In this document: positions 1 to 64,000 of the stretch, piece by piece
Layout: each line of letters opens with the position of its first letter
Position numbering within the stretch: the first letter of the stretch is position 1
Source of the DNA: Trypanosoma brucei
Lineage: Eukaryota
Assembly: GCA_000002445.1 (NCBI GenBank)
Contig: CP000069.1
Coordinates: forward strand, 1,408,001-1,472,000
DNA length: 64,000 bases
Direction: 5' to 3'
Position numbers and translations under genes: made by a program
The notes under the pieces: model-generated
What the model saw: the letters and a program-made list of their open reading frames with translations, nothing else
Databases searched by the model: none
What the model was told of the DNA's origin: nothing

Positions 1-7
1 TGCACCC

Positions 8-3000
8 GTGGGCATCCCACCGCTACAACAACAACAACTTCTTGTTTGCGTGTTGAGGCCTGCGCAGTGCTGCTGTGTCACACTCCTCCTAGTTCCGGGG
101 CCATCGACAGTACCGTCCTCAGGCGGGAACGCTCGTGAAGTAACCGTTCACGTTCTCTCGTTGGATGCCGCGGCATTGTATGAGGGAGTGATGAGGCACT
201 ATGGCCGCATAACCGGTGACGTAGATAAAGGTGGAGTTCATAGTTGTTCGGATAACTCGCTTCGAGAATCACTTAACATCCTGTTAACTTCATTTAGCTC
301 GTTGCATGTAGGCAGCCAATTCCTGCGTTATGAACGCAGCCATCAAGGAAACTTCCACGATTTACGCGCTATCTGGGGGGAGGAAATGCTACGTGTATTT
401 ACACCCTTTCAGGACTATTTCAGGGAGATAGACGTTTCCTACCTTATTTTCATGCATCATGGGAGTTTCATAGATTGCACGAATGAGGAACCGTGCGAGT
501 CGCGTTTGGAATCCTTGATTGCCTCTCTCCTTCAGTCGGCGTCCCTCCGGCCCATGTCTACCAACCCAACTGTTTTCCTTCGTGCAACTGAAGTGGTGGA
601 GGATGTGCAAGTAGAAGAGGGTGTCAATACAAGCAACGTCTCTGAACTAGCTAATGTTCCGTTTCTGATGAAACTGGCTCTACTTCGCGTTTCTGAACCC
701 GGTTATGTGAATGACTGTGCTTGGATTTCGGCACCATGTGAGGGAGTTACTGGGGAAACCGATTGTGTGAAGTTACTCTTGGACATTTTCATGCAGCGTA
801 AGCGCTACCATCAAAAACAACGCCTTGTGCTTCAATGTTTTATCAAAACGTCTCCCTGCCAGCTTTTCGACGTTGCAGGGGGCGAACGGAGTTTGACACC
901 GCAGGTAGCCAGGGATATCTTCCGGAAACTTCAGGAAACACCCCGAACACAAGGGGGTTCAGAACCCGCGTCCAACCTGCAAACCTTCTTTGCGGAGGAA
1001 ATGCACACAGAAACTCTTCAAACCCTGCGCCGTTGGTCACTTCCCTATGAAGAGATCCCAATGAAAGCCCGCCTTTCCTTTGATTCCCTTATATGGGGCG
1101 CCATATCTCAAATGGTGCAGTACAGTTTAACAGAGAGTTTGAAGTCTCAACCATTTGAAGAACTTCGGAATGTTGTCATGGGCGGCCAAACATCCGATGC
1201 AGAAGAAGGATTGGTTAGTGATTCTGGTCAGCCCAACAAGGTTACTTCTGATGCCAACGCTGCTGATGCGCGTGGGGAGGGCGTGGATATGGAAGTTTTA
1301 GCACACGACTCTGTGGATGTTGTGGAGGCTGTTAGTCGTATTGTCGGGTTGAGTGAGCTGATGTCGGTAACTGTCATTCCTGCACTTCTCAGTGTTCCGT
1401 GCTTTGAATTGGATTCGTTTACTGTGCAGTTTACTCGGCAGCCAGCGTGTGCTGACAATGTAGAGCCGTCGATTGTTTTGCGTGATGTCTTCACACGTTG
1501 TCTGTCGGAGGATCTTGTGTGTGTCGTACCCGCATCAGATTTTTGTTATTTGTTCATTCCGAACAGGAGATACTTCTCCTCGTGGTGGCTAATGATCGAT
1601 GTCAGAACTGTTCAAGAAACAGCGACGGAGTGTAGGTTGCGTCTTCTTTGTAACAAGCCCCGGGACCCCGACGTCTGCGGGCGTGTTGGAAAGCACTTAA
1701 GACGGCTGATAGAGGCTAGGGTGCGGGAGGCAAACCAAATGTATCTACTTAGGCAACTACGTGATACACAAAGTGCAAATAAGGAGCTGATACCGTTTCA
1801 TTGGGGAAACCAATTCAACCCTCCGGCACCTATCAATAAAAACAAGAAGGGCTCTGGGCCACCGACGCAATTGGCAATGACTTCTATGCCATTCCACTGC
1901 CGCGGTGTGGCTGTGCGTAAAATTCCAGTGTACTACAAGTTGCAACACCAGTGTCAAAAGGTTCTCAATCGTATAACGAACAGCAGTTCGAGATTGGAAC
2001 TCATAAACATCTACAACAGGGAACAATGCTTCATTGTTGCTGACGACGCACAGAAGGACACCTTTCACTACATTAGGCTTGTGTTTGTCAAAGACACGTC
2101 GAGTCAACCGTCGGTGACGGAGCCCGCGCCCAGATTATCCCCGGCTGATTGCTGTCCTTGGGTGGTGGTGCAACTCTTTAGTGCAACGAAAAATGCCCTC
2201 GTGAGCCGGCCTCTTCGCAAACTAGAGGATTTCCTTTACTTGTTGGCTGTTCAAGAGCTACGGGACCACCTGAACTACGTACAACACAAAGTTATTTCTT
2301 CTGTTGACCTCAATTTCTTGCAGTACAAGGCACTGGATCCAATTACCATTGATTTAAAAGATGCTAATGATGATCAAAACCTGGATGAAACTGATACGCA
2401 ACTGGCTTTTGCCCTTGTAGTTCTGAGTCTCCATGAGATGAAATTTAAGCACTTCGAGGTGGAGAGCGAGCAAACTGGTGCTTTCAGTAATTTCATGGAG
2501 TACTACAAACTTCAGATGCGGACAGATCGCTTGACTAATGCGTCCACCGCCGCGCAACCGGTACTTGGTGATGTATACAAGTGCGGTTGGAATGCGCTTT
2601 TGCGTTTCGTGAAGGTAATCGAGAAGGAAGCGGATGTACTTGTTTCTTGTTCTGTCCAGGTAAACAATGATTCACGGTTAGTAGTAAGCAAGTTTCTAAC
2701 TAAAGCGCCAGGTGACTGGTGTTGTGTGGGCGATTCTGAGAAAACCTACCTCATGCAAATCGATGATGCTGTAAGCATTGGTTTGAGCCGGTGGCGGTTC
2801 TTCATCATGACACGGGGTTTCGGGGTAATGACGTTGTCTCAGGTTGTGCCTGCCGTTGACAAGATGCTGGACTTCTGCACCAGCACATTGTGTGCCAACT
2901 CAGCGGTTTTACGTCTGAAAAAATTTTCGCTTGACCGTGTGAGTTTGGCGGTGTTCCCTTTGTTGGTTGAGCGTCTTGTCGGCGTGTTGGAGCCGCTCTC

Positions 3001-5533
3001 ACCGGTTTGTTTTGTGTGTAAACCAAACAATCCTCCTTCGTTCCTAGTTGGGTTCCCATGGCGGTGGTGTGAAGAACTCCAGGGTGGTCCGCAGACTGAA
3101 CATGCTGAGTTTGTCGTAGCGTGTGGATTTCACATCTCCGTTGGTGGAAGCGGAAGCACCTCTGGTAGCATTGTTCCAGTCACTCGAGCTATGCGTGTGA
3201 TACACCCCGACCTCCCTGTTAGTAAGACGCCGGCGTTAGCACGAAGCCAGTTTCTACTGTCGCAAAACATAAAAGTGTCGTCGTCGGGCGAACCCCGCGC
3301 GCTGATTCGGATCTCTCTCGCTGAAGGGCTGTCAGTATGCTTACTTGATCTACTTGATTCCGATAACTGGATGCAACTCGTGGGACACGTTGTTGCGGAG
3401 GTAGAGAAGGAATCAGACTTAATGCACGATATCATGGTTCAGCGTCTGGGTTTATCGTTGCCGGCCCGGCTAACGGAATCTATACTGGTGAGTTCGTGCT
3501 GTGGCTCCAGTGTAGACGTGCCGCAAGATGGCTGGATAAACGTACGGACTGACGAGTGCCGCTGGACCGGCAGCAATGTGCGGTTACCACCACAGTCTAC
3601 CCTTCGTTCCGACATGCTTACGATAGTTATGGAAGGGCTATGCAATCGTGGTCTGCTTGCGAACGATACAATAAGGATTGAAGATGCTGTTACTGCGCTG
3701 TATAACGAGTGTCCTCAACTTTCACTGAGGGCGTGTCACGATTTTCTTCGAAATTTTGTTCGTGAGGGAGTGTTCAAGGTAAAGCACAAGTCACTTACCT
3801 TCCGCACGGGAAACACAGTCAGTTTGGCGGAGGATGTGATGACCGCGTGTGCCTTCCGGAGACACGTCCATGGAGCACGTCTTCTCATTGAGTCGCAACA
3901 TTGGCAGAAAGGGAACGCTGATTCGCTCCAACAGATCGAGTCATTTTGGTGCACCGCACGCCGGGACGGTGAGGTGAGACTTGCTCAGGCCGTGGTGTCC
4001 CTTCAAAGTCATAACAAGCAAATTTACTGTTCTCGTGTCTCAGATTTTACTTTGCGCTCCCGGACTCACTGGCAGCCTTCAGATGATATTCTTCCACCTT
4101 CATTACCGCGGGGGGCTAACTCGCACTCTGAATACTGTCCTTCAGTGGACTCTGCTTTGCAGTCTTACGTTCAACACATTCACGGGATTTTCCCCACGGC
4201 ACGGGTCGTTGACTTGGACCCCCGAGACACAACTGTAACATCGGATGCGACACTGCTATGCCGATTCCGCTGCCGTTATGGTAAAATGGCTGACCCACAA
4301 GGAGGGGAAATAACCTTTGTTCCACATTTGTACTACGTGCTGGTCCCAGTAGCAGACACTGTTAAAATGATGGGACTGGCGCCGCTTAGGGAGGTGGGGG
4401 ATCACTGGATTGTAAAAGGTGGGTTGTTTATCGTGGAGATTGGATTTCAGGTTGTCCACTTCGCCCTGGACGTTTTTATGGTCAGCGGCTGCTCGCTCTC
4501 GGATGGCACAGCGGCCAACGCGGCCACGTGGTTCAAAAGGAAGCTTATGTTCAGCACTGTGCTCTATGATTTGACGGTTTGGCGGCTGCTTCATTGTGTT
4601 CAGATGTATGCGACCCATTTACCCGGGCAGTGGCAGACTTCCGATGCTATTGAAAACCTCGTGAAGTATTATCCAAATCCGCCTAACGAGAGCCTCAATG
4701 TCGCTGCTGTTTTCGACTTGGACGAGCCGAAATTGCGGCGCCTGCGACGACTAATGCCAAACGAGCAAAACGCTGCTCCCGGTGTCAACGCCGTCAACGA
4801 CGTCCATTTGCAGCAGCTTATCCCTGAACAAGGCGAGTTGCTTCATCGCGAATCCACAGGAGAAAAATATCAATATTGTGGTTTGATGTTATGGCGGTCG
4901 TTGCGCTTGTTAGTGTTGGTTTCCACTTTGCGCGACGTCGCCCATTGCGATAGGCGTCAGAATAGTGACCTTTACAAGTTGGTAATGAATGCGAAGAGCT
5001 CACTCCTTCGGATGCTCATAGATAGCACACTTCGGCAGCAGTTGCAACTAACGTGGAAGAGATTCCTCACACCTCCAATTGAAGCACAGGAGCTACAAGA
5101 GGGTGATGTGGAGGAGGCGTTGCAGGATTTACGCGTTTTGCAAACGAAAAGCGCAAGGGTATCTATTGTTAGTTTTTTAGAACCGTTCCTTTCCCTAGAT
5201 TTGAACTGGGCGAATGCGCTTTTCAACTCTGGAAGATACCTATCACGGTTGTGTTTTAATGAATATGCCCTTCATTTATTACCCGTTGATGGCAGTCAAA
5301 CGCGGGGTGGAGCCATTATGACTTTGGGGAGTGGCTCACTTGACTGTGGATGTCTCGTTGTTGTCGAATTCAGTCGTTGTGAGGAGCGTGGAGTAATAGA
5401 AAATGGGGTATTGTACAGGAGTTACGGCGAACGGATAACCTCCACTTCATCCATGAGTGAAGCCGAACTGGAACTTGTTGAGTGTGTGTTAGGGATTCTC
5501 TCTAGTCTTTTGTGGAGTGGTGAGGCATGCTAG
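8..5533 (+). CDS. 3' 1841 codons of a very large ORF (5' end outside window); hypothetical protein, no recognisable catalytic motif
   Basis: Uninterrupted 5.5 kb frame, which is very unlikely by chance at this base composition. Codon usage is similar to the downstream RHS genes and it is on the same strand as the RHS cluster. No Walker A, kinase, LRR or other motif was seen by eye. Confidence 0.55.
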   Translation: MGIPPLQQQQLLVCVLRPAQCCCVTLLLVPGPSTVPSSGGNAREVTVHVLSLDAAALYEGVMRHYGRITGDVDKGGVHSCSDNSLRESLNILLTSFSSLHVGSQFLRYERSHQGNFHDLRAIWGEEMLRVFTPFQDYFREIDVSYLIFMHHGSFIDCTNEEPCESRLESLIASLLQSASLRPMSTNPTVFLRATEVVEDVQVEEGVNTSNVSELANVPFLMKLALLRVSEPGYVNDCAWISAPCEGVTGETDCVKLLLDIFMQRKRYHQKQRLVLQCFIKTSPCQLFDVAGGERSLTPQVARDIFRKLQETPRTQGGSEPASNLQTFFAEEMHTETLQTLRRWSLPYEEIPMKARLSFDSLIWGAISQMVQYSLTESLKSQPFEELRNVVMGGQTSDAEEGLVSDSGQPNKVTSDANAADARGEGVDMEVLAHDSVDVVEAVSRIVGLSELMSVTVIPALLSVPCFELDSFTVQFTRQPACADNVEPSIVLRDVFTRCLSEDLVCVVPASDFCYLFIPNRRYFSSWWLMIDVRTVQETATECRLRLLCNKPRDPDVCGRVGKHLRRLIEARVREANQMYLLRQLRDTQSANKELIPFHWGNQFNPPAPINKNKKGSGPPTQLAMTSMPFHCRGVAVRKIPVYYKLQHQCQKVLNRITNSSSRLELINIYNREQCFIVADDAQKDTFHYIRLVFVKDTSSQPSVTEPAPRLSPADCCPWVVVQLFSATKNALVSRPLRKLEDFLYLLAVQELRDHLNYVQHKVISSVDLNFLQYKALDPITIDLKDANDDQNLDETDTQLAFALVVLSLHEMKFKHFEVESEQTGAFSNFMEYYKLQMRTDRLTNASTAAQPVLGDVYKCGWNALLRFVKVIEKEADVLVSCSVQVNNDSRLVVSKFLTKAPGDWCCVGDSEKTYLMQIDDAVSIGLSRWRFFIMTRGFGVMTLSQVVPAVDKMLDFCTSTLCANSAVLRLKKFSLDRVSLAVFPLLVERLVGVLEPLSPVCFVCKPNNPPSFLVGFPWRWCEELQGGPQTEHAEFVVACGFHISVGGSGSTSGSIVPVTRAMRVIHPDLPVSKTPALARSQFLLSQNIKVSSSGEPRALIRISLAEGLSVCLLDLLDSDNWMQLVGHVVAEVEKESDLMHDIMVQRLGLSLPARLTESILVSSCCGSSVDVPQDGWINVRTDECRWTGSNVRLPPQSTLRSDMLTIVMEGLCNRGLLANDTIRIEDAVTALYNECPQLSLRACHDFLRNFVREGVFKVKHKSLTFRTGNTVSLAEDVMTACAFRRHVHGARLLIESQHWQKGNADSLQQIESFWCTARRDGEVRLAQAVVSLQSHNKQIYCSRVSDFTLRSRTHWQPSDDILPPSLPRGANSHSEYCPSVDSALQSYVQHIHGIFPTARVVDLDPRDTTVTSDATLLCRFRCRYGKMADPQGGEITFVPHLYYVLVPVADTVKMMGLAPLREVGDHWIVKGGLFIVEIGFQVVHFALDVFMVSGCSLSDGTAANAATWFKRKLMFSTVLYDLTVWRLLHCVQMYATHLPGQWQTSDAIENLVKYYPNPPNESLNVAAVFDLDEPKLRRLRRLMPNEQNAAPGVNAVNDVHLQQLIPEQGELLHRESTGEKYQYCGLMLWRSLRLLVLVSTLRDVAHCDRRQNSDLYKLVMNAKSSLLRMLIDSTLRQQLQLTWKRFLTPPIEAQELQEGDVEEALQDLRVLQTKSARVSIVSFLEPFLSLDLNWANALFNSGRYLSRLCFNEYALHLLPVDGSQTRGGAIMTLGSGSLDCGCLVVVEFSRCEERGVIENGVLYRSYGERITSTSSMSEAELELVECVLGILSSLLWSGEAC

Positions 5534-7889
5534 GGATGAATAAAGCAAATTACCTGGAAGACGTAGGATCCGTTGCACACTGTTTCCTTAGTTTTTACTG
5601 AGAAAATTGCACACGCCACGCAGCGCTGATAGTTGAATACAAGAAAATGGAATTCTCCACGCACTTGATCGGTGTGCTTTAAATGTCTTATACATTCAAC
5701 TCGGAGCCTTCCCCATTTCCTCTTCTGTCGTTTCTACACCCACCCTTCTACTTTTCCATCCGTGTTTGATAAACTATAAGGGGCAAAAGAAAAAGGCGAC
5801 AAAGGCACGGCGACATGTAGAAATTAAGGCGTCAGATCATATAGAGAATTCGCGTTCATCATCAACTTCTTGCGAATAACACGATCACAAGAATATACCG
5901 CAAACCTTAGTCGTTATTCAAAGATTAGCCATGTTCGTTCCTACGGTTGTTTTAACTCCGTTCGGTGGCCTGAATACTTGTTGGAGAGTGTAAACGTCTG
6001 AAGTAAAGCGTCAGTAGGGGAGGCAAAAGGTGTTTCTATCGGTATGCTTGGAGGGAGAAATTACTCTCCCTATTTACATTCCAGCCCGATCCTCAGTAAC
6101 TTCACTGTCGTGGAGACGATGTTGCCAACGTGGTAACCCGCGAATCTGTCATTCTGCTTTGGGTTCTGCTCACGAACTTTATCTTGTTAGGGAAAAAAAA
6201 TTAATAAAGCTGCCACACCTGTTAGGTGAGTGGCTTAACTCGCCGTGTTGCCAGAAGGTTAGACGCGGGTTCGGGTTTGTATAATACCAGGCAATTGCTT
6301 GTGTGGAGTTCGCAATTTTATTTGTTTGATTGATGGATGGAAAGTCCTGTTACAAAATAATGGCGTCTTATCGAAACCAGCCATATCACCTTATTGTCTG
6401 GGTTACGGACTCCGACGCGGTGTGTGCGGGGGGGAGGGGAATATTTTCATGTAAGTTGTTGTTTAGGTATTGAGGCATGTGAATTGCTGTTGGTTAATGG
6501 TGAAGGAGTAAACGGCAACGCGGTCTCTTTTCTCTGATGTGAGAAAGGGATTTATTCATACGGCATCCTCGGCATGAAGCTGCATTTCTATGGATATTCG
6601 ATGACAATTCTTGTTATTAGCGCCCAGGTGTGTCAAAAGGAGCACAAGTCCATTTTTTTTCGTGTCTCGCAATGGAATACTGGTGTCTTTTCCCAGTCAG
6701 GAAGAACAAACCTTGCGAAAGTGTGCTCGAGAAAAGAAGAGTGGGTTTTTGCACTTTACAGGAATTACATCTGTGTAAAGAAGGGGAACACACAATGACG
6801 TATTTATACCAGAACACTAGAATGACGTGATACCTTAAAGGTTGATTGGTGCTGACACTTGCGAGGGGTGCCAGAGACGTAGTACAGGGCTCGCAAGAAA
6901 AAGAATAATAATGGAAACTGTGGAAACGTTTCAACTAAACTGAAAGTCGATCAGGAGTGACGGAACACACTTGTGTCAATATGTTGCTGGGGATATCTGT
7001 GATTACCCGAGCACCGCTAGAGAAGGCACATAAGGGACAACTTAAGGATGTGCAGAAAAGAAATAGAATATCAATGAGAGGGAAGTGGAAACTTGAACAT
7101 CTTACATATCATTTGGAATGCTACCTTCGAATAGGGTTCAGCAGAATATCAGGGATAAACGATATTGGCATCTGAAGGAATAGTGGTTACTTATAGGAAT
7201 AGGGATTCACAATGAAGCTGAGGAAATTTTTTTCAGTTGTTGGAGGTGTAGGAACAGAGGCTGCATAAAGGAGGAGGGAAGACAGTGAAAACATTAATGA
7301 ATCTCTTGAGGAGTTAGAGAGACCGACGCCTGAAAAAAAAAAAGAAAAAAGGACACCGCCAGAAGGGCTGAACATAGCACACCATCAATTCGGATGCTGT
7401 GCTGTGAACTGTGCGTGTTCCTGCTCAGGAATCTGCTGAATATGCCAAGAGTGGCCACCCGTAGAGGGAGAATAGAGATTAAAAAGCTGCAAGTGACGCA
7501 ACTTTCCCAGTAACGAAGGCGTCTCCCAAGACGGCCCTCCAGCACCCTCAAATAAAACAAGATATACGTAGCGACTTGTTTTCTTCAAGCACGTGTGGTG
7601 CACGCGCAGACACATGGCATAGAAACAGCGTAATACTTTAAGGATAGAGTGCTGGGAAGCTTCATTGGTTTAATTCCAATATTGTGTCTTAAAGGTACTG
7701 CGCAGATAATGTTAATTGGGGATCACCTTGCAAAAGCGAATCGTTATTTCACATGGAATTGATACATTTCGTATGTAAAATATTCGAGCAACAACATTTA
7801 GAAATAACCCCAAAAATAACATATTCCTCTTCCGTCAAGTGCGCGAACACAAAGTGGAAGGGTCAAAGTTTTCCTTCAAATGAGCGACT

Positions 7890-7975
7890 TCTTGCGAGCT
7901 CAGACCTCTTCACAATTTATATTTGATGCTGCTCGTGTGGGTTATAAATGGTGAGAGGAGGACATGTAAGGAAGT
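7890..7975. repeat. Dispersed about 85 bp repeat, copy 1 (partner 29993-30078, about 90 percent identity)
   Basis: Core ..cagacctcttcacaatttatatttgatgctgctcgtgtgggttataaatggtgagaggaggaca.. is present at both sites on the same strand. The two copies flank the RHS cluster. Confidence 0.7.
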
Positions 7976-10900
7976 GTGTTGAATGGCGAACTAAATGGTG
8001 CCGACCAATCAGTGCAAATGACTGAAAGTGATCTCACCAAGATGCACATGTGCTAATAGAAAAATGGAGAAAAGGGGATAATTAATTATTATGATTATTA
8101 TTTTGATTAACCGGACGAATCAACACCCACATATATTTTGTGCGCATATCATAAAAAAATGAAAGAGTTTTAAAAAACACATGCATTATTATAGAGCCAA
8201 ATTATTCTTGTTAGTACTCGGAATGGTTGGGGAAATGTGTAATAAAACTGAAAGCGTAATATGAAGAAATTTGGGATTGCATTTGGATTGCTTTTGGTCA
8301 CTGCCTCGTCACAACGTTGAGTCAACTTTGAATGGAGACGGGAGTTAGCACAGCATGGGATCTCATTTATCAACTAAGGAAAGCAGAGATGAATGATTTA
8401 TTTTCTTATTGAGGCAAGACTGCGTGACAAGCTGTCAAGATATCGTGTTGGCTGATGCAGCTTTTGGGCCACACGTGTGAAACTGTTTTATTTTTCTTTT
8501 TTTTTTTTAAAGGAGAAACTGAAACATTTACTGCTGAGGATGTGCGGTTATATTCCTTGTTTGTCACGTGTTATTTAACTGTGCCATCTGTTGTTCTGTC
8601 TTCTGGAGGACATTATGCAAAAAAATTACAATTTTTTGAGATGATGTTGTGTATTTGGATGGGTAATGTCAAACAGATGTTGAATAAAGATGAATATAAT
8701 TAACATTATTCCCGCTTATAGTAACCATAAATTCAATGATATGAAATATATTACCGCTTAAACTTTTAGTAACAACACGATAGGAAATAATGTAAAAATA
8801 AAATCTGTGTGCAGTGTTGTACAGTATCATTTGTGTGCTTTGCGTGCATATGTTGATGATGCTTAGTTACTTATTTGCTACTATAAATGAGACTGTGTGA
8901 GTTTTGCTCTATTCTTTATTTACATTGTAAGATATGTTGAATTGTTGAACATTTTGCTTTTGTCACTTTACAGCTATATTAGTGTGGTTGTGTTTTGCTT
9001 CGATGCATGCTGAGAGTTCAATTGTTGGAAGTCGTTTCGACCAATAGGTTGCACTTACTTACGTTGAGTTTCTTTAGATACACTTTTATTTTTTATTTCT
9101 TTATCAATGCATGAAATATATATATATATATGTTTATATTTCTTGTTCTTACTTTTCTATCTTAATATTGATTATGTTTCCTTACTCTGTTGTGTAGTCC
9201 TCACATTCCTTAACATGCAGTAATTTTTTTAATCCCACAAAATCTCCCACACCTCTTTCATGGAAAAGGGTATACGTAGTAAGGTTTTGATTGCCACTAT
9301 TATGTTAGATATTAATTAATGATCAATTCAACTTATCATTCTGATAAAAAAAATGTATGCATAACTTAGTGTATTGCTTTCGAACTGTAAATGTGTACTC
9401 ATTCATGTGGAAGATGTTTTTATAACCTCATTTTTTGTATTTTCGTTTGTGCGATTTAATTTCAGAATATTTGTCTTCAGTTTGTGTTTGAACTCCTCAT
9501 GAGCATTTAGTTACTCCTTCCTTTGAGTAGTTTGTTATTCCATGTGCAGTTTAACTGAATTTATGATCATTTGTAGTAAATTGATGTTCTAACATGGTCA
9601 AGGTATTTATTATTTCTTGCTGGAAGGTGTTTGTAATTTGAACACGCACGAAGGTAAACATATGAATTTCTTTTTCACACTTACACAGTGGTACAATGTG
9701 ATTATTTCTATATATATTCTTTTCATAATACTTTGGATACTGCGCACATAACATTCCTTCCTTCTAAAACTTTGTACACCTTTTACTTTTTCTCTCTTGT
9801 TGTTTAGAAATTTTCATGACGCCGTACATAATAACATAACTAAGCATTAGGAATATAATTGTATTTAGTGTCATATTTACTCCCCTAGTATTACTTACAA
9901 TATGAAGGGGAAAACTGGTAAAGGAATATAAACATACAAGAAGTGAGATTACGTGACAGTATTTTCCTTATGCAACTGTGGAAACAGGAAATTGTGTATT
10001 AAATATCTGTCTGGAATGGGGAGAAAAACAAAGTTGAAAAGGTATTACGAAGGATTACAATGTGTTTTCATGATGTTACAATAAATGGTTTTATTCAGAT
10101 GCATATTGGGAGCACTTACCACGTGTTTGACTCCAACAATGTGAAAATGAATTTATTTATGGATATGCCGACTTTAATTGCCATCTGATGATTCATTACA
10201 TTCTATTATAATGAACTCAGCAGCTTACAGGAATCATCAACCGGAACGTGAAAATTTTATCAATAAAAAATTTGGCAACGGGAGATGTTGTCAAGTTACT
10301 GCACAAAACCGATGTATTACATTTTGTATATTGAGGAAGTAAGAATGGAATGGTTACTGTCTTTTCTGGAGTGAAGTTTCGGTTGTGTTGTGCCTTTAGG
10401 ATCGTAATATTCTTCAAAAATGAGAAGGTTATGACAGTGACAACATCGCGACAGGAATATACCAGCGATAATCTTTTTAACTGGAAAATGGAAAGTCTAG
10501 TTCTTGATGTGCTGTTGGAAAGTTATGCAGTTTGTTTTTTTATATACAAAAGCGGTGTCGCTTTTATTGTGAGTTTGCAGTCTGTAAAAAAAGCAACACA
10601 ACGGAGTGTACAGGAACTTTATTGTAAATGATGGCGGTCGAAAGCAGTAACAACTCGTACGTGTCTCTCAGTTCTACAGAGAAAAGCCGCGGAATCTCCA
10701 GTAAAACAAACCCAGCCAATGCACAAATGGGAAATCCATCCAAAATGCGATTCACTGGACAACGTAAGAAATCGAGTAGTCATGCATTTGGTTTGGATTA
10801 CTACCAGTTGGTGGAAAGGGATATAGCTTTACTGCGGAGGGAAAATCTTATCGCACATCTTCATAACAAGGATGCCATCATTGTGGATTAGGGAGCTCTC

Positions 10901-13100
10901 ACAATAACTTTCAATACTGATCCGTACAGGGCAGTGTGAGGCACGCGGTTATCGCAGTTGGGGGATATCAAAAAGTTTTTGAGTGTGTGGGAAAGAATAA
11001 CGGCACCCAGCAGTCGATTTGTCAAAAAGACACTAAAACCTTACGGAATGACGGCACCTTCAACAAAAAGGGGAGAACTTTCACCTTCACGCAACAGCAG
11101 TAGTCGCAACAGAGAACGATTTGGAATCCCGCATTTTAGCAGAAATGTGAAAGCATGTAAACACCAAGGAATTTCCTCGCAACACCGCTCGCCATCTCGA
11201 GTTGCGGGCTGACGTATGAAACGGTTCAGGAAATTTAACAGCACTAATGTAAAGATATTTGATGAATGGGCAGCTTTCTCGTAGATGATTTCACACCCCA
11301 CGAGGAAAGTAGCGGGACACGTCTTCATTCCAGAGGCTCAGCATTTTGTTATTTGCTCATCAAATTAAAGTGACTTCGGAGACTCAGCAGCAGCAGAACT
11401 TTCCGGTACAACAGATAGATGCGACTAGGTTATCACTGCATTGGGTTAGAGAGAGAGACCTAACATCCAGTCTCGACGGCGATATGATGAAATGTAGCAA
11501 ATTACGCGTAAAGCCCCGAAGCGTAGGAAGATTGGGAACAATAACCGAAATTGACTGTTTCCAAAGTAGATGCATTTATTTTGGAGACTCATCATGGGAT
11601 GGGTAGTGCCAGCTTTACAGTGATGAAGGGGAAGCCAAGTCACGAGTAGATGTTTTATCACACGGCCAAAGCTGATAAATAACCATGATAATTATGAAAC
11701 CATGGCCTCATTAGAACATGTGTTCCGTTATTTGATTGCAGTCTGCAATGAAGCTGCAGCATTCATCTTTGACTCAAAGGCTCCGTTTCTTTCTTTCAGG
11801 TGGAACTTGTAGCGTATATTTGCGCATGTCTCCGGTTGCCAAACGAAGAATGGAAAACTTGTGGAACCAATCCATCTTTCAATGGGTTATGAATATGGTT
11901 CAGGATATCCTACGCACGATTATACTCAGGCCCCGGAAAGAGACACAGAAGTGGTTTAAAGAAAATGTATCGCACCGCATCGCTAAAAACATGTGCGAAC
12001 TTATAACATTCGCATAAAGTGTATTACAGAAAGTCATCAAGGAGTTGGAGTGTAATGATAAGGGAGCATATGGTACAATACGGTGCCATGGTAGGAGAAA
12101 GCAAACTCTTCGCAGAATACAATTTCATATGGGTTCATTTTGATCACGAGAGAAAAATATGCCACCTTTCGGTGGAGCAAACAAACGGCAAAACTCAGGA
12201 AGGCCGCTTCGATGGAAAAAACAAAAACGAGAAAACAGTTGAAGAACATAATATCCCGCATGATGTACACGGCAGACGTACGAGGAAATTCTCTATTCCA
12301 ACAACATTATCTCTTTTTGAAGATGGTGCGCCGACGACCTTTAAAGCTCAATACATGATTATTGGAGGAAACTGATTCGACTCGCCTTTCATCGTATTCC
12401 ATGAAGAGAAAACAACAGTGGCTTAATATATTTCTTAACAGCGAGTATGTCAATTCACCGAGTTATTTACCAACACCATCCAAATTATTCGCAGGCACCT
12501 CAATGAAAGATTGGGAAGCAATACCGTTTAGGGTTAGTGGGAAGTTATGAGCCCCAGGAGGACCAGTGGGCGCAACCACATTTTTGTGTTTCGCAGGTGG
12601 AGGCGAGAGCAGTAGACTTGAAATTACAAAGGCATTTGGAAATAACATTTCATCACAGCTGCACCGGTGCATTAACAATACCAAGTTCATACATGTAACA
12701 ACTAAAGTGAATGTACAATTCATAGACTGTTGTGTGAAGTAACTTTAATCAACCAGATATTGAAAGAAGCGGAAGCATCAAAGTCACTTGGGACTGCGTT
12801 ATTTTTACACATTATTATGCTGATGGTATTTTACAGGACGAGGCAGTTATGGTCAGAGACATGACGAAATGCTGGAGCTTGCAATGCGGATAGTTGAGGG
12901 AAGATTAAGTACAGTAACAAGATTTCTTTCTTGTAATTTTTATTTAAAAATAATGTATAAGATATATAATAATTATTTTCTCTCGCTCAATACGTCTCTG
13001 GTTTGAGGTATGAAGACAATATATTTATATTTATTGTTGCTTTCAGTATTTTGTTTTTTTTATTTCTTTGTAAGGTGTGCCAGCCACTAACTATTCTGCA

Positions 13101-13548
13101 TGTAACTGAGTATTCTACGTTTTGCATAGCTTATCACTAAAACTATTATTTCCTATTCCTCAATGTAATGTCGAACTAATTTATTTTTTTTTCTTTTGCA
13201 TACATATATATGTAAGTATATTATTTTTTTCTGAAATGATTGTGTACAGTAGTTGGGAAATGTTGTTTGGGTTTTCCTCCAAACAGAAATGTTTATTCAT
13301 ACTGTCATGCCTTATTTGTGCTTAAGTTGCCGTGGCTCCCCAACACATGATAAGATTTGTATTGAATCCTAATTTTAGTAAATAGTTTTCATCTGTCATA
13401 TTAATTCCTAATATTCATTTATTGTATATTTATTTTGGTTTAGAAGTGTATCCGTTTTATATTCCCTCATCTTAATTCTTTTTTTTTATATTACAAAGAA
13501 AGGAAATAACACAACGCACTCAATTAAGATTATTATTCGGAGAGTGAA
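13101..13548 (+). repeat. Duplicated RHS 5' flank, copy 1 (partner at 18271-18712)
   Basis: About 440 bp nearly identical to 18271-18712 and ending at the RHS ATG in both copies (..ttattcggagagtgaaATGaatcaacag). Confidence 0.85.
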
Positions 13549-15291
13549 ATGAATCAACAGGTTCCTATTGAAGGAAGGGGTGACATTGAGGGAAGGAGAC
13601 GAGAGCGTGAGGAGGCTGCGCGTAACGATGCGGAACCTCCAGCAGTGCAGCAACGAGTGGAGAATAACAAACAACCACAATGGACAATTTTGAGCAGCGT
13701 TGAAGCAGTTTTGCTGAATGGTCTGCCGCATCCTGGAAATATGAGTGTAAATGATTTTTTGAGGTTTAATTTACTCGAAGATATCGATTTGGATCAGCGT
13801 CTCCTGAGAGCATCAATGTTTGCCTTTGTACAACGATGTGAAGAGTATATTAATGACGTTAATACACTCAATCGAATATTCGCGGCAGTAGCGTATAAAG
13901 TGTACAAACGTTTTGTCAGCATCTATGGTTTCTATGAGGATGAGGGAATATTGAATCTCAGGCGCTGGCAACAAGCAAATGAGGAAGTAAAGGCCAGGTT
14001 ACACGTGAATATTCGTGGACTGAGAAATGGAGATCAAACTTGGATTATTGTCACTAACATGTTGAATGATGCACTCAAAGAAGCATTGGGAGAAGCTGCC
14101 CAAACAGCTGGTGGTGCTGTCGAACTCTCAGGTTTGTATGATTCCATTTATAATGCGAAATGGAGTTACGTGATGTCGGGTTATGATGCAGGGCCATTTG
14201 GAATGTATGTATTCAATGGAAGACCACAGCGCATATGGACCGAAGCGGAGGTGGATATAACTCCTGATCCTGCGAATGTTGATGCAGAGATTGAGGAGAG
14301 ACCTTATGGTTTGGAGATTTTCGTTCTCACGTCTGAGGAAGGTTGGCCATACAACAGGTTTGAAATGGATTACACTACGGGGCGCAAAGCAGCATTTCAG
14401 CATGTATACATCCGTCGTGAAATTATGCGCGTGTGGTATATAATTCAACGAGGATTGCAAACATGGTGGGTGGAAAAGACGGCTCACAGACCACCGATAC
14501 ATATTGTTATTGGTACAGCTGGTATTGGTAAATCATGTGGTGTTGGATCATTTTTGCTTCATTCCCTGCTTCACTTCCATGAAGGAATGCTTGATGTTGT
14601 TGCGTATTTCACAGACACGATCGCCTTCCTCATATACAACAGAAAGGGTGATGAAAGAGGGAGGGTTGAGCGGTACGAAGGTTCGAGAGCTGCGGTCAAC
14701 GCCATGAATAAAATGAAATTTGAAAACGGAGGTCACATCATTATGGACACAAGGTACGCAACGCAGCAGCTGTATACTCATCTTCCCTCTTATACTTGGG
14801 GTGTAACTTTCCTCACTTTTCCGAATAGTGCCCGTTTTGATGACTGGACTACAAATAGGGGAGGCCGCCAAATTATTATAAACTGTGATGATGTGCGTGA
14901 CATGAAGGCATTTGTGGCATGGAAAAAGCTGTCAATACATGCAAGGAAAAAGGTATCCAACAGAAGAAGACACGAATTGAGGAAGGAAATGGAAGATGAA
15001 TGAAAAATAGTGGAGGGACGTATTAATTCAATTGGGCCTCTGCATCCTTATATATCTGGTTTAAGATGTTATGAGTGGCGTCTGAAAAGAGTGCATGATG
15101 CGTTGGAAACTATGAAGAAATCGGGTGAATATTCCTATAATAATATTATTGAGCATACGGCTGCCAGAGAGAACAATGAAGTTATGAACAAGTTGGAGAA
15201 GATTGTAAGAGTAAAGGCAAATGTTGGAGGAATCGAATCATACAAATGTCAAGCTCTATCACCGATGATCCGACATATGATGATGAGCTAA
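13549..15291 (+). pseudogene. RHS: RHS (retrotransposon hot spot) protein gene, empty-site copy, 3'-truncated and degenerate (stop at 15003, then homologous frame 15010-15291)
   Basis: N-terminus MNQQVPIEGRGD...PPIHIVIGTAGIGKS (P-loop) is near-identical to the 18713 copy. It contains the uninterrupted hot-spot sequence ttttgcttcattccctg|cttcacttcc at about 14560-14587. It diverges from copy 2 after ..AWKKLS and ends about 900 bp short of copy 2. Confidence 0.75.
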
Positions 15292-18270
15292 TTGTGCTCT
15301 TGTGTGTTAGTGAAATGCGACTTTGTAACATATGATGGATTTGATACCAAAAACTGTATTTATACTTTACTAATGGTTTGTGCATTGTATACTTTTCCTC
15401 TTTCTTCGAGTGCTTGATGCAGTCACATAATTTTGTTGAATTAGTTACCACACGATGGGAATGTGTGTTTAACAATTTAATTATTATTTTAGTGGCATGA
15501 GTCAATAAATGTTTCAGTTTATCCATTGCAGATGATTGTCTCTGATATCACAGGATTCTATTACTCAAAATAAATACATTGTACTCTACAACATCTTGGA
15601 CTCCAGTTACTTTATTTTGATGGATTTCTTTTGTTTCTTTTATGATGGGAACTGCAGGAATATTGAGGGGATTAAGGAAGTGCGCAGCGGTATGTTAAAA
15701 AATAATAAAATAAAAAGAGCACAACACTGATAACAGCTACATCGCAACAAAACGAATAAGTTTTTTGAGTGAGCATCGGACAATGCCAAATGACATTGTA
15801 GAATATTATACAAACATATCTGGTTCCGTTACATTAATTTGAAAGAACACATTAAGATGTGACAGTTCTCGTTTGTGAAGGAAAACATTGATAACATTAA
15901 ATTGTGAGTAACATTTTGTTATTTTTACATTCCTCACATTACAGTTAGTTAAGCATAATTATGTTATATCTCCTTGCTTTTTATTTTTTAACTTAGAATT
16001 TTACTTTTATTATTTATTTCTTTCTTGAGGGTTGTGAAGTTAACTATGTTTGACAGCAGCACATAACTCACAGGGGTACCCTTATGGTTTCATGCGAAGT
16101 TTTTCTTTTTTTCATGTTTATTTAAAATAAACTTTTGTTTTTTGACTTCTACATGTAGCCGACTAACACTGGCAGAGTCATAGGAAGTTTGAATTCAATT
16201 TTTTCTTCCAATGAGCAAAGCTATTCATCTGTTGGCAAATGGTTATATATAGCAGTAGAATATATTACGCAGTGCTTGTTGTATTTTAATTTATTTTTAT
16301 CATTTATTTTATTGCATATCATTATTTTACAGTTGCTATAATGAAATCATTGTTATTGTGTCGTTTCAGGATATTAGATCACTTATCATTTAACGTAATT
16401 TCAAATTATGATTATATTGAAACAAGTGCATGTTAGTGAAGAATATGCCTCTCTTGATAATTCATGTCTTTTTCTCTTTTAATTTTTAATTTTCAATTTA
16501 GTGCTATAGTTTTAATTAAATGCGTATATTTAACAATGTGGTATTGTTCCATATGGAATGTATCGCCATGGGTTACCATTCACACATTAGTTACTATATT
16601 TATGGTTAAAATGTTTATGGCTGAATGCTGCATTACATTGCTATCAAAATATTATGAATTGGAATAAAATGGAAAAGAAAGCTTGTATGTAAGTGAAATT
16701 ATATCAAGTGTTGTATTTCTGCTACTCGTCAACTTGATACATTTTGCATTTACCCCTCCCACCCCAAAAAAGAAACTAGGAATGCAAGTGTATAAATGTG
16801 TTTGATGTATCCAAATGCAACCAATTGGAAGGTGCGAGTTTTCTGTTTCTTTTTTTTCTGTTTTGTATTCTTTGAACTGTGACACTTTTTTTCAAGACTC
16901 CGGTGTTACGCTGCTGAGTGATCAAAGAAAATAGAAGCAATATCTTTGGAGGAAGTTATTAGTAATTAATTAATTAGTTTGACTCTGAGAGAAAATAAAA
17001 GGGAAAACAACCACTGCTTCTTGAGGAACACAATTCTGTTGTATAGCTTCTGATGTTGTGATCATATATAACACATTTATGGTTATTATATATTTGTATA
17101 TTCCACAAGGTATATCATAGTGTTGAATAGAAAACAAGGAAGGACTTTTGAGGGGGTTTTGTATGTTCTGCTGAATAAAATGAATGGGAATGAAAATATT
17201 AGTAGCTTAACATAACATAGAAGGAGTTTAGAGATATTATGATATGTAATGCTTAAAGTGTCTCACTTACACTTTTTTTTTTTTTGGAAATAGTTACAGT
17301 AACAAAAAGAAATTTACAGTATTTATAAGGAATGGAAATAGGCAGCTGAAACATTAGCGGGAAGAGAAGGGAAGGGAAAAGAAAAAAAGTAAATTATTAT
17401 TTCTCTCATGGATATTTACACTAATTTATATAGGGAGAAACAAGCGATTAGCATACGCAAAGTAAAATGAAATGTGTAAAACATTTAGTGATATATAAAG
17501 CAGAGAACACATACAAAGACACGCACAAGCACATCCGGCACTTCAGAATATATCATATATTTTCTTATATTTGATATATTTCCTTACATATTCCATATAT
17601 TCCCTATGTTTCTGGTTCCTTATATATTCCATATATTCCATATTTTTCAGATAGAGAGAAAATATTGTAAAGCATTTGTCCATGTGGCATACATTTTCAA
17701 TACTTCTTTTTCACCATTATTCGACTCAGCACACTCCTCAAAAGAGGCCTAATATTGGATTATTATTCCCACAAATATATTTGTTTCCTTCCGTGAGCCT
17801 TTCGTTCCTTTTGAGTTTCACCAAGGCACAAAAGCAGATGCATGGTAAGGTGCTCCAATACCAAAACAAAAACAAATACCTTTCATTCCTTCATATATAT
17901 TTCTTAGATTCATGGCTCCATGGTTGCAAAAAAGAAAAAAAAAGGATCACTTAAATAAAGAATAAAGAAAGTGAGCAGCACTTGTTCGTCAGGTGAGATC
18001 TTCCTCTTTGATGTATAAGATTTTATTTTTATTGGTTTTTACGGCGACTATTATTGTATATGTTTTGATATCTCGTACTCTTATTTGCACACTGTGTACT
18101 CATTCGGAGTGCAACAGTTGGCATTAGAAATATTTTTTCCACATTAGGAAGTTATGACAAAATGTCATTCCGAGTGACAGTTCATGTGGGATTATACGCA
18201 AGTTCTGATAGTTGTTTGTATTATTTCTTCATGTAAAGCGCCTTCATCATGCACATGAATACCTTTAACC

Positions 18271-18712
18271 AAGTATTATACATTTTACATAGCTTATCAG
18301 TAAAACTAATATTTCCCATTTTTCATGGCAATGCCACATTTATTTATTCTTTTTGCTTTTCCATACCCATATATATCTAAGTATATTATTTTTTCTGAAA
18401 TGATGGTGTGCAGTAACTGGGAATTGTTGTTTGAGTTTTCCTCCAAACAGAAATGTTTATTCATACTCTCATACCTTATTTGTGCTTAAGTTGCTGTGAG
18501 TTCTAAACACATGATAAGATTTGTATTGAATCCTAATTTTAGTAAATAGTTTTCATCTGTCATATTAATTCCTAATATTCATTTATTGTATATTTATTTT
18601 GGTTTAGAAGTGTATCCGTTTTATATTCCCTCATCTTAATTCTTTTTTTTTATATTACAAAGAAAGGAAATAACACAACGCACTCAATTAAGATTATTAT
18701 TCGGAGAGTGAA
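18271..18712 (+). repeat. Duplicated RHS 5' flank, copy 2
   Basis: Near-identical to 13101-13548. Confidence 0.85.
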
Positions 18713-19729
18713 ATGAATCAACAGGTCCCTATTGAAGGAAGGGGTGACAATGAGGGAAGGAGACGAGAGCGTGAGGAGGCTGCGCGTAACGATGCGGAAC
18801 CTCCAGCAGTGCAGCAACGAGTGGAGAATAACAAACAACCACAATGGACAATTTTGAGCAGCGTTGAAGCAGTTTTGCTGAATGGTCTGCCGCATCCTGG
18901 AAATGTGAAGTTGAATGATTTTTTGAGTAGTAATGTCTATAGAAGAAACCATGTGAATGAAGTAAATAATGTATCATTGTTTTTGTTCTGTAGAATGCCG
19001 GAGCGATACATTGAAAGAAAGGATATACTGGACGAGGCATTTGATCTACCTGATTTTGGGACGTACAAACGTTTTGTCAGCGTCCATCGCTTCCTTGAGG
19101 ATGAGGGAATATTGAATCTCAGGCGCTGGCAACAAGCAAATGAGGAAGCAAAGGCCAGGTTACACGTGAATATTCGTGGACTGAGAAATGGAGATCAAAC
19201 TTGGATTATTGTCACTAACATGTTGAATGATGCACTCAAAGAAGCATTGGGAGAAGCTGCCCAAACAGCTGGTGGTGCTGTCGAACTCTCAGGTTTGTAT
19301 GATTCCATTTATAATGCGAAATGGAGTTGCGTGATGTCGGGTTATGATGCAGGGCCATTTGGAATGTATGTATTCAATGGAAGACCACAGCGCATATGGA
19401 CCGGAGCGGAGGTGGATATAACTCCTGATCCTGCGAATGTTGATGCAGAGATTGAGGAGAGACCTTATGGTTTGGAGATTTTCGTTCTCACTTCGGAGAA
19501 GGGTTGGCCATACAACAGGTTTAAAATGGATTACACTATGTGGCGAAAAGCAGTATTTCAGCATGTATACATCCGTCGTGAAATCATGCGCGTGTGGTAT
19601 ATAATCCAAAAAGATCTGAAAGCATGGTGGGTGGAAAAGACAGCTCACAGACCACCGATACATATTGTTATTGGTACACCTGGTATTGGTAAATCATGTG
19701 GTGTTGGATCATTTTTGCTTCATTCCCTG
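18713..19729 (+). pseudogene. RHS: RHS gene, 5' segment (aa 1-339), interrupted by ingi at the hot spot
   Basis: Same N-terminus and P-loop (IVIGTPGIGKS) as copy 1. The frame continues directly into ingi, giving the 1717-aa chimeric ORF 18713..23866 in the ORF track. Confidence 0.85.
19713..19729 (+). repeat. Target-site sequence ttttgcttcattccctg (TSD copy 1, immediately 5' of ingi)
   Basis: The identical 17-mer recurs after the ingi poly(A) (24980-24996) and after the RIME poly(A) (25494-25510). The empty site is present in RHS copy 1. Confidence 0.8.
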
Positions 19730-19732
19730 GCG

Positions 19733-22700
19733 ATGCCGGCCACCTCAACGTGGTGCCAGGGTCCAGTACCCCGTATCATCGGGGGAAGCCAAGAGCCAGC
19801 AGCGTTCCTTTCATGGGGAACACTGCTGTGCTCCGGCTACGGCATCATACAGCACAGGGATCAGCAGCGTCTTGCTGGGACACCGTCTTTCATTTGTCGG
19901 TCCCTGGGCACGTGCCAGCGTGCCATCAGCAGTATCATCCGCACTAAGATGCTGCTGTCCGGTGATGTGGAAGAGAATCCCGGCCCGTCGTTGCGCGGGA
20001 TGCAGTGGAACTGCGCCGGGCTATCTCAAGGAAAGAGATTAGCACTCCACAAAACCCTTGTTGATGAGCGGATCGCCTTTTGTCTGTTGAGCGAGACAAG
20101 GATGACGCCTGGAGAGGCGGCTTGCTTTAGCGTTGCTGGCTACCAACATCACGGAATAGCTCGTAACTGCAAAGGAGGTGGTGTATCAATACTAGTGAGG
20201 GAGGACCTACCAGTCGAGACCGGTATGGCCGTTATTGGTCGCATTGAACAAGTGCATGCAACAATTCACCTTGCACGTGGAACGGCGCTGACTGTCACGT
20301 CGGCATACATCCCACCAAAACACACCTTCACGGCAACTGACCTAGATACGCTTCTGACGACTGACGGTGCCCAGCTCATCGGTGCAGACGCTAACGCACA
20401 CGCGTTGGCATGGGATCGCGCGAGCCCACCAAATACCAAGGGTGAAACCCTCACACAGTGGTGCATTGACAACCAGTTTCTGGTCTGCAACACTGGTGAG
20501 TGCACCAGGTACGCGCGCCACCACGGGGAGTCCACCCCTGATGTGACACTGTCAAGGAATTGCACAGTGTACACGTGGACATCGCTGTATTCTCCCGATA
20601 GCGATCACCATCACATATTTTTCGACGTTATCGTTGGAGACGACACAGATGCACTGAGTTGCCCGCGGCTTCAAAAGCCCATGTACGCATGGCTAAAAGC
20701 TAACTGGAGGAATTTCCGTCTCAAGGTTGACGAGCTCTGCAGGAAAATTAGTAGAGAGAAGAACGTCAACACCCTGGAACAGAAATTGAGCTCCGCCATC
20801 CGCATTGCGACGAAGGTCTCCGTCCCCCGTGGCTGCAGAGCAACGCCACCACATTGGACACCTGAGCTCGCGAAACTCGATGAAGAGATCGCTGGATGCG
20901 GACCCTCCCACCGAAGGGAAAAGTTGGTAGCCACGCGTAAGCAGATCCTGGACCGTACCACAAAGAAGAGATGGAGCACGCTATGCTCCAGACTTGCGGT
21001 GTCAGACCGCTGCAGTCGGCACATTGTCAAGAAGGTATATGCGCCACGACCACTAACCACACCGGCTGTACTTGTAGATAACGCGGCCATCACGGACTAC
21101 CGTCAAGCTGAGAGGTTCAGTAAACTGTACTCGTCCCGCGCAAGAAGGCACCCCGACTCACACCCACCGGCACCAATAAAGACGATAGCGAGTGAGTTCA
21201 GTCCCATCACGATGGCTGAACTACGGAGATCGATCAAACTGCTACCGAGTGGATCCGCAGCCGGACCTGATTGCTTATACAACGAGGCACTGCAACATCT
21301 CGGCAGAACAGCGCTGAATGTTGTTCTGAGGCTATTCAATGAGAGCCTACGAACGGGAGTCGTGCCGCCTGCATGGAAGACTGGTGTTATCATCCCCATC
21401 CTGAAGGCCGGAAAAAAGGCGGAGGACCTCGATTCTTACAGGCCTGTGACGCTCACGAGCTGTCTCTGCAAAGTCATGGAGCGCATAATTGCCGCGAGAC
21501 TTAGAGACACTGTTGAGTCCCAGCTGACGCCGCAGCAATCAGGCTTTCGCCCCGGATGCTCAACGCTCGAACAACTCCTGCACGTCCGCGCTGCCCTCTG
21601 CCGTCCCACGCACCAATATCGTACGGGTGCTGTATTCGTTGACTACGAGAAGGCATTTGATACAGTAGACCACGACAAAATTGCGAGGGAAATGCACAGA
21701 ATGAAGGTATCACCCCACATTGTGAAGTGGTGCGTATCATTTCTGAGTAACCGAACTGGCAGAGTGAGATTCAAGGAGAAGCTTTCCAGAAGCAGAACAT
21801 TTGAGCGAGGAGTGCCACAAGGAACTGTCCTTGGCCCAATCATGTTCATTATTGTCATGAACTCGTTGAGCCAACGCCTTGCAGAGGTGCCGTTACTGCA
21901 GCACGGATTCTTTGCAGACGACCTAACGCTACTTGCGAGGCACACAGAGAGGGATGTCATCAACCACACACTACAATGCGGTCTAAACGTGGTGTTACAG
22001 TGGTCAAAAGAGTACTTCATGTCTGTCAACGTAGCGAAAACAAAGTGCACACTCTTCGGGTGTATAGAGCGCCACCCCCTTACATTACAACTGGACGGTG
22101 AAAGAATAGGAGCTGACAGGACACCGAAGCTTCTAGGAGTAACATTCCAGTGTCTGCAGGGGATGGCAACACATGCGGCCGAAACGAGACGCAAGATGGA
22201 CTTCCGACTACTGCAGATAGCAGCCATCTCAGCTTCTATATGGGGGCCAATACGACAAGTGCTGAGAGCTTTTTATCTAGCACTCGTACAGGCACACACC
22301 ATGTATGGCATTGAGGTATGGTACTGGGACGCTTCGGAACGAAGTCGCGACCTCCTTGCATCAGCACAACACAAAGCCAGTCGCATCATAGCCGGCATAC
22401 CGCATGGGACGCGCAAAGAGGACTCTCTGCTGGAAGCAAACCTCCTGCCACTCAAGACGACCACTCTTGTGCGCAGCATGAAATTCATGCTGATGTGTGA
22501 GTCACGAGGCGGATGTTTGCGGCGCAGTGCTGAAGAAGTATACCACAGCAAACACCCAGTCAGAGCCCTACATTCCCGTATCATGCGGTCCTACCCCCAC
22601 CTCCGCATTGAGCCACGCGAGCACCCACTAGAGACATCGACGCTCCGCCACAGCTGCCGACCGATATTTCACACGCAGATAAAGCCTGTGTGCGCTGATG

Positions 22701-23866
22701 ACCCTGACGATGTCAAAAGGGAGGCTTCCGAAAAGTGGATTGAACGACATTTTGCACGGAGGGGGAAGGAGCCACCGCGGCGAGAGCACTACGAATTGTG
22801 GACTGATGGATCCGTGTCCCTCGGTGAGAAGTCCGGAGCAGCTGCCCTGCTCTATAGAAACAACACGCTGATTTGTGCACCTAAGACAGGAGCAGGGGAA
22901 CTTTCATGCAGTTACAGAGCGGAATGCGTAGCATTAGAGATAGGACTGCAACGGCTGCTGAAATGGCTTCCGGCATACAGAAGCACACCGAGCAGGTTGT
23001 CCATCTTCTCTGACTCGCTGTCAATGTTAACAGCACTGCAGACAGGCCCCCTAGCCGTAACGGACCCAATTCTAAGACGACTATGGAGGCTTCTGCTTCA
23101 AGTTCAGAGAAGGAAGATACGTATCCGACTGCAATTTGTGTTTGGCAATTGTGGCGTGAAACGGAATGAGGTTTGCGATGACATGGCCAAAAAGGCCGCA
23201 GATTTACCACAGTTGCGAGACACATGGATCCCCGACATCATTGCTTATGCGAAGCGAGTGCTTAGGTCGGAAGAAGTCCATGAGAACACTCATAGGTTTG
23301 GTATCACGGGCAACCACTTTCCAACAAAACATAAGGAAGAACTGACGAGGGAAGAAGAAACGGCACTGGCACGCTTTCGGGTTGGGTCTTCAAGACACTA
23401 TGGATGGATGTTGCGAAAGATTAACCCGAGTGTGCCTCCACAGTGCCGATGGTGCAACCCGCAACATGCAGAGATAGGGCCAACAATACAAACAGCCCCA
23501 ACTGTTGCGACACGCACTCTTCAGAGAACCTCCGAACCGACCAAATGTACTGAATGTGATGCCACATACCAATGCCGCTCGAGTGCTGTAACGCATATGG
23601 TAAACAAACATGGCTTTGTGCGAGCTGATGCCCTTCGAAAGATAAAATACGGCGATGCAACACCTGCAGTGGATATCCCCCCGGAGCCCCCTCCAGTGGT
23701 GGCGATCGTTCCTCTACCATCGAGCACACGAGTTACGATGAGACCGCAGGTGCTTCATTGTACCATCTGTGCCTCCAAATTCGCAATGCCAGGCAGACTA
23801 CTACACCACCTTAGAACAATACATGGCATAGGCAGCGGCAGTTGCCGCGTGAAAAGGGGGCGATAA
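19733..23866 (+). CDS. ingi polyprotein ORF, in frame with upstream RHS. Contains leader with 2A motif, AP-endonuclease-like region (about 20000-20640), reverse transcriptase (about 21200-22100, FADD at about 21908-21921), RNase H-like region (about 22800-23200) and first C2H2 zinc fingers (about 23530-23840). Terminated by an in-frame TAA at 23864-23866
   Basis: Translation MPATSTWCQGPVPRIIGG...DVEENPGP...WNCAGLSQ...FVDYEKAFDTVDH...FFADDLTL...WTDGSVSLG...CTECDATYQC..HCTICASKF..HHLRTIHG. Confidence 0.85.
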   Translation: MPATSTWCQGPVPRIIGGSQEPAAFLSWGTLLCSGYGIIQHRDQQRLAGTPSFICRSLGTCQRAISSIIRTKMLLSGDVEENPGPSLRGMQWNCAGLSQGKRLALHKTLVDERIAFCLLSETRMTPGEAACFSVAGYQHHGIARNCKGGGVSILVREDLPVETGMAVIGRIEQVHATIHLARGTALTVTSAYIPPKHTFTATDLDTLLTTDGAQLIGADANAHALAWDRASPPNTKGETLTQWCIDNQFLVCNTGECTRYARHHGESTPDVTLSRNCTVYTWTSLYSPDSDHHHIFFDVIVGDDTDALSCPRLQKPMYAWLKANWRNFRLKVDELCRKISREKNVNTLEQKLSSAIRIATKVSVPRGCRATPPHWTPELAKLDEEIAGCGPSHRREKLVATRKQILDRTTKKRWSTLCSRLAVSDRCSRHIVKKVYAPRPLTTPAVLVDNAAITDYRQAERFSKLYSSRARRHPDSHPPAPIKTIASEFSPITMAELRRSIKLLPSGSAAGPDCLYNEALQHLGRTALNVVLRLFNESLRTGVVPPAWKTGVIIPILKAGKKAEDLDSYRPVTLTSCLCKVMERIIAARLRDTVESQLTPQQSGFRPGCSTLEQLLHVRAALCRPTHQYRTGAVFVDYEKAFDTVDHDKIAREMHRMKVSPHIVKWCVSFLSNRTGRVRFKEKLSRSRTFERGVPQGTVLGPIMFIIVMNSLSQRLAEVPLLQHGFFADDLTLLARHTERDVINHTLQCGLNVVLQWSKEYFMSVNVAKTKCTLFGCIERHPLTLQLDGERIGADRTPKLLGVTFQCLQGMATHAAETRRKMDFRLLQIAAISASIWGPIRQVLRAFYLALVQAHTMYGIEVWYWDASERSRDLLASAQHKASRIIAGIPHGTRKEDSLLEANLLPLKTTTLVRSMKFMLMCESRGGCLRRSAEEVYHSKHPVRALHSRIMRSYPHLRIEPREHPLETSTLRHSCRPIFHTQIKPVCADDPDDVKREASEKWIERHFARRGKEPPRREHYELWTDGSVSLGEKSGAAALLYRNNTLICAPKTGAGELSCSYRAECVALEIGLQRLLKWLPAYRSTPSRLSIFSDSLSMLTALQTGPLAVTDPILRRLWRLLLQVQRRKIRIRLQFVFGNCGVKRNEVCDDMAKKAADLPQLRDTWIPDIIAYAKRVLRSEEVHENTHRFGITGNHFPTKHKEELTREEETALARFRVGSSRHYGWMLRKINPSVPPQCRWCNPQHAEIGPTIQTAPTVATRTLQRTSEPTKCTECDATYQCRSSAVTHMVNKHGFVRADALRKIKYGDATPAVDIPPEPPPVVAIVPLPSSTRVTMRPQVLHCTICASKFAMPGRLLHHLRTIHGIGSGSCRVKRGR
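19964..19987 (+). other. 2A-like self-cleaving peptide motif DVEENPGP in the ingi leader
   Basis: Codons ggt gat gtg gaa gag aat ccc ggc ccg read G D V E E N P G P. This is the canonical D(V/I)ExNPGP motif. Confidence 0.8.
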
Positions 23867-24706
23867 AACGAGGACTCAGTGCAAGGAGATGGTAAAGCCC
23901 CAGCAGCGCCAGCCTCTCAGGATACACGGAAGCTGCCGTTTCAATGTGACCTGTGCGAGGCGAGCTTCGGTACACGTTCTTCCCTGACACTACACAAGAA
24001 ATTCAAACATAAAAGCATAGTGACGGAGGACGGTACCGTGGTGTTGGTGCAATTCCCTCGTAAGCGTGCCCGTGAGGGAAACGTTGACGTCCCGGGGAAG
24101 GGCGAGGTGCAGTGCGGTGTGTGCCAAAAAGTGCTCAGTTGCAGGGACTCCCTCATCCGACACTGTAAGGCTTTCCACAAAGGTGAGGGAGTCGAGCTTA
24201 AATGCAGCAAAAGCACAAAATTGTGTGCCACTGATTCCCCGCATACAAACACATCCATGTTGGTGTGCCCGACATGCGGAAGGCAGTGTGCTAGCAAAAC
24301 TGGCCTCACCCTACATCAAAAGAAGATGCACGGTATGAAGGTAGAGCGCGCTGTTACCAGCCAACGCGGCGACTGCGAAGAAACGTCGCTGCACTTGATG
24401 AGCTGTCCCGGTTTGAAGGAGTTACGTGTCAGATTTGCGGTAGAAGGTGAGTGTGTGCAGGATGTATGCTTCTCCAAAAGGCTGGCGCAGTTTCTCATTG
24501 CGGTTGAACGGAGCCGGCCGCAGGTGAAGTCCTCACCTAAGGTAACAGTCATACAACCCACTCTCCCTTCTGCAACTTCCCCCCTTATTGCCGAGTGTGG
24601 AGCAAGCAGGAAAAGCACCGGACGCAGGAATAGTCCAGACACCCTCAGAGACAGAGGAGGTATGCAGTCAACAAGCAACAGAAACAGAAAGAGGGGGAGA
24701 GAATAA
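23867..24706 (+). CDS. ingi ORF continuation after the single in-frame stop: C-terminal C2H2 zinc-finger region (ORF track 23879-24706)
   Basis: Same frame as 19733..23866. Motifs FQCDLCEASFGTRSSLTLHKKFKH, CGVCQKVLSCRDSLIRHCKAFH and CPTCGRQCASKTGLTLHQKKMH. Summed length of about 1654 codons matches a full-length ingi ORF. Confidence 0.7.
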   Translation, partial: NEDSVQGDGKAPAAPASQDTRKLPFQCDLCEASFGTRSSLTLHKKFKHKSIVTEDGTVVLVQFPRKRAREGNVDVPGKGEVQCGVCQKVLSCRDSLIRHCKAFHKGEGVELKCSKSTKLCATDSPHTNTSMLVCPTCGRQCASKTGLTLHQKKMHGMKVERAVTSQRGDCEETSLHLMSCPGLKELRVRFAVEGECVQDVCFSKRLAQFLIAVERSRPQVKSSPKVTVIQPTLPSATSPLIAECGASRKSTGRRNSPDTLRDRGGMQSTSNRNRKRGRE

Positions 24707-24979
24707 TAAACGAATAACAAAAATCAAAACAAAAGGATTGCTAATTGACATCTTTGGGAGAGTCCGGGGTGAGGGGGGCTTCTCGCCCCATCTGCTGTAT
24801 TCCGTTCAACTGCGGAGCTACAACAAAAATTATAGAGGGTGTGTTAGGATGAATAAAAAAGGGAGACTCTGCCACAGTCGCCAGACCGATAGCATCTCAG
24901 GGCTCTACGGTGATGGCTGATGGCCGCGCCAGTTGGGAGAAACTCTCACGAAGGCACGAAGAAAATTCAAAAAAAAAAA

Positions 24980-24996
24980 TTTTGCTTCATTCCCTG
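24980..24996 (+). repeat. TSD copy 2 (ttttgcttcattccctg), shared between the ingi 3' end and the RIME 5' end
   Basis: Follows the ingi (A)11 and precedes gcgatgccgaccacc of RIME. Confidence 0.8.
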
Positions 24997-25493
24997 GCGA
25001 TGCCGACCACCTCAACGTGGTGCCAGGGTCCAGTACCCCGTATCATCGGGGGAAGCCAAGAGCCAGCAGCGTTCCTTTCATGGGGAACACTGCTGTGCTC
25101 CGGCTACGGCATCATACAGCACAGGGATCAGCAGCGTCTTGCTGGGACACCGTTTTTCATTTGTCGGTCCCTGGGCACGTGCCAGCGTGCCATCAGCAGT
25201 ATCATCCGCACTAAGATGCTGCTGTCCGGTGATGTGGACCTCCAAAAAAGGATTGCCAATTGGCATCTTTTGGAGAGTCCAGGGTGGGAGGCTTCTCGCC
25301 CCATCTGCTGTATTCCGTTCATATGCGGAAATACAACAAAAATTATAGAGGGTGTGTTAGGATGAATGAAAAAGGGAGACTCTGCCACAGTCGCCAGACC
25401 GATAGCATCTCAGGGCTCTACGGTGATGGCTGATGGCCGCGCCAGTGGGGGGAAACTCTCACGAAGGCACGAAGAAAATTCTAAAAAAAAAAA
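24997..25493 (+). mobile_element. RIME: RIME (about 500 bp non-autonomous ingi-derived retroelement), poly(A) 25483-25493
   Basis: 24997-25238 matches the ingi 5' end (19730-19971). 25239-25493 matches the ingi 3' end (about 24725-24979). The internal junction gatgtgga|cctccaaaaaagg lies inside the 2A codons. Confidence 0.9.
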
Positions 25494-25510
25494 TTTTGCT
25501 TCATTCCCTG
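25494..25510 (+). repeat. TSD copy 3 (ttttgcttcattccctg), then RHS resumes with cttcacttccatgaagg
   Basis: Identical 17-mer. Downstream sequence equals RHS copy 1 from 14576 onward. Confidence 0.8.
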
Positions 25511-27007
25511 CTTCACTTCCATGAAGGAATGCTTGATGTTGTTGCGTATTTCACGGGCGGGATAGCCTACTTAATATATAACGATAAACCCGGTGAAGAG
25601 GGGAGAGTTGAGCAGTATAAAGGCGTGACAGCTTCTGTGAGGGGAATAAATGCAGTAAAGTACGAAAAGACAGGTCACATCATTATGGACACAAGGTACG
25701 CAACGCAGCAGCTGTATACTCATCTTCCCTCTTATACTTGGGGTGTAACTTTCCTCACTTTTCCGAATAGTGCCCGTTTTGATGACTGGACTACAAATAG
25801 GGGAGGCCGCCAAATTATTATAAACTGTGATGATGTGCGTGACATGAAGGCATTTGTGGTATGGAAAAAGCTGTCTGTAGCATCATGCTATGCGATACTT
25901 GATAAAGAGTCACAGGTGAGGATTGTAGAAGAAATCAAAAATGAGTGGAAAACAATAGAGGGCCGTGTTGATGTAGTTGGGCCAGTGCCTCGTTGCGTTT
26001 ACGACAGCATGGAGTACACAAAACGTGTGTCTCAGGCAAAAAAGACGATAACGGCCATCAATGATGATAACAAAAGACACTACGAGGACATAATGATGAA
26101 AATTGCCGGTTGGCAAAATGATAAGGTAACGCACAGGTTAGTGAGAATCGTTCGTGTGCGAGATGCCGGAGAGAGCATCGATGGATACCGCTGCAGGCCA
26201 CTTTCGGCTTGCATTGGGAATGCTATATTTTTAAAACTGCTTTCCATTATTGTGCAGAAAATGGCTATCCGTCAAGTTATGATTTCAGACGAGAGTGCTG
26301 CGGCCAACGTTTTCAAATCGGGGGCGTTGTTTGCATTTCTTTTTCCTCGAGTTTTTAAAGTTATCAGAGACAACATAAAATACCTGCGGCGGCCGGGTGG
26401 ACCGGAAGAGAAACGATGCATACTGAAAGACATGACTCCTCAGCAGTTGAGACTCACTGGGCAGAAGTTTTTACCAGATGCCAGACAGCAGCCAATGGAG
26501 AAGTGTGAATACATGGTTCTCTACCGCCCTGCCACAGTCAATGAACCCGTGGTGGATGGCTTTTTTTTCGTTGAGGGGCGGCTCAGGAAAACTCCTAAGG
26601 GCAGGGCGGCACTGACCACTCCAAATATAGCTGTGCTTTTACAAGTAACCAAGTTGGCATGTCACCCCACCACTGCGTCAAAGGTGCAGAAGTTCCGAGA
26701 AAACATGGCAAGATATTTTTCTGATTGGGGTGCGTTTTCCAGCAACATGGTTTGGGAGATGATATACATCAATGGAGCTAGTGGTGGTGTGATTACAAGA
26801 TGGCAGCTTTGTGATGGCGACGACCCCGCCGAAGCGGCTGATATGTGGAGAAACATGACTCAATACCAAGTAACGTTAAGAGAAGAAATGCAGGGGCAGC
26901 TAATGCGAGCATATGCAGAAGAAGGTTGGTATCGGGATGCTCCACTTCTGGCCATGGAGCCTGCGCCGCAGCCACGCAACGAGCAAGCGGGAGCGCAAGG
27001 AGGGTGA
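25511..27007 (+). pseudogene. RHS: RHS gene, 3' segment (about 500 codons) downstream of the ingi+RIME insertion
   Basis: ..LLHFHEGMLDVVAYFT..HIIMDTRYATQQLYTHLPSYTWGVTFLTFPNSARFDDWTTNRGGRQIIINCDDVRDMKAFV.. is collinear with copy 1. The ORF runs to the stop at 27005-27007. Confidence 0.85.
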
Positions 27008-29992
27008 GGCGATTTCACAGCATTGAGTGAGGTAGAAGCTGAGTAAAAATATCCGGCCTGGTATGTTATGGTGGACGCGAGCAGTCAACAGTGTACGGTG
27101 CTAATGTGGGGCGAGGCGGCGTTTTTTCCATTCAAAGTCAAATTGAGTTATCGTATCATTGGGAGGCCAGCAGTCCTAACTGCCAAAACAGGGTAAATGG
27201 CTTTGTCTTAATGCTTGACATGACAGGATGCGCTGCAAGGGAGTAATATTCAGCAAATAGCGGCTATAGTAATCATCTTATTCTTTTCAACAAGCAGTCA
27301 AATGCGGCGGTTAGTGCAGGAAAGGGACGTGATAATTCGCTTGAGTGTCGGGAGGGATGGGAGGGAAGTGGAAATGAAGACGACTAAGGAATAGTAAAAG
27401 TAGTATTTTATCGGCTAACGCGTAACTGGAGTTAAGCCACATCGTAATCTTAAGGGGCACAGAGAAAGACAGAAATAATGTTATCGACGGACGTAAGAAA
27501 ACATTGTAACGTTTTGTTTTCATTTTTGCTATTACCAACTCAAGAATTGGATTATACTAGACTAACTCTTCACATCTTCCTTTCATTTATACAATCTAAA
27601 TTTTCCATCCGTGTAGAGATAGGAATCTATAGTCCAATGATAAAAGGAACAAAAATGTAATAGTACTTTTCGCTTCTTCGCCATCCGTGGTGGAGAGAGA
27701 GTATTGGAAACATGCCTCAACTCTAACTCTGCTGAATCCTATTTCCAGTAGGTGTAATGGGAGAGGGATTGTGACGGAGTGAAATATGCAAACATTAGAA
27801 GCAGTTACTGGATGTGCTGTTTCATATACGAGCTGTTATAATTATATTATACATGTTAGTTATGGTTGCAGTTATGGAGCAGCTCTTGATGGTGTTCTTC
27901 GCAGACGCGCAGCTGGTGACGTGATTGTGTCCATTTTCCTCTCTCACTCTCTTTCTTTCTTCAATTATTTGTCGGTGTGCAAACATACTATGATATGTTG
28001 TCTTCTCTTTACTTATAATCACTTCTGTTATCCTGGTTGAGGGTTGGCAGTTGGGCCTCTCTCCACACGTGGCAACCTTAAACTTATGTTGCTGGTTGCC
28101 TCCAGCAGCAAATCCCATATCATCATCAACATTGATACGAAAACCATGCAGTGATCGTATGTAACGGCAGCAGTGGAGTGACCATGACCTCGTCTATTGA
28201 CCCACATGTGCGAACTTATTTCTCTATTCAAGTCAATGGGGAATGGTGCATGCCCCTCCTTGCGATACCCCAGAGGGTGAAAGTTGTTGCTGTTTGGTCA
28301 ATAATTTTGCTATTCTTAGTCAGGTAACACTAGAGATGAATAATTTGTTTTTTTACACGCGGATGCGTACAATTTTGGGGTGGAGTAAATGGATTGTATC
28401 AGCCCCAACGAATTTCTTAAATACTACGCAGTTTTTCTCAATGAAGTGCTGATGTGCGTTTACCGGTACATGATCCGTTTGTGTCGGGATGTATTACGAA
28501 CCCTGAGGAACACAGGCCGCTTGCATCCACATGTTTCTATTGCGATAAATGACCGCCAGAAGAGTATTCGAATTGTTTGTGTCGACGGAAGGATCGTGAG
28601 GTTGTATGTTTTTGTTGGCGATGGGAAACACGCTGTAATTTCTCAACACCTTGATAACTTGAGTTCAGGCAAGTGCTCGATTAACGATGTTTTAGTTGAA
28701 GGTTTGTTGTGGAATTCACTGACGTAAATGAAGCGAATGACTACCTTATAGCAGTTCACCATAGAGACATTGAGCAGTACAAGAGACTCACTTGGGGTTG
28801 TCGCTAGAATTATTCTCCTTTTCACATCACAATCAATTTGCACGACACACATTACAGTCAGCCATGGGCAAGCAAGCTGTTGGAACCATTGCGTATATTC
28901 AGTACATTAGAAATGGACACAGTACTTATGTTAAGTGCTTACTCTCAACGTTCCCTTTGCTGGACGAAGGCTATGAACCTAAGCAACTACAAAATATTAG
29001 TTGCAGGAATTAGTACGATGGTATGCATTATGACCTATAGAGGCTACAATATTGAAGACTCAAAGGTGTACAACTGCAGTTCGCTCAACTGTGGCTACGG
29101 GTGCTGTGTTGTTTTTTGTAAGCATGAGATGGAACTGGAAAGACTTCCCAACGGTGAGTATGATATAATTCTTCCAACAGATTGAAATGTTGCGAGACGC
29201 AATGCCTTTAATAGTGATGGTATTGCCAGTAGTAAAGGGGCGGTTATTCGTCAGTTTGATATTTTGGTAAACAAATAAACTCCCGTGCTGTCCATAAAAA
29301 CAAGACCTAATTTTCTTGAATATAAATACCCTCAGCCTGCTTTTGTGAACCAAATGTGGTCATCTCTCACCTTCCAGTGACTCGGATATATCAATGGATG
29401 TAGAACAATAAAGTTAAAGTTTCTACGAGAGAAGTTCGCGGTCCCGAGTCCTGAAATAAGTTTTCCTCACGGCACTGGCTGGAGGGAGTAGTGGATCTCA
29501 TCACTGATGGTGTATTAACATGCCCTTCAATGAGTAAAGGCATTTTCCCAGATATGATCAATAAATTCTCATGGATTCCCGAGCCGTATGACAGTTGGAA
29601 AGTTGCTGGAACTTGTTAGCTTAAAGGTGTGAGTGCATTCACGGAAAAATTCGGCGATGGCAATGCCTTTGGGTACTGATAAGGATGAAGAGCTGGATGA
29701 GGAATTGATACAACATGGATACAATTATCTTCGAGGAGATGATGCATATTTTCCACTCGGGCATAACGGGGAAGATGATACGCACTTATGTTTTCTTTGA
29801 CCCCATTTATTACCAACACCTCAAACACATGGTTACTGATAAGATTAATGTTCATGCCACTTGGCGGGCCCCGTTTCATGCTGACGAGGTCAACACATTC
29901 AAAGTCGATTCCGCAGTGGAGGTTTGCGTATTGTTGAAATGGAAAGGGATTACATGGTTATATATATGGTGCATCTAAATTTCTCAATGATA

Positions 29993-30078
29993 GCGAGTTC
30001 TTGTGATCTCATACCTCTTCACAATTTATATTTGATGCTGCTCCTGTGGGTTATAAATGGTGAGAAGAGGACAGGTAT
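29993..30078. repeat. Dispersed about 85 bp repeat, copy 2
   Basis: See 7890-7975. Confidence 0.7.
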
Positions 30079-31890
30079 TGCTCATAATGTAATGCCAAAA
30101 ATACCCGTCTCACGTGTAAATTCCCCCTATGTGTTCAAGCTTTTACTTCAGGAACTTCAAGGAATGGGAATAAGTACGTGTCTTTCGCTTGATTTTATGG
30201 GATCGGATTGGTAGAAAGAGAAGAAAGTGTGATTGCTCTTTTTTTCTTTTCTTTTTTTCACATCTCTCCTGTACTAAGAAAGATGAATCAGGTGAAGTTG
30301 ATCTGCACACTAAAGTGCCAACCGTCACATGAGGATTTTTTTTTAAAAATAATATGTGGCACCAAATGTGTAACTCAGTAATTGTGTTAATTTTCATTGT
30401 TCGTTTTGTTATCACTCGATAACCAAAGAAGGAGGGACAGAAAACAACAACGAAAATAACGATTTCGCAGTTTTATGCCGAGAAAATTCAGTGAAATTGT
30501 ATTCACTCCTTCAACTATTTTCTTTTCTTTTGCTTTATTTTAAATACATTGATATATTAATGTGTCTGAAGGTGACTCTATAGGAAGTGTATGTAACATG
30601 AGTAGTCGATACATGCGGAAAGGAAATGAGGATGTGAGAGTTTCTGTGTTGTTCCATATCGACGAGGGTGCTGTTCCGCCTATGCATGCTTTAGCTCTGC
30701 TTGTGGTGTTGCTGTCATCTTTGGAAAAAATGCAGATCAAGACGACCAGTGCCGTGTGGATTTCTTTACTCCTCTCGCTGAGATTCCAGAAAATCGCATT
30801 GTGGCTGCTGTTCCGAACACAACTGTTTGGACGGTAGATGACATTCATGATGATGATGTTGAGGGGCTCATGCCACCATTGCAGTCCTGTCAGAAGGACT
30901 GTTCATCACCATCTGTTTCTAAACATTTTTCATAAATAAAAGTTATTATTATTATTGTATCTCTCTTCCTCATGGTCACATTGGCAGAAGCGACATCAGT
31001 TATGTCCACCAGACGCGTCTAAAAATAAAAGCGATGTGGAGGTCCCTGTTGCCACCGCGTTTCTAAAAGTACTTCCAGCAAACAGTATTGTAGCAACCAT
31101 GGAAGTGTATGCTAAAAATGTATCGGTACACACACAAACTCACTCATGTCACTTGACAAAAAATCGAATGAAGTTGAACTTAAAAGAAGGACAGGTGCTT
31201 TTCGTCATGCCTTTTAGTGGATTTAATGATTTCCCAAAATGTGGCTGAGGGAAATGTTGCATTGCGGCGGTGTGATGCCTGGCAGTTTCGTTCTCTCATG
31301 AGGTCAAATCCTTTAAAATGTGCGAAACAAAGTCTTTTGGTTTGTGACGATGATGCGGCGCATTGGCTGTTGGAAACAGTTGTAGCCGTAAAGGAATATA
31401 TTTCACTTCATTTAAGAAGCAACGGGTTGACACCTGGCGTAACGCCGTTATGTTGCTGCCTTCCGCATGCATGTGCTCGCAAAACTTGGGGAAGGGGAAC
31501 CACAATGCAAGCGGCTGCAGTTGCGTTTTTTTTTTAGCTGACATCCCCACTCTTTCCTCTTCCCCACACCAAAGAGGACAAAATTAATACTGTACAGGCA
31601 TCCTATTTCCGCAGTTGGCTTGTACTAATTAGTTCTTTTAACTGTAATTATAATTGAAGGAAAGAGAATGATTGGCAACCGTCCCTTATATCCCGTGGTT
31701 GTTTCACTTCCCTGCGCGCTACTGCTGAAGGAAAAACACTGTTAATTAGTTTATTTTCATAATAGTGAAGAGGTGACGTTATTGAAATGGTGGGCCCAAG
31801 TGAAGTGACGTAATGGCGTTTTTTTTCTTGATTTTTTTCTTTTTCACCTCAGAATAAGTTTGTGATATTTTTCTAAATCTACTTTGTTAC

Positions 31891-31908
31891 GTGTGTGTGT
31901 GTGTGTGT
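31891..31908. repeat. (GT)9 microsatellite
   Basis: gtgtgtgtgtgtgtgtgt. Confidence 0.9.
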
Positions 31909-34489
31909 TCCCTGCCGCCTCCCCAATCCCTTTTCTGTGCGTACAGTTACTGCAGCTTTTTTTGGTTAGCACCGCAGAGTTTCGTGCGTAATTTTATGGT
32001 CCTTTCAAAAGTGATGTTTAATACGTTTTTTTTTGGAACCTTCCTCGTTCCTGTCCACCTCTTTATTTATTTTGGTAAAATTCTGTAATTGAAGGATGAT
32101 GGAAAATAGACTAGGCGCATATGATTCGCTAGTTGATTTTAGTCAGAATTTGACACGTGCAGCATCGCTGCTTCTTCCCAGAGAGACAACCACATCATCA
32201 CCGAAACACAAAGTTACACCAAAATATTATTGTAGAAAATAACTGTCATGCGGTAATGTTTTCATCCAGTTAACAAATCTATCACATTTGAGCGGCTTTA
32301 GCTTTGTACCTTCCCTCCGCCATGTTGTTGTTGTTTCTTCCATAAGCATATATCACTTCATTTGATGTTTTCTGTTTAGTTTCGCCTCTGCGCCAAATTC
32401 ATCACCACATCCCTTCGCCTGCAGTGCCGCTGTGGTAAAGAATAAATAAATAAATATTTATGTAGGTCACAGAGATTTTACATCTAATTAAATTATGCCA
32501 CTTCATCCATTATTTATTTTTTGTTTTATTAAACCCACGTATCTTTACCGCGAAACAACAAATGACATATCGCAATAACCGCAGCATTCCATTTGTTTTC
32601 TCCCTTATTATGTTAATAAATGCATGTGTTACTTGATAAAAGTGCAGAGCCCGTGATGCATGTGCATGGAATTTCAACAGTATGGCACTTATGGTGTAAC
32701 ACAATATCCGTAACACACATACAAATACACACAGAATGGTTTCTTTCGGGCTCAAAATACGTTTTTCATTTTAAAATTCACATTCCACACCTTGTAAAAC
32801 ATATACTGGCGAAGGAACTTTTTTGTTTGATACCATCCAAACTCTATCCGCTTATATGTTTAATAAACTGGACTAATTATATTTTTCATATACTTATATC
32901 ACAACGGAATTAACGATAATTTGAATGTCGCATCTATTCTTACACTCATAATTTTTATACTTCCGTTTTCTTCCTCGAAACACGTCATGTCTTTTTGAAA
33001 AATGTCCTCATTTGTTTTTATATTTCAACGAATATATGAAAAAGCGAATATTCATATAATCTCTATGATTATCATCCTCTCTAGTGGTGTTGCATTTTTA
33101 TTGGAAGTAAAGAACAAAAGTAGTTTATTGTGTGTAACAACTGAAACATTATTTTTGAGGTGCATAATAGATTTCCGTTAAGTCAAGAAATATTGTGAAG
33201 CGACCGTACTGACTGCTTTTTATTGCGTGGAAACAGTGAACTTATCAATGTATCTTCGGATACGGTGGTGATTCATATTATTCCTTCAACATCCTTTTGA
33301 AGTTAATAGTGCTAAAAGCATCGTATTACACTTTACATGCATTCAAATGCAAACACTTCGACGAAAGCACCTTTTCAGCCTGGAATTATACATTTTTTCC
33401 AATACGTTATTTATTTTGCTGCAGTTACTGTCATGAAACTCTTGCAGCCACCCAATGCTAGCATATGAAACGGCATAGAGGTGCGTGCATGAAACTTGAC
33501 GAATAGATTTGTTAAAATGCAAATGATAGTTATTATACATCAGATGCGTTATTCAAATCATAACAGATATGCTCATGCTTTTCTTCACTTATGATGTATA
33601 TTTTCTTCGTTGTAACAGCGCACAGTGAGATCAAATTATAATCTTTTGATGTGATTACAGATGAGAAATCCTTCCTAAAGTGTCTGAAGTTGTACAAATC
33701 ATATGTATTTATCTACTTTCATTTATTGGGAGAAGCAGTCAAGCGCACATGTGTTTTGTTGATATGTAAACACGAATGAAGAGAGAAGTGAAGCAACTCC
33801 AACATTAGGCAAGCTTCCATGAGCATATAAGTTGTGGAATTAAAGGAAATGGTTGTAAAGTGTGAATAAAGAAAATTCGAATTGCCGTTGCATAAAATAA
33901 CAGAATATGATCTTTTTTTTGTGAAGTATTATCTTTAAGATATAAAAAGACACTTAAAAATATACGCGGATACAAATAACAGGATGATTGTCCAACTTGT
34001 GCACCTCTGACCTCAGTGCTTGTGATTGTATATTAATCGTGCCACTAGATGTCACCGCAAAAAAAATAACATCAGTTTTTGTTACACATACTCGTTTCAT
34101 ATCCATTATTTTGTAAACACGTCTATTTTTTCTTATTAGTTATTAGAGTAGTATGTTGCGATGACGCGTCTCTTGATTAGTTGCCCGTTATTAATTTGCT
34201 TATTTCTATATCCATTTGTTTATTTACTTACGTTAGCTTACACTAAGTTTACACATAATAAACAAACAACGTTATCCCTGCATTTTCCTTCGTGAAGGAG
34301 ACACTAAGGGAGAACACGCGTGATACAATTAATTTCTTTATTATTTTGTCCAATGGGTAGTGATAACTAACGATGCACAACATCTTATATTGCAGTTACT
34401 TATACTTGAGTGTAAAGTGTAATATACATTGCCTTCTTTCTTCATCCAATCAGCACGTCTCTCCCACGTCCATCCCGACACTTCTTTAT

Positions 34490-35370
34490 CTGCCTATCTT
34501 ATTTTTTTAATTCCTTTGTCCGGAAAGGCGGTGCTACACCTTTATCCTTTGGTATGGTTTTCTTGGCCGCTTGCCTTGTGCTTCTCCTGATGGCTTTATT
34601 TAGTGCATCCGCATCCTTTATTTTTTCTTTAGTCTTGTTGAAAATGAAAGTATCACTAACCTTCCTGAAGTTATTACAATGCGCTTTATTCCACGCGGAT
34701 AACGCCCTGGCAGGTTTTGAGGGTGAGGTCACCTCTGCACCACAACTCGCAAAAACGCCAAAAGTGACCCAAAAATGGTCGCTATCAGGACTCAGTGTAA
34801 TTTTCCAATTTAATACCTCACAGTCTGTACATTGCGATGTCTCTTAAGGGAAATACATCCGTTCCCGCCTGACGACGGGTTTCTTTTCTGGCATTTGTTC
34901 CAACTATGTTTTTGAAACCATCGATTTTCTAGGAAAATAAACTGAAGTGGCTGTCAAATTAAAATCAGCTGAAAATATAAACGTTGCCGAGACTCTTTCT
35001 AGTAGACACTCCTCCTTCGAACTTTGGATGACTTTCACGACACCTTTAACTAAAATTGATACCACACCACCATGTGAAGAACCTGCCATCCTACATGCTG
35101 GTATCTGCCTATTCTAAGAATTTTACGTCCCGCTGGAGCCGAGTGAATCTCCTGCAGCAGGCAAAACAGCATACAATCCTCGTTGAGCTTCTTCTTCAAG
35201 GCGAGTCGTTGTACCTGAGGTAACGACCCATTGTTCCACTGGGCTCCACGAATCATATGGCAGGGATTATGTTCCACATTTCCCCTTAGTAGTATAAGCC
35301 TATGTATTCCAATCGAAGCGCGCTCGCACGTGCAGGGAAACATTCTAATATATTTCTTCACCCTAGAGTG
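34490..35370 (-). mobile_element. DIRE-like degenerate ingi fragment (leader plus endonuclease region only)
   Basis: Minus-strand ORFs 35050..35361 (..LLRGNVEHNPCHMIRGAQWNNGSLPQVQRLALKKKLNEDCMLFCLLQE), 34904..35089 (GGVVSILVKG..LTATSVYFPRK) and 34499..34732 (WNKAHCNNFRKV..AIRRSTR..PKDKG). Each parallels ingi (LSGDVEENPGP..MQWNCAGLSQGKRLALHKTLVDERIAFCLLSE, GGGVSILVRED..LTVTSAYIPPK, WLKANWRNFRLKV..AIRIATK..VPRG) but is heavily diverged and frameshifted. Confidence 0.6.
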
Positions 35371-35559
35371 CCGATACTGCTGCTTACTCCTGCTCTGGTC
35401 ACCTAAAGCCTGCTACCCGCCCCAATCCTGTCGGACAGGGTATAATACGGGCACTTGTCTTCCTCCGATGAGACGGTGTACTGGACCCTGGCGCCACAAT
35501 GAGGTGGCCGGCGTCACCAGGGATTTTTCATAATTTTCATAAAATTTGGAAATATCCTT

Positions 35560-35990
35560 TTAATGCTAAAATTCTACCAAACTCACAAAAGCGGAAACAA
35601 TCAGAGCAATTATCTGATTGAAGAGAAAACTACCATTTCGACACTTCTCCTTTTCTGGTTCTGTTTCACCCTCTTTGCCTTTTCTCCAGCCACAAACGGG
35701 GGCTTGGCCGGGCGTGTTCTATTCTTCCAAGCTGTTTTTTTAGTATGGCCAGTACATTTATCCTCTTTCTTTCCTTCCGCTTTCACTCCCTCTTTAACTT
35801 TGCACTTTCCGTCTTGGAATTCGCAGCCATTTTCGTCGCTGTACACGCCAACTGACTTATCTTTGCATTTTTCTTCTGCTATTTCGGGGTCCAATGTGGT
35901 GGCTGTTGGTTGGTGCTCAAGACTCTGTGTATACAAAAACATTGATAGAGTAAAAAAATCAAATTGGAAACTATGCGAATAAGGGTTAAG
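35560..35990 (-). pseudogene. VSG: VSG C-terminal-domain fragment (frameshifted GPI-signal tail)
   Basis: ORF 35610..35942(-) has EEKCKDK..GCEFQDGKCKVKEG cysteine pattern. An adjacent frame encodes ..IIALIVSAFVSLV. Conserved 3' end ..aaaatgctaaaattctaccaaactcac (plus strand). Confidence 0.6.
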
Positions 35991-36125
35991 GTCGATGTAA
36001 AAAAGAGCCGCTTCATCACTAAAAATTAAAAAATGGCGAAATCAAAAAAATGAAAATTAAAAAAAAAAGTGAAATAAAAAATAATCCAAAAAATTAAAAA
36101 CTCTGACCCTAACCCTAACCTTCCT
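35990..36125 (-). repeat. A-rich island with telomere-like hexamers (ccctaaccctaacc at about 36105-36120) 3' of VSG 36310-37879
   Basis: ctctgaccctaaccctaaccttcc preceded by aaaaaagagccgcttcatcactaaaaattaaaaaatgg. Confidence 0.75.
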
Positions 36126-36266
36126 ACCTATCTTTCTACCTTCTTGTCTTATTGGACAACAAAAATTCAAAAGAAAATAGGAAAAAGGAGAAAAATTTTA
36201 GGTATCAAAAATAAAGTTTTACACGCGCAGGCAGCTTTAAAAATATATTTCCAGGGAATTTTAAAT

Positions 36267-36282
36267 ATGTTAAAATATATCA
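36267..36282 (-). promoter_or_regulatory. VSG 3'UTR 16-mer (minus strand TGATATATTTTAACAt)
   Basis: Plus strand atgttaaaatatatca. Confidence 0.7.
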
Positions 36283-36309
36283 AATTTAGGCAAGAAAAAT
36301 AGGGGGAAA

Positions 36310-37879
36310 TTAAAACAGCAAGGCCATAAAAGCAGCAGCCATACTCAGAGCCAATTGTTTTCCGCCTATAAAACATTCGTCTAGACATTCGTGTTTGGGT
36401 AGTTTCCCTCTTCTATCGACATAATCAATCCATCCACAAACTGCATTTTTGCCTTCTGGTTTCTTACCCTCAACCTTTTTGCATTCCTCTTCCGTTGTCG
36501 CATCGGAGCATTTTATAAGTTTTTTCTCTCCTCCCTCTCCTTGTGGTGGCTTGTAATTTGGATCCTTTACGCACTTTTTATTTGGTCCGTCACTGTCCCA
36601 TTTACAACCATATTTGCAGTTATCTTCTGTTCCTTTCTTTTCGCACGTTACATCTGTTTCGGAAGTTGACTTCTCTGATGCGGAATGGCTTGTTAGACAT
36701 TTCTTGTCCTGTGTCGCTTTAGAAATGGTTTCCTGAATCAAAAGTGCTACGACTTCACTTAACCTGTTAGTCGGTATCTTCTGCATTGTACTGGCCGTCA
36801 GCTTGAGCTCCGATGGAAACACCAGTTCTTCTTCTAACATGTCCTTGATGAATTTGCTTTTGAACTTAGTGGCGCTGTCGCTAAAAAATCTGTTTGGCGG
36901 CCGCCTTGAGTTCATTAGTTGCTGAGACCTGTTCGGGTTTGGCTTTGACGTCGTTTATGGCGAAGTTGATCTCTGCCAGAAATACGTCTCCTGTTAATTC
37001 TTGATAGATACTTGCATAAACGTCGTCATCTGTTATCTCTGGTGTCGTCTTGTACGCATTAGCGGCTTCAATTGCTTCGAGGTATGCCGGTGTCTGAGCT
37101 GAGCTTGCGCTGGTCGGTTCTAGGTCGTCTATCCGGTGGATTTCTGGGCTTGTTGCGCCTGTTGTCAGCAGCCCGGCCATTAGAGTTATGTGTGATGCTG
37201 TGCTGCCAGTGAACATGCCCGTGGCGCTCGGGTGGTCCTCGAAAAACAGGCATTTGTCGAAGCTGGCTTCTGTCGATGCTGCGTTCCCTTCTGGGATTCC
37301 GCTTTTGAAGCTTTGTTCGGAGAATTCCTCTAGCCCTTCTAGCTTTACCGCGTCGGGTATTGCTAGGCTGTCGCATCCCTGTAGGTCCTGGCTACGTCTG
37401 ACCGCTGTTTTTCGGGTCGCTGCATTTGTTAGACATGCGCCGTTGGTTCCGACGTTGGACGCTTTGAGCTGCTCAAGAAGTGTGGTTGCTTCTATAATGC
37501 TGCCAGCCACGATATTTGCTTTTGCTGCTAGGTATATTCCTCCTTTGGCTTTCGTTATTGCTGCCGAGTAGATTTTGTTTATTGCTTTGGCCGCTGCCGC
37601 TGCTCCTATTGCTGCCATTTTAGCCCGCTGCTTGTGCGTTGCTGTAAGTGAATAGATGATTAATTGGTGTTGTAGTTTGATGGCATTGTCCACTATGGGC
37701 TCCGCTGCTTGCAAAGCTGTCGCTGCCGCCGCTGCAGTCTGGCGCATGTCGCCCGCTTTTTTACAGAGCCCTGCTATCTTTGAGCCGTCGAGGGGATTCT
37801 TCGCTGCCGCTGCTGCGTCGGCTATTTGCGTGCGACAGGCCGGTATAAACATCACTATTGGAAATGCTCGTGCTTTCAT
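36310..37879 (-). pseudogene. VSG: VSG pseudogene (type-B-like N-terminal domain 36881..37879 plus C-terminal domain and GPI signal 36310..36915, joined only by a frameshift)
   Basis: The two minus-strand ORFs overlap at 36881-36915. The C-terminal domain CEKKGTEDNCKYGCKWDSDGPNKKCV..ECKKVEGKKPEGKNAVCGW ends in the GPI signal ..SMAAAFMALLF. Confidence 0.85.
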
Positions 37880-38774
37880 TGCTCATCTGGTATGTGCTTA
37901 TCGTTCTGTTATTATCTGACACTCAGGATCGTGCTGTTGTTGTTAGAACATATTCGAGGCGCTGAATTTGCCGGGTTTGGAGCTGAAGTCTGTAGTTTTA
38001 CAGATATTAGTGATTGTCCTTGTGAATAAATTCAACATTTTTGTTATGCGCTATCATCACACTTTGCCACCATTGTAGGGGTCGCATCGTCTTCCATGGT
38101 TTCGGGGGGTTTAGTGCATTAGTTCTTGACCCACCGCTATACAGAACTGTATGAGTTTTGATACTATACATCTAACCCATCTTTGTTGATCACCTATTAA
38201 TTTTGTTTTTCTATCATTGGTATTCTAGCGCTAAAGGAGCAGCCTCTCCTAAACACTCCATTAAAAAATAAAAGTTTCATAGGTTATTGCCGTCCCTCCG
38301 TTGTGACCAGCATATTGAAAACGATATTCGCCAACAAGCTCTCTGTAGTAGTGCTTGGCCATCCATGTGTGAATTCCACAGCACAATCACATACTCTTTT
38401 ATTATGAGCCGTGATGTTTCTGATTTCGTTGTGTTCTTCTATATTTTTCCTTTTTTTTATCGTGTTTTTCTTCCCCGCAAAACATTGCGACTCCATTGAT
38501 ATTGTAAAGTGGAGTCTTTCTTTCATTGCCTTTCCATCATATCCTTTATGTATTATAGCTCCATAGTCGTTTTTGTGTTTGAAACTTAGTGTATGACGCC
38601 TTCCTCCATCTGTACTTTCCTGCTGTTGCCTTAATAATATCCCTCGCGCGCCCTCAAAATCTTTTGCATACTCGCCATTTCACCATCTCACTCCCTCACT
38701 TACTCCTATTACAATCTCACGATATTAAAATTTTTTCCATTTTGCTTGTTCATTCGTTCCCTCCACCATAGTTC

Positions 38775-38850
38775 TAATTATATTCGTCTATACAAACACT
38801 CACAACACTCTCCTATAATAATAATAATTATTATTATTGCAATTACAACC
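38775..38850 (-). repeat. 70-bp repeat (single unit) upstream of VSG 36310-37879
   Basis: Plus strand ..acactcacaacactctcctataataataataattattattattgc. The minus strand reads ATAGGAGAGTGTTGTGAGTGT plus a TAA/TTA triplet tract. Confidence 0.8.
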
Positions 38851-39539
38851 CTAACTTTATATCTACAAAAAAATGGGAAATAAAATAAATTAATATATTA
38901 CTCATTTTAATATACAATCACCCTACTGCTGTACACACATGCCTCTGTCATACCAAAGTTTTACAAGTAAAATTTTTTAAAATTTTCAATGAATTGCACA
39001 ATTTGCAAAGGGTTGACAAAACGTGTTAAAATATATTATATTTAAAAAACGTTTTAAAAAATTCTCTCAAAATAGCAATTTTTATAAATTTTTATAAGTC
39101 TCATAAAATTGAGAAAAAGCTTTTACAAATTATTCGTAAAACTGTTATGCTAGAAGAAAAACTGCAAGCAAAAAAGAGACCTTAAGTAGAACAGAATTTA
39201 CTCCTGTTGTGTTTGTAGGATTTCTATCATTTCCACCTGTTTGCGCTTCTTTTTCTACTTCCTTCTTGATTTCCTCAGTCAATGTGCACATTTTTCTCTA
39301 GACGGACTTTGGGTTAAAAACGTACCTCCGGAAGTCGAGCACCTTTGGCCGGGATGTGCCAGCGTCAGATCGCGCCGCCGAGGTTTAATTGATAATTTTG
39401 ACTATCAGCTGTTCCCCAATATGAGTATTTTTTAATTTATTTTCCCTTTAAAAGCAAATCGTTTTGCGCAGCGAAACTGCCACGCGCCAGCGTTAAAAAA
39501 ATTTAAAGGCTGCGTGCAGCACAAAACGCAGAACTGAAA

Positions 39540-39800
39540 TTCACAAAAGCAAAATGATAATAGGCTTAACGATATGAAGCTGAAAATGAAAGGAAAAAAT
39601 GAAGCGCGGATATCTCCAGTGGAAATAAGTGCCAGCCTTGTGCTTAAAAAGAAAAAAAAGAGCCGCTGCATCATTAAAAGAATAAAAATTAAAAATAATT
39701 TGGAGCAATCCAGGACGGAGGTGTGGGATTAAAAAAAATTAGCAGTAAGAGGAAAATTAACACGATAACCCTAACCCTAACCTAACTACCCCACCCACCT
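39540..39800 (-). repeat. A-rich island with telomere-like hexamers (cgataaccctaaccctaacctaac at about 39766-39790) 3' of VSG 40010-41695
   Basis: Includes aaagagccgctgcatcattaaaagaataaaaattaaaaata, homologous to the 35998 and 47240 modules. Confidence 0.75.
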
Positions 39801-39931
39801 GCACAAAAAAATTCAAAAAAAAAATTCAACGGGAAAAGAAAAAAAATTTAGTTGCCAGAGAAACACAGAATATTTTTTGCAGAGTCACAAACTTACGAAA
39901 CACAGTTCAATTTTTTCGACTGAATTTTTAG

Positions 39932-39947
39932 GTGTTAAAATATATCA
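39932..39947 (-). promoter_or_regulatory. VSG 3'UTR 16-mer, exact (minus strand TGATATATTTTAACAC)
   Basis: Plus strand gtgttaaaatatatca. Confidence 0.8.
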
Positions 39948-40009
39948 AAAGTTTTCAAGTAGCAAGAATTTTTTAGCAAAAATTTTTAAGAAAAATAGGG
40001 GTAAAAATT

Positions 40010-41695
40010 TTAAAACAGCAAGGCCGCAAATGCAGAAGAAACCACTAGGGCGAATTGTTTGTTTACTAGAATAGAGGAATCTTTGCACTCTTTTCCATCC
40101 CACTTACAATTCGGAGATTTGCATTCTTTCTCTGGTCTCCCTTTGCATTTCTCTGTTGTTGTTTCAGTTTCTACTCCCGTTTGAGTTTGTGGCAAAGAAA
40201 CTTCAGTTTTTTGTAGCTTTTGTTGCATTATATTTGCACTTTTTCTCTTCTGTGCTCTCTTTTTGAAAAGTACAGAAATCCTTGGAATCGCAGTTTGTAT
40301 CTGTTTCTATTGCTTCACACTCCTTTGCTTTTTCAGACGGCGTTGTAGTTTGCTGTTGGTTTGATCCATTGGTTTGCGCTGCGAAGGCTTTTGGTGCCCG
40401 TAGCAATGCTGTTGCCGTGGCGTTTAACAAGCTTATTTCTGCTTCTAGTGCGGCCAGCTTGATTTGTGTGTGGCGCTTGTCGTACACTTTTGCGGCATTT
40501 CGCAGATTTACTTGCCATTCAATTGGCGGCGTGCCGCCGATGATACTGCCATCGTTGTACTTTACGCAGCGCCCCGTGTGGCTGCCGCTTACGCCTTCGC
40601 CTGTACAGCCGCCGCTGCCGTTGCCTGTTGGTGTTTACGGCTTTGTATAAAATCACTAATCGGCTATTTAGAACAGCAGAACTTTTTTCGCCCGTTTTCA
40701 AGGCCGGTGGGCATTTGTTTGCTATGGCCAGGGCTTTTTCTCTGCCGGCCGTCGTCACATCCCAGTTGCCGTTGTTTGGGGGGGGGGGGGCTCTCATCAC
40801 ACCCTTTGCTGCATGTTTTGCCTCCGGTTGCTTCACTAGTGTGTCCGCAGCAGATGCAGAGCAAATCTGACAGGAGCGCCTTGCCGGCTTCCGTCCCTGG
40901 TGTTGCAGCACCCGTGCCGCACACCGCTTGTCTCGTTCCGGTAAATGTTAGTGTTGCTGCTTTCCCGGCAGAACCGTAAAGCGTTTTGTTTAGGTGGCCG
41001 TTTATTGCGGCTTTGTCGGTTCCTTTTGTCGTAGTCGCTGCAGCCTCTGATATAGTCAGTCCCTTATCGGCTATGAATGCCAATTGTCTTATGGCATCGC
41101 TGTTCGATTTTAGGACGCTAAACTGTTTTATCTTGTCTTTCAGGTTTTGAGGTGCGTCTTCCTGCACCGACTTAGTCCACGCCGTCCAGTGGTTTTCGTA
41201 AGGGGCGGCTTGTTCCTTGAAAGGGCTTTGCAATGCGCCCCATGCCTCTTCCTTTTTAGCTTTTGCAAGCGCCTGTATCGGTTCTGGAGCTAGAGAAAGG
41301 TTTATCGCCATTAGCTCTTCTGCAATGGTTTGAATGGTTGTTGCTGCTTGTACTTCCGGCGTATCTTCTCTTGCGAATTCGATGAGACCGCATAGAGCTA
41401 TGAAATCACCGCCGTTTTGTCCTTCCTTGACTGTCCCCTTTACGTTTTTGGCAAGTGTCGCAACTTCTAGCGTAATGACAGTCCAAAGTATGTTTTGGCG
41501 CATTTCCCCTGCAAGAACTCGGGCGGTCGGCAACTCCAGACATATTTTAGAAAAGAAAGTGGTGAAAATAGTGTGGTAATGTTTATATAAGCTCGAAAAC
41601 TTACCAACTATTGCAGTTCCTGGTGGTATAGCGACAACACTGTGGACCTTTGCGATTATTTGTCGCATCGGTTGCAGCGTTTCAACAATCCTCAT
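40010..41695 (-). pseudogene. VSG: VSG pseudogene (N-terminal domain 40664..41695, C-terminal pieces 40203..40487 and 40010..40228, multiple frames; G13 homopolymer at 40778-40790)
   Basis: C-terminal domain [48 protein letters not shown]. The N-terminal domain has a LLCICCGHT-like motif. At least two frame changes. No signal peptide on the longest frame. Confidence 0.8.
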
Positions 41696-42854
41696 ACATA
41701 ATATTTGAAATATATGAAAAAATCATTTGGTTTCACCGCCAAATGAATGGGCCACTTTGAGAAAGTATTTAAATTTTTTCTTTACATATGAAACGATACA
41801 CTTCAATGTTTCTACGTATTTTTTTATTTCATGGCTGTGCATCGCTTCATTCTGTCTCCAAAAATAATCAGGTGAGGCTTTTGTCTGTCTCGGAAGTGGT
41901 GGATGCTTCGATTTTTTCCGCATTCCTTGTTGACTGCGTTTGCTTGGCGTTTAACACTACGTAAATTGGAGCCTGAAATTATATTTACGCTGATATTTTC
42001 TTATGAATCGGCACTGTCACTTTGAGGTTAGCAAACACGTTCATATGGTTTACTCTCCCCTTGAAATAATTTACTTTCTGACTCTTATACTAATACGAAA
42101 TTTGAGTATTAGCGTTGATCCTCTTCACTTTATATATATCTTATTACTTTTCATGTACGTTATATGTGAAGCAGTTTTCACGTGCCCATTTTTCTTTCTT
42201 TGCCCACGGAAATCCGTTAGTAGTCCTACTTTTCAAAATCTTCCTCCCGATAATATTATATTTTCCCCACAAATGTTAGCTATTTTAAATACATCTGATG
42301 AAAAGGAGTTTAAAACATTACCTCACACTTACTGACTCCCCTTCTCACTCATGCTCCTGCAGATGTTACCTCAAAGTTGCATAGTAGGATCCGCCATCAC
42401 ATTAAAAAGCACAGTCACCACTATCTCTGCAATAGCATTAATCCATTTGCGAGCCAAATACACAGCATCAGCATTAGCTTATTCTCTTATATGTAACATT
42501 GTCTTCTGTTCTTTCGCTTGCTTTACTTAATTCTGCGCTTTGATCTTTTCCTTTTCGTCTTTTGTTGCTGGTTTGGGGAATGATGAAGCAATGGCATCGC
42601 CGTTCTCTACTTTATCGCGGCTGGCCCCTGTCTTTTTCTTTTATCCCAGTGTTTAGAGTGACGGCCGGCACTATTTTAGTGCTTCAAACTCCGCATATTC
42701 AAGTCGTCTTTGTCTCCCTTTCTCATTCTGTGCATCCTTTAATAATAATATTTTTCACTACCCATCACTTAATTCCGTTTCACTAAGTTATTCCTATTTC
42801 ACTCCTGCAATTTTAAAGTTTATCTCTTTTCGCTTTTCAGTCACTACTCACCAC

Positions 42855-42940
42855 TATTATAATATCCGTATATACACACTCACATAACACTCTCCTATTA
42901 TTACAATTATCATCATTACTATTATTATCATTATTCTAAC
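42855..42940 (-). repeat. 70-bp repeat upstream of VSG 40010-41695
   Basis: ..tatacacactcacataacactctcctattattacaattatcatcattactattattatcattattc. Confidence 0.8.
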
Positions 42941-43184
42941 TAATATCTATTAAAATAAGCTAAATAAAAAATTAAAAACAATGCACAACAGCACCTTTTT
43001 CATACCAGATAACCCTACTGCTGTTCTCCCATAGGCCATTATCACACTCATTTTATAAATATTAAAAATTTTTCAATTTCTCATCAAAAGAGTTTAAAAT
43101 ATATCAAATGATATTAAATTTACCAAATTCTCTATCAAAATAGCAAATTTATAAATTTGAGAAAAAATCTTTTTCGAAACTTAA

Positions 43185-44651
43185 TTATAGAAGCAAAAAT
43201 GCAAGGAAAGTAGGGACTTTGCTAATGACAAAAGAATTGTTTCCTGTGGTATTTGTAGTTTTTCCATCATTTTCCATATTCACCCCCTCTTTAAGTTTGC
43301 ATTTTCCGTCTTTGTGTTCGCAGTCTGTGTCTGCAATGTATTTGCTTTTTTCTGTGTCTTCCTTGCATTTTTCTTTTTTAGTATCTGAAACTTCCTTTTG
43401 GGCTGTTATCGCTGATTTTTTCCGCTGTCGTCTGCTGTAGGAAAAAGCGAGTGTGGTAGCGAATTTTCCAGGCTTGTTTGTGTCTTTGATCGTTGTTTTT
43501 ACAGGGTTGTTATCATTGTCGTAAGTGATTTCCTCAGTTGCCAAGGGATCTACCAGGTCTGCGGTTAGAGTTGACTCTCCTGCCGGAAGTAGAGCCTTAA
43601 CTGCTTCGGTTTGGCTGGTGGCTTCTTCTTTTGTGTTGACTTTTCCTGTTGCCAGAAGCTGTGCGAGTGCCCTCAGGTTACCTTCGTTGGCTAGTGTCGT
43701 CTTGCTTTTCAGCAACGGCCGCTCGTATAATTTGATGTCTGCGCCACGGTGCCTGCAGATGGCATTTGCGACTTTCTTTTGTGTCGTTAAGTGAGATTTG
43801 CTGTCTGTGTCGGCGTCTACGCACCCCGATCCTGCTCCCTGTCCTTTGAATAGTGATTGCTTTGCTGGGTCCTCGTCCTCTCCCTTTTTCCTCGTAATTG
43901 ATTTAACGCCGAGTGCAACTGTTAGGCTCCTCAGGCTCGCGCCGCTGTCGCCGCTGGTTGCGCAGGCGCCTTTTTTGTACGAGCGGTGCGGCCCGCCGGT
44001 GCCTGCGTTACCTTGAGCTGCTACAATTAGTTCGTACTCTGGAGTTAAGAAGCGCTCATCTTTGAGTAGCTTGATGTTTTCAATTTCTTGGAGTTCTACA
44101 ACCGCTTTGTCTATGTGTGTGCCGCTGCCTGCTGCTTCGGTGCAGCTGTCGGTCGTTGACGGCCCTCGGGATGTCGGTATAGTGCAGTGCTCGCCTGTGC
44201 CGGCGGACAAAAACGTCTGCGTCGTCGTTGCTGGTGTTGCGACCTGCGTATCCACCGCGTCGCGTTCTGCATGGATTAGCGCTTTCGTTTGTGACACCCT
44301 TGCTTTCAGCGTCTTCACCAGCTCTGTTATTTGGGCTTCTCCGGCTGCTATTGCTGCCTCTTGCTTCAATTCGGCTTCTTTTGTTTCGGCAGAAAGTGCA
44401 ATGTACGCCGCTGCCTTCTGAGTGTCTTCTGTACACACTGCCGCGAGGGTCAGTAGGGAATAGTCGTTGCTTAGCGCTGTAGCCCTTGATCGTGCTGTTG
44501 ACAGTTTCCCTTTAAAGTTAGAGATGAGTTTCTCAAGGTACATTACTTCATGGTAGGGGGAAGTGACTGCTTCTATGGATGTCTCTGCTGCACCCCCAAA
44601 CATTGCCGGCAGCAACACAACTGTTTGCATTGCTAACAACACCGCCGTCAT
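43185..44651 (-). CDS. VSG: VSG, apparently intact (488 aa; signal peptide, type-A-like N-terminal domain, C-terminal domain, GPI signal)
   Basis: Single ORF MTAVLLAMQTVVLLPAMFGGAA... ...CKEDTEKSKYIADTDCEHKDGKCKLKEG.. ..GNNSFVISKVPTFLAFLLL. Degenerate 16-mer at 43090-43105 (agtttaaaatatatca). Confidence 0.85.
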   Translation of the reverse strand: MTAVLLAMQTVVLLPAMFGGAAETSIEAVTSPYHEVMYLEKLISNFKGKLSTARSRATALSNDYSLLTLAAVCTEDTQKAAAYIALSAETKEAELKQEAAIAAGEAQITELVKTLKARVSQTKALIHAERDAVDTQVATPATTTQTFLSAGTGEHCTIPTSRGPSTTDSCTEAAGSGTHIDKAVVELQEIENIKLLKDERFLTPEYELIVAAQGNAGTGGPHRSYKKGACATSGDSGASLRSLTVALGVKSITRKKGEDEDPAKQSLFKGQGAGSGCVDADTDSKSHLTTQKKVANAICRHRGADIKLYERPLLKSKTTLANEGNLRALAQLLATGKVNTKEEATSQTEAVKALLPAGESTLTADLVDPLATEEITYDNDNNPVKTTIKDTNKPGKFATTLAFSYSRRQRKKSAITAQKEVSDTKKEKCKEDTEKSKYIADTDCEHKDGKCKLKEGVNMENDGKTTNTTGNNSFVISKVPTFLAFLLL

Positions 44652-45904
44652 ACTCTGTTTCTATTTTGGCTTTGCTTGAGGTCATTGTGGGCAACGTGCT
44701 GCTTTGGAAAAATCAATTGCTTACTGCTTGCTGTACAGGTCGCACACCTGGGCACTACATTGTGATTATTATGTATTTCCATGCTTTTTGCTTGAAATGT
44801 ATTGGCCTTAGAGTTTAAATTCCAATTGTACACTCTTTTGCAATATTCGAACCCATTTTACATCCCCCTTATCAATCTTTAAATTTTTCAGCCGCGCAAC
44901 AGCCACACCAGCACTTTTTTCTACTGCATACGAAAAAACTTCTTTCTCTCTCTACATAAAAAAGTGTTAAATTTCATATGTTTTCACCTCAGGCTAGCAG
45001 TTTTCAATCTAGTAGCATAGCTATGACTTTGAACAACAAGATAGCGTTGCCCCTTCCCACGGACACGATTGTTTTTCTGCTTAAGGATTCGATGATCTTG
45101 CTTCTAGTTGAGCCGATTGCGTTTAACACTGAGTAATTTGTGGTCATGACGTGCTTTTTTCGCTGGTGTTGCTTTTTAAGTACGGTCCGTTAGTTTTTCA
45201 CAGGCGGCAACCCTTATGTTAACTACACATCCCTTGTAGGTCTTCGTGTCTATCCCGTACACCAATAGGTAACTTTAGGTGCATCATGAAAAACTTGTTC
45301 TATTTCAATTCGGTCCTCTGCAGCCATAAACACGCACCATTTTAAGTGATGTCCGCGTTTATATTCTTTTTTTTACTCGCCACACTAATCCACTAGCGCT
45401 CCTGGTTTAAAAATAACCCACTTGATAATATTATATTGTTTACTGTTATTATTAGCTCTTATTCCTATATCTGATGAGAGGAATACATCGACATTAACTC
45501 TCAATAACCTACCATTTACCCTTCTTCTTCCCAAATGGAGATTACAATTTGCCAACGATTAAACGTTAGACGCTATTATCATGTTTGCTCTTGCATTGAA
45601 TAATTTTTAAGTGAACTGTTCTGCACAATCTCTTCTTGTTAAAATTTCTGCGCATTACTGTGTTTTGCTTTCAACAATTATTTAGTTTTATAGGTGTTCT
45701 TCCGTGGGTTTTCAGCATGGCATACCGACTCAATTTGTCCTGTTCACTAAGCTATCTCTTTCGCCCTCGCTGTTTCCTATATCACCTTGTTGTGTACAAT
45801 GGTGCCCATCGGTGACTTTTTTAAAACTCCACGCCTGCATCTTTATCCTCTCTTTCTCTCTGTGTTTTCTATAATAATATTCCCCTTGGACCCATTCTTT
45901 CTCA

Positions 45905-46030
45905 CTAACAACACTCTCCTATTATTATTATTATTACTGCTCTTATTATAATATTAGTATATACACACTCATAACACTATCCTATCATTACTATCATTGT
46001 TATTAGTGCGATTAATATTATTATTATAAC
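45905..46030 (-). repeat. 70-bp repeats (about 2 units) upstream of VSG 43185-44651
   Basis: ..acaacactctcctattattattattattactgctcttattataatattagtatatacacactcataacactatcctatcattactatcattgttatt.. Confidence 0.85.
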
Positions 46031-46287
46031 TCTAACAAATATATATAAAATATGCAACATAACAAAATTGCGAAATTTTATAATAACACTAACTTTTGAT
46101 AATTTATTAACATTATATTTTACACTCATAGTCAACTAATCATCATAACTTTTTATATCTTTGAGAATATTCACTAATTTTACACTTATGTCTAAAAGTA
46201 TTAAAATATCTTACATTTCAGCAAATTCTTCAAAAATAGCAAATATCATAAATTTCATAGAGTAACAATCATCAAAATTCTGGAATG

Positions 46288-46700
46288 CTAAAATTGAAAC
46301 GTACTCACAAATAAGGCAGCAGCCATCAGAACCAATTTCTTATTTACAAGGAAACTGGATACGGAATTTTGGTTCAACTTTTCCCTGTCCATCAATGAAA
46401 TAAATCCATCCGAAAACAGATTTTTTTCCCTCCGTAGGCTTGCCTGGCGGCTTGGCACATTTCTCTGGATCAGCATACTGGCCACAATTAGGGTCTGCTG
46501 TCCCTGCAGCTCCACCTGTTCCTGCTGTGTTTGTCTGAGCTTCTCCATCATTGGGTTTGCAGTGGTTTCCTGTTGTAGCTGTGGTGCTATTCCATTTGAT
46601 GTTAGCTGCTGTGTACGTTGCGTTTGTTATGTAACGGTTGCTGTATGCAGGTGTCGCTGAAGCTTGCTGCCTAATTGGCCTCATGTGTTTCTGCTGAATA
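46288..46700 (-). pseudogene. VSG: VSG C-terminal-domain fragment with GPI signal, frameshifted
   Basis: ORF 46340..46684(-) has C-terminal-domain cysteines (..HCKPNDGEAQ..DPNCGQYADPEKCAKPPGKPTEGKKSVFGWIYF). ORF 46288..46551(-) ends ..KKLVLMAAALFVSTFQF. Confidence 0.7.
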
Positions 46701-46939
46701 TCGTTCGACTGCCCCTACCTTGCCTCAAAAGCACAGAGAGGCTGCAGTGAAACTACCACACGACGCTGTAAAAAACGTGTTATTATTATTTAATTAAAGA
46801 CGGCAAAAAACGAAAGTAAGTTTAAAAAAATATATACCTCAAAATACAGAGTTGACACTCACAAAAGCGAAAAAAGTAACAAATAAAGGTGACGTTAGGG
46901 GTAAAGAATATAGAGGCGAAGATGCCTGCTGCGTTAATA

Positions 46940-47480
46940 AAGGCTAGCGTTCGCATCAAAATATAGGCGCCGTATCACTAAAAAAAACTAAACTCGAGAC
47001 GATTCAATGCTAATATATATAAAATTATTAGTAGAGAGAAGAAAAAACCCTAACCCTAACCCGCTAACCCGAAACACCGCGAGGTGCGTTTTGAAGAAAA
47101 AAGGCGCCGTCAAAAAAAAAAACGAAAAACCAAGAAGACAAAAAAAAAGTCGCGGGCGGGGCGTAAAAAAAAGTCAAATTCAAAAAATCATAAAATTAAA
47201 AAAATAAAATCATGTAATACAAAAAAAAGTGTAAAAAAGAGCCGGTGAAAGACGCGCTAAAAAAAACGCGAATTCCAAAAATTAAAAAAAAGCAAAAAAT
47301 GAACGAAGAAAATTGAGGAAAAAACCTTGAAAAAAACACCTAAAAAAATCCTAACCCTAAAAAGTTCAAAAAAATTAAACGTAAAAAGGAAAAAATTTTT
47401 AGTTTCCAAAAAATATTTTTTAGAGAATCAGATTTTTTACAACCAACAAAAAATTCTCGGCTGAATTTAGGTGTTAAAAT
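46940..47480 (-). repeat. A-rich island with telomere-like hexamers (aaccctaaccctaacccgctaacccgaaac at about 47047-47075; tcctaaccctaaaaag at about 47348-47363) 3' of VSG 47529-48947
   Basis: Also carries aaaagagccggtgaaagacgcgctaaaaaaaacgcg, homologous to the other two islands. ORF 47007..47207(+) here is a lysine-rich artefact of the A-tract. Confidence 0.75.
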
Positions 47481-47486
47481 ATATCA
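47471..47486 (-). promoter_or_regulatory. VSG 3'UTR 16-mer, exact
   Basis: Plus strand gtgttaaaatatatca. Confidence 0.8.
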
Positions 47487-47528
47487 AATAGCAAAAATTT
47501 TAGCGAAGAAAAAAGTTGAGGGGGAGCT

Positions 47529-48947
47529 TTAAAAAAGCAAAAATGCAAGTGTAAGAAGGGAAGTTTTAATAAGAAAAGAATTGCTTCCTGTGGTGTTTGT
47601 GGTTTTGCTATCTCCTCCATCTTTCTGCTCTGTCTTTTCTTCTAACTTTTTGGCCTCCTCTTTATTCAATTTGCACTTTGCATCCTTTCCTGTTCCCTCC
47701 ACTTTGCATGGTGGTTTACATTCATCTCCTGTTCCTTTCTTTTCGCAAGTTGTGTCTGTTTCTGTGATCTCAACAACTCCTGGAGTTGTTTGAGGCAGTG
47801 GTAAGGTCGTTCCCTCCGTGGCTAGCTTTGCTGCTTCGTACGCATTTCTTGCTGTCAGGGCTAGGTTTTTTAGCTGTTGTCGATAGTGACGAAGAGCTGC
47901 AGAAGCTGTTTGGCCAGCTTTTAGCTTTTCGATCGCATCCCTCATTTTGTTTTCCCAGGTTATTCCCGTCCCGGGTGTCTTTAACTGTGCGACGTAGTTT
48001 ACACAGTTTTGTTCGCTGGCGCCGTCGCATTGGCTGGCGCTGTACTTTCCAAGGACATATCTTATTTCGTCACCGGTTTCCCCGTTGGGATTCCGGCCCA
48101 GCATGCTGTGGAATATTGCTAGTCTGGCCTCGATTAGTTCCCCGGTTAGGGCTGGTGGTTTTGCCGGGGATTTGCAAAGGCTGATGACATGGGTTATCGC
48201 CTGCTGACCGGTATTACCGGCGCCGTCTACTTGTGGCGCGGTGGCGCTGCCGCACTCAGTGGTGGTGGCGGCCGCTTTGTTTGTGCAGAGGCAAATCATG
48301 TCGTCTAGTAAATTTTTTCCTGCCGCGCTATTACCGTTGCTGGTCGGGCCGCAGCTGTTTCTGCTGCCGCCGAAGTCGCCTTCTGTGTACTTGCTGTCTT
48401 TGTCGCCGTATATGGCCGTGAGTATATCTTCTATCGCTTTTGCGTGGCTTTCTGTCGCTGTCTTCTGGGCAGCGTCGTATTTTTCTTGTATTGCGTCCGT
48501 TTGTTTTATCAGTTGTGTTATTATCGCTTGCGCTGAGGCTTTTTGGGCTTTGTTTGTGAGTTTGGCGTATATTTGTTTGTTTTCATCTCCATGTTTTGAG
48601 TTTATTATCTCTGTTATGTGCTGTTGCCACGCTTTTAGTTTTGCCGCATCGTTCCCTTGCATCAGATCCTTGTATTTTCCATTCGCATCTTTTAGGAAGT
48701 CGTCATCTGCTACTGATACATTGAGGTTGTAGATTGGCGTTCTTAGCTCCGAGAAAGTCGCAGATGTTTCTTCGGTTGCTGGCGGGTCGGCCGCGTCTTT
48801 TAATGTGAACAAGTTGCATAGAGCGCCGAATTCAACTGCGTGCTGGTTCTTTGCAGCATTTGCATTCCTTAATAGTATACACAGAGCAAGAAATCTAATA
48901 ATTAACATATTCATACCTCTTTCTTTATTTACTGCTATTCGTGGCAC
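47529..48947 (-). CDS. VSG: VSG, apparently intact (472 aa as annotated; the likely true start is the internal Met giving signal peptide MNMLIIRFLALCILL)
   Basis: Single ORF. N-terminal domain with DDMICLCT motif. C-terminal domain TCEKKGTGDECKPPCKVEGTGKDAKCKLNKEE. GPI signal ..GSNSFLIKTSLLTLAFLLF. Confidence 0.85.
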   Translation of the reverse strand: MPRIAVNKERGMNMLIIRFLALCILLRNANAAKNQHAVEFGALCNLFTLKDAADPPATEETSATFSELRTPIYNLNVSVADDDFLKDANGKYKDLMQGNDAAKLKAWQQHITEIINSKHGDENKQIYAKLTNKAQKASAQAIITQLIKQTDAIQEKYDAAQKTATESHAKAIEDILTAIYGDKDSKYTEGDFGGSRNSCGPTSNGNSAAGKNLLDDMICLCTNKAAATTTECGSATAPQVDGAGNTGQQAITHVISLCKSPAKPPALTGELIEARLAIFHSMLGRNPNGETGDEIRYVLGKYSASQCDGASEQNCVNYVAQLKTPGTGITWENKMRDAIEKLKAGQTASAALRHYRQQLKNLALTARNAYEAAKLATEGTTLPLPQTTPGVVEITETDTTCEKKGTGDECKPPCKVEGTGKDAKCKLNKEEAKKLEEKTEQKDGGDSKTTNTTGSNSFLIKTSLLTLAFLLF

Positions 48948-50714
48948 TACTTTTGTGTCACTTCAGCTTTGGTTAGGTGGCTGTCTGTGTAGGGTCACAG
49001 CTGGATACGTCGCTCAGGTTTTGTGGCGTTGGTTAAAAAAAGGCAGTAACAGATTTTTTGGCCAAGTGATATTACAAATTTTTTCCGCGCCTACACGAGA
49101 TTATCACATCTTTATTTTGTTCTGCCGCTTCTTACAATTCATTCGCCTAAAACAAATTCTTATCTCTTACCGTATAGACACAAATTCTATCATATTATAT
49201 TCAACATCTTCTCACATTCCGCATAAGTTGCAATTTTCTCCAAATATTCGGAAAAAACTGCCTTCCTTCAATCATTTATACCAAATAAGATTTTTCACAA
49301 TCAACTTCGCTTCCTTTTTACATGAAATAGGCTACCCTGGAAACGAATTAATAAAGCGTTTCCAATCACCACACTATTGGGAAGAGTAAAAAATCTCTCT
49401 TCATAATCGAATCCAGTCATTCCACCTCCTCAAAACAGATCTCTGCCCAACATTTTCTTCTTCGATTGCACTCCAAATGAGAAAATGTTTGTAAATGCTT
49501 TGCTCTGCCAACTATTCCTCACTTCCTCTCAGCAATTCTCCCAATGCATATTCAAATTTCTTAACTGCCATACTTTTGCTATTAAACAACCACCATTAAG
49601 GTAATATTTTACACTAGGAGGTGATTTCAGTAAATGAGGTAATTTTCTATCTTTCTTTTCTTTTCTGTAGCCAACATTAAAAAGCCAATAACATCTCTGC
49701 ATATGCTTCTTGTGATCTGAGTTCATAAGCAAATCCAACTGAGAAGCATAACATTCTGATGTTGTTATGAATAAAATAGGGGAAATATGCTTCTCTTTTA
49801 CTATATCTTCTCCACTAAATTTATCTTCATTATCAGCAGTATTTTGTGTAAAATATTTACTGCACTCTCATACTTCTCTTTCCATCAGAAACAATAACAT
49901 CAGACCCATCCAAATGAATTACAATATCCTCATCACTTGCATTATGTCTCTCTAAAATTTTCATAGCCCATCTAGGCCTTTTGACGTGACTATACAAACC
50001 TTCCATTGCAATTGTAATATTTTCAACATGACTTGATTTGGCGCTCAATATAAATCAGCCTACACTGTTCTTGAGTTGTATGAGTTTGTACAACAGCCAG
50101 AAGCACTTTGGGCTTCTTATGATCGTTATGTATTATATATTTTTCTTATTTTTTGCTATTGTATCTTGTGTGAGTGATATTTAACTTAAACAGGTCAAGT
50201 ATAATGGCAACAGTAATAGTCATGCTATAAAGGTAACAAATTTTATTTTTTAATCCACTTTTCAGAATAAATAGGGTTATTAGAAAAAATTGAAAATCTC
50301 GAGAATATGGGAAATTCTATCACAAGGTATATTTTAATTTTCGAAATTTTTACAAGTTTAATTACAAAATATACAGCTCTTTATCTAAATTTAAAACATC
50401 AATATTATGAGTTTCAGTGGTTTTTATTGCTGTTGGTGACGTATAAGCTCCAGCGGTATGTCTACTGCACTTCATCTTACCATCATTTTACTTCTAACAT
50501 ATTTCTGTGCATAATGCCTATCATCATAACTGTGTTTGAATGTGAGCATGCTCAAATTACATTCTTCTACCTTTCTTTGTACTTTTCTTTTAATAATATT
50601 CTTCTTGTCCTTTCTCATTAATCTCATATTCACACTGAAACCTCCCCATCTTTTTTATTGCTTCTGTATCTTCCATTCATTTAGTAACCACCACCGCCGT
50701 CAAAAATACTTGTA

Positions 50715-50830
50715 CATTTACACTCACAGCTCCTTCCTATCATTCTTATTTTTTTTCCACATTTTTTAAATTAAAACCCCAACTAATATCCATAAGATAA
50801 ACATAATAAAAAATAGACCGAATGATAATA
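50715..50830 (-). repeat. Degenerate single 70-bp repeat plus conserved post-repeat module, upstream of VSG 47529-48947
   Basis: acactcacagctccttcctatcattcttatt. Then ..aatatccataagataaacataataaaaaatagaccgaatgataatagcacgcatttttcataccc, homologous to 54300-54420 and 63240-63340. Confidence 0.55.
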
Positions 50831-51053
50831 GCACGCATTTTTCATACCCTATCACTCTACTACTTTACACTCACAGACAATAATCATACACAGTTTACTA
50901 TAATTTCATCTCTTTTAGATTTTATAAAGTTTAGCAAATTCTCAAAAAAATTTTCATACTTTTCATGTGGCTGAGCAAAAATCATCATAATTTTAAAATG
51001 CTAAAGTTCTACCAAACTCATAAAGACAGCAGAAGTCAGAGCATATTTCTTAT

Positions 51054-52746
51054 TTATAATAAAACTGAAAGAGCGGAATTAACTTCCTCTTTATCACTCT
51101 CACTGTCACCTCCCTTTTTCCAGCCACAATGCTTTTTGCCATTCTTGTTTGCATCCTCACAAGCTTGTTGGGTTAAAAGTTTGCTGCAGTCAGGTTTTCC
51201 ATCTTTTCCTTCTGTTTCTTGGTTTGCTTTTTTCGCTTCTTTTTTGGCTTCCTTGCTCAATGTGCACTTTTCACCATCTTTGCCGTCTTTGTTAAAAACG
51301 CATTCCTTATCCTTAAGTTCCTTACATTTGTCTTTGTCATTTCCTGCTGCATTGCATACTTTCTCCTTGTCTTCTGTTGGTTGTTGTTGCTTTGGCTTTT
51401 GTGCCTCTTCTAGTTGCTTTTTCAAGGACTGCATATTCTTAAGGAGCTCTACATCATAGTAGTATTGTAGTTTCTCCAGTTGCTCTATGTCCTCTATTTC
51501 CCCTAACATCTTGTCCGCATGTAATCCTGCCGTTTTGGCGGGTATTTTTTCGCGGCTTATAGCATCTTCTGTTTCTCTTATTTTCTCTGGCGTGTCATCT
51601 TCAAAAATCTTTTTTATCTCGGCGCTGATTTTGGTCGGGTCGGCTATACTTCCGTCATCTAAATTGATTGCCAATAAACATTTCAGCTCGCCTCGTTCAG
51701 ACGGCTTGCCTGTTTGGTTAATGAAGCCGGTATTGCTGGCGCTTTTTAGATTCGTGATTTGTTCATGTGCATCCTTCCACGGTTTTGTTTTGTCGTCCCC
51801 CGTGTGTGTTAGGTCAGTTTTGCCAGTAAAGCTGCTTATACCAGCGTTAGTCGCTAGCTTCAGATAGTCGGCCATTGCAGTTGGGGTCCCATCCGGGCTA
51901 GTTTGTGCCCATCCGTTTGTGTTGTGGTATAGGAGGATGTTGCAGTGTCCTGTTGCTGCTGCTGGCGCGATGTTGTTGCCGCTGTTTGCGCCGTGTAGTA
52001 GGGTTTCGTAGCCGTTGCGTGTCACTAGTTTTGCGCTGTAAGGCGCCGCTGTCGGATCGGGGGCCGCGAGTCTGCAGAGTTTGTCGCCTAAGTTGTCTTG
52101 CTGCCGGGCAGCTGCAGTGTCTGCGTTTTTTCCTTGCAGCAGGCAGATGTTGTTCGTTCCGTTGACACTGTCAAGTAGTGCCATGAAATCGTCGATGCGT
52201 CCTTTCAGATAACTAGTGCTAGAAATTTCCGCCACGTGGCTTCCAACTATGGTAGATTCATATCGATTTAAGGATCCTGCCGCCTGTGTGGCGTAGTAAG
52301 CTTTTAACGTTATGGCTTTCCTAGCCAACGAGTTGTATTGGTTTTTTGCGGCATAAATGCTTGCCCGTGCATTCGCTTTCTATAGTGTTTGGATGTGGTT
52401 TAGCATTTGTTTGGTCTCGTGATGGACGCCGCCTGTTACCTGACCTAATTCTGTTAGTACTGCGCATATTGGTTCCCATGCTGTGTTTGATAGTCAACCG
52501 TGCCCCGCATCTTCCGATTGTTTGCTTGTGTGTGTTAAAAAACAGAGGAATACGCACACCAATGCATCGCGTCTTGTCTTTCCTTGCGAAATCTTGATCA
52601 TTTGCAACGTAGCTACGTCGTTTTGTTGCCGCTTCTGGTTGTCCTAAGAGGTCTGTAATGTCCAGGATTGTCGGTTGGTGCCTAAGTCTGTGTAGAAGTG
52701 TAGTTGTGGATGAGTTTGTAGTTATTTTGTAAATATAGTAAGGCAC
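51054..52746 (-). pseudogene. VSG: VSG pseudogene (N-terminal 141 codons 52321..52746 in a different frame from the main 51054..52328 ORF; atypical C-terminus ..SALSVLL)
   Basis: Main ORF has a LLHGANSGNN..N-terminal domain and C-terminal domain CNAAGNDKDKCKELKDKECVFNKDGKDGEKCTL..DCSKLLTQQACEDANKNGKKHCGWKKG. The frames overlap at 52321-52328. No signal peptide in frame. Confidence 0.75.
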
Positions 52747-54204
52747 TGTATTTATTTTGCTTTATTTATGTATGTGTTTTGTATAAGGCACCACAAAGCA
52801 GAAAAATTCAACCAGTAGGAGACGGGCGCAGGAGCTGAATTTTTTCTTATGCCATATCCGCTCTTACAGTTACATTGAAACGTTTCAGCGCTGTTGTTAC
52901 TTTATTAGAGCTGTCTGATTTTGTCATTTTTGAGCTAAAATCATTACCTATTGTTTGTTGTGTTGTTGCGCTTGCTCCGTGTGATCAGGTTATTTATTGA
53001 CAACATCCGCGTCGGGATTATAACCGAACTCCTCTATAGATATTTTATTCCATGTTTTTGTTTCTTTATGGAACGTAGAGGGGAAGAAAAGGGATAAAGA
53101 TGTTGGGTTCTTATTGCTTTTTTGTGATTCCAAAAAAAAAAGCGCACAGTTAAACTGAAAAATATTACTCTTAAACGCAACAAACATCGATAAATATCTG
53201 CATATAAAAAACTTTAAATTTATGGCTTTCACTATTTTTTAGGGTATGCTAATGCACAATATTGGCCTCGGTTAGAAATACCCTCGCAGGGTTGTTTTTT
53301 GTCACAGATATGGTTTTTTCTTTTCATTTGCATTCGGGCCGCTTTTAGACTATTTGTATCATTTAGGGCCTAGTAAACTTTTCCCTGTCCCCATCGTCGT
53401 CGACCATATGAGTTTTCTCATACCAGCAATTAATCAAGGATAGTTTTTGATTTTAACATCAAGGAGCTGTCGTGTCAACGAAGTTAATGTGTCGCCGTGA
53501 CGTTTGTAAGGGATTTGAAATGTGACTCATGTGATCTCTTCTGATTCATAGAAATCTGACGCTGGTTCATATACGCAGTATTTTAATAAGTATCGTAGTT
53601 TAAATCCTCCTTTTTTGTACACGGTAATCTATTAGTATTCATCATTTTAAAATTCTTCTTCGAATAATCTCATATTTCTGCACAAATTTTGACAATTATT
53701 ACTGTGTTTGATGAGAATACGACTCAACATTACCTTACACTTACCGAATCCCCTTTTGCTCCTGCTGTTTCCTATTTGGCCGGTTCTTCTTCATAGGTAG
53801 ACGTTAGAATATGCTAATAGATTTTAAACTTGAGTCACATTCATCTCCGCGATAGTATCGACAAGCCTTTGTGTGAAATACAGATACTCATCTCTTCCTT
53901 TATTATTTTTCCCTTCGCCGAGCTGTTACACATTCTGCTTTTTCATTCTGCATTTTCTGTTTATTTCTACTATCATTGCTTATTTTTATGACTGAAAATC
54001 CCATATGTCCTGTACGCTGGACTTTGCCTTTTCCTCATTGTCCCCTCCATCATTTCCTTGTGTATGGTCACGGACCTTGTCATATTTGCGGATGAAACTG
54101 CGTATATTCTCTTCCCCTCTTTACCTCACTTACCCCCACTGCACTCCTGTCACTCTATTATGTGTAACTATTTTTTTCAGTCATTCACTCAGCAATACTA
54201 CTTT

Positions 54205-54243
54205 TCTTACAATATTCTTATACACAGACTCACAACACTCTCC

Positions 54244-54295
<52 letters not shown>

Positions 54296-54298
54296 ACC
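54205..54298 (-). repeat. 70-bp repeat with long (TTA)19 tract (54245-54296), upstream of VSG 51054-52746
   Basis: ..tatacacagactcacaacactctcctat(tat)n. This explains the spurious poly-Tyr ORF 54058..54306. Confidence 0.85.
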
Positions 54299-54546
54299 TT
54301 ACCTAATATCAATAAAATAAACAAAAAAATAAATAAAGAAAATTACAATAGCATCCATTTTTCGTACCATAGAACCACAGTAATATGCAACAATATGTCG
54401 GTTTTATACCACAATTATATATTTAGATTTTTAAAAGGTTTTACAAAGTTTTTAAATATATCAAGTGTCAAAAATGTTAGAAATTACCTAAAAACATTAA
54501 GTTTTTTAAATTTTATTAAATGAAGAAAAATATTATAAAAAATTAA

Positions 54547-55969
54547 TTATGAAAAAAATCCAGGAAAAAGAGGAGCCTTGGTTACAACCGAATTGTTTCC
54601 GGTGGTTTTTGTGGCTGTCACACTTTCTTTTGCTCCATCTGCTTGTTTTGACTTGTAAGTTTTATCCACTACGCACTTTGCCTTCTCACCTGTTCCCTCC
54701 CACTTACAACCATCTTTGCAGTTATCTTCTTTCCCTTTCTTTTCGCAAGTTTCGGTTGTATCAGTGAATTTTGATGCCCCTTCCTCGCCTTTCTCACAGC
54801 CACCACTGCTAGTAGCTGCTTTTAAGGCTATGAGCAGCTGTCGGTTTGTTATGTGTTGTACTAGTAGGCTTTTTTCGATGTCAGCGGCTGCACTTTTGAC
54901 GTCTATATTTGTTAGCTTGGCTGATGTTTCCTCTACTTTTTGTGCTTTAGTTTGTGTTAGTTTTTCCCTCAGCTTGTTGACGATGGGCGTTTTGTTGTCG
55001 GCTGCTGCTTTGAAGGTGTCTGTTGCGCCGCTGTCGCCAGTAGTTATCTTTGTGCCACTGCGTGCTTGTATTGCTTCCTTGAGTACGTCTGCGCTGTTCG
55101 CAGGGTCAGGGGCGTAATTTATGACGTCACCTGTCGTCTGGCCGCATTTGGATTCTGGTATGTTGACTACTTTTCCGTATTTTACGTACAGTTTTTCGAT
55201 GTTTGTCTGCGGCGTTGTTTTTTCCCAGTTCGTCCCAAGGTTGTTAAGTGCTTTTTTGTTATTGCAGCGTTCCCGGCTGCCGTGTGTGCCGTAAGCGTTA
55301 GCATGCCGTAGAAAGCATCGTGCGCTGCAGTGGCCGAAGTTTGGAACAGCTTTGATGCGTCGTTGTTGCCTGCCGCCAGCAAGCTGCATTTGGTTTCCGA
55401 TGGCCCGTGCTGCGTGCCACCATCTCCGGCTGTTAATTTTAGTAGTCCTGTGGGCGACAGGTTCGGCGAGTCTGAGTGGTCCGACGGTGTGATGCCCGAC
55501 AGAGCCATGGGTGGGCAGCCGTAGCGAGCGGCCGCATTCCCTTGCGCGCCTGCCGAGCTTTCGGCGATGCATCGGCCATCTCCGCTGCCGCCGTCCGTTT
55601 TAATTAGGAGATCCACTAGCTCTCCGACCGCGCCCGATGCCCTGCCTGCATTGCTGCTCGCGAGGAGAGCCGCGCTAAGGCTTCCGTCAAGGTCGCTAAG
55701 CGCTTGACGTCGGCACTCTGACGCTTTAGTCGCTGCCGTCGCAAATACAGTGCTGAGGTTGACGTCTTCTGTTGCTGCCGCTGCTGAAGCCCCTGCTGTC
55801 AGAGCCTGCTGTTTCTACAGAGCAACGCCACCTACCTTGTCCAGTGCTGCAACAGCACCGCATACGTCTGTTATTGTCTCTGCTGCGAACGGTTTCGCTG
55901 AGCCTTCGCTGTTTGTTGATAAGTGCAAAATTGCTAGAACAATTGCTAACAAGTTTCGCCAGTACATGT
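54547..55969 (-). pseudogene. VSG: VSG pseudogene (signal peptide MYWRNLLAIVLAILHL at about 55969-55920 in one frame; ORFs 55182..55616 and 54547..55572 in others; degenerate GPI tail ..APLFPGFFS)
   Basis: C-terminal domain TCEKKGKEDNCKDGCKWEGTGEKAKCVVDK. At least 2 frameshifts. No 70-bp repeat between it and the upstream VSG at 56290. Confidence 0.75.
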
Positions 55970-56289
55970 TTGTCCTTACGCTTTTGTTTCTGCTTCCGAT
56001 CGAATAACAGCTGGTGTGGCCGTTTGGTATCTCACGCCCGTGCGGTCCACCTACGCTGGCGATGTTTTGATACCTGGTGGTATCACTATTGCCTCAATAA
56101 TAGGGTTTAGAGACCGGTTTCTGTTTGTTTTGTGTGACTAGAACTGTGTAAAGGTGCTCTTAGCGTTTTCTGTAAAAAGCAGATGGGCGGTTACCTTTGT
56201 TCGATTATACTGTGGTGCTAAGCCGCTTGTTGTTTTACCACCGCCTGAATACTGCTAGACGTCTAAGGCGCAGGGTTTGAGTTATTCCT

Positions 56290-57949
56290 CATAGGTTCTC
56301 AAAATGCTACCCAAATCACAAAAGCAGAATCCGTACTCAGAACTAACTTCTTATTGATGAGAAAATTACCATTTTGATATTTAACTTTGTCTTTCCCCTC
56401 TTAGCTATCTTTGCCCTTTCTCCATGCAAATTTTGTTTATCGCCTGTTTTGTCATTTTCACAAGCCTCCTTATTGGCTCCATTCCTTGCACATCCAGTTG
56501 CTCCTTCTCCTCCTGAAGCCCCATATTCTGTTCCTGCTTCATTTTTCTGAGTTGTAACATTACTTTCATCTACTTTAAAGGTGCCAGGTTTTTCATCAGT
56601 ACCTTCTCATTTGCACTTTTCTGCGTTTTCGCATGCGGTTTTATTGTTTTTGTGCTGTTCGCATTCTTTTTTTCTGCGTTAGAAATTTCCACGTGTTTTC
56701 TTCGTGCTTCTAGAGTGGCATGACGACAGCTGTAAAGAGCTTCTGTGTACAGCGCTCCCATTACACCGGCAAGAGATATGAGCCGAGACTGTTGTTGTTG
56801 TTTCTTTGCTGCTAACGCTCGTCTGTTGATCAGAAAGCTGCGTACCGATAACAGCTTCTCCACCCATTTAATCGCTTCCAGTGGGTTGGACCTGCTTCCA
56901 GCTCCGGCTAATACCGCGGCGTAACTAATGCACACATCCGCCGTGCTATGGTCACCACTACACTGCTAGCTGCTGTCTTTTCCTTTGCCGTAGCGGTATG
57001 TGAAGCCGTCGTTGGCGCTGCCTTTGTATCGGCAAAGTGTTGACCTGAAACTTTGCAGCAGGTTGTCTATGTTGGCTACTTACAGTGCCTGTTTGTTGCC
57101 TTTGAGAGCACACAGCCCTAGGATCTCTGTCAGCGCTGTTCCTGCAGTGCTTTTTCCGCTGTATTCAAGTGCTAGAGCTGTGAAAGTGTTGTCTGTTGAG
57201 TCACATATTTTTGGCCCTGTGCCTGCTGCCTGGCTGGACGCAGCTACGCTGCACAAGCACATCATATCTGACCCTAGTGTGGCGCCGGCTGCGCTTGCTG
57301 ATGATCCGCACGCCGTGGCGTAGTTTGCTTGAAATGTGTAAGTTCCGTGTGTATCTGTGTGCGCTCTTGTCACGGCAGTGTCAGCGCCGTATAGCGCTTC
57401 ATGGGCTTCCTTTGTGATTGTGGTTTGCTGGGCTGTTATTGTTTGCTGTGCCGTTGCGGTCGCGGCATGAAGATTTGTGGCAATGGTGTAAAGCCTGTCA
57501 AGCTTGTGTGCTGTTTCTTCTGGGAAATCTGTGCGATGTTTGCACGTATACTTGTCAACGTGCTGGCCCCTGGGGCCAGCCACTTTGAGGTTTGTGAGCT
57601 CTTTGCGCGTTGTTCTTGCCAAGTTTGGGTCGTATTCCATGATTTTACCTTTGCCGGTGGGTTGGTCTTTTTCACCTACGACAGGACCCTCGTCGTAAAA
57701 TGTTTCATTGCTTGTCGCGATGTAAATCGCGTGGATTTCCTTCCATGCCGTCAAATAGTCCTGTTCGAGGTCGGTTGCTGTTGCATCCTCTAACTTGGCA
57801 CCTTTTAGCATGTTGGCTATCGCGAAGAATATGTTAAGTTCGACTGCATTCTCGTCGTTGTTTGTTGGCATCGCGAGCTGCGATACCTCTATCGCTAGGC
57901 AAAAATACCTAATGGAGATCATTCCGGTTACACCTTGCAGCAATCCCAA
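56290..57949 (-). pseudogene. VSG: VSG pseudogene (type-B-like N-terminal domain 57080..57949 with MMCLCS motif; C-terminal domain 56290-56950 in other frames)
   Basis: N-terminal-domain ORF ..ATACGSSASAAGATLGSDMMCLCSVAAS.. Downstream cysteine-rich C-terminal segment. Conserved 3' end tcaaaatgctacccaaatcacaaaagc. Confidence 0.7.
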
Positions 57950-58030
57950 AAATGGAAAACAATTATGATGAGAGGCTTTATAAAAAGACTTCCAGGAATG
58001 CAGAATGAGTTATGCCATGTTTCAAATAGC

Positions 58031-59130
58031 TTAGCAGTTGAAGAGAGCCCAATGATCATTCAGAAAAGTCAAACCGTTAACAACTACAGCGTGGCTAGTC
58101 ACCCCCTTGGTTTCCATCAGAGTTGCATAATCCTCCTCACGTAAATGATGAACTACTATTATCTGTTCTGTCGTTCGCTCGCCTGCTGTGTCTTTTGCAT
58201 GCATTATATACCGACAATCCTGCATATCCACTGTCAGTAATCCTTCAAATTTCAAGTTGTTCCTTATGACTTCCCCAACCATAATATCTTCATTAAGTGC
58301 TCTAAAATCCATATATGTTTCGAAATTTCTAAATTTGATTGGCGATTTCACTAACTTTTTCAAAGGGTCATAATCAACAATTGCTCTAACTACATCCCTT
58401 GATGAAGTGGACGCATAACCAATAGTATGCCATGTAATTTCGTCACTAAAATCTTTATAATATCCAATCGCCCTCCCCATATTCAGTTTCTCTTGTGGAA
58501 GCACTTCTAGATATTGCAGATACAATGGTACTCTCATAAAAATATGTCATCATCTGCTATTATTATATAGGGACTATTTTTTAGAAAATACTTTAACGGC
58601 AAATTTGAACCACAAATATGTTTTTTTAATCATCGTGAGTTCTGTTTCCCAACCCCAATTACCCGCGTCTCCCACCTTTTTATTTGTTGTGGGGTTGACA
58701 TCGCAAACGGGTAAAATAATAATATCCTGGTTTAACTCTGCCTCTTCTTCAACAATACCCTCTCTGAGCACGCAGTTGTTATTTGTCTGAGGTGAAAGTG
58801 CATATACTATAAGCAACTTGCCAGTAAAATTATTTGACCTCCTTGCGACTTCAGGATAACTCCAACAAGTTTCTCTCTGTAAATTCCTCCTTCTCAATCT
58901 TTCATCGTTATCTATTGAAGGAATTCCAGCCACAACCAAATAATTTTCAGTTTTCCAAATCTTCCTTACATCCAGTGGAACAAATCTCATATATTAATCT
59001 TCAATGATTTCAAGTGGAATAGACTCACCCCCACAGAAAAGCTGTATAGCGAAACAAGTATATTAATCCCCATAACAATAAAAGATAAACAACCTATTAT
59101 TGCATAAATTCTTTCTATATACTTCATAGG
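58031..59130 (-). pseudogene. UDP-Gal/UDP-GlcNAc-dependent glycosyltransferase (GT67, beta-1,3-galactosyltransferase-like) pseudogene, at least 2 frameshifts
   Basis: Minus strand: N-terminal signal anchor MKYIERIYAIIGCLSFIVMGINILVSLY (about 59130-59000). Then ORF 58574..58990 with RRRNLQRETCWSY and ..DIIILP..TELTMIKKTYLWFKFA (Galactosyl_T-like motifs). Then ORF 58031..58537 with ..NEDIMVGEVI.. (the ED(V/I)xxG motif). Confidence 0.6.
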
Positions 59131-59971
59131 ACTTTATTGTCATACTAAGACGAGCTTATTATGAGTTAGAAAATCACATAAAACATTAAGGAAAGAAGCC
59201 AGTGGGAGCAACTAAGATGTGTAGTAAGGTAAAAAGCGTTTACAAATATAAGTAATGACTTTTTATTGATATGATTTAACTGTTTAAGGGTGTACACTAA
59301 GTAATGACAGTTTACATTCCACCATGTATAAATTTTTTTCTAGAAGCTAACTTCAGATAGTCACGGCACTGTCTTTGAATATAGAGTGCCTCTTTATACA
59401 TTTACACGGTAATTTCAGTAGATAGTTTCACTGTTTCATTCAAATATAGAAAGAAATTTAATAGTTTCTATGTTGCCTGTATCGGACACCTGGAACCTCC
59501 ATCATACTCGCATTATCGGGGTTTTTTAAACAGCTTCTACAACTTCTTTCACTATCATTTTTGTGCTACTATCTATTCCACTTGAATAAAATGTGTGGAT
59601 CGACAATCGATTAAACTATTCCACACTGTGGTTTAGTCTATCGCGTTGTTACACTCTGTATTTTTCTTCTCCATCTCCTCTGCTTTGTATGTGCAAAAAT
59701 GCAGCTTAAGCCTGACGTGTATACTGAATGCATCCACTTATATCAGCTCGTTGTGTTTTATGCTGACCATCGTGGCGTTTATGTTCTGAAATTCTTACAT
59801 TCTATTTTTATCCCTCTTTCTCTTTTTCTTTACCTTCACTTTCCTCAATAATAGTCCTTGTTTTCTCTCTCTTTGCACTCGTCATTCCTGTCACTCACTT
59901 ACTTCCACTGCACTTTTTCTAGTGATTAGAGCGGCTATGCTTCTTGTTGGCTGTCGGTGCTCAAACTTGTA

Positions 59972-60160
59972 CTACTACTACTATTTTATTATTATTACTA
60001 CTCTTATTATAATATTCGTATATATACACACTCACAACACTCTCCTATCATTATCATTATTATTATTATAATTATTACTGCTCTTATTATAATATTCGTA
60101 TATACACACACTCACAACACTCTCCTATCATTATCATTATTATTATTATAACGCTAATCA
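59972..60160 (-). repeat. 70-bp repeats (about 2.5 units)
   Basis: Two near-identical units ctcttattataatattcgtatatacacacactcacaacactctcctatcattatcattattattattata. Confidence 0.9.
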
Positions 60161-60372
60161 TATCCATTAGATACACAAAATTAAAATATCACCCATTTTT
60201 CATTTCTTACCACTCCATTATTTTTCGCACATATGCCACTATCACATATTTTTCATGTTCCATAATTTTTAGTAATTGGCACATTTTTTATTAAATGTTT
60301 CAAAATATATCAGGTTATAAGATATAGAAAATTTTATAGATTTAACAAAAAGGGCTCGATTTACAATTTTTC

Positions 60373-61631
60373 TTACTCTAATTTACTTTTGTCAGTATGT
60401 TGGCCACAGTTTACAGTTGTTGTTCTTTCTACTATCACTTTAACTTTGCACTCCCCATCTTTGAATTCACACCCATCTTTTTTGTTGCACTCAGTTTCGT
60501 CTTTTTCTGCGTTGCAATCTTCTGCTGTTTTGGGATCTACTGCTGTTGGGATCGGTGCTGGTTTGGCTGCTTCTTCTCTGGCTGACCTCTGCTGCTCCAA
60601 ATGGCTTATGATTTGTTGTGCTTCAGTGTCTGTTGTCACTTGGCCGATTGTTTTTGTCCCCATTGTTGTTCCTGTTTTGATCTGGACGCTTTTCTTATCG
60701 ATTATATTTTCGAATAGGTTTTTGAAGGCTGCTTGATCGGAGCCGTAGGTAGTTTCCACGTATTTTGTTAGTGCGGCATTCTGGCTAGTGTCTGTTGGGT
60801 TTTCTATGTTTTTAAATGTCGCGTCACATGCTGCGACTGCTTGAAGCAGTGCCGCGTTTGCTTTGAGACCTGGGCCGCTGTAGGTGGGCACGTGTGCCGG
60901 CTGCGCTGACTGCAGAGCTTCGCAGAGCACTCTGCCCATATATGCGTCGGGGTCGCCTGAGTGTTGCTGCCTCCATTACAGCTGCCGCTGGCTGTTGCCG
61001 TGAACGCCGTCTCCCCAGCCAGTTTATCGAGCTTTGTTTCATCGACTATTTTCATGGTTACTAGCTTGCGTATTTGGATGTCGCTGTTCTTGATTTTTGT
61101 CGTTGTTGCTGGTTCGAGTGTTGCGCAGCCGCCGGCCAGCTTTGAGTCGGTTTCGAGGAGAATTTTCACGGCTTCTGCGCCTGACGGTTTTCGCGTGTGT
61201 AGAGATCCCGTTTTTACTTTTGTTTGAGTGTTGTGCAGTTGCTTTGCTCTGGCAACTCTGGTTAAGTGCTTGCTAAGTAGCTCCGCTGCAGCTTTGGCTT
61301 TTGCCTGTGTCTGTCTGCGGAGCTGCTCGTTTGTCTGCAGTGCCGCTGCGACAGCGGCTTTTAGACCGTGTAGCACACAGCGAGTTTTGCTGTCCGGTGC
61401 TGCTGCCGCTGCTAATGCGAATCGTCTCATGTCTTTTGTGAGATGCGTGATGGCCGATTCGTAGGGCGCGCTAATTGTGCTGACATGCTCCTTAAGTTTA
61501 GTGATGTAAAGCTCTTTGTCACAAGCGTCAGCGATTGCAGTTGCCGCTGCATCCGGTGTTGCTTGGCCAGACAGCTCCGTTAGGTAAAAAGATATCATGG
61601 CCACGAGGACATATCCCTTATTTCTCAACAT
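60373..61631 (-). pseudogene. VSG: VSG pseudogene (N-terminal domain with signal peptide 60804..61631; C-terminal domain 60373..60939 in a different frame; no GPI signal in frame)
   Basis: MLRNKGYVLVAMISFYLTELSGQA.. C-terminal domain CNAEKDETECNKKDGCEFKDGECKVK. The frames overlap at 60804-60939. Confidence 0.8.
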
Positions 61632-63174
61632 CTTTGCTCACTACGTGCCGTTATATCTAAGGTGGAAAATTGTAGTTTCTTTAGTTTACATCTGCTGGTA
61701 TTTTTGTTTTCGTCAAAGTAATCTCCATTTTTGAGGGCTGTCTTCGGCACAAATTTCATTTTTAAGTATCAATGGGCCGTCTTTCCTATCAATTCCTGCA
61801 TGTTAAAGATATGTTGTAGACGAGATTCCTTTTTTTGGGAGTATGTCGTCTCTTAGAAAATTTCAGAAGATTTTTACGGTAGAGGTTCTGCAAGCCTATA
61901 GTTTTTAGTTTTCTTGTGAATTAATTCCATAAATAGCCCAAAAATAACGTCCACCTCTGTTTGACCTGGACACCCTATTTTATTTATACTAAATACTCTT
62001 AGATTCCCGAGCATCCGGTTTGCACAGCACCATGCAAATATTTTTTCAAGCCACCGTCGTTTTTCGCACTAGTTTCAAGCTAATTTAGTTGTTGTCTTAA
62101 TTCATTACTGATTATAGTACAGTTGTTTTGCATTTATGTGCACTGCTGTGCGCTTTATCGCTTGTAGCTCGTGAGCTATTGCAGAAGGTAATGTCGCAGT
62201 TAGTTGGGCTTTACATAATATTCGTGCTTTTAAGTTATTCCTTGTTGTTTATAGTCTAGGGGATGATTCTACAGTTAGTGCTAAACTCTTTTTTATATTA
62301 TGCATCCTTTTAGCATAGAATCAATTGGTGACAGGTGACAGCCTGCTTTGTAATACAATCTCCAAGTTTCCTTCATTTATAAAATTCCAAGCTGTCTTTG
62401 TCATTATCTATCACATTCCCATATGCAGTCAAGAATTCTAATCTCTTCTCACAAAATCGCTAAAAACTCTCTATACCTATACTTACAACCTATATTTATG
62501 TTGTTGGGTTCTACTTTATCTACAAAATTGTCTATGCTTTTTTGCTGGTGGAACAACAAATTAATGGTGTTGTCTATCCACGATCCGCTGATGCGGCTAG
62601 TTTTTTCTGCCCGTCCTGTTATATTTTTTTGGTTTTCCACTTAAGGTTTGGCAATTTTCGCCAAATAAAGTTCTTCTCCGCTGTCTTTCTTTTATAAATA
62701 CTTACTATTAGATGTATAGAAGCCACATCTCTTATATAAATTACTCTGTCCTTGAAGTACTTCAGCGGCTGGCCAGTATACCAAGAAAGAATTGGCAAAG
62801 TGTTGCTGCTAATACTCTCCACTTCATATAGAGTCCTTGTAAAGGTTAATGTTCGCGTTTTCTTATTATCTTCTAGTCTCTCTTTCCTTGCACTTTCTTC
62901 AGAAGCAGCTCCTTATCCTGCCGTTATATGAAACGTAGCAGCCACATTCGCTGTGGCTGCCGGGTGCTAGCTGTTGCTGACCAGGGTTGCCATATTAATG
63001 GGGGTGACACTCACTTGTGCATATCGATTTCTAAAGGTGAGTATAGTCCGCATACTTCTTTGCATCTCGTTAATAATAATATTCTTAGTGGCTGCCGATC
63101 ATCTTTCTCACTACTTGGCCTCATTTTATCATACCATTGTTTAAGTATTTTGGATTTGAATTTATCATAAATTT

Positions 63175-63240
63175 TCTTATTATAATAGTAGTATACGCAA
63201 AATCACAACACCTTTCTGTCATTATCACTATCATCGTCAT
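63175..63240 (-). repeat. Degenerate 70-bp repeat upstream of VSG 60373-61631
   Basis: ..gtatacgcaaaatcacaacacctttctgtcattatcactatcatcgtca. Confidence 0.55.
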
Positions 63241-63426
63241 TTTTACGGCTATTACCGTAAATCACTCTTAAAATGTACAATATAGACAAAAAAGTTAATT
63301 TGAATAGCACTAATTTTTCATGCCCTATCACCATAATACTGTGCACTCATAGATCACATTCGTGCATATGTTACTACATTTTTCATACCTCCAAAATTTT
63401 ACTAATTTGCATATTTTAACTAGAAA

Positions 63427-63442
63427 GTGTTAAAATATACCA
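63427..63442 (-). promoter_or_regulatory. VSG 3'UTR 16-mer (1 mismatch)
   Basis: Plus strand gtgttaaaatatacca. Confidence 0.65.
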
Positions 63443-63523
63443 AATATATGAATTATGGACAATTCTCTGAAAGTAGCATATTTTCATAAATTTCATAAAA
63501 ATAAGAAAAAAATCTACTAATTC

Positions 63524-64000
63524 TTAAAATTTTACTAAACTAACAAAAGCAGCAGCCATCTTAGCCAATTTCTTATCTACGAGAAAACTGGAATCTTTGC
63601 AAGCATTATTTTCCCATTTGCAGTTTCCAGTGCAATCTTTCTGTTGTTTGTCCTTGCAATCTGAAGAAGTTTGGGTCCCTGCTTGGGTTGCTTGTTGTTC
63701 TACTGCTGTTGTATTCAATTCACAGTGGTTTCCTGTTTGTTCAGTTTCTTTAGTCCATTTGCATTTTGTGTTTTTTGTGCAATCTGTTTTTTCTCTAAGT
63801 TCTTGCACTCTTTTTCGGCTTCTTCTTGTTGTTTTTTTGAGTCACCTGATGGTGCTTGAGCCGGGTGTGCTGGCTTTGGTGTTGGTTGTTTCAGGGCTTC
63901 CATCGCGTTTAGGCTTAGCAGTGTTGTTAGCGTCTGGTTGAGCGCGTGTATTTGGGCTTCAGCGGCTTGTATATTTGCAGTGTCGCCGGCGGCGGCTTCT
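63524..64000 (-). CDS. VSG: VSG 3' part (C-terminal domain plus GPI signal); N-terminal domain lies beyond the window end
   Basis: ORF 63524..63808(-) ..CKWTKETEQTGNHCELNTT..DCKDKQQKDCTGNCKWENNACKDSSFLVDKKLAKMAAAFVSLVKF. Confidence 0.7.

What the first reader, a model, noticed from the sequence alone, without database searches (positions are those of the whole stretch)
18713..27007. RHS pseudogene carrying a tandem ingi+RIME insertion, with the empty-site paralogue 5 kb upstream
The RHS frame breaks at ..FLLHSL|. A full-length ingi then follows (19730-24979, A11 tail), then the 17-mer ttttgcttcattccctg, then a 497-bp RIME (24997-25493, A11 tail), then the same 17-mer again. RHS then resumes exactly where it left off (cttcacttccatg..). 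The same 17-mer directly precedes the ingi. The paralogue at 13549 carries the uninterrupted site (..ttttgcttcattccctgcttcac..). Filled and empty alleles of the hot spot are therefore both visible in one window. Two elements sharing one internal TSD copy implies either two successive insertions at exactly the same nucleotide, or co-mobilisation or recombination of an ingi-RIME dimer.
Basis: partly seen in the sequence, partly recalled or inferred. Interest (0 to 1): 0.6.

Follow-up and report, generated by a model that had tools for sequence, protein, structure and literature searches.

The report
RHS pseudogene with ingi plus RIME
This is a Trypanosoma brucei RHS gene interrupted at its well-known retrotransposon hot spot by a full-length ingi followed head to tail by a RIME, each bounded by the usual 12-bp target duplication, so it is a clean example of a known situation and not a new one.

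Summary
TTTTGCTTCATTCCCTG occurs exactly four times: at the paralogue's empty site, before the ingi, between ingi and RIME, and after the RIME. Removing the insert restores an uninterrupted 837-aa RHS frame.

The interpretation needs four corrections.
- The duplication is the canonical 12 bp (TTTTGCTTCATT). The next five bases, CCCTG, are the first bases of every ingi/RIME. This RHS subfamily happens to carry the same five bases after the site. True limits are ingi 19725-24979 and RIME 24992-25493.
- The RHS frame does not break. It runs in frame into the ingi ORF, giving a 1717-aa fusion ORF that includes a 2A-like DVEENPGP.
- The RIME is an independent RIME-lineage copy, not a deletion of the neighbouring ingi.
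- The "empty" paralogue is not an allele. It is a different C-terminal subfamily and is itself inactivated by one TGA.

Most likely mechanism: two successive target-primed insertions. Only the 5' junction of a filled site keeps the upstream recognition context (GGATCA), the 12-mer and CCCTG. This suggests the ingi arrived second, but that order is inferred.

The RHS hot spot, the 12-bp duplication and tandem stacking in this clade (shown for L1Tc) are already published. Interest is low.

The parts
18713..19724 (+). 5' part of the RHS pseudogene (N-terminal about 337 codons), ending with the 5' copy of the duplication. Contains DUF7578, RHS_N and the P-loop GTPGIGKS.
   Evidence: Pfam RHS_N 3.6e-30 and DUF7578 2.9e-11 on ORF 18713-23866. 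93-96% nt identity to the paralogue. Closest annotated proteins are T. brucei RHS.
19706..19711 (+). GGATCA, one base upstream of the first nick. Candidate endonuclease recognition core (GGAT[C/T][A/C]-N-|12-nt duplication).
   Evidence: The same motif sits at the same offset at the empty paralogous site (14545-14550), at two non-RHS ingi sites (L002, L003), and at RHS sites with other duplication sequences (L004, L005). Background frequency is 6e-4 per position.
19713..19724 (+). Target-site duplication, copy 1 (TTTTGCTTCATT).
   Evidence: The 12-bp size agrees with PMC2323293 and with L003 and L005.
19725..24979 (+). Full-length ingi (5255 bp including CCCTG and the A11 tail).
   Evidence: Domains Exo_endo_phos_2, RVT_1, RNase_H and zf-C2H2. 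96.4-96.7% identical over its full length to four T. equiperdum ingis. Starts CCCTGGCGATGCC like all other copies.
19733..24706 (+). ingi ORF of 1657 codons, in frame with the RHS ATG at 18713. Has a single nonsense codon, TAA, at 23864-23866 (codon 1378).
   Evidence: the other five copies have GAG or GAA at that codon. The 1657-aa size matches the published functional ingi ORF (PMC3447711).
19964..19987 (+). 2A-like motif DVEENPGP (ingi residues 78-85).
   Evidence: Fits the DxExNPGP consensus shown to be functional in L1Tc (PMC5814959).
24980..24991 (+). Target-site duplication, copy 2, between the ingi A11 tail and the RIME.
24992..25493 (+). RIME (502 bp including CCCTG and the A11 tail).
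   Evidence: The 5' 242 nt are 99.2% and the 3' 250 nt are 94% identical to the ingi ends. Shares RIME-lineage differences from the ingi with the RIME in L005.
25494..25505 (+). Target-site duplication, copy 3.
25506..27007 (+). 3' part of the RHS pseudogene (P-loop domain remainder and C-terminal domain). Begins with the RHS's own CCCTG.
   Evidence: Pfam RHSP 7.2e-54. Collinear with the paralogue to 25875. The C-terminal half is 74% identical to TREU927 RHS P0056.
13549..15291 (+). Paralogous RHS of the short (about 580-aa) subfamily with an unfilled hot spot (12-mer at 14552-14563). Inactivated by an in-frame TGA at 15001-15003.
   Evidence: Collinear in one frame with TREU927 RHS P0001 over 580 codons, 78% identity. 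Pfam RHS_N, RHSP and DUF7578. Site read-out.

Best explanation
The locus is a Trypanosoma brucei-group RHS gene hit twice at the family's known retrotransposon hot spot.

Shown: the layout is RHS 5' part, 12-bp duplication, full-length ingi, 12-bp duplication, RIME, 12-bp duplication, RHS 3' part.

Inferred mechanism:
- The ingi-encoded AP-type endonuclease recognises sequence just upstream of the first nick (GGATCA-T|). In RHS this lies five codons after the P-loop.
- It nicks the bottom strand there and the top strand 12 nt downstream. Target-primed reverse transcription then inserts an ingi, or a RIME mobilised in trans.
- After the first insertion, the 5' junction still carries the whole upstream context, the 12-mer and, in this RHS subfamily, the next five bases. 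This is because ingi/RIME start with CCCTG, the same bases that follow the site in this RHS.
- The filled site therefore stays a good target. A second event at the 5' copy gives the head-to-tail dimer with one shared internal duplication. On this model the ingi arrived after the RIME.

Consequence shown by the sequence: the insertion position puts the ingi ORF in frame with the RHS start codon, with a 2A-like DVEENPGP 85 codons into the element.
For: Anatomy:
- Three exact copies of the 12-mer + CCCTG bound the two elements, each preceded by A11 where expected.
- Excision restores an 837-aa RHS ORF.

Duplication size and element start:
- 12 bp is published for ingi/RIME.
- L003 (non-RHS ingi) reads TTCTCACAATGC|CCCTGG...A10|TTCTCACAATGC|TACGCC.
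- L005 (RHS + RIME) reads T[A/T]CTGTTATACA with AACTAC after the 3' copy.
- All 10 element starts are CCCTGG, and L1Tc +1 is CCCTGGC.

Upstream determinant:
- GGAT[CT][AC] lies one base before the duplication at the window site, L002, L003, L004 and L005.
- The duplications themselves differ (TTTTGCTTCATT, TTCTCACAATGC, TACTGTTATACA), so the 12-mer is not what is recognised.
- Of the three filled-site copies of the 12-mer, only the 5' junction keeps this upstream context. The other two are preceded by A11.

Independence of the two elements: RIME-lineage positions are shared with a RIME at another locus in another subspecies.

Precedent: the sister element L1Tc occurs as tandem repeats in which each copy is flanked by the same duplication (PMC5814959).

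In-frame fusion: ORF 18713-23866, domains, 2A-like motif. The RHS + RIME in L005 has the same codon register.
Against: - The order of the two events cannot be read from the sequence. Each element has only about 1-2 private substitutions in the shared ends, and all three duplication copies are identical.
- The 12-mer is conserved RHS coding sequence. Identity of the outer copies therefore does not prove that both RHS halves come from one ancestral gene.
- The N-half is closest to P0001/P0057-type RHS. The C-half is closest to P0056, which has a different N-terminus. A recombinant history is therefore possible.
- Only three filled RHS sites were examined (dimer, single ingi, single RIME). How often stacking happens was not measured.
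- The endonuclease specificity is inferred from five sites, not from a cleavage assay.
Confidence: 0.72

Rival explanations
1. The dimer arose by recombination, not by a second insertion. Microhomology-mediated joining or unequal exchange would link one RHS pseudogene carrying an ingi to another carrying a RIME, using the 17 shared bases (12-mer + CCCTG) as the only homology.
For: RHS copies are mosaic: the N- and C-halves of this pseudogene have different nearest relatives. L004 has mismatched 5' and 3' duplication copies (TTTTTTACTTCATT versus TGCTTCATT). L001 and L002 ingis have no duplication at all, so recombination through elements is frequent. The literature ascribes some RHS pseudogenes to crossing-over upstream of the insertion site (PMC7563717).
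Against: The only sequence shared between 'ingi 3' end-A11-12mer-CCCTG' and 'RHS-12mer-CCCTG-RIME' is 17 bp. The junction is precise to the base, and both poly(A) tails are intact. A site-specific endonuclease explains this precision without a special event.
Confidence: 0.12
2. A pre-existing ingi-12mer-RIME dimer at another RHS hot spot was copied here as one unit. The route would be read-through transcription and retrotransposition of the whole dimer, or segmental duplication or gene conversion of a dimer-bearing pseudogene.
For: The internal 12-mer is conserved RHS sequence, so a dimer from another RHS copy would carry the same spacer. RHS genes sit in duplicated clusters: a 1.8-kb duplication lies within this window.
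Against: No second copy of the dimer was found in the window or in the 7 loci fetched. In the sister element, the 5' ribozyme is proposed to separate copies transcribed from tandems (PMC5814959). This model only moves the origin of the dimer elsewhere.
Confidence: 0.12
3. The tandem is an assembly artefact that joins reads from an RHS-ingi locus and an RHS-RIME locus.
For: The region is highly repetitive and subtelomeric: RHS paralogues, a VSG array and a degenerate ingi-related element.
Against: A false join would have to occur within 17 bp plus a poly(A) run. The RHS frame is restored exactly and the window has no N. Tandem stacking is a documented biological state in this clade.
Confidence: 0.03

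Closest known systems
RHS (retrotransposon hot spot) pseudogenes of Trypanosoma brucei with RIME and/or ingi at a fixed position (Bringaud et al. 2002, Eukaryot Cell 1:137; full text not held here; cited through PMC7563717 and PMC6393297)
   Same: Same gene family (Pfam RHS_N, RHSP, DUF7578). The insertion lies five codons after the P-loop. Elements are ingi and RIME. The setting is subtelomeric, next to VSG genes.
   Different: Nothing essential differs. This copy is a well-preserved example: both tails are intact, all three duplication copies are identical, and the ingi has a single nonsense codon. From memory, the 2002 abstract speaks of copies containing 'a RIME and/or ingi', so dimers were already seen. 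I could not check the text.
ingi/RIME relative site specificity: 12-mer duplication preceded by a conserved pattern (Bringaud et al. 2004, Mol Biol Evol 21:520; cited in PMC2323293)
   Same: 12-bp duplication. A conserved motif lies immediately upstream of the duplication at RHS and non-RHS sites alike.
   Different: I derived only a short core (GGAT[CT][AC]N|) from five sites. The published 11-mer consensus was not available for comparison.
L1Tc/NARTc of Trypanosoma cruzi: tandem head-to-tail copies each flanked by the same duplication; Pr77 5' end starting CCCTGG; 2A-like peptide
   Same: Same clade and the same first bases (CCCTGG). Same 2A consensus in frame with the ORF. Same tandem arrangement with a shared duplication between copies.
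   Different: Different species and a different target. The duplication reported for the L1Tc tandems is 9 nt (TGCAGACAT). Promoter and ribozyme activities were shown for L1Tc, and promoter activity was not detected for ingi/RIME.
Strictly site-specific non-LTR elements such as SLACS/CZAR in spliced-leader genes
   Same: Repeated use of one nucleotide position in a multicopy host gene.
   Different: ingi/RIME are only relatively site-specific and are dispersed genome-wide. L001-L003 are non-RHS sites.

Membership tests
ingi (autonomous non-LTR retrotransposon, ingi/L1Tc clade) | About 5.25 kb, with the two RIME halves at its ends | tested here: met
   5255 bp. The ends match the RIME at 99% and 94%. 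Size as in PMC2323293 and PMC3447711.
ingi (autonomous non-LTR retrotransposon, ingi/L1Tc clade) | [quoted passage not shown] | tested here: met
   1657 codons and Pfam domains. One TAA at codon 1378, so this copy is not coding-competent as it stands.
ingi (autonomous non-LTR retrotransposon, ingi/L1Tc clade) | Conserved 5' signature (Pr77/79-bp) starting at CCCTGG | tested here: met
   Start CCCTGGCGATGCCGGCCACCTCAACGTGG is identical or nearly identical in 10 copies. L1Tc +1. No Rfam family matched, so ribozyme folding was not tested.
ingi (autonomous non-LTR retrotransposon, ingi/L1Tc clade) | 3' poly(A) and a 12-bp target-site duplication | tested here: met
   A11 tail. TTTTGCTTCATT on both sides. 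12 bp per PMC2323293.
RIME (non-autonomous partner of ingi) | About 0.5 kb made of the ingi 5' and 3' ends, no ORF of its own, poly(A), 12-bp duplication | tested here: met
   502 bp, 242 + 250 nt matches, A11, flanked by the same 12-mer. Shares lineage-specific positions with another RIME.
RHS multigene family | RHS_N and RHSP (P-loop) domains, with a conserved N-terminal region and a subfamily-specific C-terminus | tested here: met
   Pfam hits on both halves and on the paralogue. Full-length matches to annotated T. brucei RHS proteins. The two window copies diverge after 14933/25875.
RHS multigene family | Retroelement insertion site five codons downstream of the ATP/GTP-binding motif, at the same relative position in all filled copies | tested here: met
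   GTPGIGKS + CGVGS, then the nick. Same codon register in L004 and L005.
Tandem stacking at one target (as described for L1Tc) | Head-to-tail elements, each pair separated by one copy of the same duplication | tested here: met
   Precedent in PMC5814959. Frequency at RHS sites genome-wide was not measured.
Functional 2A 'self-cleaving' peptide | DxExNPGP motif in frame with the ORF, and actual co-translational separation | tested here: inconclusive
   The motif DVEENPGP is present and in frame. Activity was shown only for L1Tc and is not testable here.

The most novel reading that the evidence does not exclude
In this RHS subfamily the five bases after the duplication (CCCTG, synonymous Ser-Leu codons that read CATTG, CACTG or CCCTA in other RHS copies) are identical to the first five bases of ingi/RIME. 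This could have two effects. First, a filled site would regenerate an exact 17-nt-plus-upstream copy of the empty target at its 5' junction. The hot spot would then be self-renewing and stack elements youngest-first. Second, the microhomology could help join the cDNA 3' end during second-strand synthesis. Together with the fixed in-frame position and the 2A-like peptide, the RHS hot spot could serve ingi as a translation platform: an RHS start codon on a trans-spliced mRNA, with release of the ingi protein at NPG|P.
Probability: 0.2. Interest if true: 0.45.

Novelty: already known. Interest (0 to 1): 0.15.

Why it matters
It matters little beyond annotation. The locus is a clean, nearly undamaged example of hot-spot re-use by ingi/RIME. 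It could serve as a reference for element boundaries: the duplication is 12 bp, not 17 bp, and the element starts at CCCTGG. It could also be a test substrate for endonuclease specificity. If the self-renewing-target idea held, it would explain why RHS clusters accumulate retroelements. It would also give a simple rule for ordering insertions in time.

Tried and rejected
- Source contig: exact-protein look-ups of window ORFs (13549-15003, 25433-27007) and of TREU927 RHS proteins P0001, P0008 and P0012 found nothing on record. The orthologous locus in other strains could therefore not be inspected. All 12 look-ups are used.
- Primary RHS paper: Bringaud 2002 is not held under its PMC id or DOI. 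What I say about its content beyond secondary citations is from memory.
- Rfam scan of 18000-27500 at E<=1: no match. No curated model for the Pr77/L1Tc ribozyme was hit.
- Relative dating of ingi versus RIME from private substitutions in the shared ends: about 1-2 each, uninformative.
- RIME as a deletion derivative of the adjacent ingi: rejected.
- 17-bp target-site duplication: rejected in favour of 12 bp plus 5 bp of element. A 17-nt staggered cut with microhomology-primed second-strand synthesis would give the same product and cannot be formally excluded at this one site.
- Filled and empty sites as alleles: rejected. The two are paralogues of different C-terminal subfamilies.
- The public DNA collections (viral, metagenome, bacterial/archaeal genomes, phages, plasmids, E. 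coli) were not scanned, because they would not be expected to hold trypanosome sequence.


Full report
**1. Checking the observation**

The 17-mer TTTTGCTTCATTCCCTG occurs exactly four times in the 64-kb window, at 14552, 19713, 24980 and 25494. No further match appears even with two mismatches allowed, and 0.02 matches are expected by chance.

- RHS coding sequence up to ..GGATCAT, then the 17-mer.
- A long element ending in A11, then the 17-mer.
- A short element ending in A11, then the 17-mer.
- Then CTTCACTTCCATGAAGG.., which is what follows the 17-mer at the uninterrupted site at 14552.

Joining 18713-19729 to 25511-27007 gives an 837-aa ORF without a stop. It is collinear with the paralogue through the site.

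**2. What the parts are**

*The RHS gene.* Pfam finds DUF7578, RHS_N and RHSP on the flanking ORFs and on the paralogue. Database relatives are annotated T. brucei, T. b. gambiense and T. equiperdum RHS proteins.

[quoted passage not shown] It is 96.4-96.7% identical over its whole length to four ingi copies fetched from T. equiperdum. Its ORF (19733-24706) has 1657 codons, the published size of a functional ingi ORF (PMC3447711). It has one nonsense codon, TAA at 23864, where five other copies have GAG or GAA.

*The short element.* It matches the first 242 nt (99.2%) and last 250 nt (94%, with indels) of the ingi, which is the definition of a RIME (PMC2323293).

*The setting.* The rest of the window is subtelomeric. 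There is a VSG array on the minus strand from about 36 kb onward and a degenerate ingi-related element at about 34.4-35.5 kb.

**3. The duplication is 12 bp, not 17**

The literature gives 12 bp for ingi/RIME/L1Tc/NARTc (PMC2323293). It places position +1 of the homologous L1Tc at CCCTGGC (PMC1874656). I tested this on independent copies.

| Locus | Site type | 5' side | 3' side |
|---|---|---|---|
| L003 | ingi at a non-RHS site | ..GGATTAA TTCTCACAATGC CCCTGGCGATG.. | ..A10 TTCTCACAATGC TACGCC |
| L005 | RIME in an RHS of another subfamily | TACTGTTATACA CCCTGGCG.. | ..A10 TTCTGTTATACA AACTAC |

In both loci the repeat is 12 nt. CCCTG occurs only at the element's 5' end, not after the 3' copy.

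All ten element 5' ends examined begin CCCTGG. These were the window ingi, the window RIME, the window degenerate element, L001-L004 and L005.

So the true limits are ingi 19725-24979 (5255 bp) and RIME 24992-25493 (502 bp), and the duplication is TTTTGCTTCATT. The 17-mer appears because this RHS subfamily happens to have CCCTG immediately after the 12-mer. Other unfilled RHS copies read CATTG (L005), CACTG (L006) or CCCTA (L007, three copies) at these synonymous Ser-Leu codons.

At this one site, a 17-nt stagger with microhomology-primed second-strand synthesis would give an identical product. It cannot be formally excluded here.

**4.

- *The RHS frame does not break.* ORF 18713-23866 (1717 aa) runs from the RHS ATG straight into the ingi ORF. 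The same codon register holds for the RIME-filled RHS in L005. Residues 78-85 of the ingi ORF are DVEENPGP. This fits the DxExNPGP 2A consensus shown to be active in L1Tc (PMC5814959).
- *The RIME is not a deletion derivative of its neighbour.* At about a dozen aligned columns in the 3' half, the window RIME and the T. b. gambiense RIME of L005 agree with each other and differ from this ingi.
- *The 'empty' paralogue is not an allele.* Nucleotide homology runs only from 13103 to 14933. The gene is collinear in one frame with the 579-aa TREU927 RHS P0001 and has an in-frame TGA at 15001-15003. It is a pseudogene of a different C-terminal subfamily.
- *The filled RHS is itself mosaic.* Its N-half is closest to P0001/P0057-type proteins. 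Its C-half is closest to P0056, which has another N-terminus. This fits the published idea of crossing-over between RHS variants upstream of the site (PMC7563717).

**5. How the hot spot most likely works**

At the window site, at two non-RHS ingi sites (L002, L003) and at RHS sites with different duplications (L004, L005), the hexamer GGAT[C/T][A/C] lies one base upstream of the 12-nt duplication. Its background frequency in the window is 6e-4 per position.

The duplicated 12-mers themselves are unrelated (TTTTGCTTCATT, TTCTCACAATGC, TACTGTTATACA). The determinant therefore lies upstream of the first nick. This agrees with the published 'conserved pattern preceding the 5' direct repeat' (Bringaud 2004, as cited; I did not have the consensus itself).

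In RHS this sequence encodes G-S five codons after the P-loop. That is the published position of the hot spot.

**6. Origin of the dimer**

Among the three filled-site copies of the 12-mer, only the 5' junction keeps the upstream context. The other two are preceded by A11. At that junction the element's own CCCTG replaces the RHS CCCTG, so the target is unchanged for 17 nt past the nick.

The simplest account is two successive target-primed insertions. The second would use the 5' copy, which would make the ingi the later arrival. Tandem head-to-tail L1Tc copies, each flanked by the same duplication, are documented in T. cruzi (PMC5814959).

What is shown: the structure, the 12-bp duplication, the independence of the two elements and the retention of the upstream motif.

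What is inferred: the endonuclease specificity, re-use of the 5' copy and the order of events. Private substitutions (about 1-2 per element in the shared ends) do not resolve the order.

Rival explanations:
- Microhomology-mediated recombination between an ingi-bearing and a RIME-bearing pseudogene. Only 17 bp of shared sequence is available.
- Copying of a pre-formed dimer from another RHS site.
- Misassembly.

None of these is excluded. Each is less economical than successive insertion.

**7. Comparison with what is known, and verdict**

Every defining feature of ingi, RIME and the RHS hot spot that could be tested here was met (see the membership table). Three things are already in the literature:
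- The existence of RHS pseudogenes with RIME and/or ingi at one fixed position.
- The 12-bp duplication and the upstream pattern.
- Tandem stacking in this clade (shown for L1Tc).

The locus is therefore a well-preserved example of an already known situation.

One possibly under-appreciated detail is the five-base identity between the element start and this RHS subfamily's post-site sequence, together with the constant in-frame fusion carrying a 2A-like motif. Whether these have functional weight is speculative.

Interest is low (0.15). Novelty: already known.

Noticed in passing
window 34427-35522 (minus strand): A degenerate ingi-related element. It has a Pr77-like start, CCCTGGTGACGCCGGCCACCTC, at about 35522. 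Its translation is 25-40% identical to ingi residues 2-406. It lies between the RHS genes and the VSG array.
   Followed up: partly
window 25433-27007 (+): An ATG inside the RIME 3' end (25433) is in frame with the RHS 3' part through the poly(A) and the duplication. This gives a 524-aa ORF that would encode the RHS P-loop/C-terminal region with a 20-residue RIME-derived leader.
   Followed up: partly
window 8-5533 (+): An ORF of 1841 aa that starts 8 bases from the window's left edge, so it may continue upstream of it. It has no Pfam match at E<=0.001. Identity unknown.
   Followed up: no
window 36310-61631 (minus strand): An array of VSG genes or fragments (VSG_B, Trypan_glycop and Trypan_glycop_C hits) on the opposite strand to the RHS genes. 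The window therefore spans a strand switch typical of a T. brucei subtelomere.
   Followed up: partly
L004:10760-10790 and 16013-16045 (T. equiperdum CM010676.1): An RHS filled with a single ingi whose two duplication copies disagree: 5' TTTTTTACTTCATT, with two extra T and G>A, versus 3' TGCTTCATT. The RHS and ingi frames are shifted there. This suggests the two RHS halves come from different copies, or later mutation.
   Followed up: partly
L001:9993-15254 and L002:2486-7750 (T. equiperdum): Full-length ingis at non-RHS sites with no recognisable target duplication. This is consistent with recombination between dispersed copies. L002 still has the GGATTA motif upstream.
   Followed up: no
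window 14564-14568; L005:~445; L006:~11047; L007:~4949, ~10573 and ~16145: The five bases after the 12-mer vary only at synonymous positions among unfilled RHS copies (CCCTG, CATTG, CACTG, CCCTA). Only the CCCTG form equals the ingi/RIME 5' end.
   Followed up: partly

What the first reader, a model, noticed from the sequence alone, without database searches (positions are those of the whole stretch)
18713..23866. In-frame RHS-ingi chimera with a 2A 'stop-go' motif 85 codons into the element
The ingi ATG (19733) is in the same frame as the interrupted RHS, creating one 1717-codon ORF from the RHS start. The ingi leader contains DVEENPGP (19964-19987), the canonical 2A ribosome-skipping motif. 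Translation initiated at the RHS ATG, on an RHS-processed mRNA, would therefore release RHS(1-339)+ingi leader ending ..NPG and a separate ingi polyprotein starting with Pro. 2A-like motifs are described at the N-terminus of L1Tc/ingi-clade retrotransposon ORFs. Here the host gene could supply trans-splicing and translation-start signals to the element. That is one possible reason this site is 'hot'.
Basis: partly seen in the sequence, partly recalled or inferred. Interest (0 to 1): 0.6.

Follow-up and report, generated by a model that had tools for sequence, protein, structure and literature searches.

The report
RHS pseudogene split by ingi retrotransposon
This is a textbook Trypanosoma brucei RHS pseudogene interrupted at its known hot spot by an ingi and a RIME retrotransposon; the in-frame fusion and the 2A "stop-go" motif are real, but both parts are already described and the shared frame is a one-in-three by-product of where the element always lands.

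Summary
ORF 18713-23866 (1717 codons) is an RHS 5' part (to 19724) fused in frame to an ingi element (19725-24979). The ingi ATG is 19733, and DVEENPGP is 19964-19987, with its Pro at ingi codon 85.

The locus is the canonical RHS "hot spot" arrangement: RHS 5' | TSD | ingi | TSD | RIME | TSD | RHS 3', with three identical 12-bp target-site duplications (TTTTGCTTCATT).

The 2A is the ingi family's own N-terminal ribosome-skipping signal, reported active in vitro.

The shared frame follows from a fixed insertion point (after nt 1 of RHS codon 338) plus an ATG at ingi nt 9. A RIME in a divergent RHS subfamily sits at the same codon position (L002, in frame). One T. b. equiperdum junction is out of frame (L001). 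Five non-RHS ingi copies have no upstream host ORF.

The ingi 5' end carries the Pr77/HDV-like-ribozyme hallmark, which is reported to cut co-transcripts at element nt +1. This copy also has a nonsense mutation (TAA 23864-66).

Translation starting in RHS with 2A release is geometrically possible. It is unsupported as the element's expression route or as the reason the site is hot. Novelty: already known. Interest: low.

The parts
18640..18661 (+). Polypyrimidine tract (18640-18653) and first downstream AG (18661): putative spliced-leader acceptor for the RHS mRNA, 52 nt before the ATG
   Evidence: Script scan. The 155 nt upstream of this RHS ATG are identical to those upstream of the paralogue at 13549. 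Function is inferred, not shown.
18713..19724 (+). RHS 5' part: 337 codons plus 1 nt, open from the ATG. Contains the DUF7578 and RHS_N domains and the first 22 positions of the RHSP P-loop domain
   Evidence: Pfam hits PF24466, PF20445 and PF07999 (profile positions 1-22 only). 91% identical to the paralogue at 13396-14563.
19673..19696 (+). Walker A / P-loop codons GTPGIGKS (residues 321-328), five codons before the first-strand nick
   Evidence: Translation. The relation of the P-loop to the hot spot is described in PMC7563717.
19713..19724 (+). Target-site duplication, copy 1 (TTTTGCTTCATT)
   Evidence: Exact 12-mer found at 14552 (empty site), 19713, 24980 and 25494. A 12-bp TSD is the rule for Tbingi/TbRIME.
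19725..24979 (+). ingi non-LTR retrotransposon, 5,255 bp including an A11 tail (24969-24979)
   Evidence: The size and the 1657-codon ORF match the published description.
19725..19801 (+). Pr77 hallmark (first 77 nt): reported internal promoter and HDV-like ribozyme. The P1 helix (nt 1-7 CCCUGGC with nt 31-37 GCCAGGG) is intact
   Evidence: Direct reading. Rfam has no model that hits it.
19733..23866 (+). ingi ORF from its own ATG to a premature TAA (1377 codons): leader, 2A, AP endonuclease (about 20000-20617), reverse transcriptase (about 21419-22147), RNase H (about 22787-23200)
   Evidence: Pfam PF03372/PF14529, PF00078 and PF00075. ORF arithmetic.
19928..19987 (+). 2A-like ribosome-skipping peptide SSIIRTKMLLSGDVEENPGP. 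Predicted skip between Gly424 (19982-84) and Pro425 (19985-87)
   Evidence: The motif nucleotides are identical in 6 of 7 ingi copies. ingi 2A is reported active in vitro.
23864..23866 (+). Nonsense mutation TAA at ingi codon 1378 (other copies have GAA or GAG)
23879..24706 (+). Remainder of the ingi ORF, same frame, with C2H2 zinc fingers. The normal stop is at 24704-24706
24980..24991 (+). Target-site duplication, copy 2
24992..25493 (+). RIME (502 bp including an A11 tail). It consists of ingi nt 1-247 plus the last ~249 nt of ingi. The 5' half ends inside the 2A codons (..SGDV|), so there is no NPGP
25494..25505 (+). Target-site duplication, copy 3
25506..27007 (+). RHS 3' part (rest of the RHSP P-loop domain and the C-terminal region)
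   Evidence: PF07999 profile positions 17-311. The sequence continues exactly as the empty-site paralogue does.
13549..15003 (+). Paralogous RHS copy with an unoccupied hot spot (14552-14563 | 14564). Serves as the empty-site reference

Best explanation
This is a canonical Trypanosoma brucei RHS pseudogene. An RHS gene was hit at the family's retroelement hot spot, five codons after the GTPGIGKS P-loop, by two separate retrotranspositions: an ingi and a RIME. Each is bounded by the same 12-bp target-site duplication.

The insertion point is set by the ingi-encoded endonuclease. It always falls after the first base of the same RHS codon. ingi carries only 8 nt before its ATG, so that geometry happens to put the RHS frame in phase with the ingi ORF.

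The DVEENPGP peptide is the element's own, already described 2A signal. During translation it separates the 84-residue leader from the endonuclease/RT/RNase H protein. That leader is encoded by the nucleotide-constrained Pr77 region.

Shown here: the anatomy, the frame, the motif, the repeated use of one site, and the nonsense mutation.

Inferred from the literature: the element's RNA is normally made from the Pr77 promoter, or is freed from read-through transcripts by the HDV-like ribozyme cutting at nt +1. The RHS part and the ingi part would then usually not be on one mRNA.

If a ribosome did start at the RHS AUG on an uncut transcript, it would make a 424-aa RHS-N/leader product ending in NPG. 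Some ribosomes would then continue and make a 1,293-aa protein that starts with Pro and lacks its C-terminal end. I regard this as an incidental minor route, not the reason the site is hot.
For: Anatomy. There are three identical TSD copies plus an empty-site paralogue. ingi is 5,255 bp, and its 1657-codon ORF carries APE, RT, RNase H and C2H2 domains. RIME shares both ingi ends.

Same site elsewhere. A RIME in a 41%-identical RHS subfamily of T. b. gambiense has a different TSD (CTGTTATACA). It sits after nt 1 of the homologous codon and is in frame by DNA.

Site choice attributed to the endonuclease. Published work reports a 12-bp TSD and a conserved upstream motif. A non-RHS ingi (L003) is preceded by GTTGGATTATTTT, close to the RHS site GTTGGATCATTTT.

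The 2A is known and reported active for ingi/L1Tc. It is conserved in T. brucei, T. grayi and T. theileri copies.

Ribozyme and promoter. The P1 pairing is intact in the window. Published work reports L1TcRz cutting at +1, active ribozymes in T. brucei LINEs, and L1Tc RNAs that lack a spliced leader and a cap.

No general dependence on host ORFs. Five non-RHS ingi copies have only 1-20 open codons upstream in the ATG phase.
Against: The translation route of uncapped, unspliced ingi/L1Tc RNA is unresolved. Pr77 transcripts are described as poorly translatable, and an IRES is only proposed. A capped host-initiated route therefore has a real gap to fill.

The RHS 5' part is a fully open 337-codon ORF behind a plausible splice-acceptor signal. 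No strong polypyrimidine tract interrupts RHS-ingi until ingi nt ~4,830, so a continuous ~6-kb RNA is conceivable. Full-length INGI transcripts of ~6 kb accumulate in RNAi mutants.

Ribozyme activity for Tbingi itself is cited partly from unpublished work. It is known to be modulated by flanking sequence.

My junction sample is tiny: three RHS junctions.
Confidence: 0.8

Rival explanations
1. First reader's model (host hitch-hiking). Insertion in frame into RHS lets ingi borrow the RHS trans-splicing signal, cap and AUG. The 2A then releases a clean ingi enzyme starting with Pro. Lineage-level selection for this has shaped the endonuclease's preference and makes the site hot.
For: The in-frame geometry is confirmed. 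It recurs at the homologous position in a divergent RHS subfamily.

The upstream RHS ORF is intact, and a plausible splice-acceptor signal lies at 18640-18661.

The 2A sits N-terminal to the enzyme domains.

Element-initiated RNAs are unspliced and poorly translated, so how the enzyme is made is an open question.
Against: The prior for the frame is 1 in 3 from one geometry.

RIME cannot benefit from the frame, yet it uses the same site.

The L001 junction is out of frame.

Non-RHS ingi copies lack upstream ORFs.

The ribozyme is expected to cut RHS RNA off at +1.

This ingi copy is nonsense-mutated.

ingi and RHS-associated RNAs are major RNAi targets.

No paper in the searchable library reports such chimeric translation.
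Confidence: 0.1
2. The chimera encodes a host-useful product. The 424-aa RHS N-terminal fragment plus ingi leader would act as a truncated RHS variant, for example a regulator of RHS function or of retroelements.
For: The fragment keeps the DUF7578 and RHS_N domains and the Walker A motif. RHS proteins have been proposed to relate to retroelement control.
Against: The fragment loses almost the whole P-loop NTPase domain. Such loci are described as pseudogenes that give truncated proteins. The leader sequence is dictated by Pr77 nucleotide conservation. No conservation evidence was obtained for the fusion as such, and L001 breaks the frame.
Confidence: 0.03
3. The long ORF is an assembly or collapse artefact that joins an RHS copy and an ingi copy.
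For: The region is highly repetitive and subtelomeric, with RHS paralogues and a VSG array.
Against: The boundaries are precise, with three perfect 12-bp TSDs, A-tails, and an exact continuation of the RHS after the RIME. The same architecture is found in two other assemblies.
Confidence: 0.02

Closest known systems
RHS (retrotransposon hot spot) pseudogenes of T. brucei carrying RIME and/or ingi (Bringaud et al. 2002, Eukaryot Cell 1:137; the paper is not held, so it is summarised from PMC7563717 and my own memory of the abstract)
   Same: RHS_N and P-loop architecture. The insertion lies a few codons after the P-loop, in the same orientation. There is a tandem ingi plus RIME, a 12-bp TSD, and a subtelomeric setting next to VSG genes.
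   Different: Nothing structural differs. The in-frame relation to the ingi ATG is not mentioned in any paper I could search. I could not read the original paper to check.
2A-like ribosome-skipping sequences of ingi/L1Tc-clade non-LTR retrotransposons (Heras et al. 2006; Odon et al. 2013, PMC3708506)
   Same: The D(V/I)ExNPGP motif lies 40-80 residues from the N-terminus, immediately upstream of the AP endonuclease. ingi and L1Tc versions are reported active in reporter polyproteins.
   Different: Here an extra 340 host-derived residues could precede it if translation began in RHS. Published proposals treat 2A as a down-regulator or as a separator of an N-terminal function, not as a way of shedding a host fusion.
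Pr77 / L1TcRz dual promoter and HDV-like ribozyme of L1Tc, NARTc, ingi and RIME (PMC3185411, PMC3383444, PMC4035085)
   Same: The first 77 nt carry the hallmark. P1 (nt 1-7 with nt 31-37) is perfectly complementary. A hairpin at nt ~45-60 (CCCCG...CGGGG) replaces L1Tc's CUCU...AGAG in the same place, which is compensatory. I inferred this from the primer sequences printed, compared.
   Different: Cleavage was not tested for this copy or in the RHS context. No Rfam model detects it.
Site-specific non-LTR elements expressed from host transcripts (R2 in 28S rDNA; SLACS/CZAR in spliced-leader genes)
   Same: Insertion at one defined position of a multicopy host gene. Co-transcription with the host gene, followed for R2 by ribozyme release.
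   Different: Those hosts are RNA genes, so no host ORF is read into the element. ingi has only relative site specificity and is mostly found outside RHS.

Membership tests
ingi (Tbingi) non-LTR retrotransposon | About 5.25 kb, with a single ORF of 4,971 bp / 1,657 aa | tested here: met
   5,255 bp. The ORF at 19733-24706 is 1657 codons plus a stop, interrupted by one nonsense codon.
ingi (Tbingi) non-LTR retrotransposon | [quoted passage not shown] | tested here: met
   Pfam PF03372/PF14529, PF00078, PF00075, and PF00096/PF13894.
ingi (Tbingi) non-LTR retrotransposon | Both ends shared with RIME (about 250 bp each), a poly(A) tail, and a 12-bp target-site duplication | tested here: met
   The RIME matches ingi nt 1-247 (99%) and nt 5007-5255 (94%). 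Both elements have A11 tails. The TSD is TTTTGCTTCATT.
ingi (Tbingi) non-LTR retrotransposon | Retro-competence (an uninterrupted ORF) | tested here: not met
   TAA at 23864-66 where five other copies have GAA or GAG. This copy is a member of the family but is probably not autonomous.
RHS multigene family | RHS_N domain plus a P-loop (RHSP) domain with GxxGxGKS | tested here: met
   PF24466, PF20445 and the first 22 positions of PF07999 lie upstream of the insertion. PF07999 positions 17-311 lie downstream.
RHS multigene family | Retroelement insertion at the conserved hot spot just after the P-loop, in the sense orientation | tested here: met
   The nick is five codons after GTPGIGKS. The codon position is identical in L002, a different subfamily.
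2A / 2A-like ribosome-skipping peptides | C-terminal motif D(V/I)ExNPGP | tested here: met
   DVEENPGP at 19964-19987.
2A / 2A-like ribosome-skipping peptides | A suitable upstream tract. The motif alone is not sufficient for activity | tested here: inconclusive
   The upstream tract SSIIRTKMLLSG matches other T. brucei ingi copies. The ingi 2A is reported active, but I could not retrieve the exact tested sequence to compare.
2A / 2A-like ribosome-skipping peptides | Demonstrated skipping: separate upstream and downstream products from one ORF | not testable with these tools
   This needs a reporter assay or proteomics.
HDV-like self-cleaving ribozymes (L1TcRz type) | Nested double-pseudoknot fold, with the P1 helix pairing nt 1-7 to nt 31-37, and cleavage 5' of nt +1 | tested here: inconclusive
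   P1 complementarity is perfect by direct reading, and a P4-like hairpin is present. There is no Rfam hit. The MFE fold is no better than shuffles (z = -0.6), but that method cannot see pseudoknots. Cleavage is not testable here.

The most novel reading that the evidence does not exclude
The RHS hot spot works as an expression dock. ingi's endonuclease specificity and its 8-nt leader place new copies in frame behind an expressed, trans-spliced RHS start codon. Capped RHS-ingi mRNAs that escape ribozyme cleavage would be the translatable source of ingi enzyme, and the N-terminal 2A would exist to shed the host-encoded part. More generally, N-terminal 2A peptides in single-ORF LINEs could be a device for translation out of host ORFs.
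Probability: 0.1. Interest if true: 0.6.

Novelty: already known. Interest (0 to 1): 0.2.

Why it matters
As it stands this is a clean, well-preserved example of two described things: the RHS retroelement hot spot and the ingi 2A peptide. It adds no new kind of element.

The residual point of interest is that nobody has shown how ingi/L1Tc proteins are translated in an organism whose mRNAs need a trans-spliced cap. The in-frame RHS junction gives a concrete, cheaply testable alternative to the proposed IRES. The test would look for junction-spanning spliced-leader reads, ribosome footprints and one diagnostic tryptic peptide.

If that alternative were true, it would give a function to N-terminal 2A peptides in single-ORF LINEs. 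It would also offer an adaptive rationale for targeting a redundant, expressed gene family.

Tried and rejected
1. Rfam scan of 19600-20100 for an HDV-like ribozyme. Only sub-threshold chance hits came back, and Rfam seems to have no L1TcRz model. A plain MFE fold is uninformative for a pseudoknot.

2. Search for annotated in-frame RHS-ingi chimeric proteins. Two of the three large protein searches returned very few T. brucei RHS proteins and no in-frame chimera. Such loci are probably annotated as pseudogenes and never translated, so absence there means little.

3. P0027 (T. b. gambiense) at first looked like an out-of-frame junction. Its gene model is 1,396 nt long, not a multiple of 3, and it skips a base. 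The DNA itself is in frame. I rejected the protein model as evidence.

4. Exact-protein look-ups of the window's own ORFs (the 1717-aa chimera and the 484-aa RHS) found nothing on record. The source locus could not be compared between strains.

5. Independent test in T. cruzi. Among the 120 RHS proteins listed, none showed L1Tc or NARTc at the hot spot. Several proteins end exactly at ...GSYLLY, but the one I examined is a CAG>TAG point mutation, not an insertion. One T. cruzi RHS fragment (P0022) runs in frame into an L1Tc/NARTc 5' end at a different position. It was retrieved with a query containing that peptide, so it is biased evidence.

6. TSD search for the five non-RHS ingi copies found no exact duplications, so I did not build a target-site consensus.

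7. The original RHS paper (PMC118050), Heras 2006 (PMC11136212) and Bringaud 2009 (PMC2756862) are not held. I could not check whether the in-frame relation was already noted there.
Full report
**1. Observation**

The region was read directly and its ORFs were listed. There is one open frame, 18713..23866 on the + strand, of 1717 codons (translation).

The sequence CCCTGGCGATGCCGGCCACC..., the conserved 5' end of ingi/RIME elements, occurs twice in the window: at 19725 (exact) and at 24992 (one mismatch). The ATG at 19733 is in phase with the RHS ATG at 18713.

GATGTGGAAGAGAATCCCGGCCCG at 19964-19987 encodes DVEENPGP. Gly of NPG is residue 424 of the chimera. Pro is residue 425, which is ingi codon 85. 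Every factual element of the finding is therefore correct.

**2. Anatomy**

The 12-mer TTTTGCTTCATT occurs at four places:
- 19713, immediately before ingi;
- 24980, after the ingi A11 tail and immediately before a second Pr77 5' end;
- 25494, after a second A11 tail;
- 14552, in an uninterrupted RHS paralogue.

The structure is RHS 5' (18713-19724) | TSD | ingi (19725-24979, 5,255 bp) | TSD | RIME (24992-25493, 502 bp) | TSD | RHS 3' (25506-27007).

Pfam finds DUF7578, RHS_N and only the first 22 positions of the RHSP P-loop domain before the insertion. The rest of RHSP follows it. Inside the element it finds Exo_endo_phos, RVT_1 and RNase_H, with C2H2 fingers in the next ORF.

The ingi ORF from 19733 to 24706 is exactly 1657 codons plus a stop, the published size. 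It has one internal stop at codon 1378. That TAA (23864-66) is GAA or GAG in five other ingi copies, so it is a G>T nonsense mutation.

The RIME shares ingi nt 1-247 (two mismatches) and the last ~249 nt. Its 5' half stops inside the 2A codons (...SGDV|), so RIME has no NPGP.

The paralogue at 13549-15003 shows the empty site...TTTTGCTTCATT|CCCTGCTTCAC. The five bases after the insertion point (CCCTG) are the same as the first five bases of ingi. This is why residues S338 and L339 of the chimera are the same as in an intact RHS.

The best protein matches are to T. brucei brucei, T. b. gambiense and T. b. equiperdum. The rest of the window holds an array of VSG-like genes on the minus strand. 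This is a subtelomeric T. brucei RHS/VSG region.

**3. Is the shared frame more than chance?**

The insertion falls after the first base of RHS codon 338, and ingi has 8 nt before its ATG. One geometry gives one frame, with a prior of 1 in 3.

I looked for further junctions. Protein databases hold almost no RHS-ingi chimeras. Two led to loci.

- L002 (T. b. gambiense) has an RHS of a different subfamily (41% identity). It carries a RIME flanked by a different duplication (CTGTTATACA). The RIME sits after the first base of the homologous codon: GGA TCC CTA CTG TTA TAC A|CC CTG GCG ATG. By DNA it is in frame. The deposited protein model hides this because it skips one base (gene length 1,396 nt).
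- L001 (T. b. equiperdum) has an ingi at the same place, but its T-run is one base longer. The RHS frame therefore enters ingi in the +1 phase. Its two TSD copies have diverged, so it is an old insertion, or possibly a homopolymer error of the assembly.

A script over the window and seven loci found ten Pr77-bearing elements. The three in RHS have 345, 354 and 367 open codons upstream, two of them in the ATG phase. The five non-RHS ingi copies have only 1-20 open codons upstream in the ATG phase.

Three conclusions follow. The junctions share a frame because they share a site. The frame is not protected against indels. ingi copies in general do not sit behind host ORFs.

**4. Why the site is hot**

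Published work states that ingi-clade elements have a constant 12-bp TSD. [quoted passage not shown] The RHS insertion site is described as lying just downstream of the P-loop codons.

In this window the same phosphodiester bond was used at least twice, once by ingi and once by RIME. In L002 it was used in a diverged RHS. RIME has neither 2A nor enzyme ORF, so it gains nothing from the frame, yet it lands in the same place.

One non-RHS ingi (L003) is preceded by GTTGGATTATTTT, against GTTGGATCATTTT at the RHS site. I could not confirm that element's TSD.

Endonuclease preference, a large redundant gene family that tolerates hits, and spread by duplication and recombination together form the sufficient and already published explanation.

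**5. The 2A**

[quoted passage not shown] They are reported active in reporter polyproteins, and the site is conserved 40-80 residues from the N-terminus, just before the endonuclease.

The motif is conserved in the homologues retrieved here:
- T. brucei: SGDVEENPGP;
- T. grayi: SGNVEENPGP;
- T. theileri: SGDVEENPGP and SGVVEENPGP;
- one further hit whose species name was cut off in the output: SGDVEKNPGP.

Its nucleotides are identical in 6 of 7 T. brucei-group ingi copies. Published ideas about its role are down-regulation of the downstream enzyme and separation of an N-terminal function. Shedding of a host-encoded N-terminus is not among them.

**6. How the locus most likely works**

The first 77 nt of ingi are the Pr77 hallmark. 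In L1Tc this is an internal Pol II promoter. As RNA it is an HDV-like ribozyme that cuts 5' of nt +1. L1Tc RNAs in vivo lack a spliced leader and a detectable cap. Active ribozymes are reported for T. brucei LINE members of the clade.

In the window the P1 helix is perfect: nt 1-7 CCCUGGC pair with nt 31-37 GCCAGGG. A CCCCG...CGGGG hairpin stands where L1Tc has CUCU...AGAG. I took the L1Tc sequence from the primers printed, and the equivalence of the two hairpins is my inference. Rfam has no model that detects this region.

The most likely course is therefore that read-through RHS-ingi RNA is cut at 19724|19725, or that ingi RNA starts there. Translation would then begin at the ingi AUG by a still unknown cap-independent route. 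The 2A would separate the 84-residue leader from the enzyme. ingi and RHS-associated RNAs are also the largest source of siRNAs, and they rise when RNAi is removed.

**7.

It is geometrically sound. On an uncut RNA a ribosome starting at 18713 would release a 424-aa product: RHS 1-339, Ala, and ingi 1-84. It could then continue into a 1,293-aa protein that starts with Pro and ends at the nonsense codon.

Some features are compatible with it. A polypyrimidine tract and AG at 18640-18661 form a plausible splice acceptor. No comparable tract occurs again until 24557-24589. Full-length INGI transcripts of about 6 kb are reported in RNAi mutants. How these elements are translated is an acknowledged gap.

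Nothing positively supports the idea, however. Four things speak against it as the main route or as the cause of hotness: the ribozyme, the L001 frame break, the RIME insertions, and the ORF-less flanks of other ingi copies. I put it at about 10%.

**8. Comparison with known systems, and novelty**

The locus meets the defining features of an ingi element, except that it is probably not retro-competent. It also meets those of an RHS pseudogene with an occupied hot spot, and it carries the motif of a 2A peptide. Skipping activity and ribozyme cleavage are not testable here.

Both components and their arrangement are already known. The in-frame relation is not mentioned in any paper I could search. 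The original RHS paper is not in the library, so I cannot say it went unnoticed.

**9. Verdict**

Novelty: already known. Interest: about 0.2.

The useful output is a set of sharp tests: junction-spanning spliced-leader reads, ribosome footprints, and the peptide SCGVGSFLLHSLAMPATSTWCQGPVPR.

Noticed in passing
window 25238|25239 (RIME 24992-25493): The internal deletion that defines RIME begins inside the 2A codons. RIME keeps ...MLLSGDV and then jumps to the ingi 3' end, so its short ORF lacks NPGP.
   Followed up: yes
window 25433-27007: An ATG in the RIME 3' end reads through the A11 tail and the TSD, in frame, into the RHS 3' part. This gives a 524-aa ORF (MAAPVGGNSHEGTKKILKKKILLHSLLHF...) that lacks the Walker A motif. 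In L002 the same ATG is not in frame by DNA, so this looks like an accident of A-tail length.
   Followed up: partly
window 35522 to about 34900, minus strand: A third, degenerate Pr77-bearing element (5 mismatches in the first 40 nt; 86% identity over 73 nt). Its leader retains a decayed 2A, RGNVEHNPCH (about 35283-35257), followed by an ingi-like ...QWNNGSLPQ... stretch. It is probably a DIRE lying between the RHS genes and the VSG array.
   Followed up: partly
window 13549-15003: An RHS paralogue whose 5' 1.17 kb is 91% identical to the interrupted copy. Its 155-nt upstream region is identical, and its hot spot is unoccupied. It is cut to 484 aa by a stop, so it is a pseudogene without a retroelement.
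   Followed up: partly
window 14564-14568 and 19725-19729: A five-base microhomology (CCCTG) between the sequence downstream of the target and the first bases of ingi. It is absent at the L002 site (AACTA), so it is not required for insertion.
   Followed up: yes
L003:2460-2485: A non-RHS ingi in T. b. equiperdum is preceded by GTTGGATTATTTT, nearly the same as the RHS site GTTGGATCATTTT. This may reflect the endonuclease's preferred motif. No TSD could be confirmed for that element.
   Followed up: partly
L002:10001-11396 and 11483-12992 (T. b. gambiense DAL972): The deposited gene models for the two halves of this RHS pseudogene have lengths that are not multiples of three (1,396 and 1,510 nt). 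The database proteins (for example P0027) therefore contain silent frame corrections and misreport the junction frame.
   Followed up: yes
L008:7976-7978 (T. cruzi); proteins P0038, P0057, P0115, P0121: Several T. cruzi RHS protein clusters end exactly at ...GSYLLY, the codon position of the T. brucei hot spot. In the one locus I read, the cause is a CAG>TAG nonsense mutation with no retroelement.
   Followed up: partly
window 36300-62000, minus strand: An array of VSG-like ORFs (C-terminal ...GNNSF.. and ..LLF tails), some truncated. It places the RHS/ingi locus at the edge of a subtelomeric VSG array.
   Followed up: no
window 19812-19943: All three frames stay open for at least 73 codons at the 5' end of ingi. 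An out-of-frame ATG at 19812 opens a 43-codon ORF (MGNTAVLRLRHH...), which some genome annotations call as a protein start (for example P0012).
   Followed up: partly
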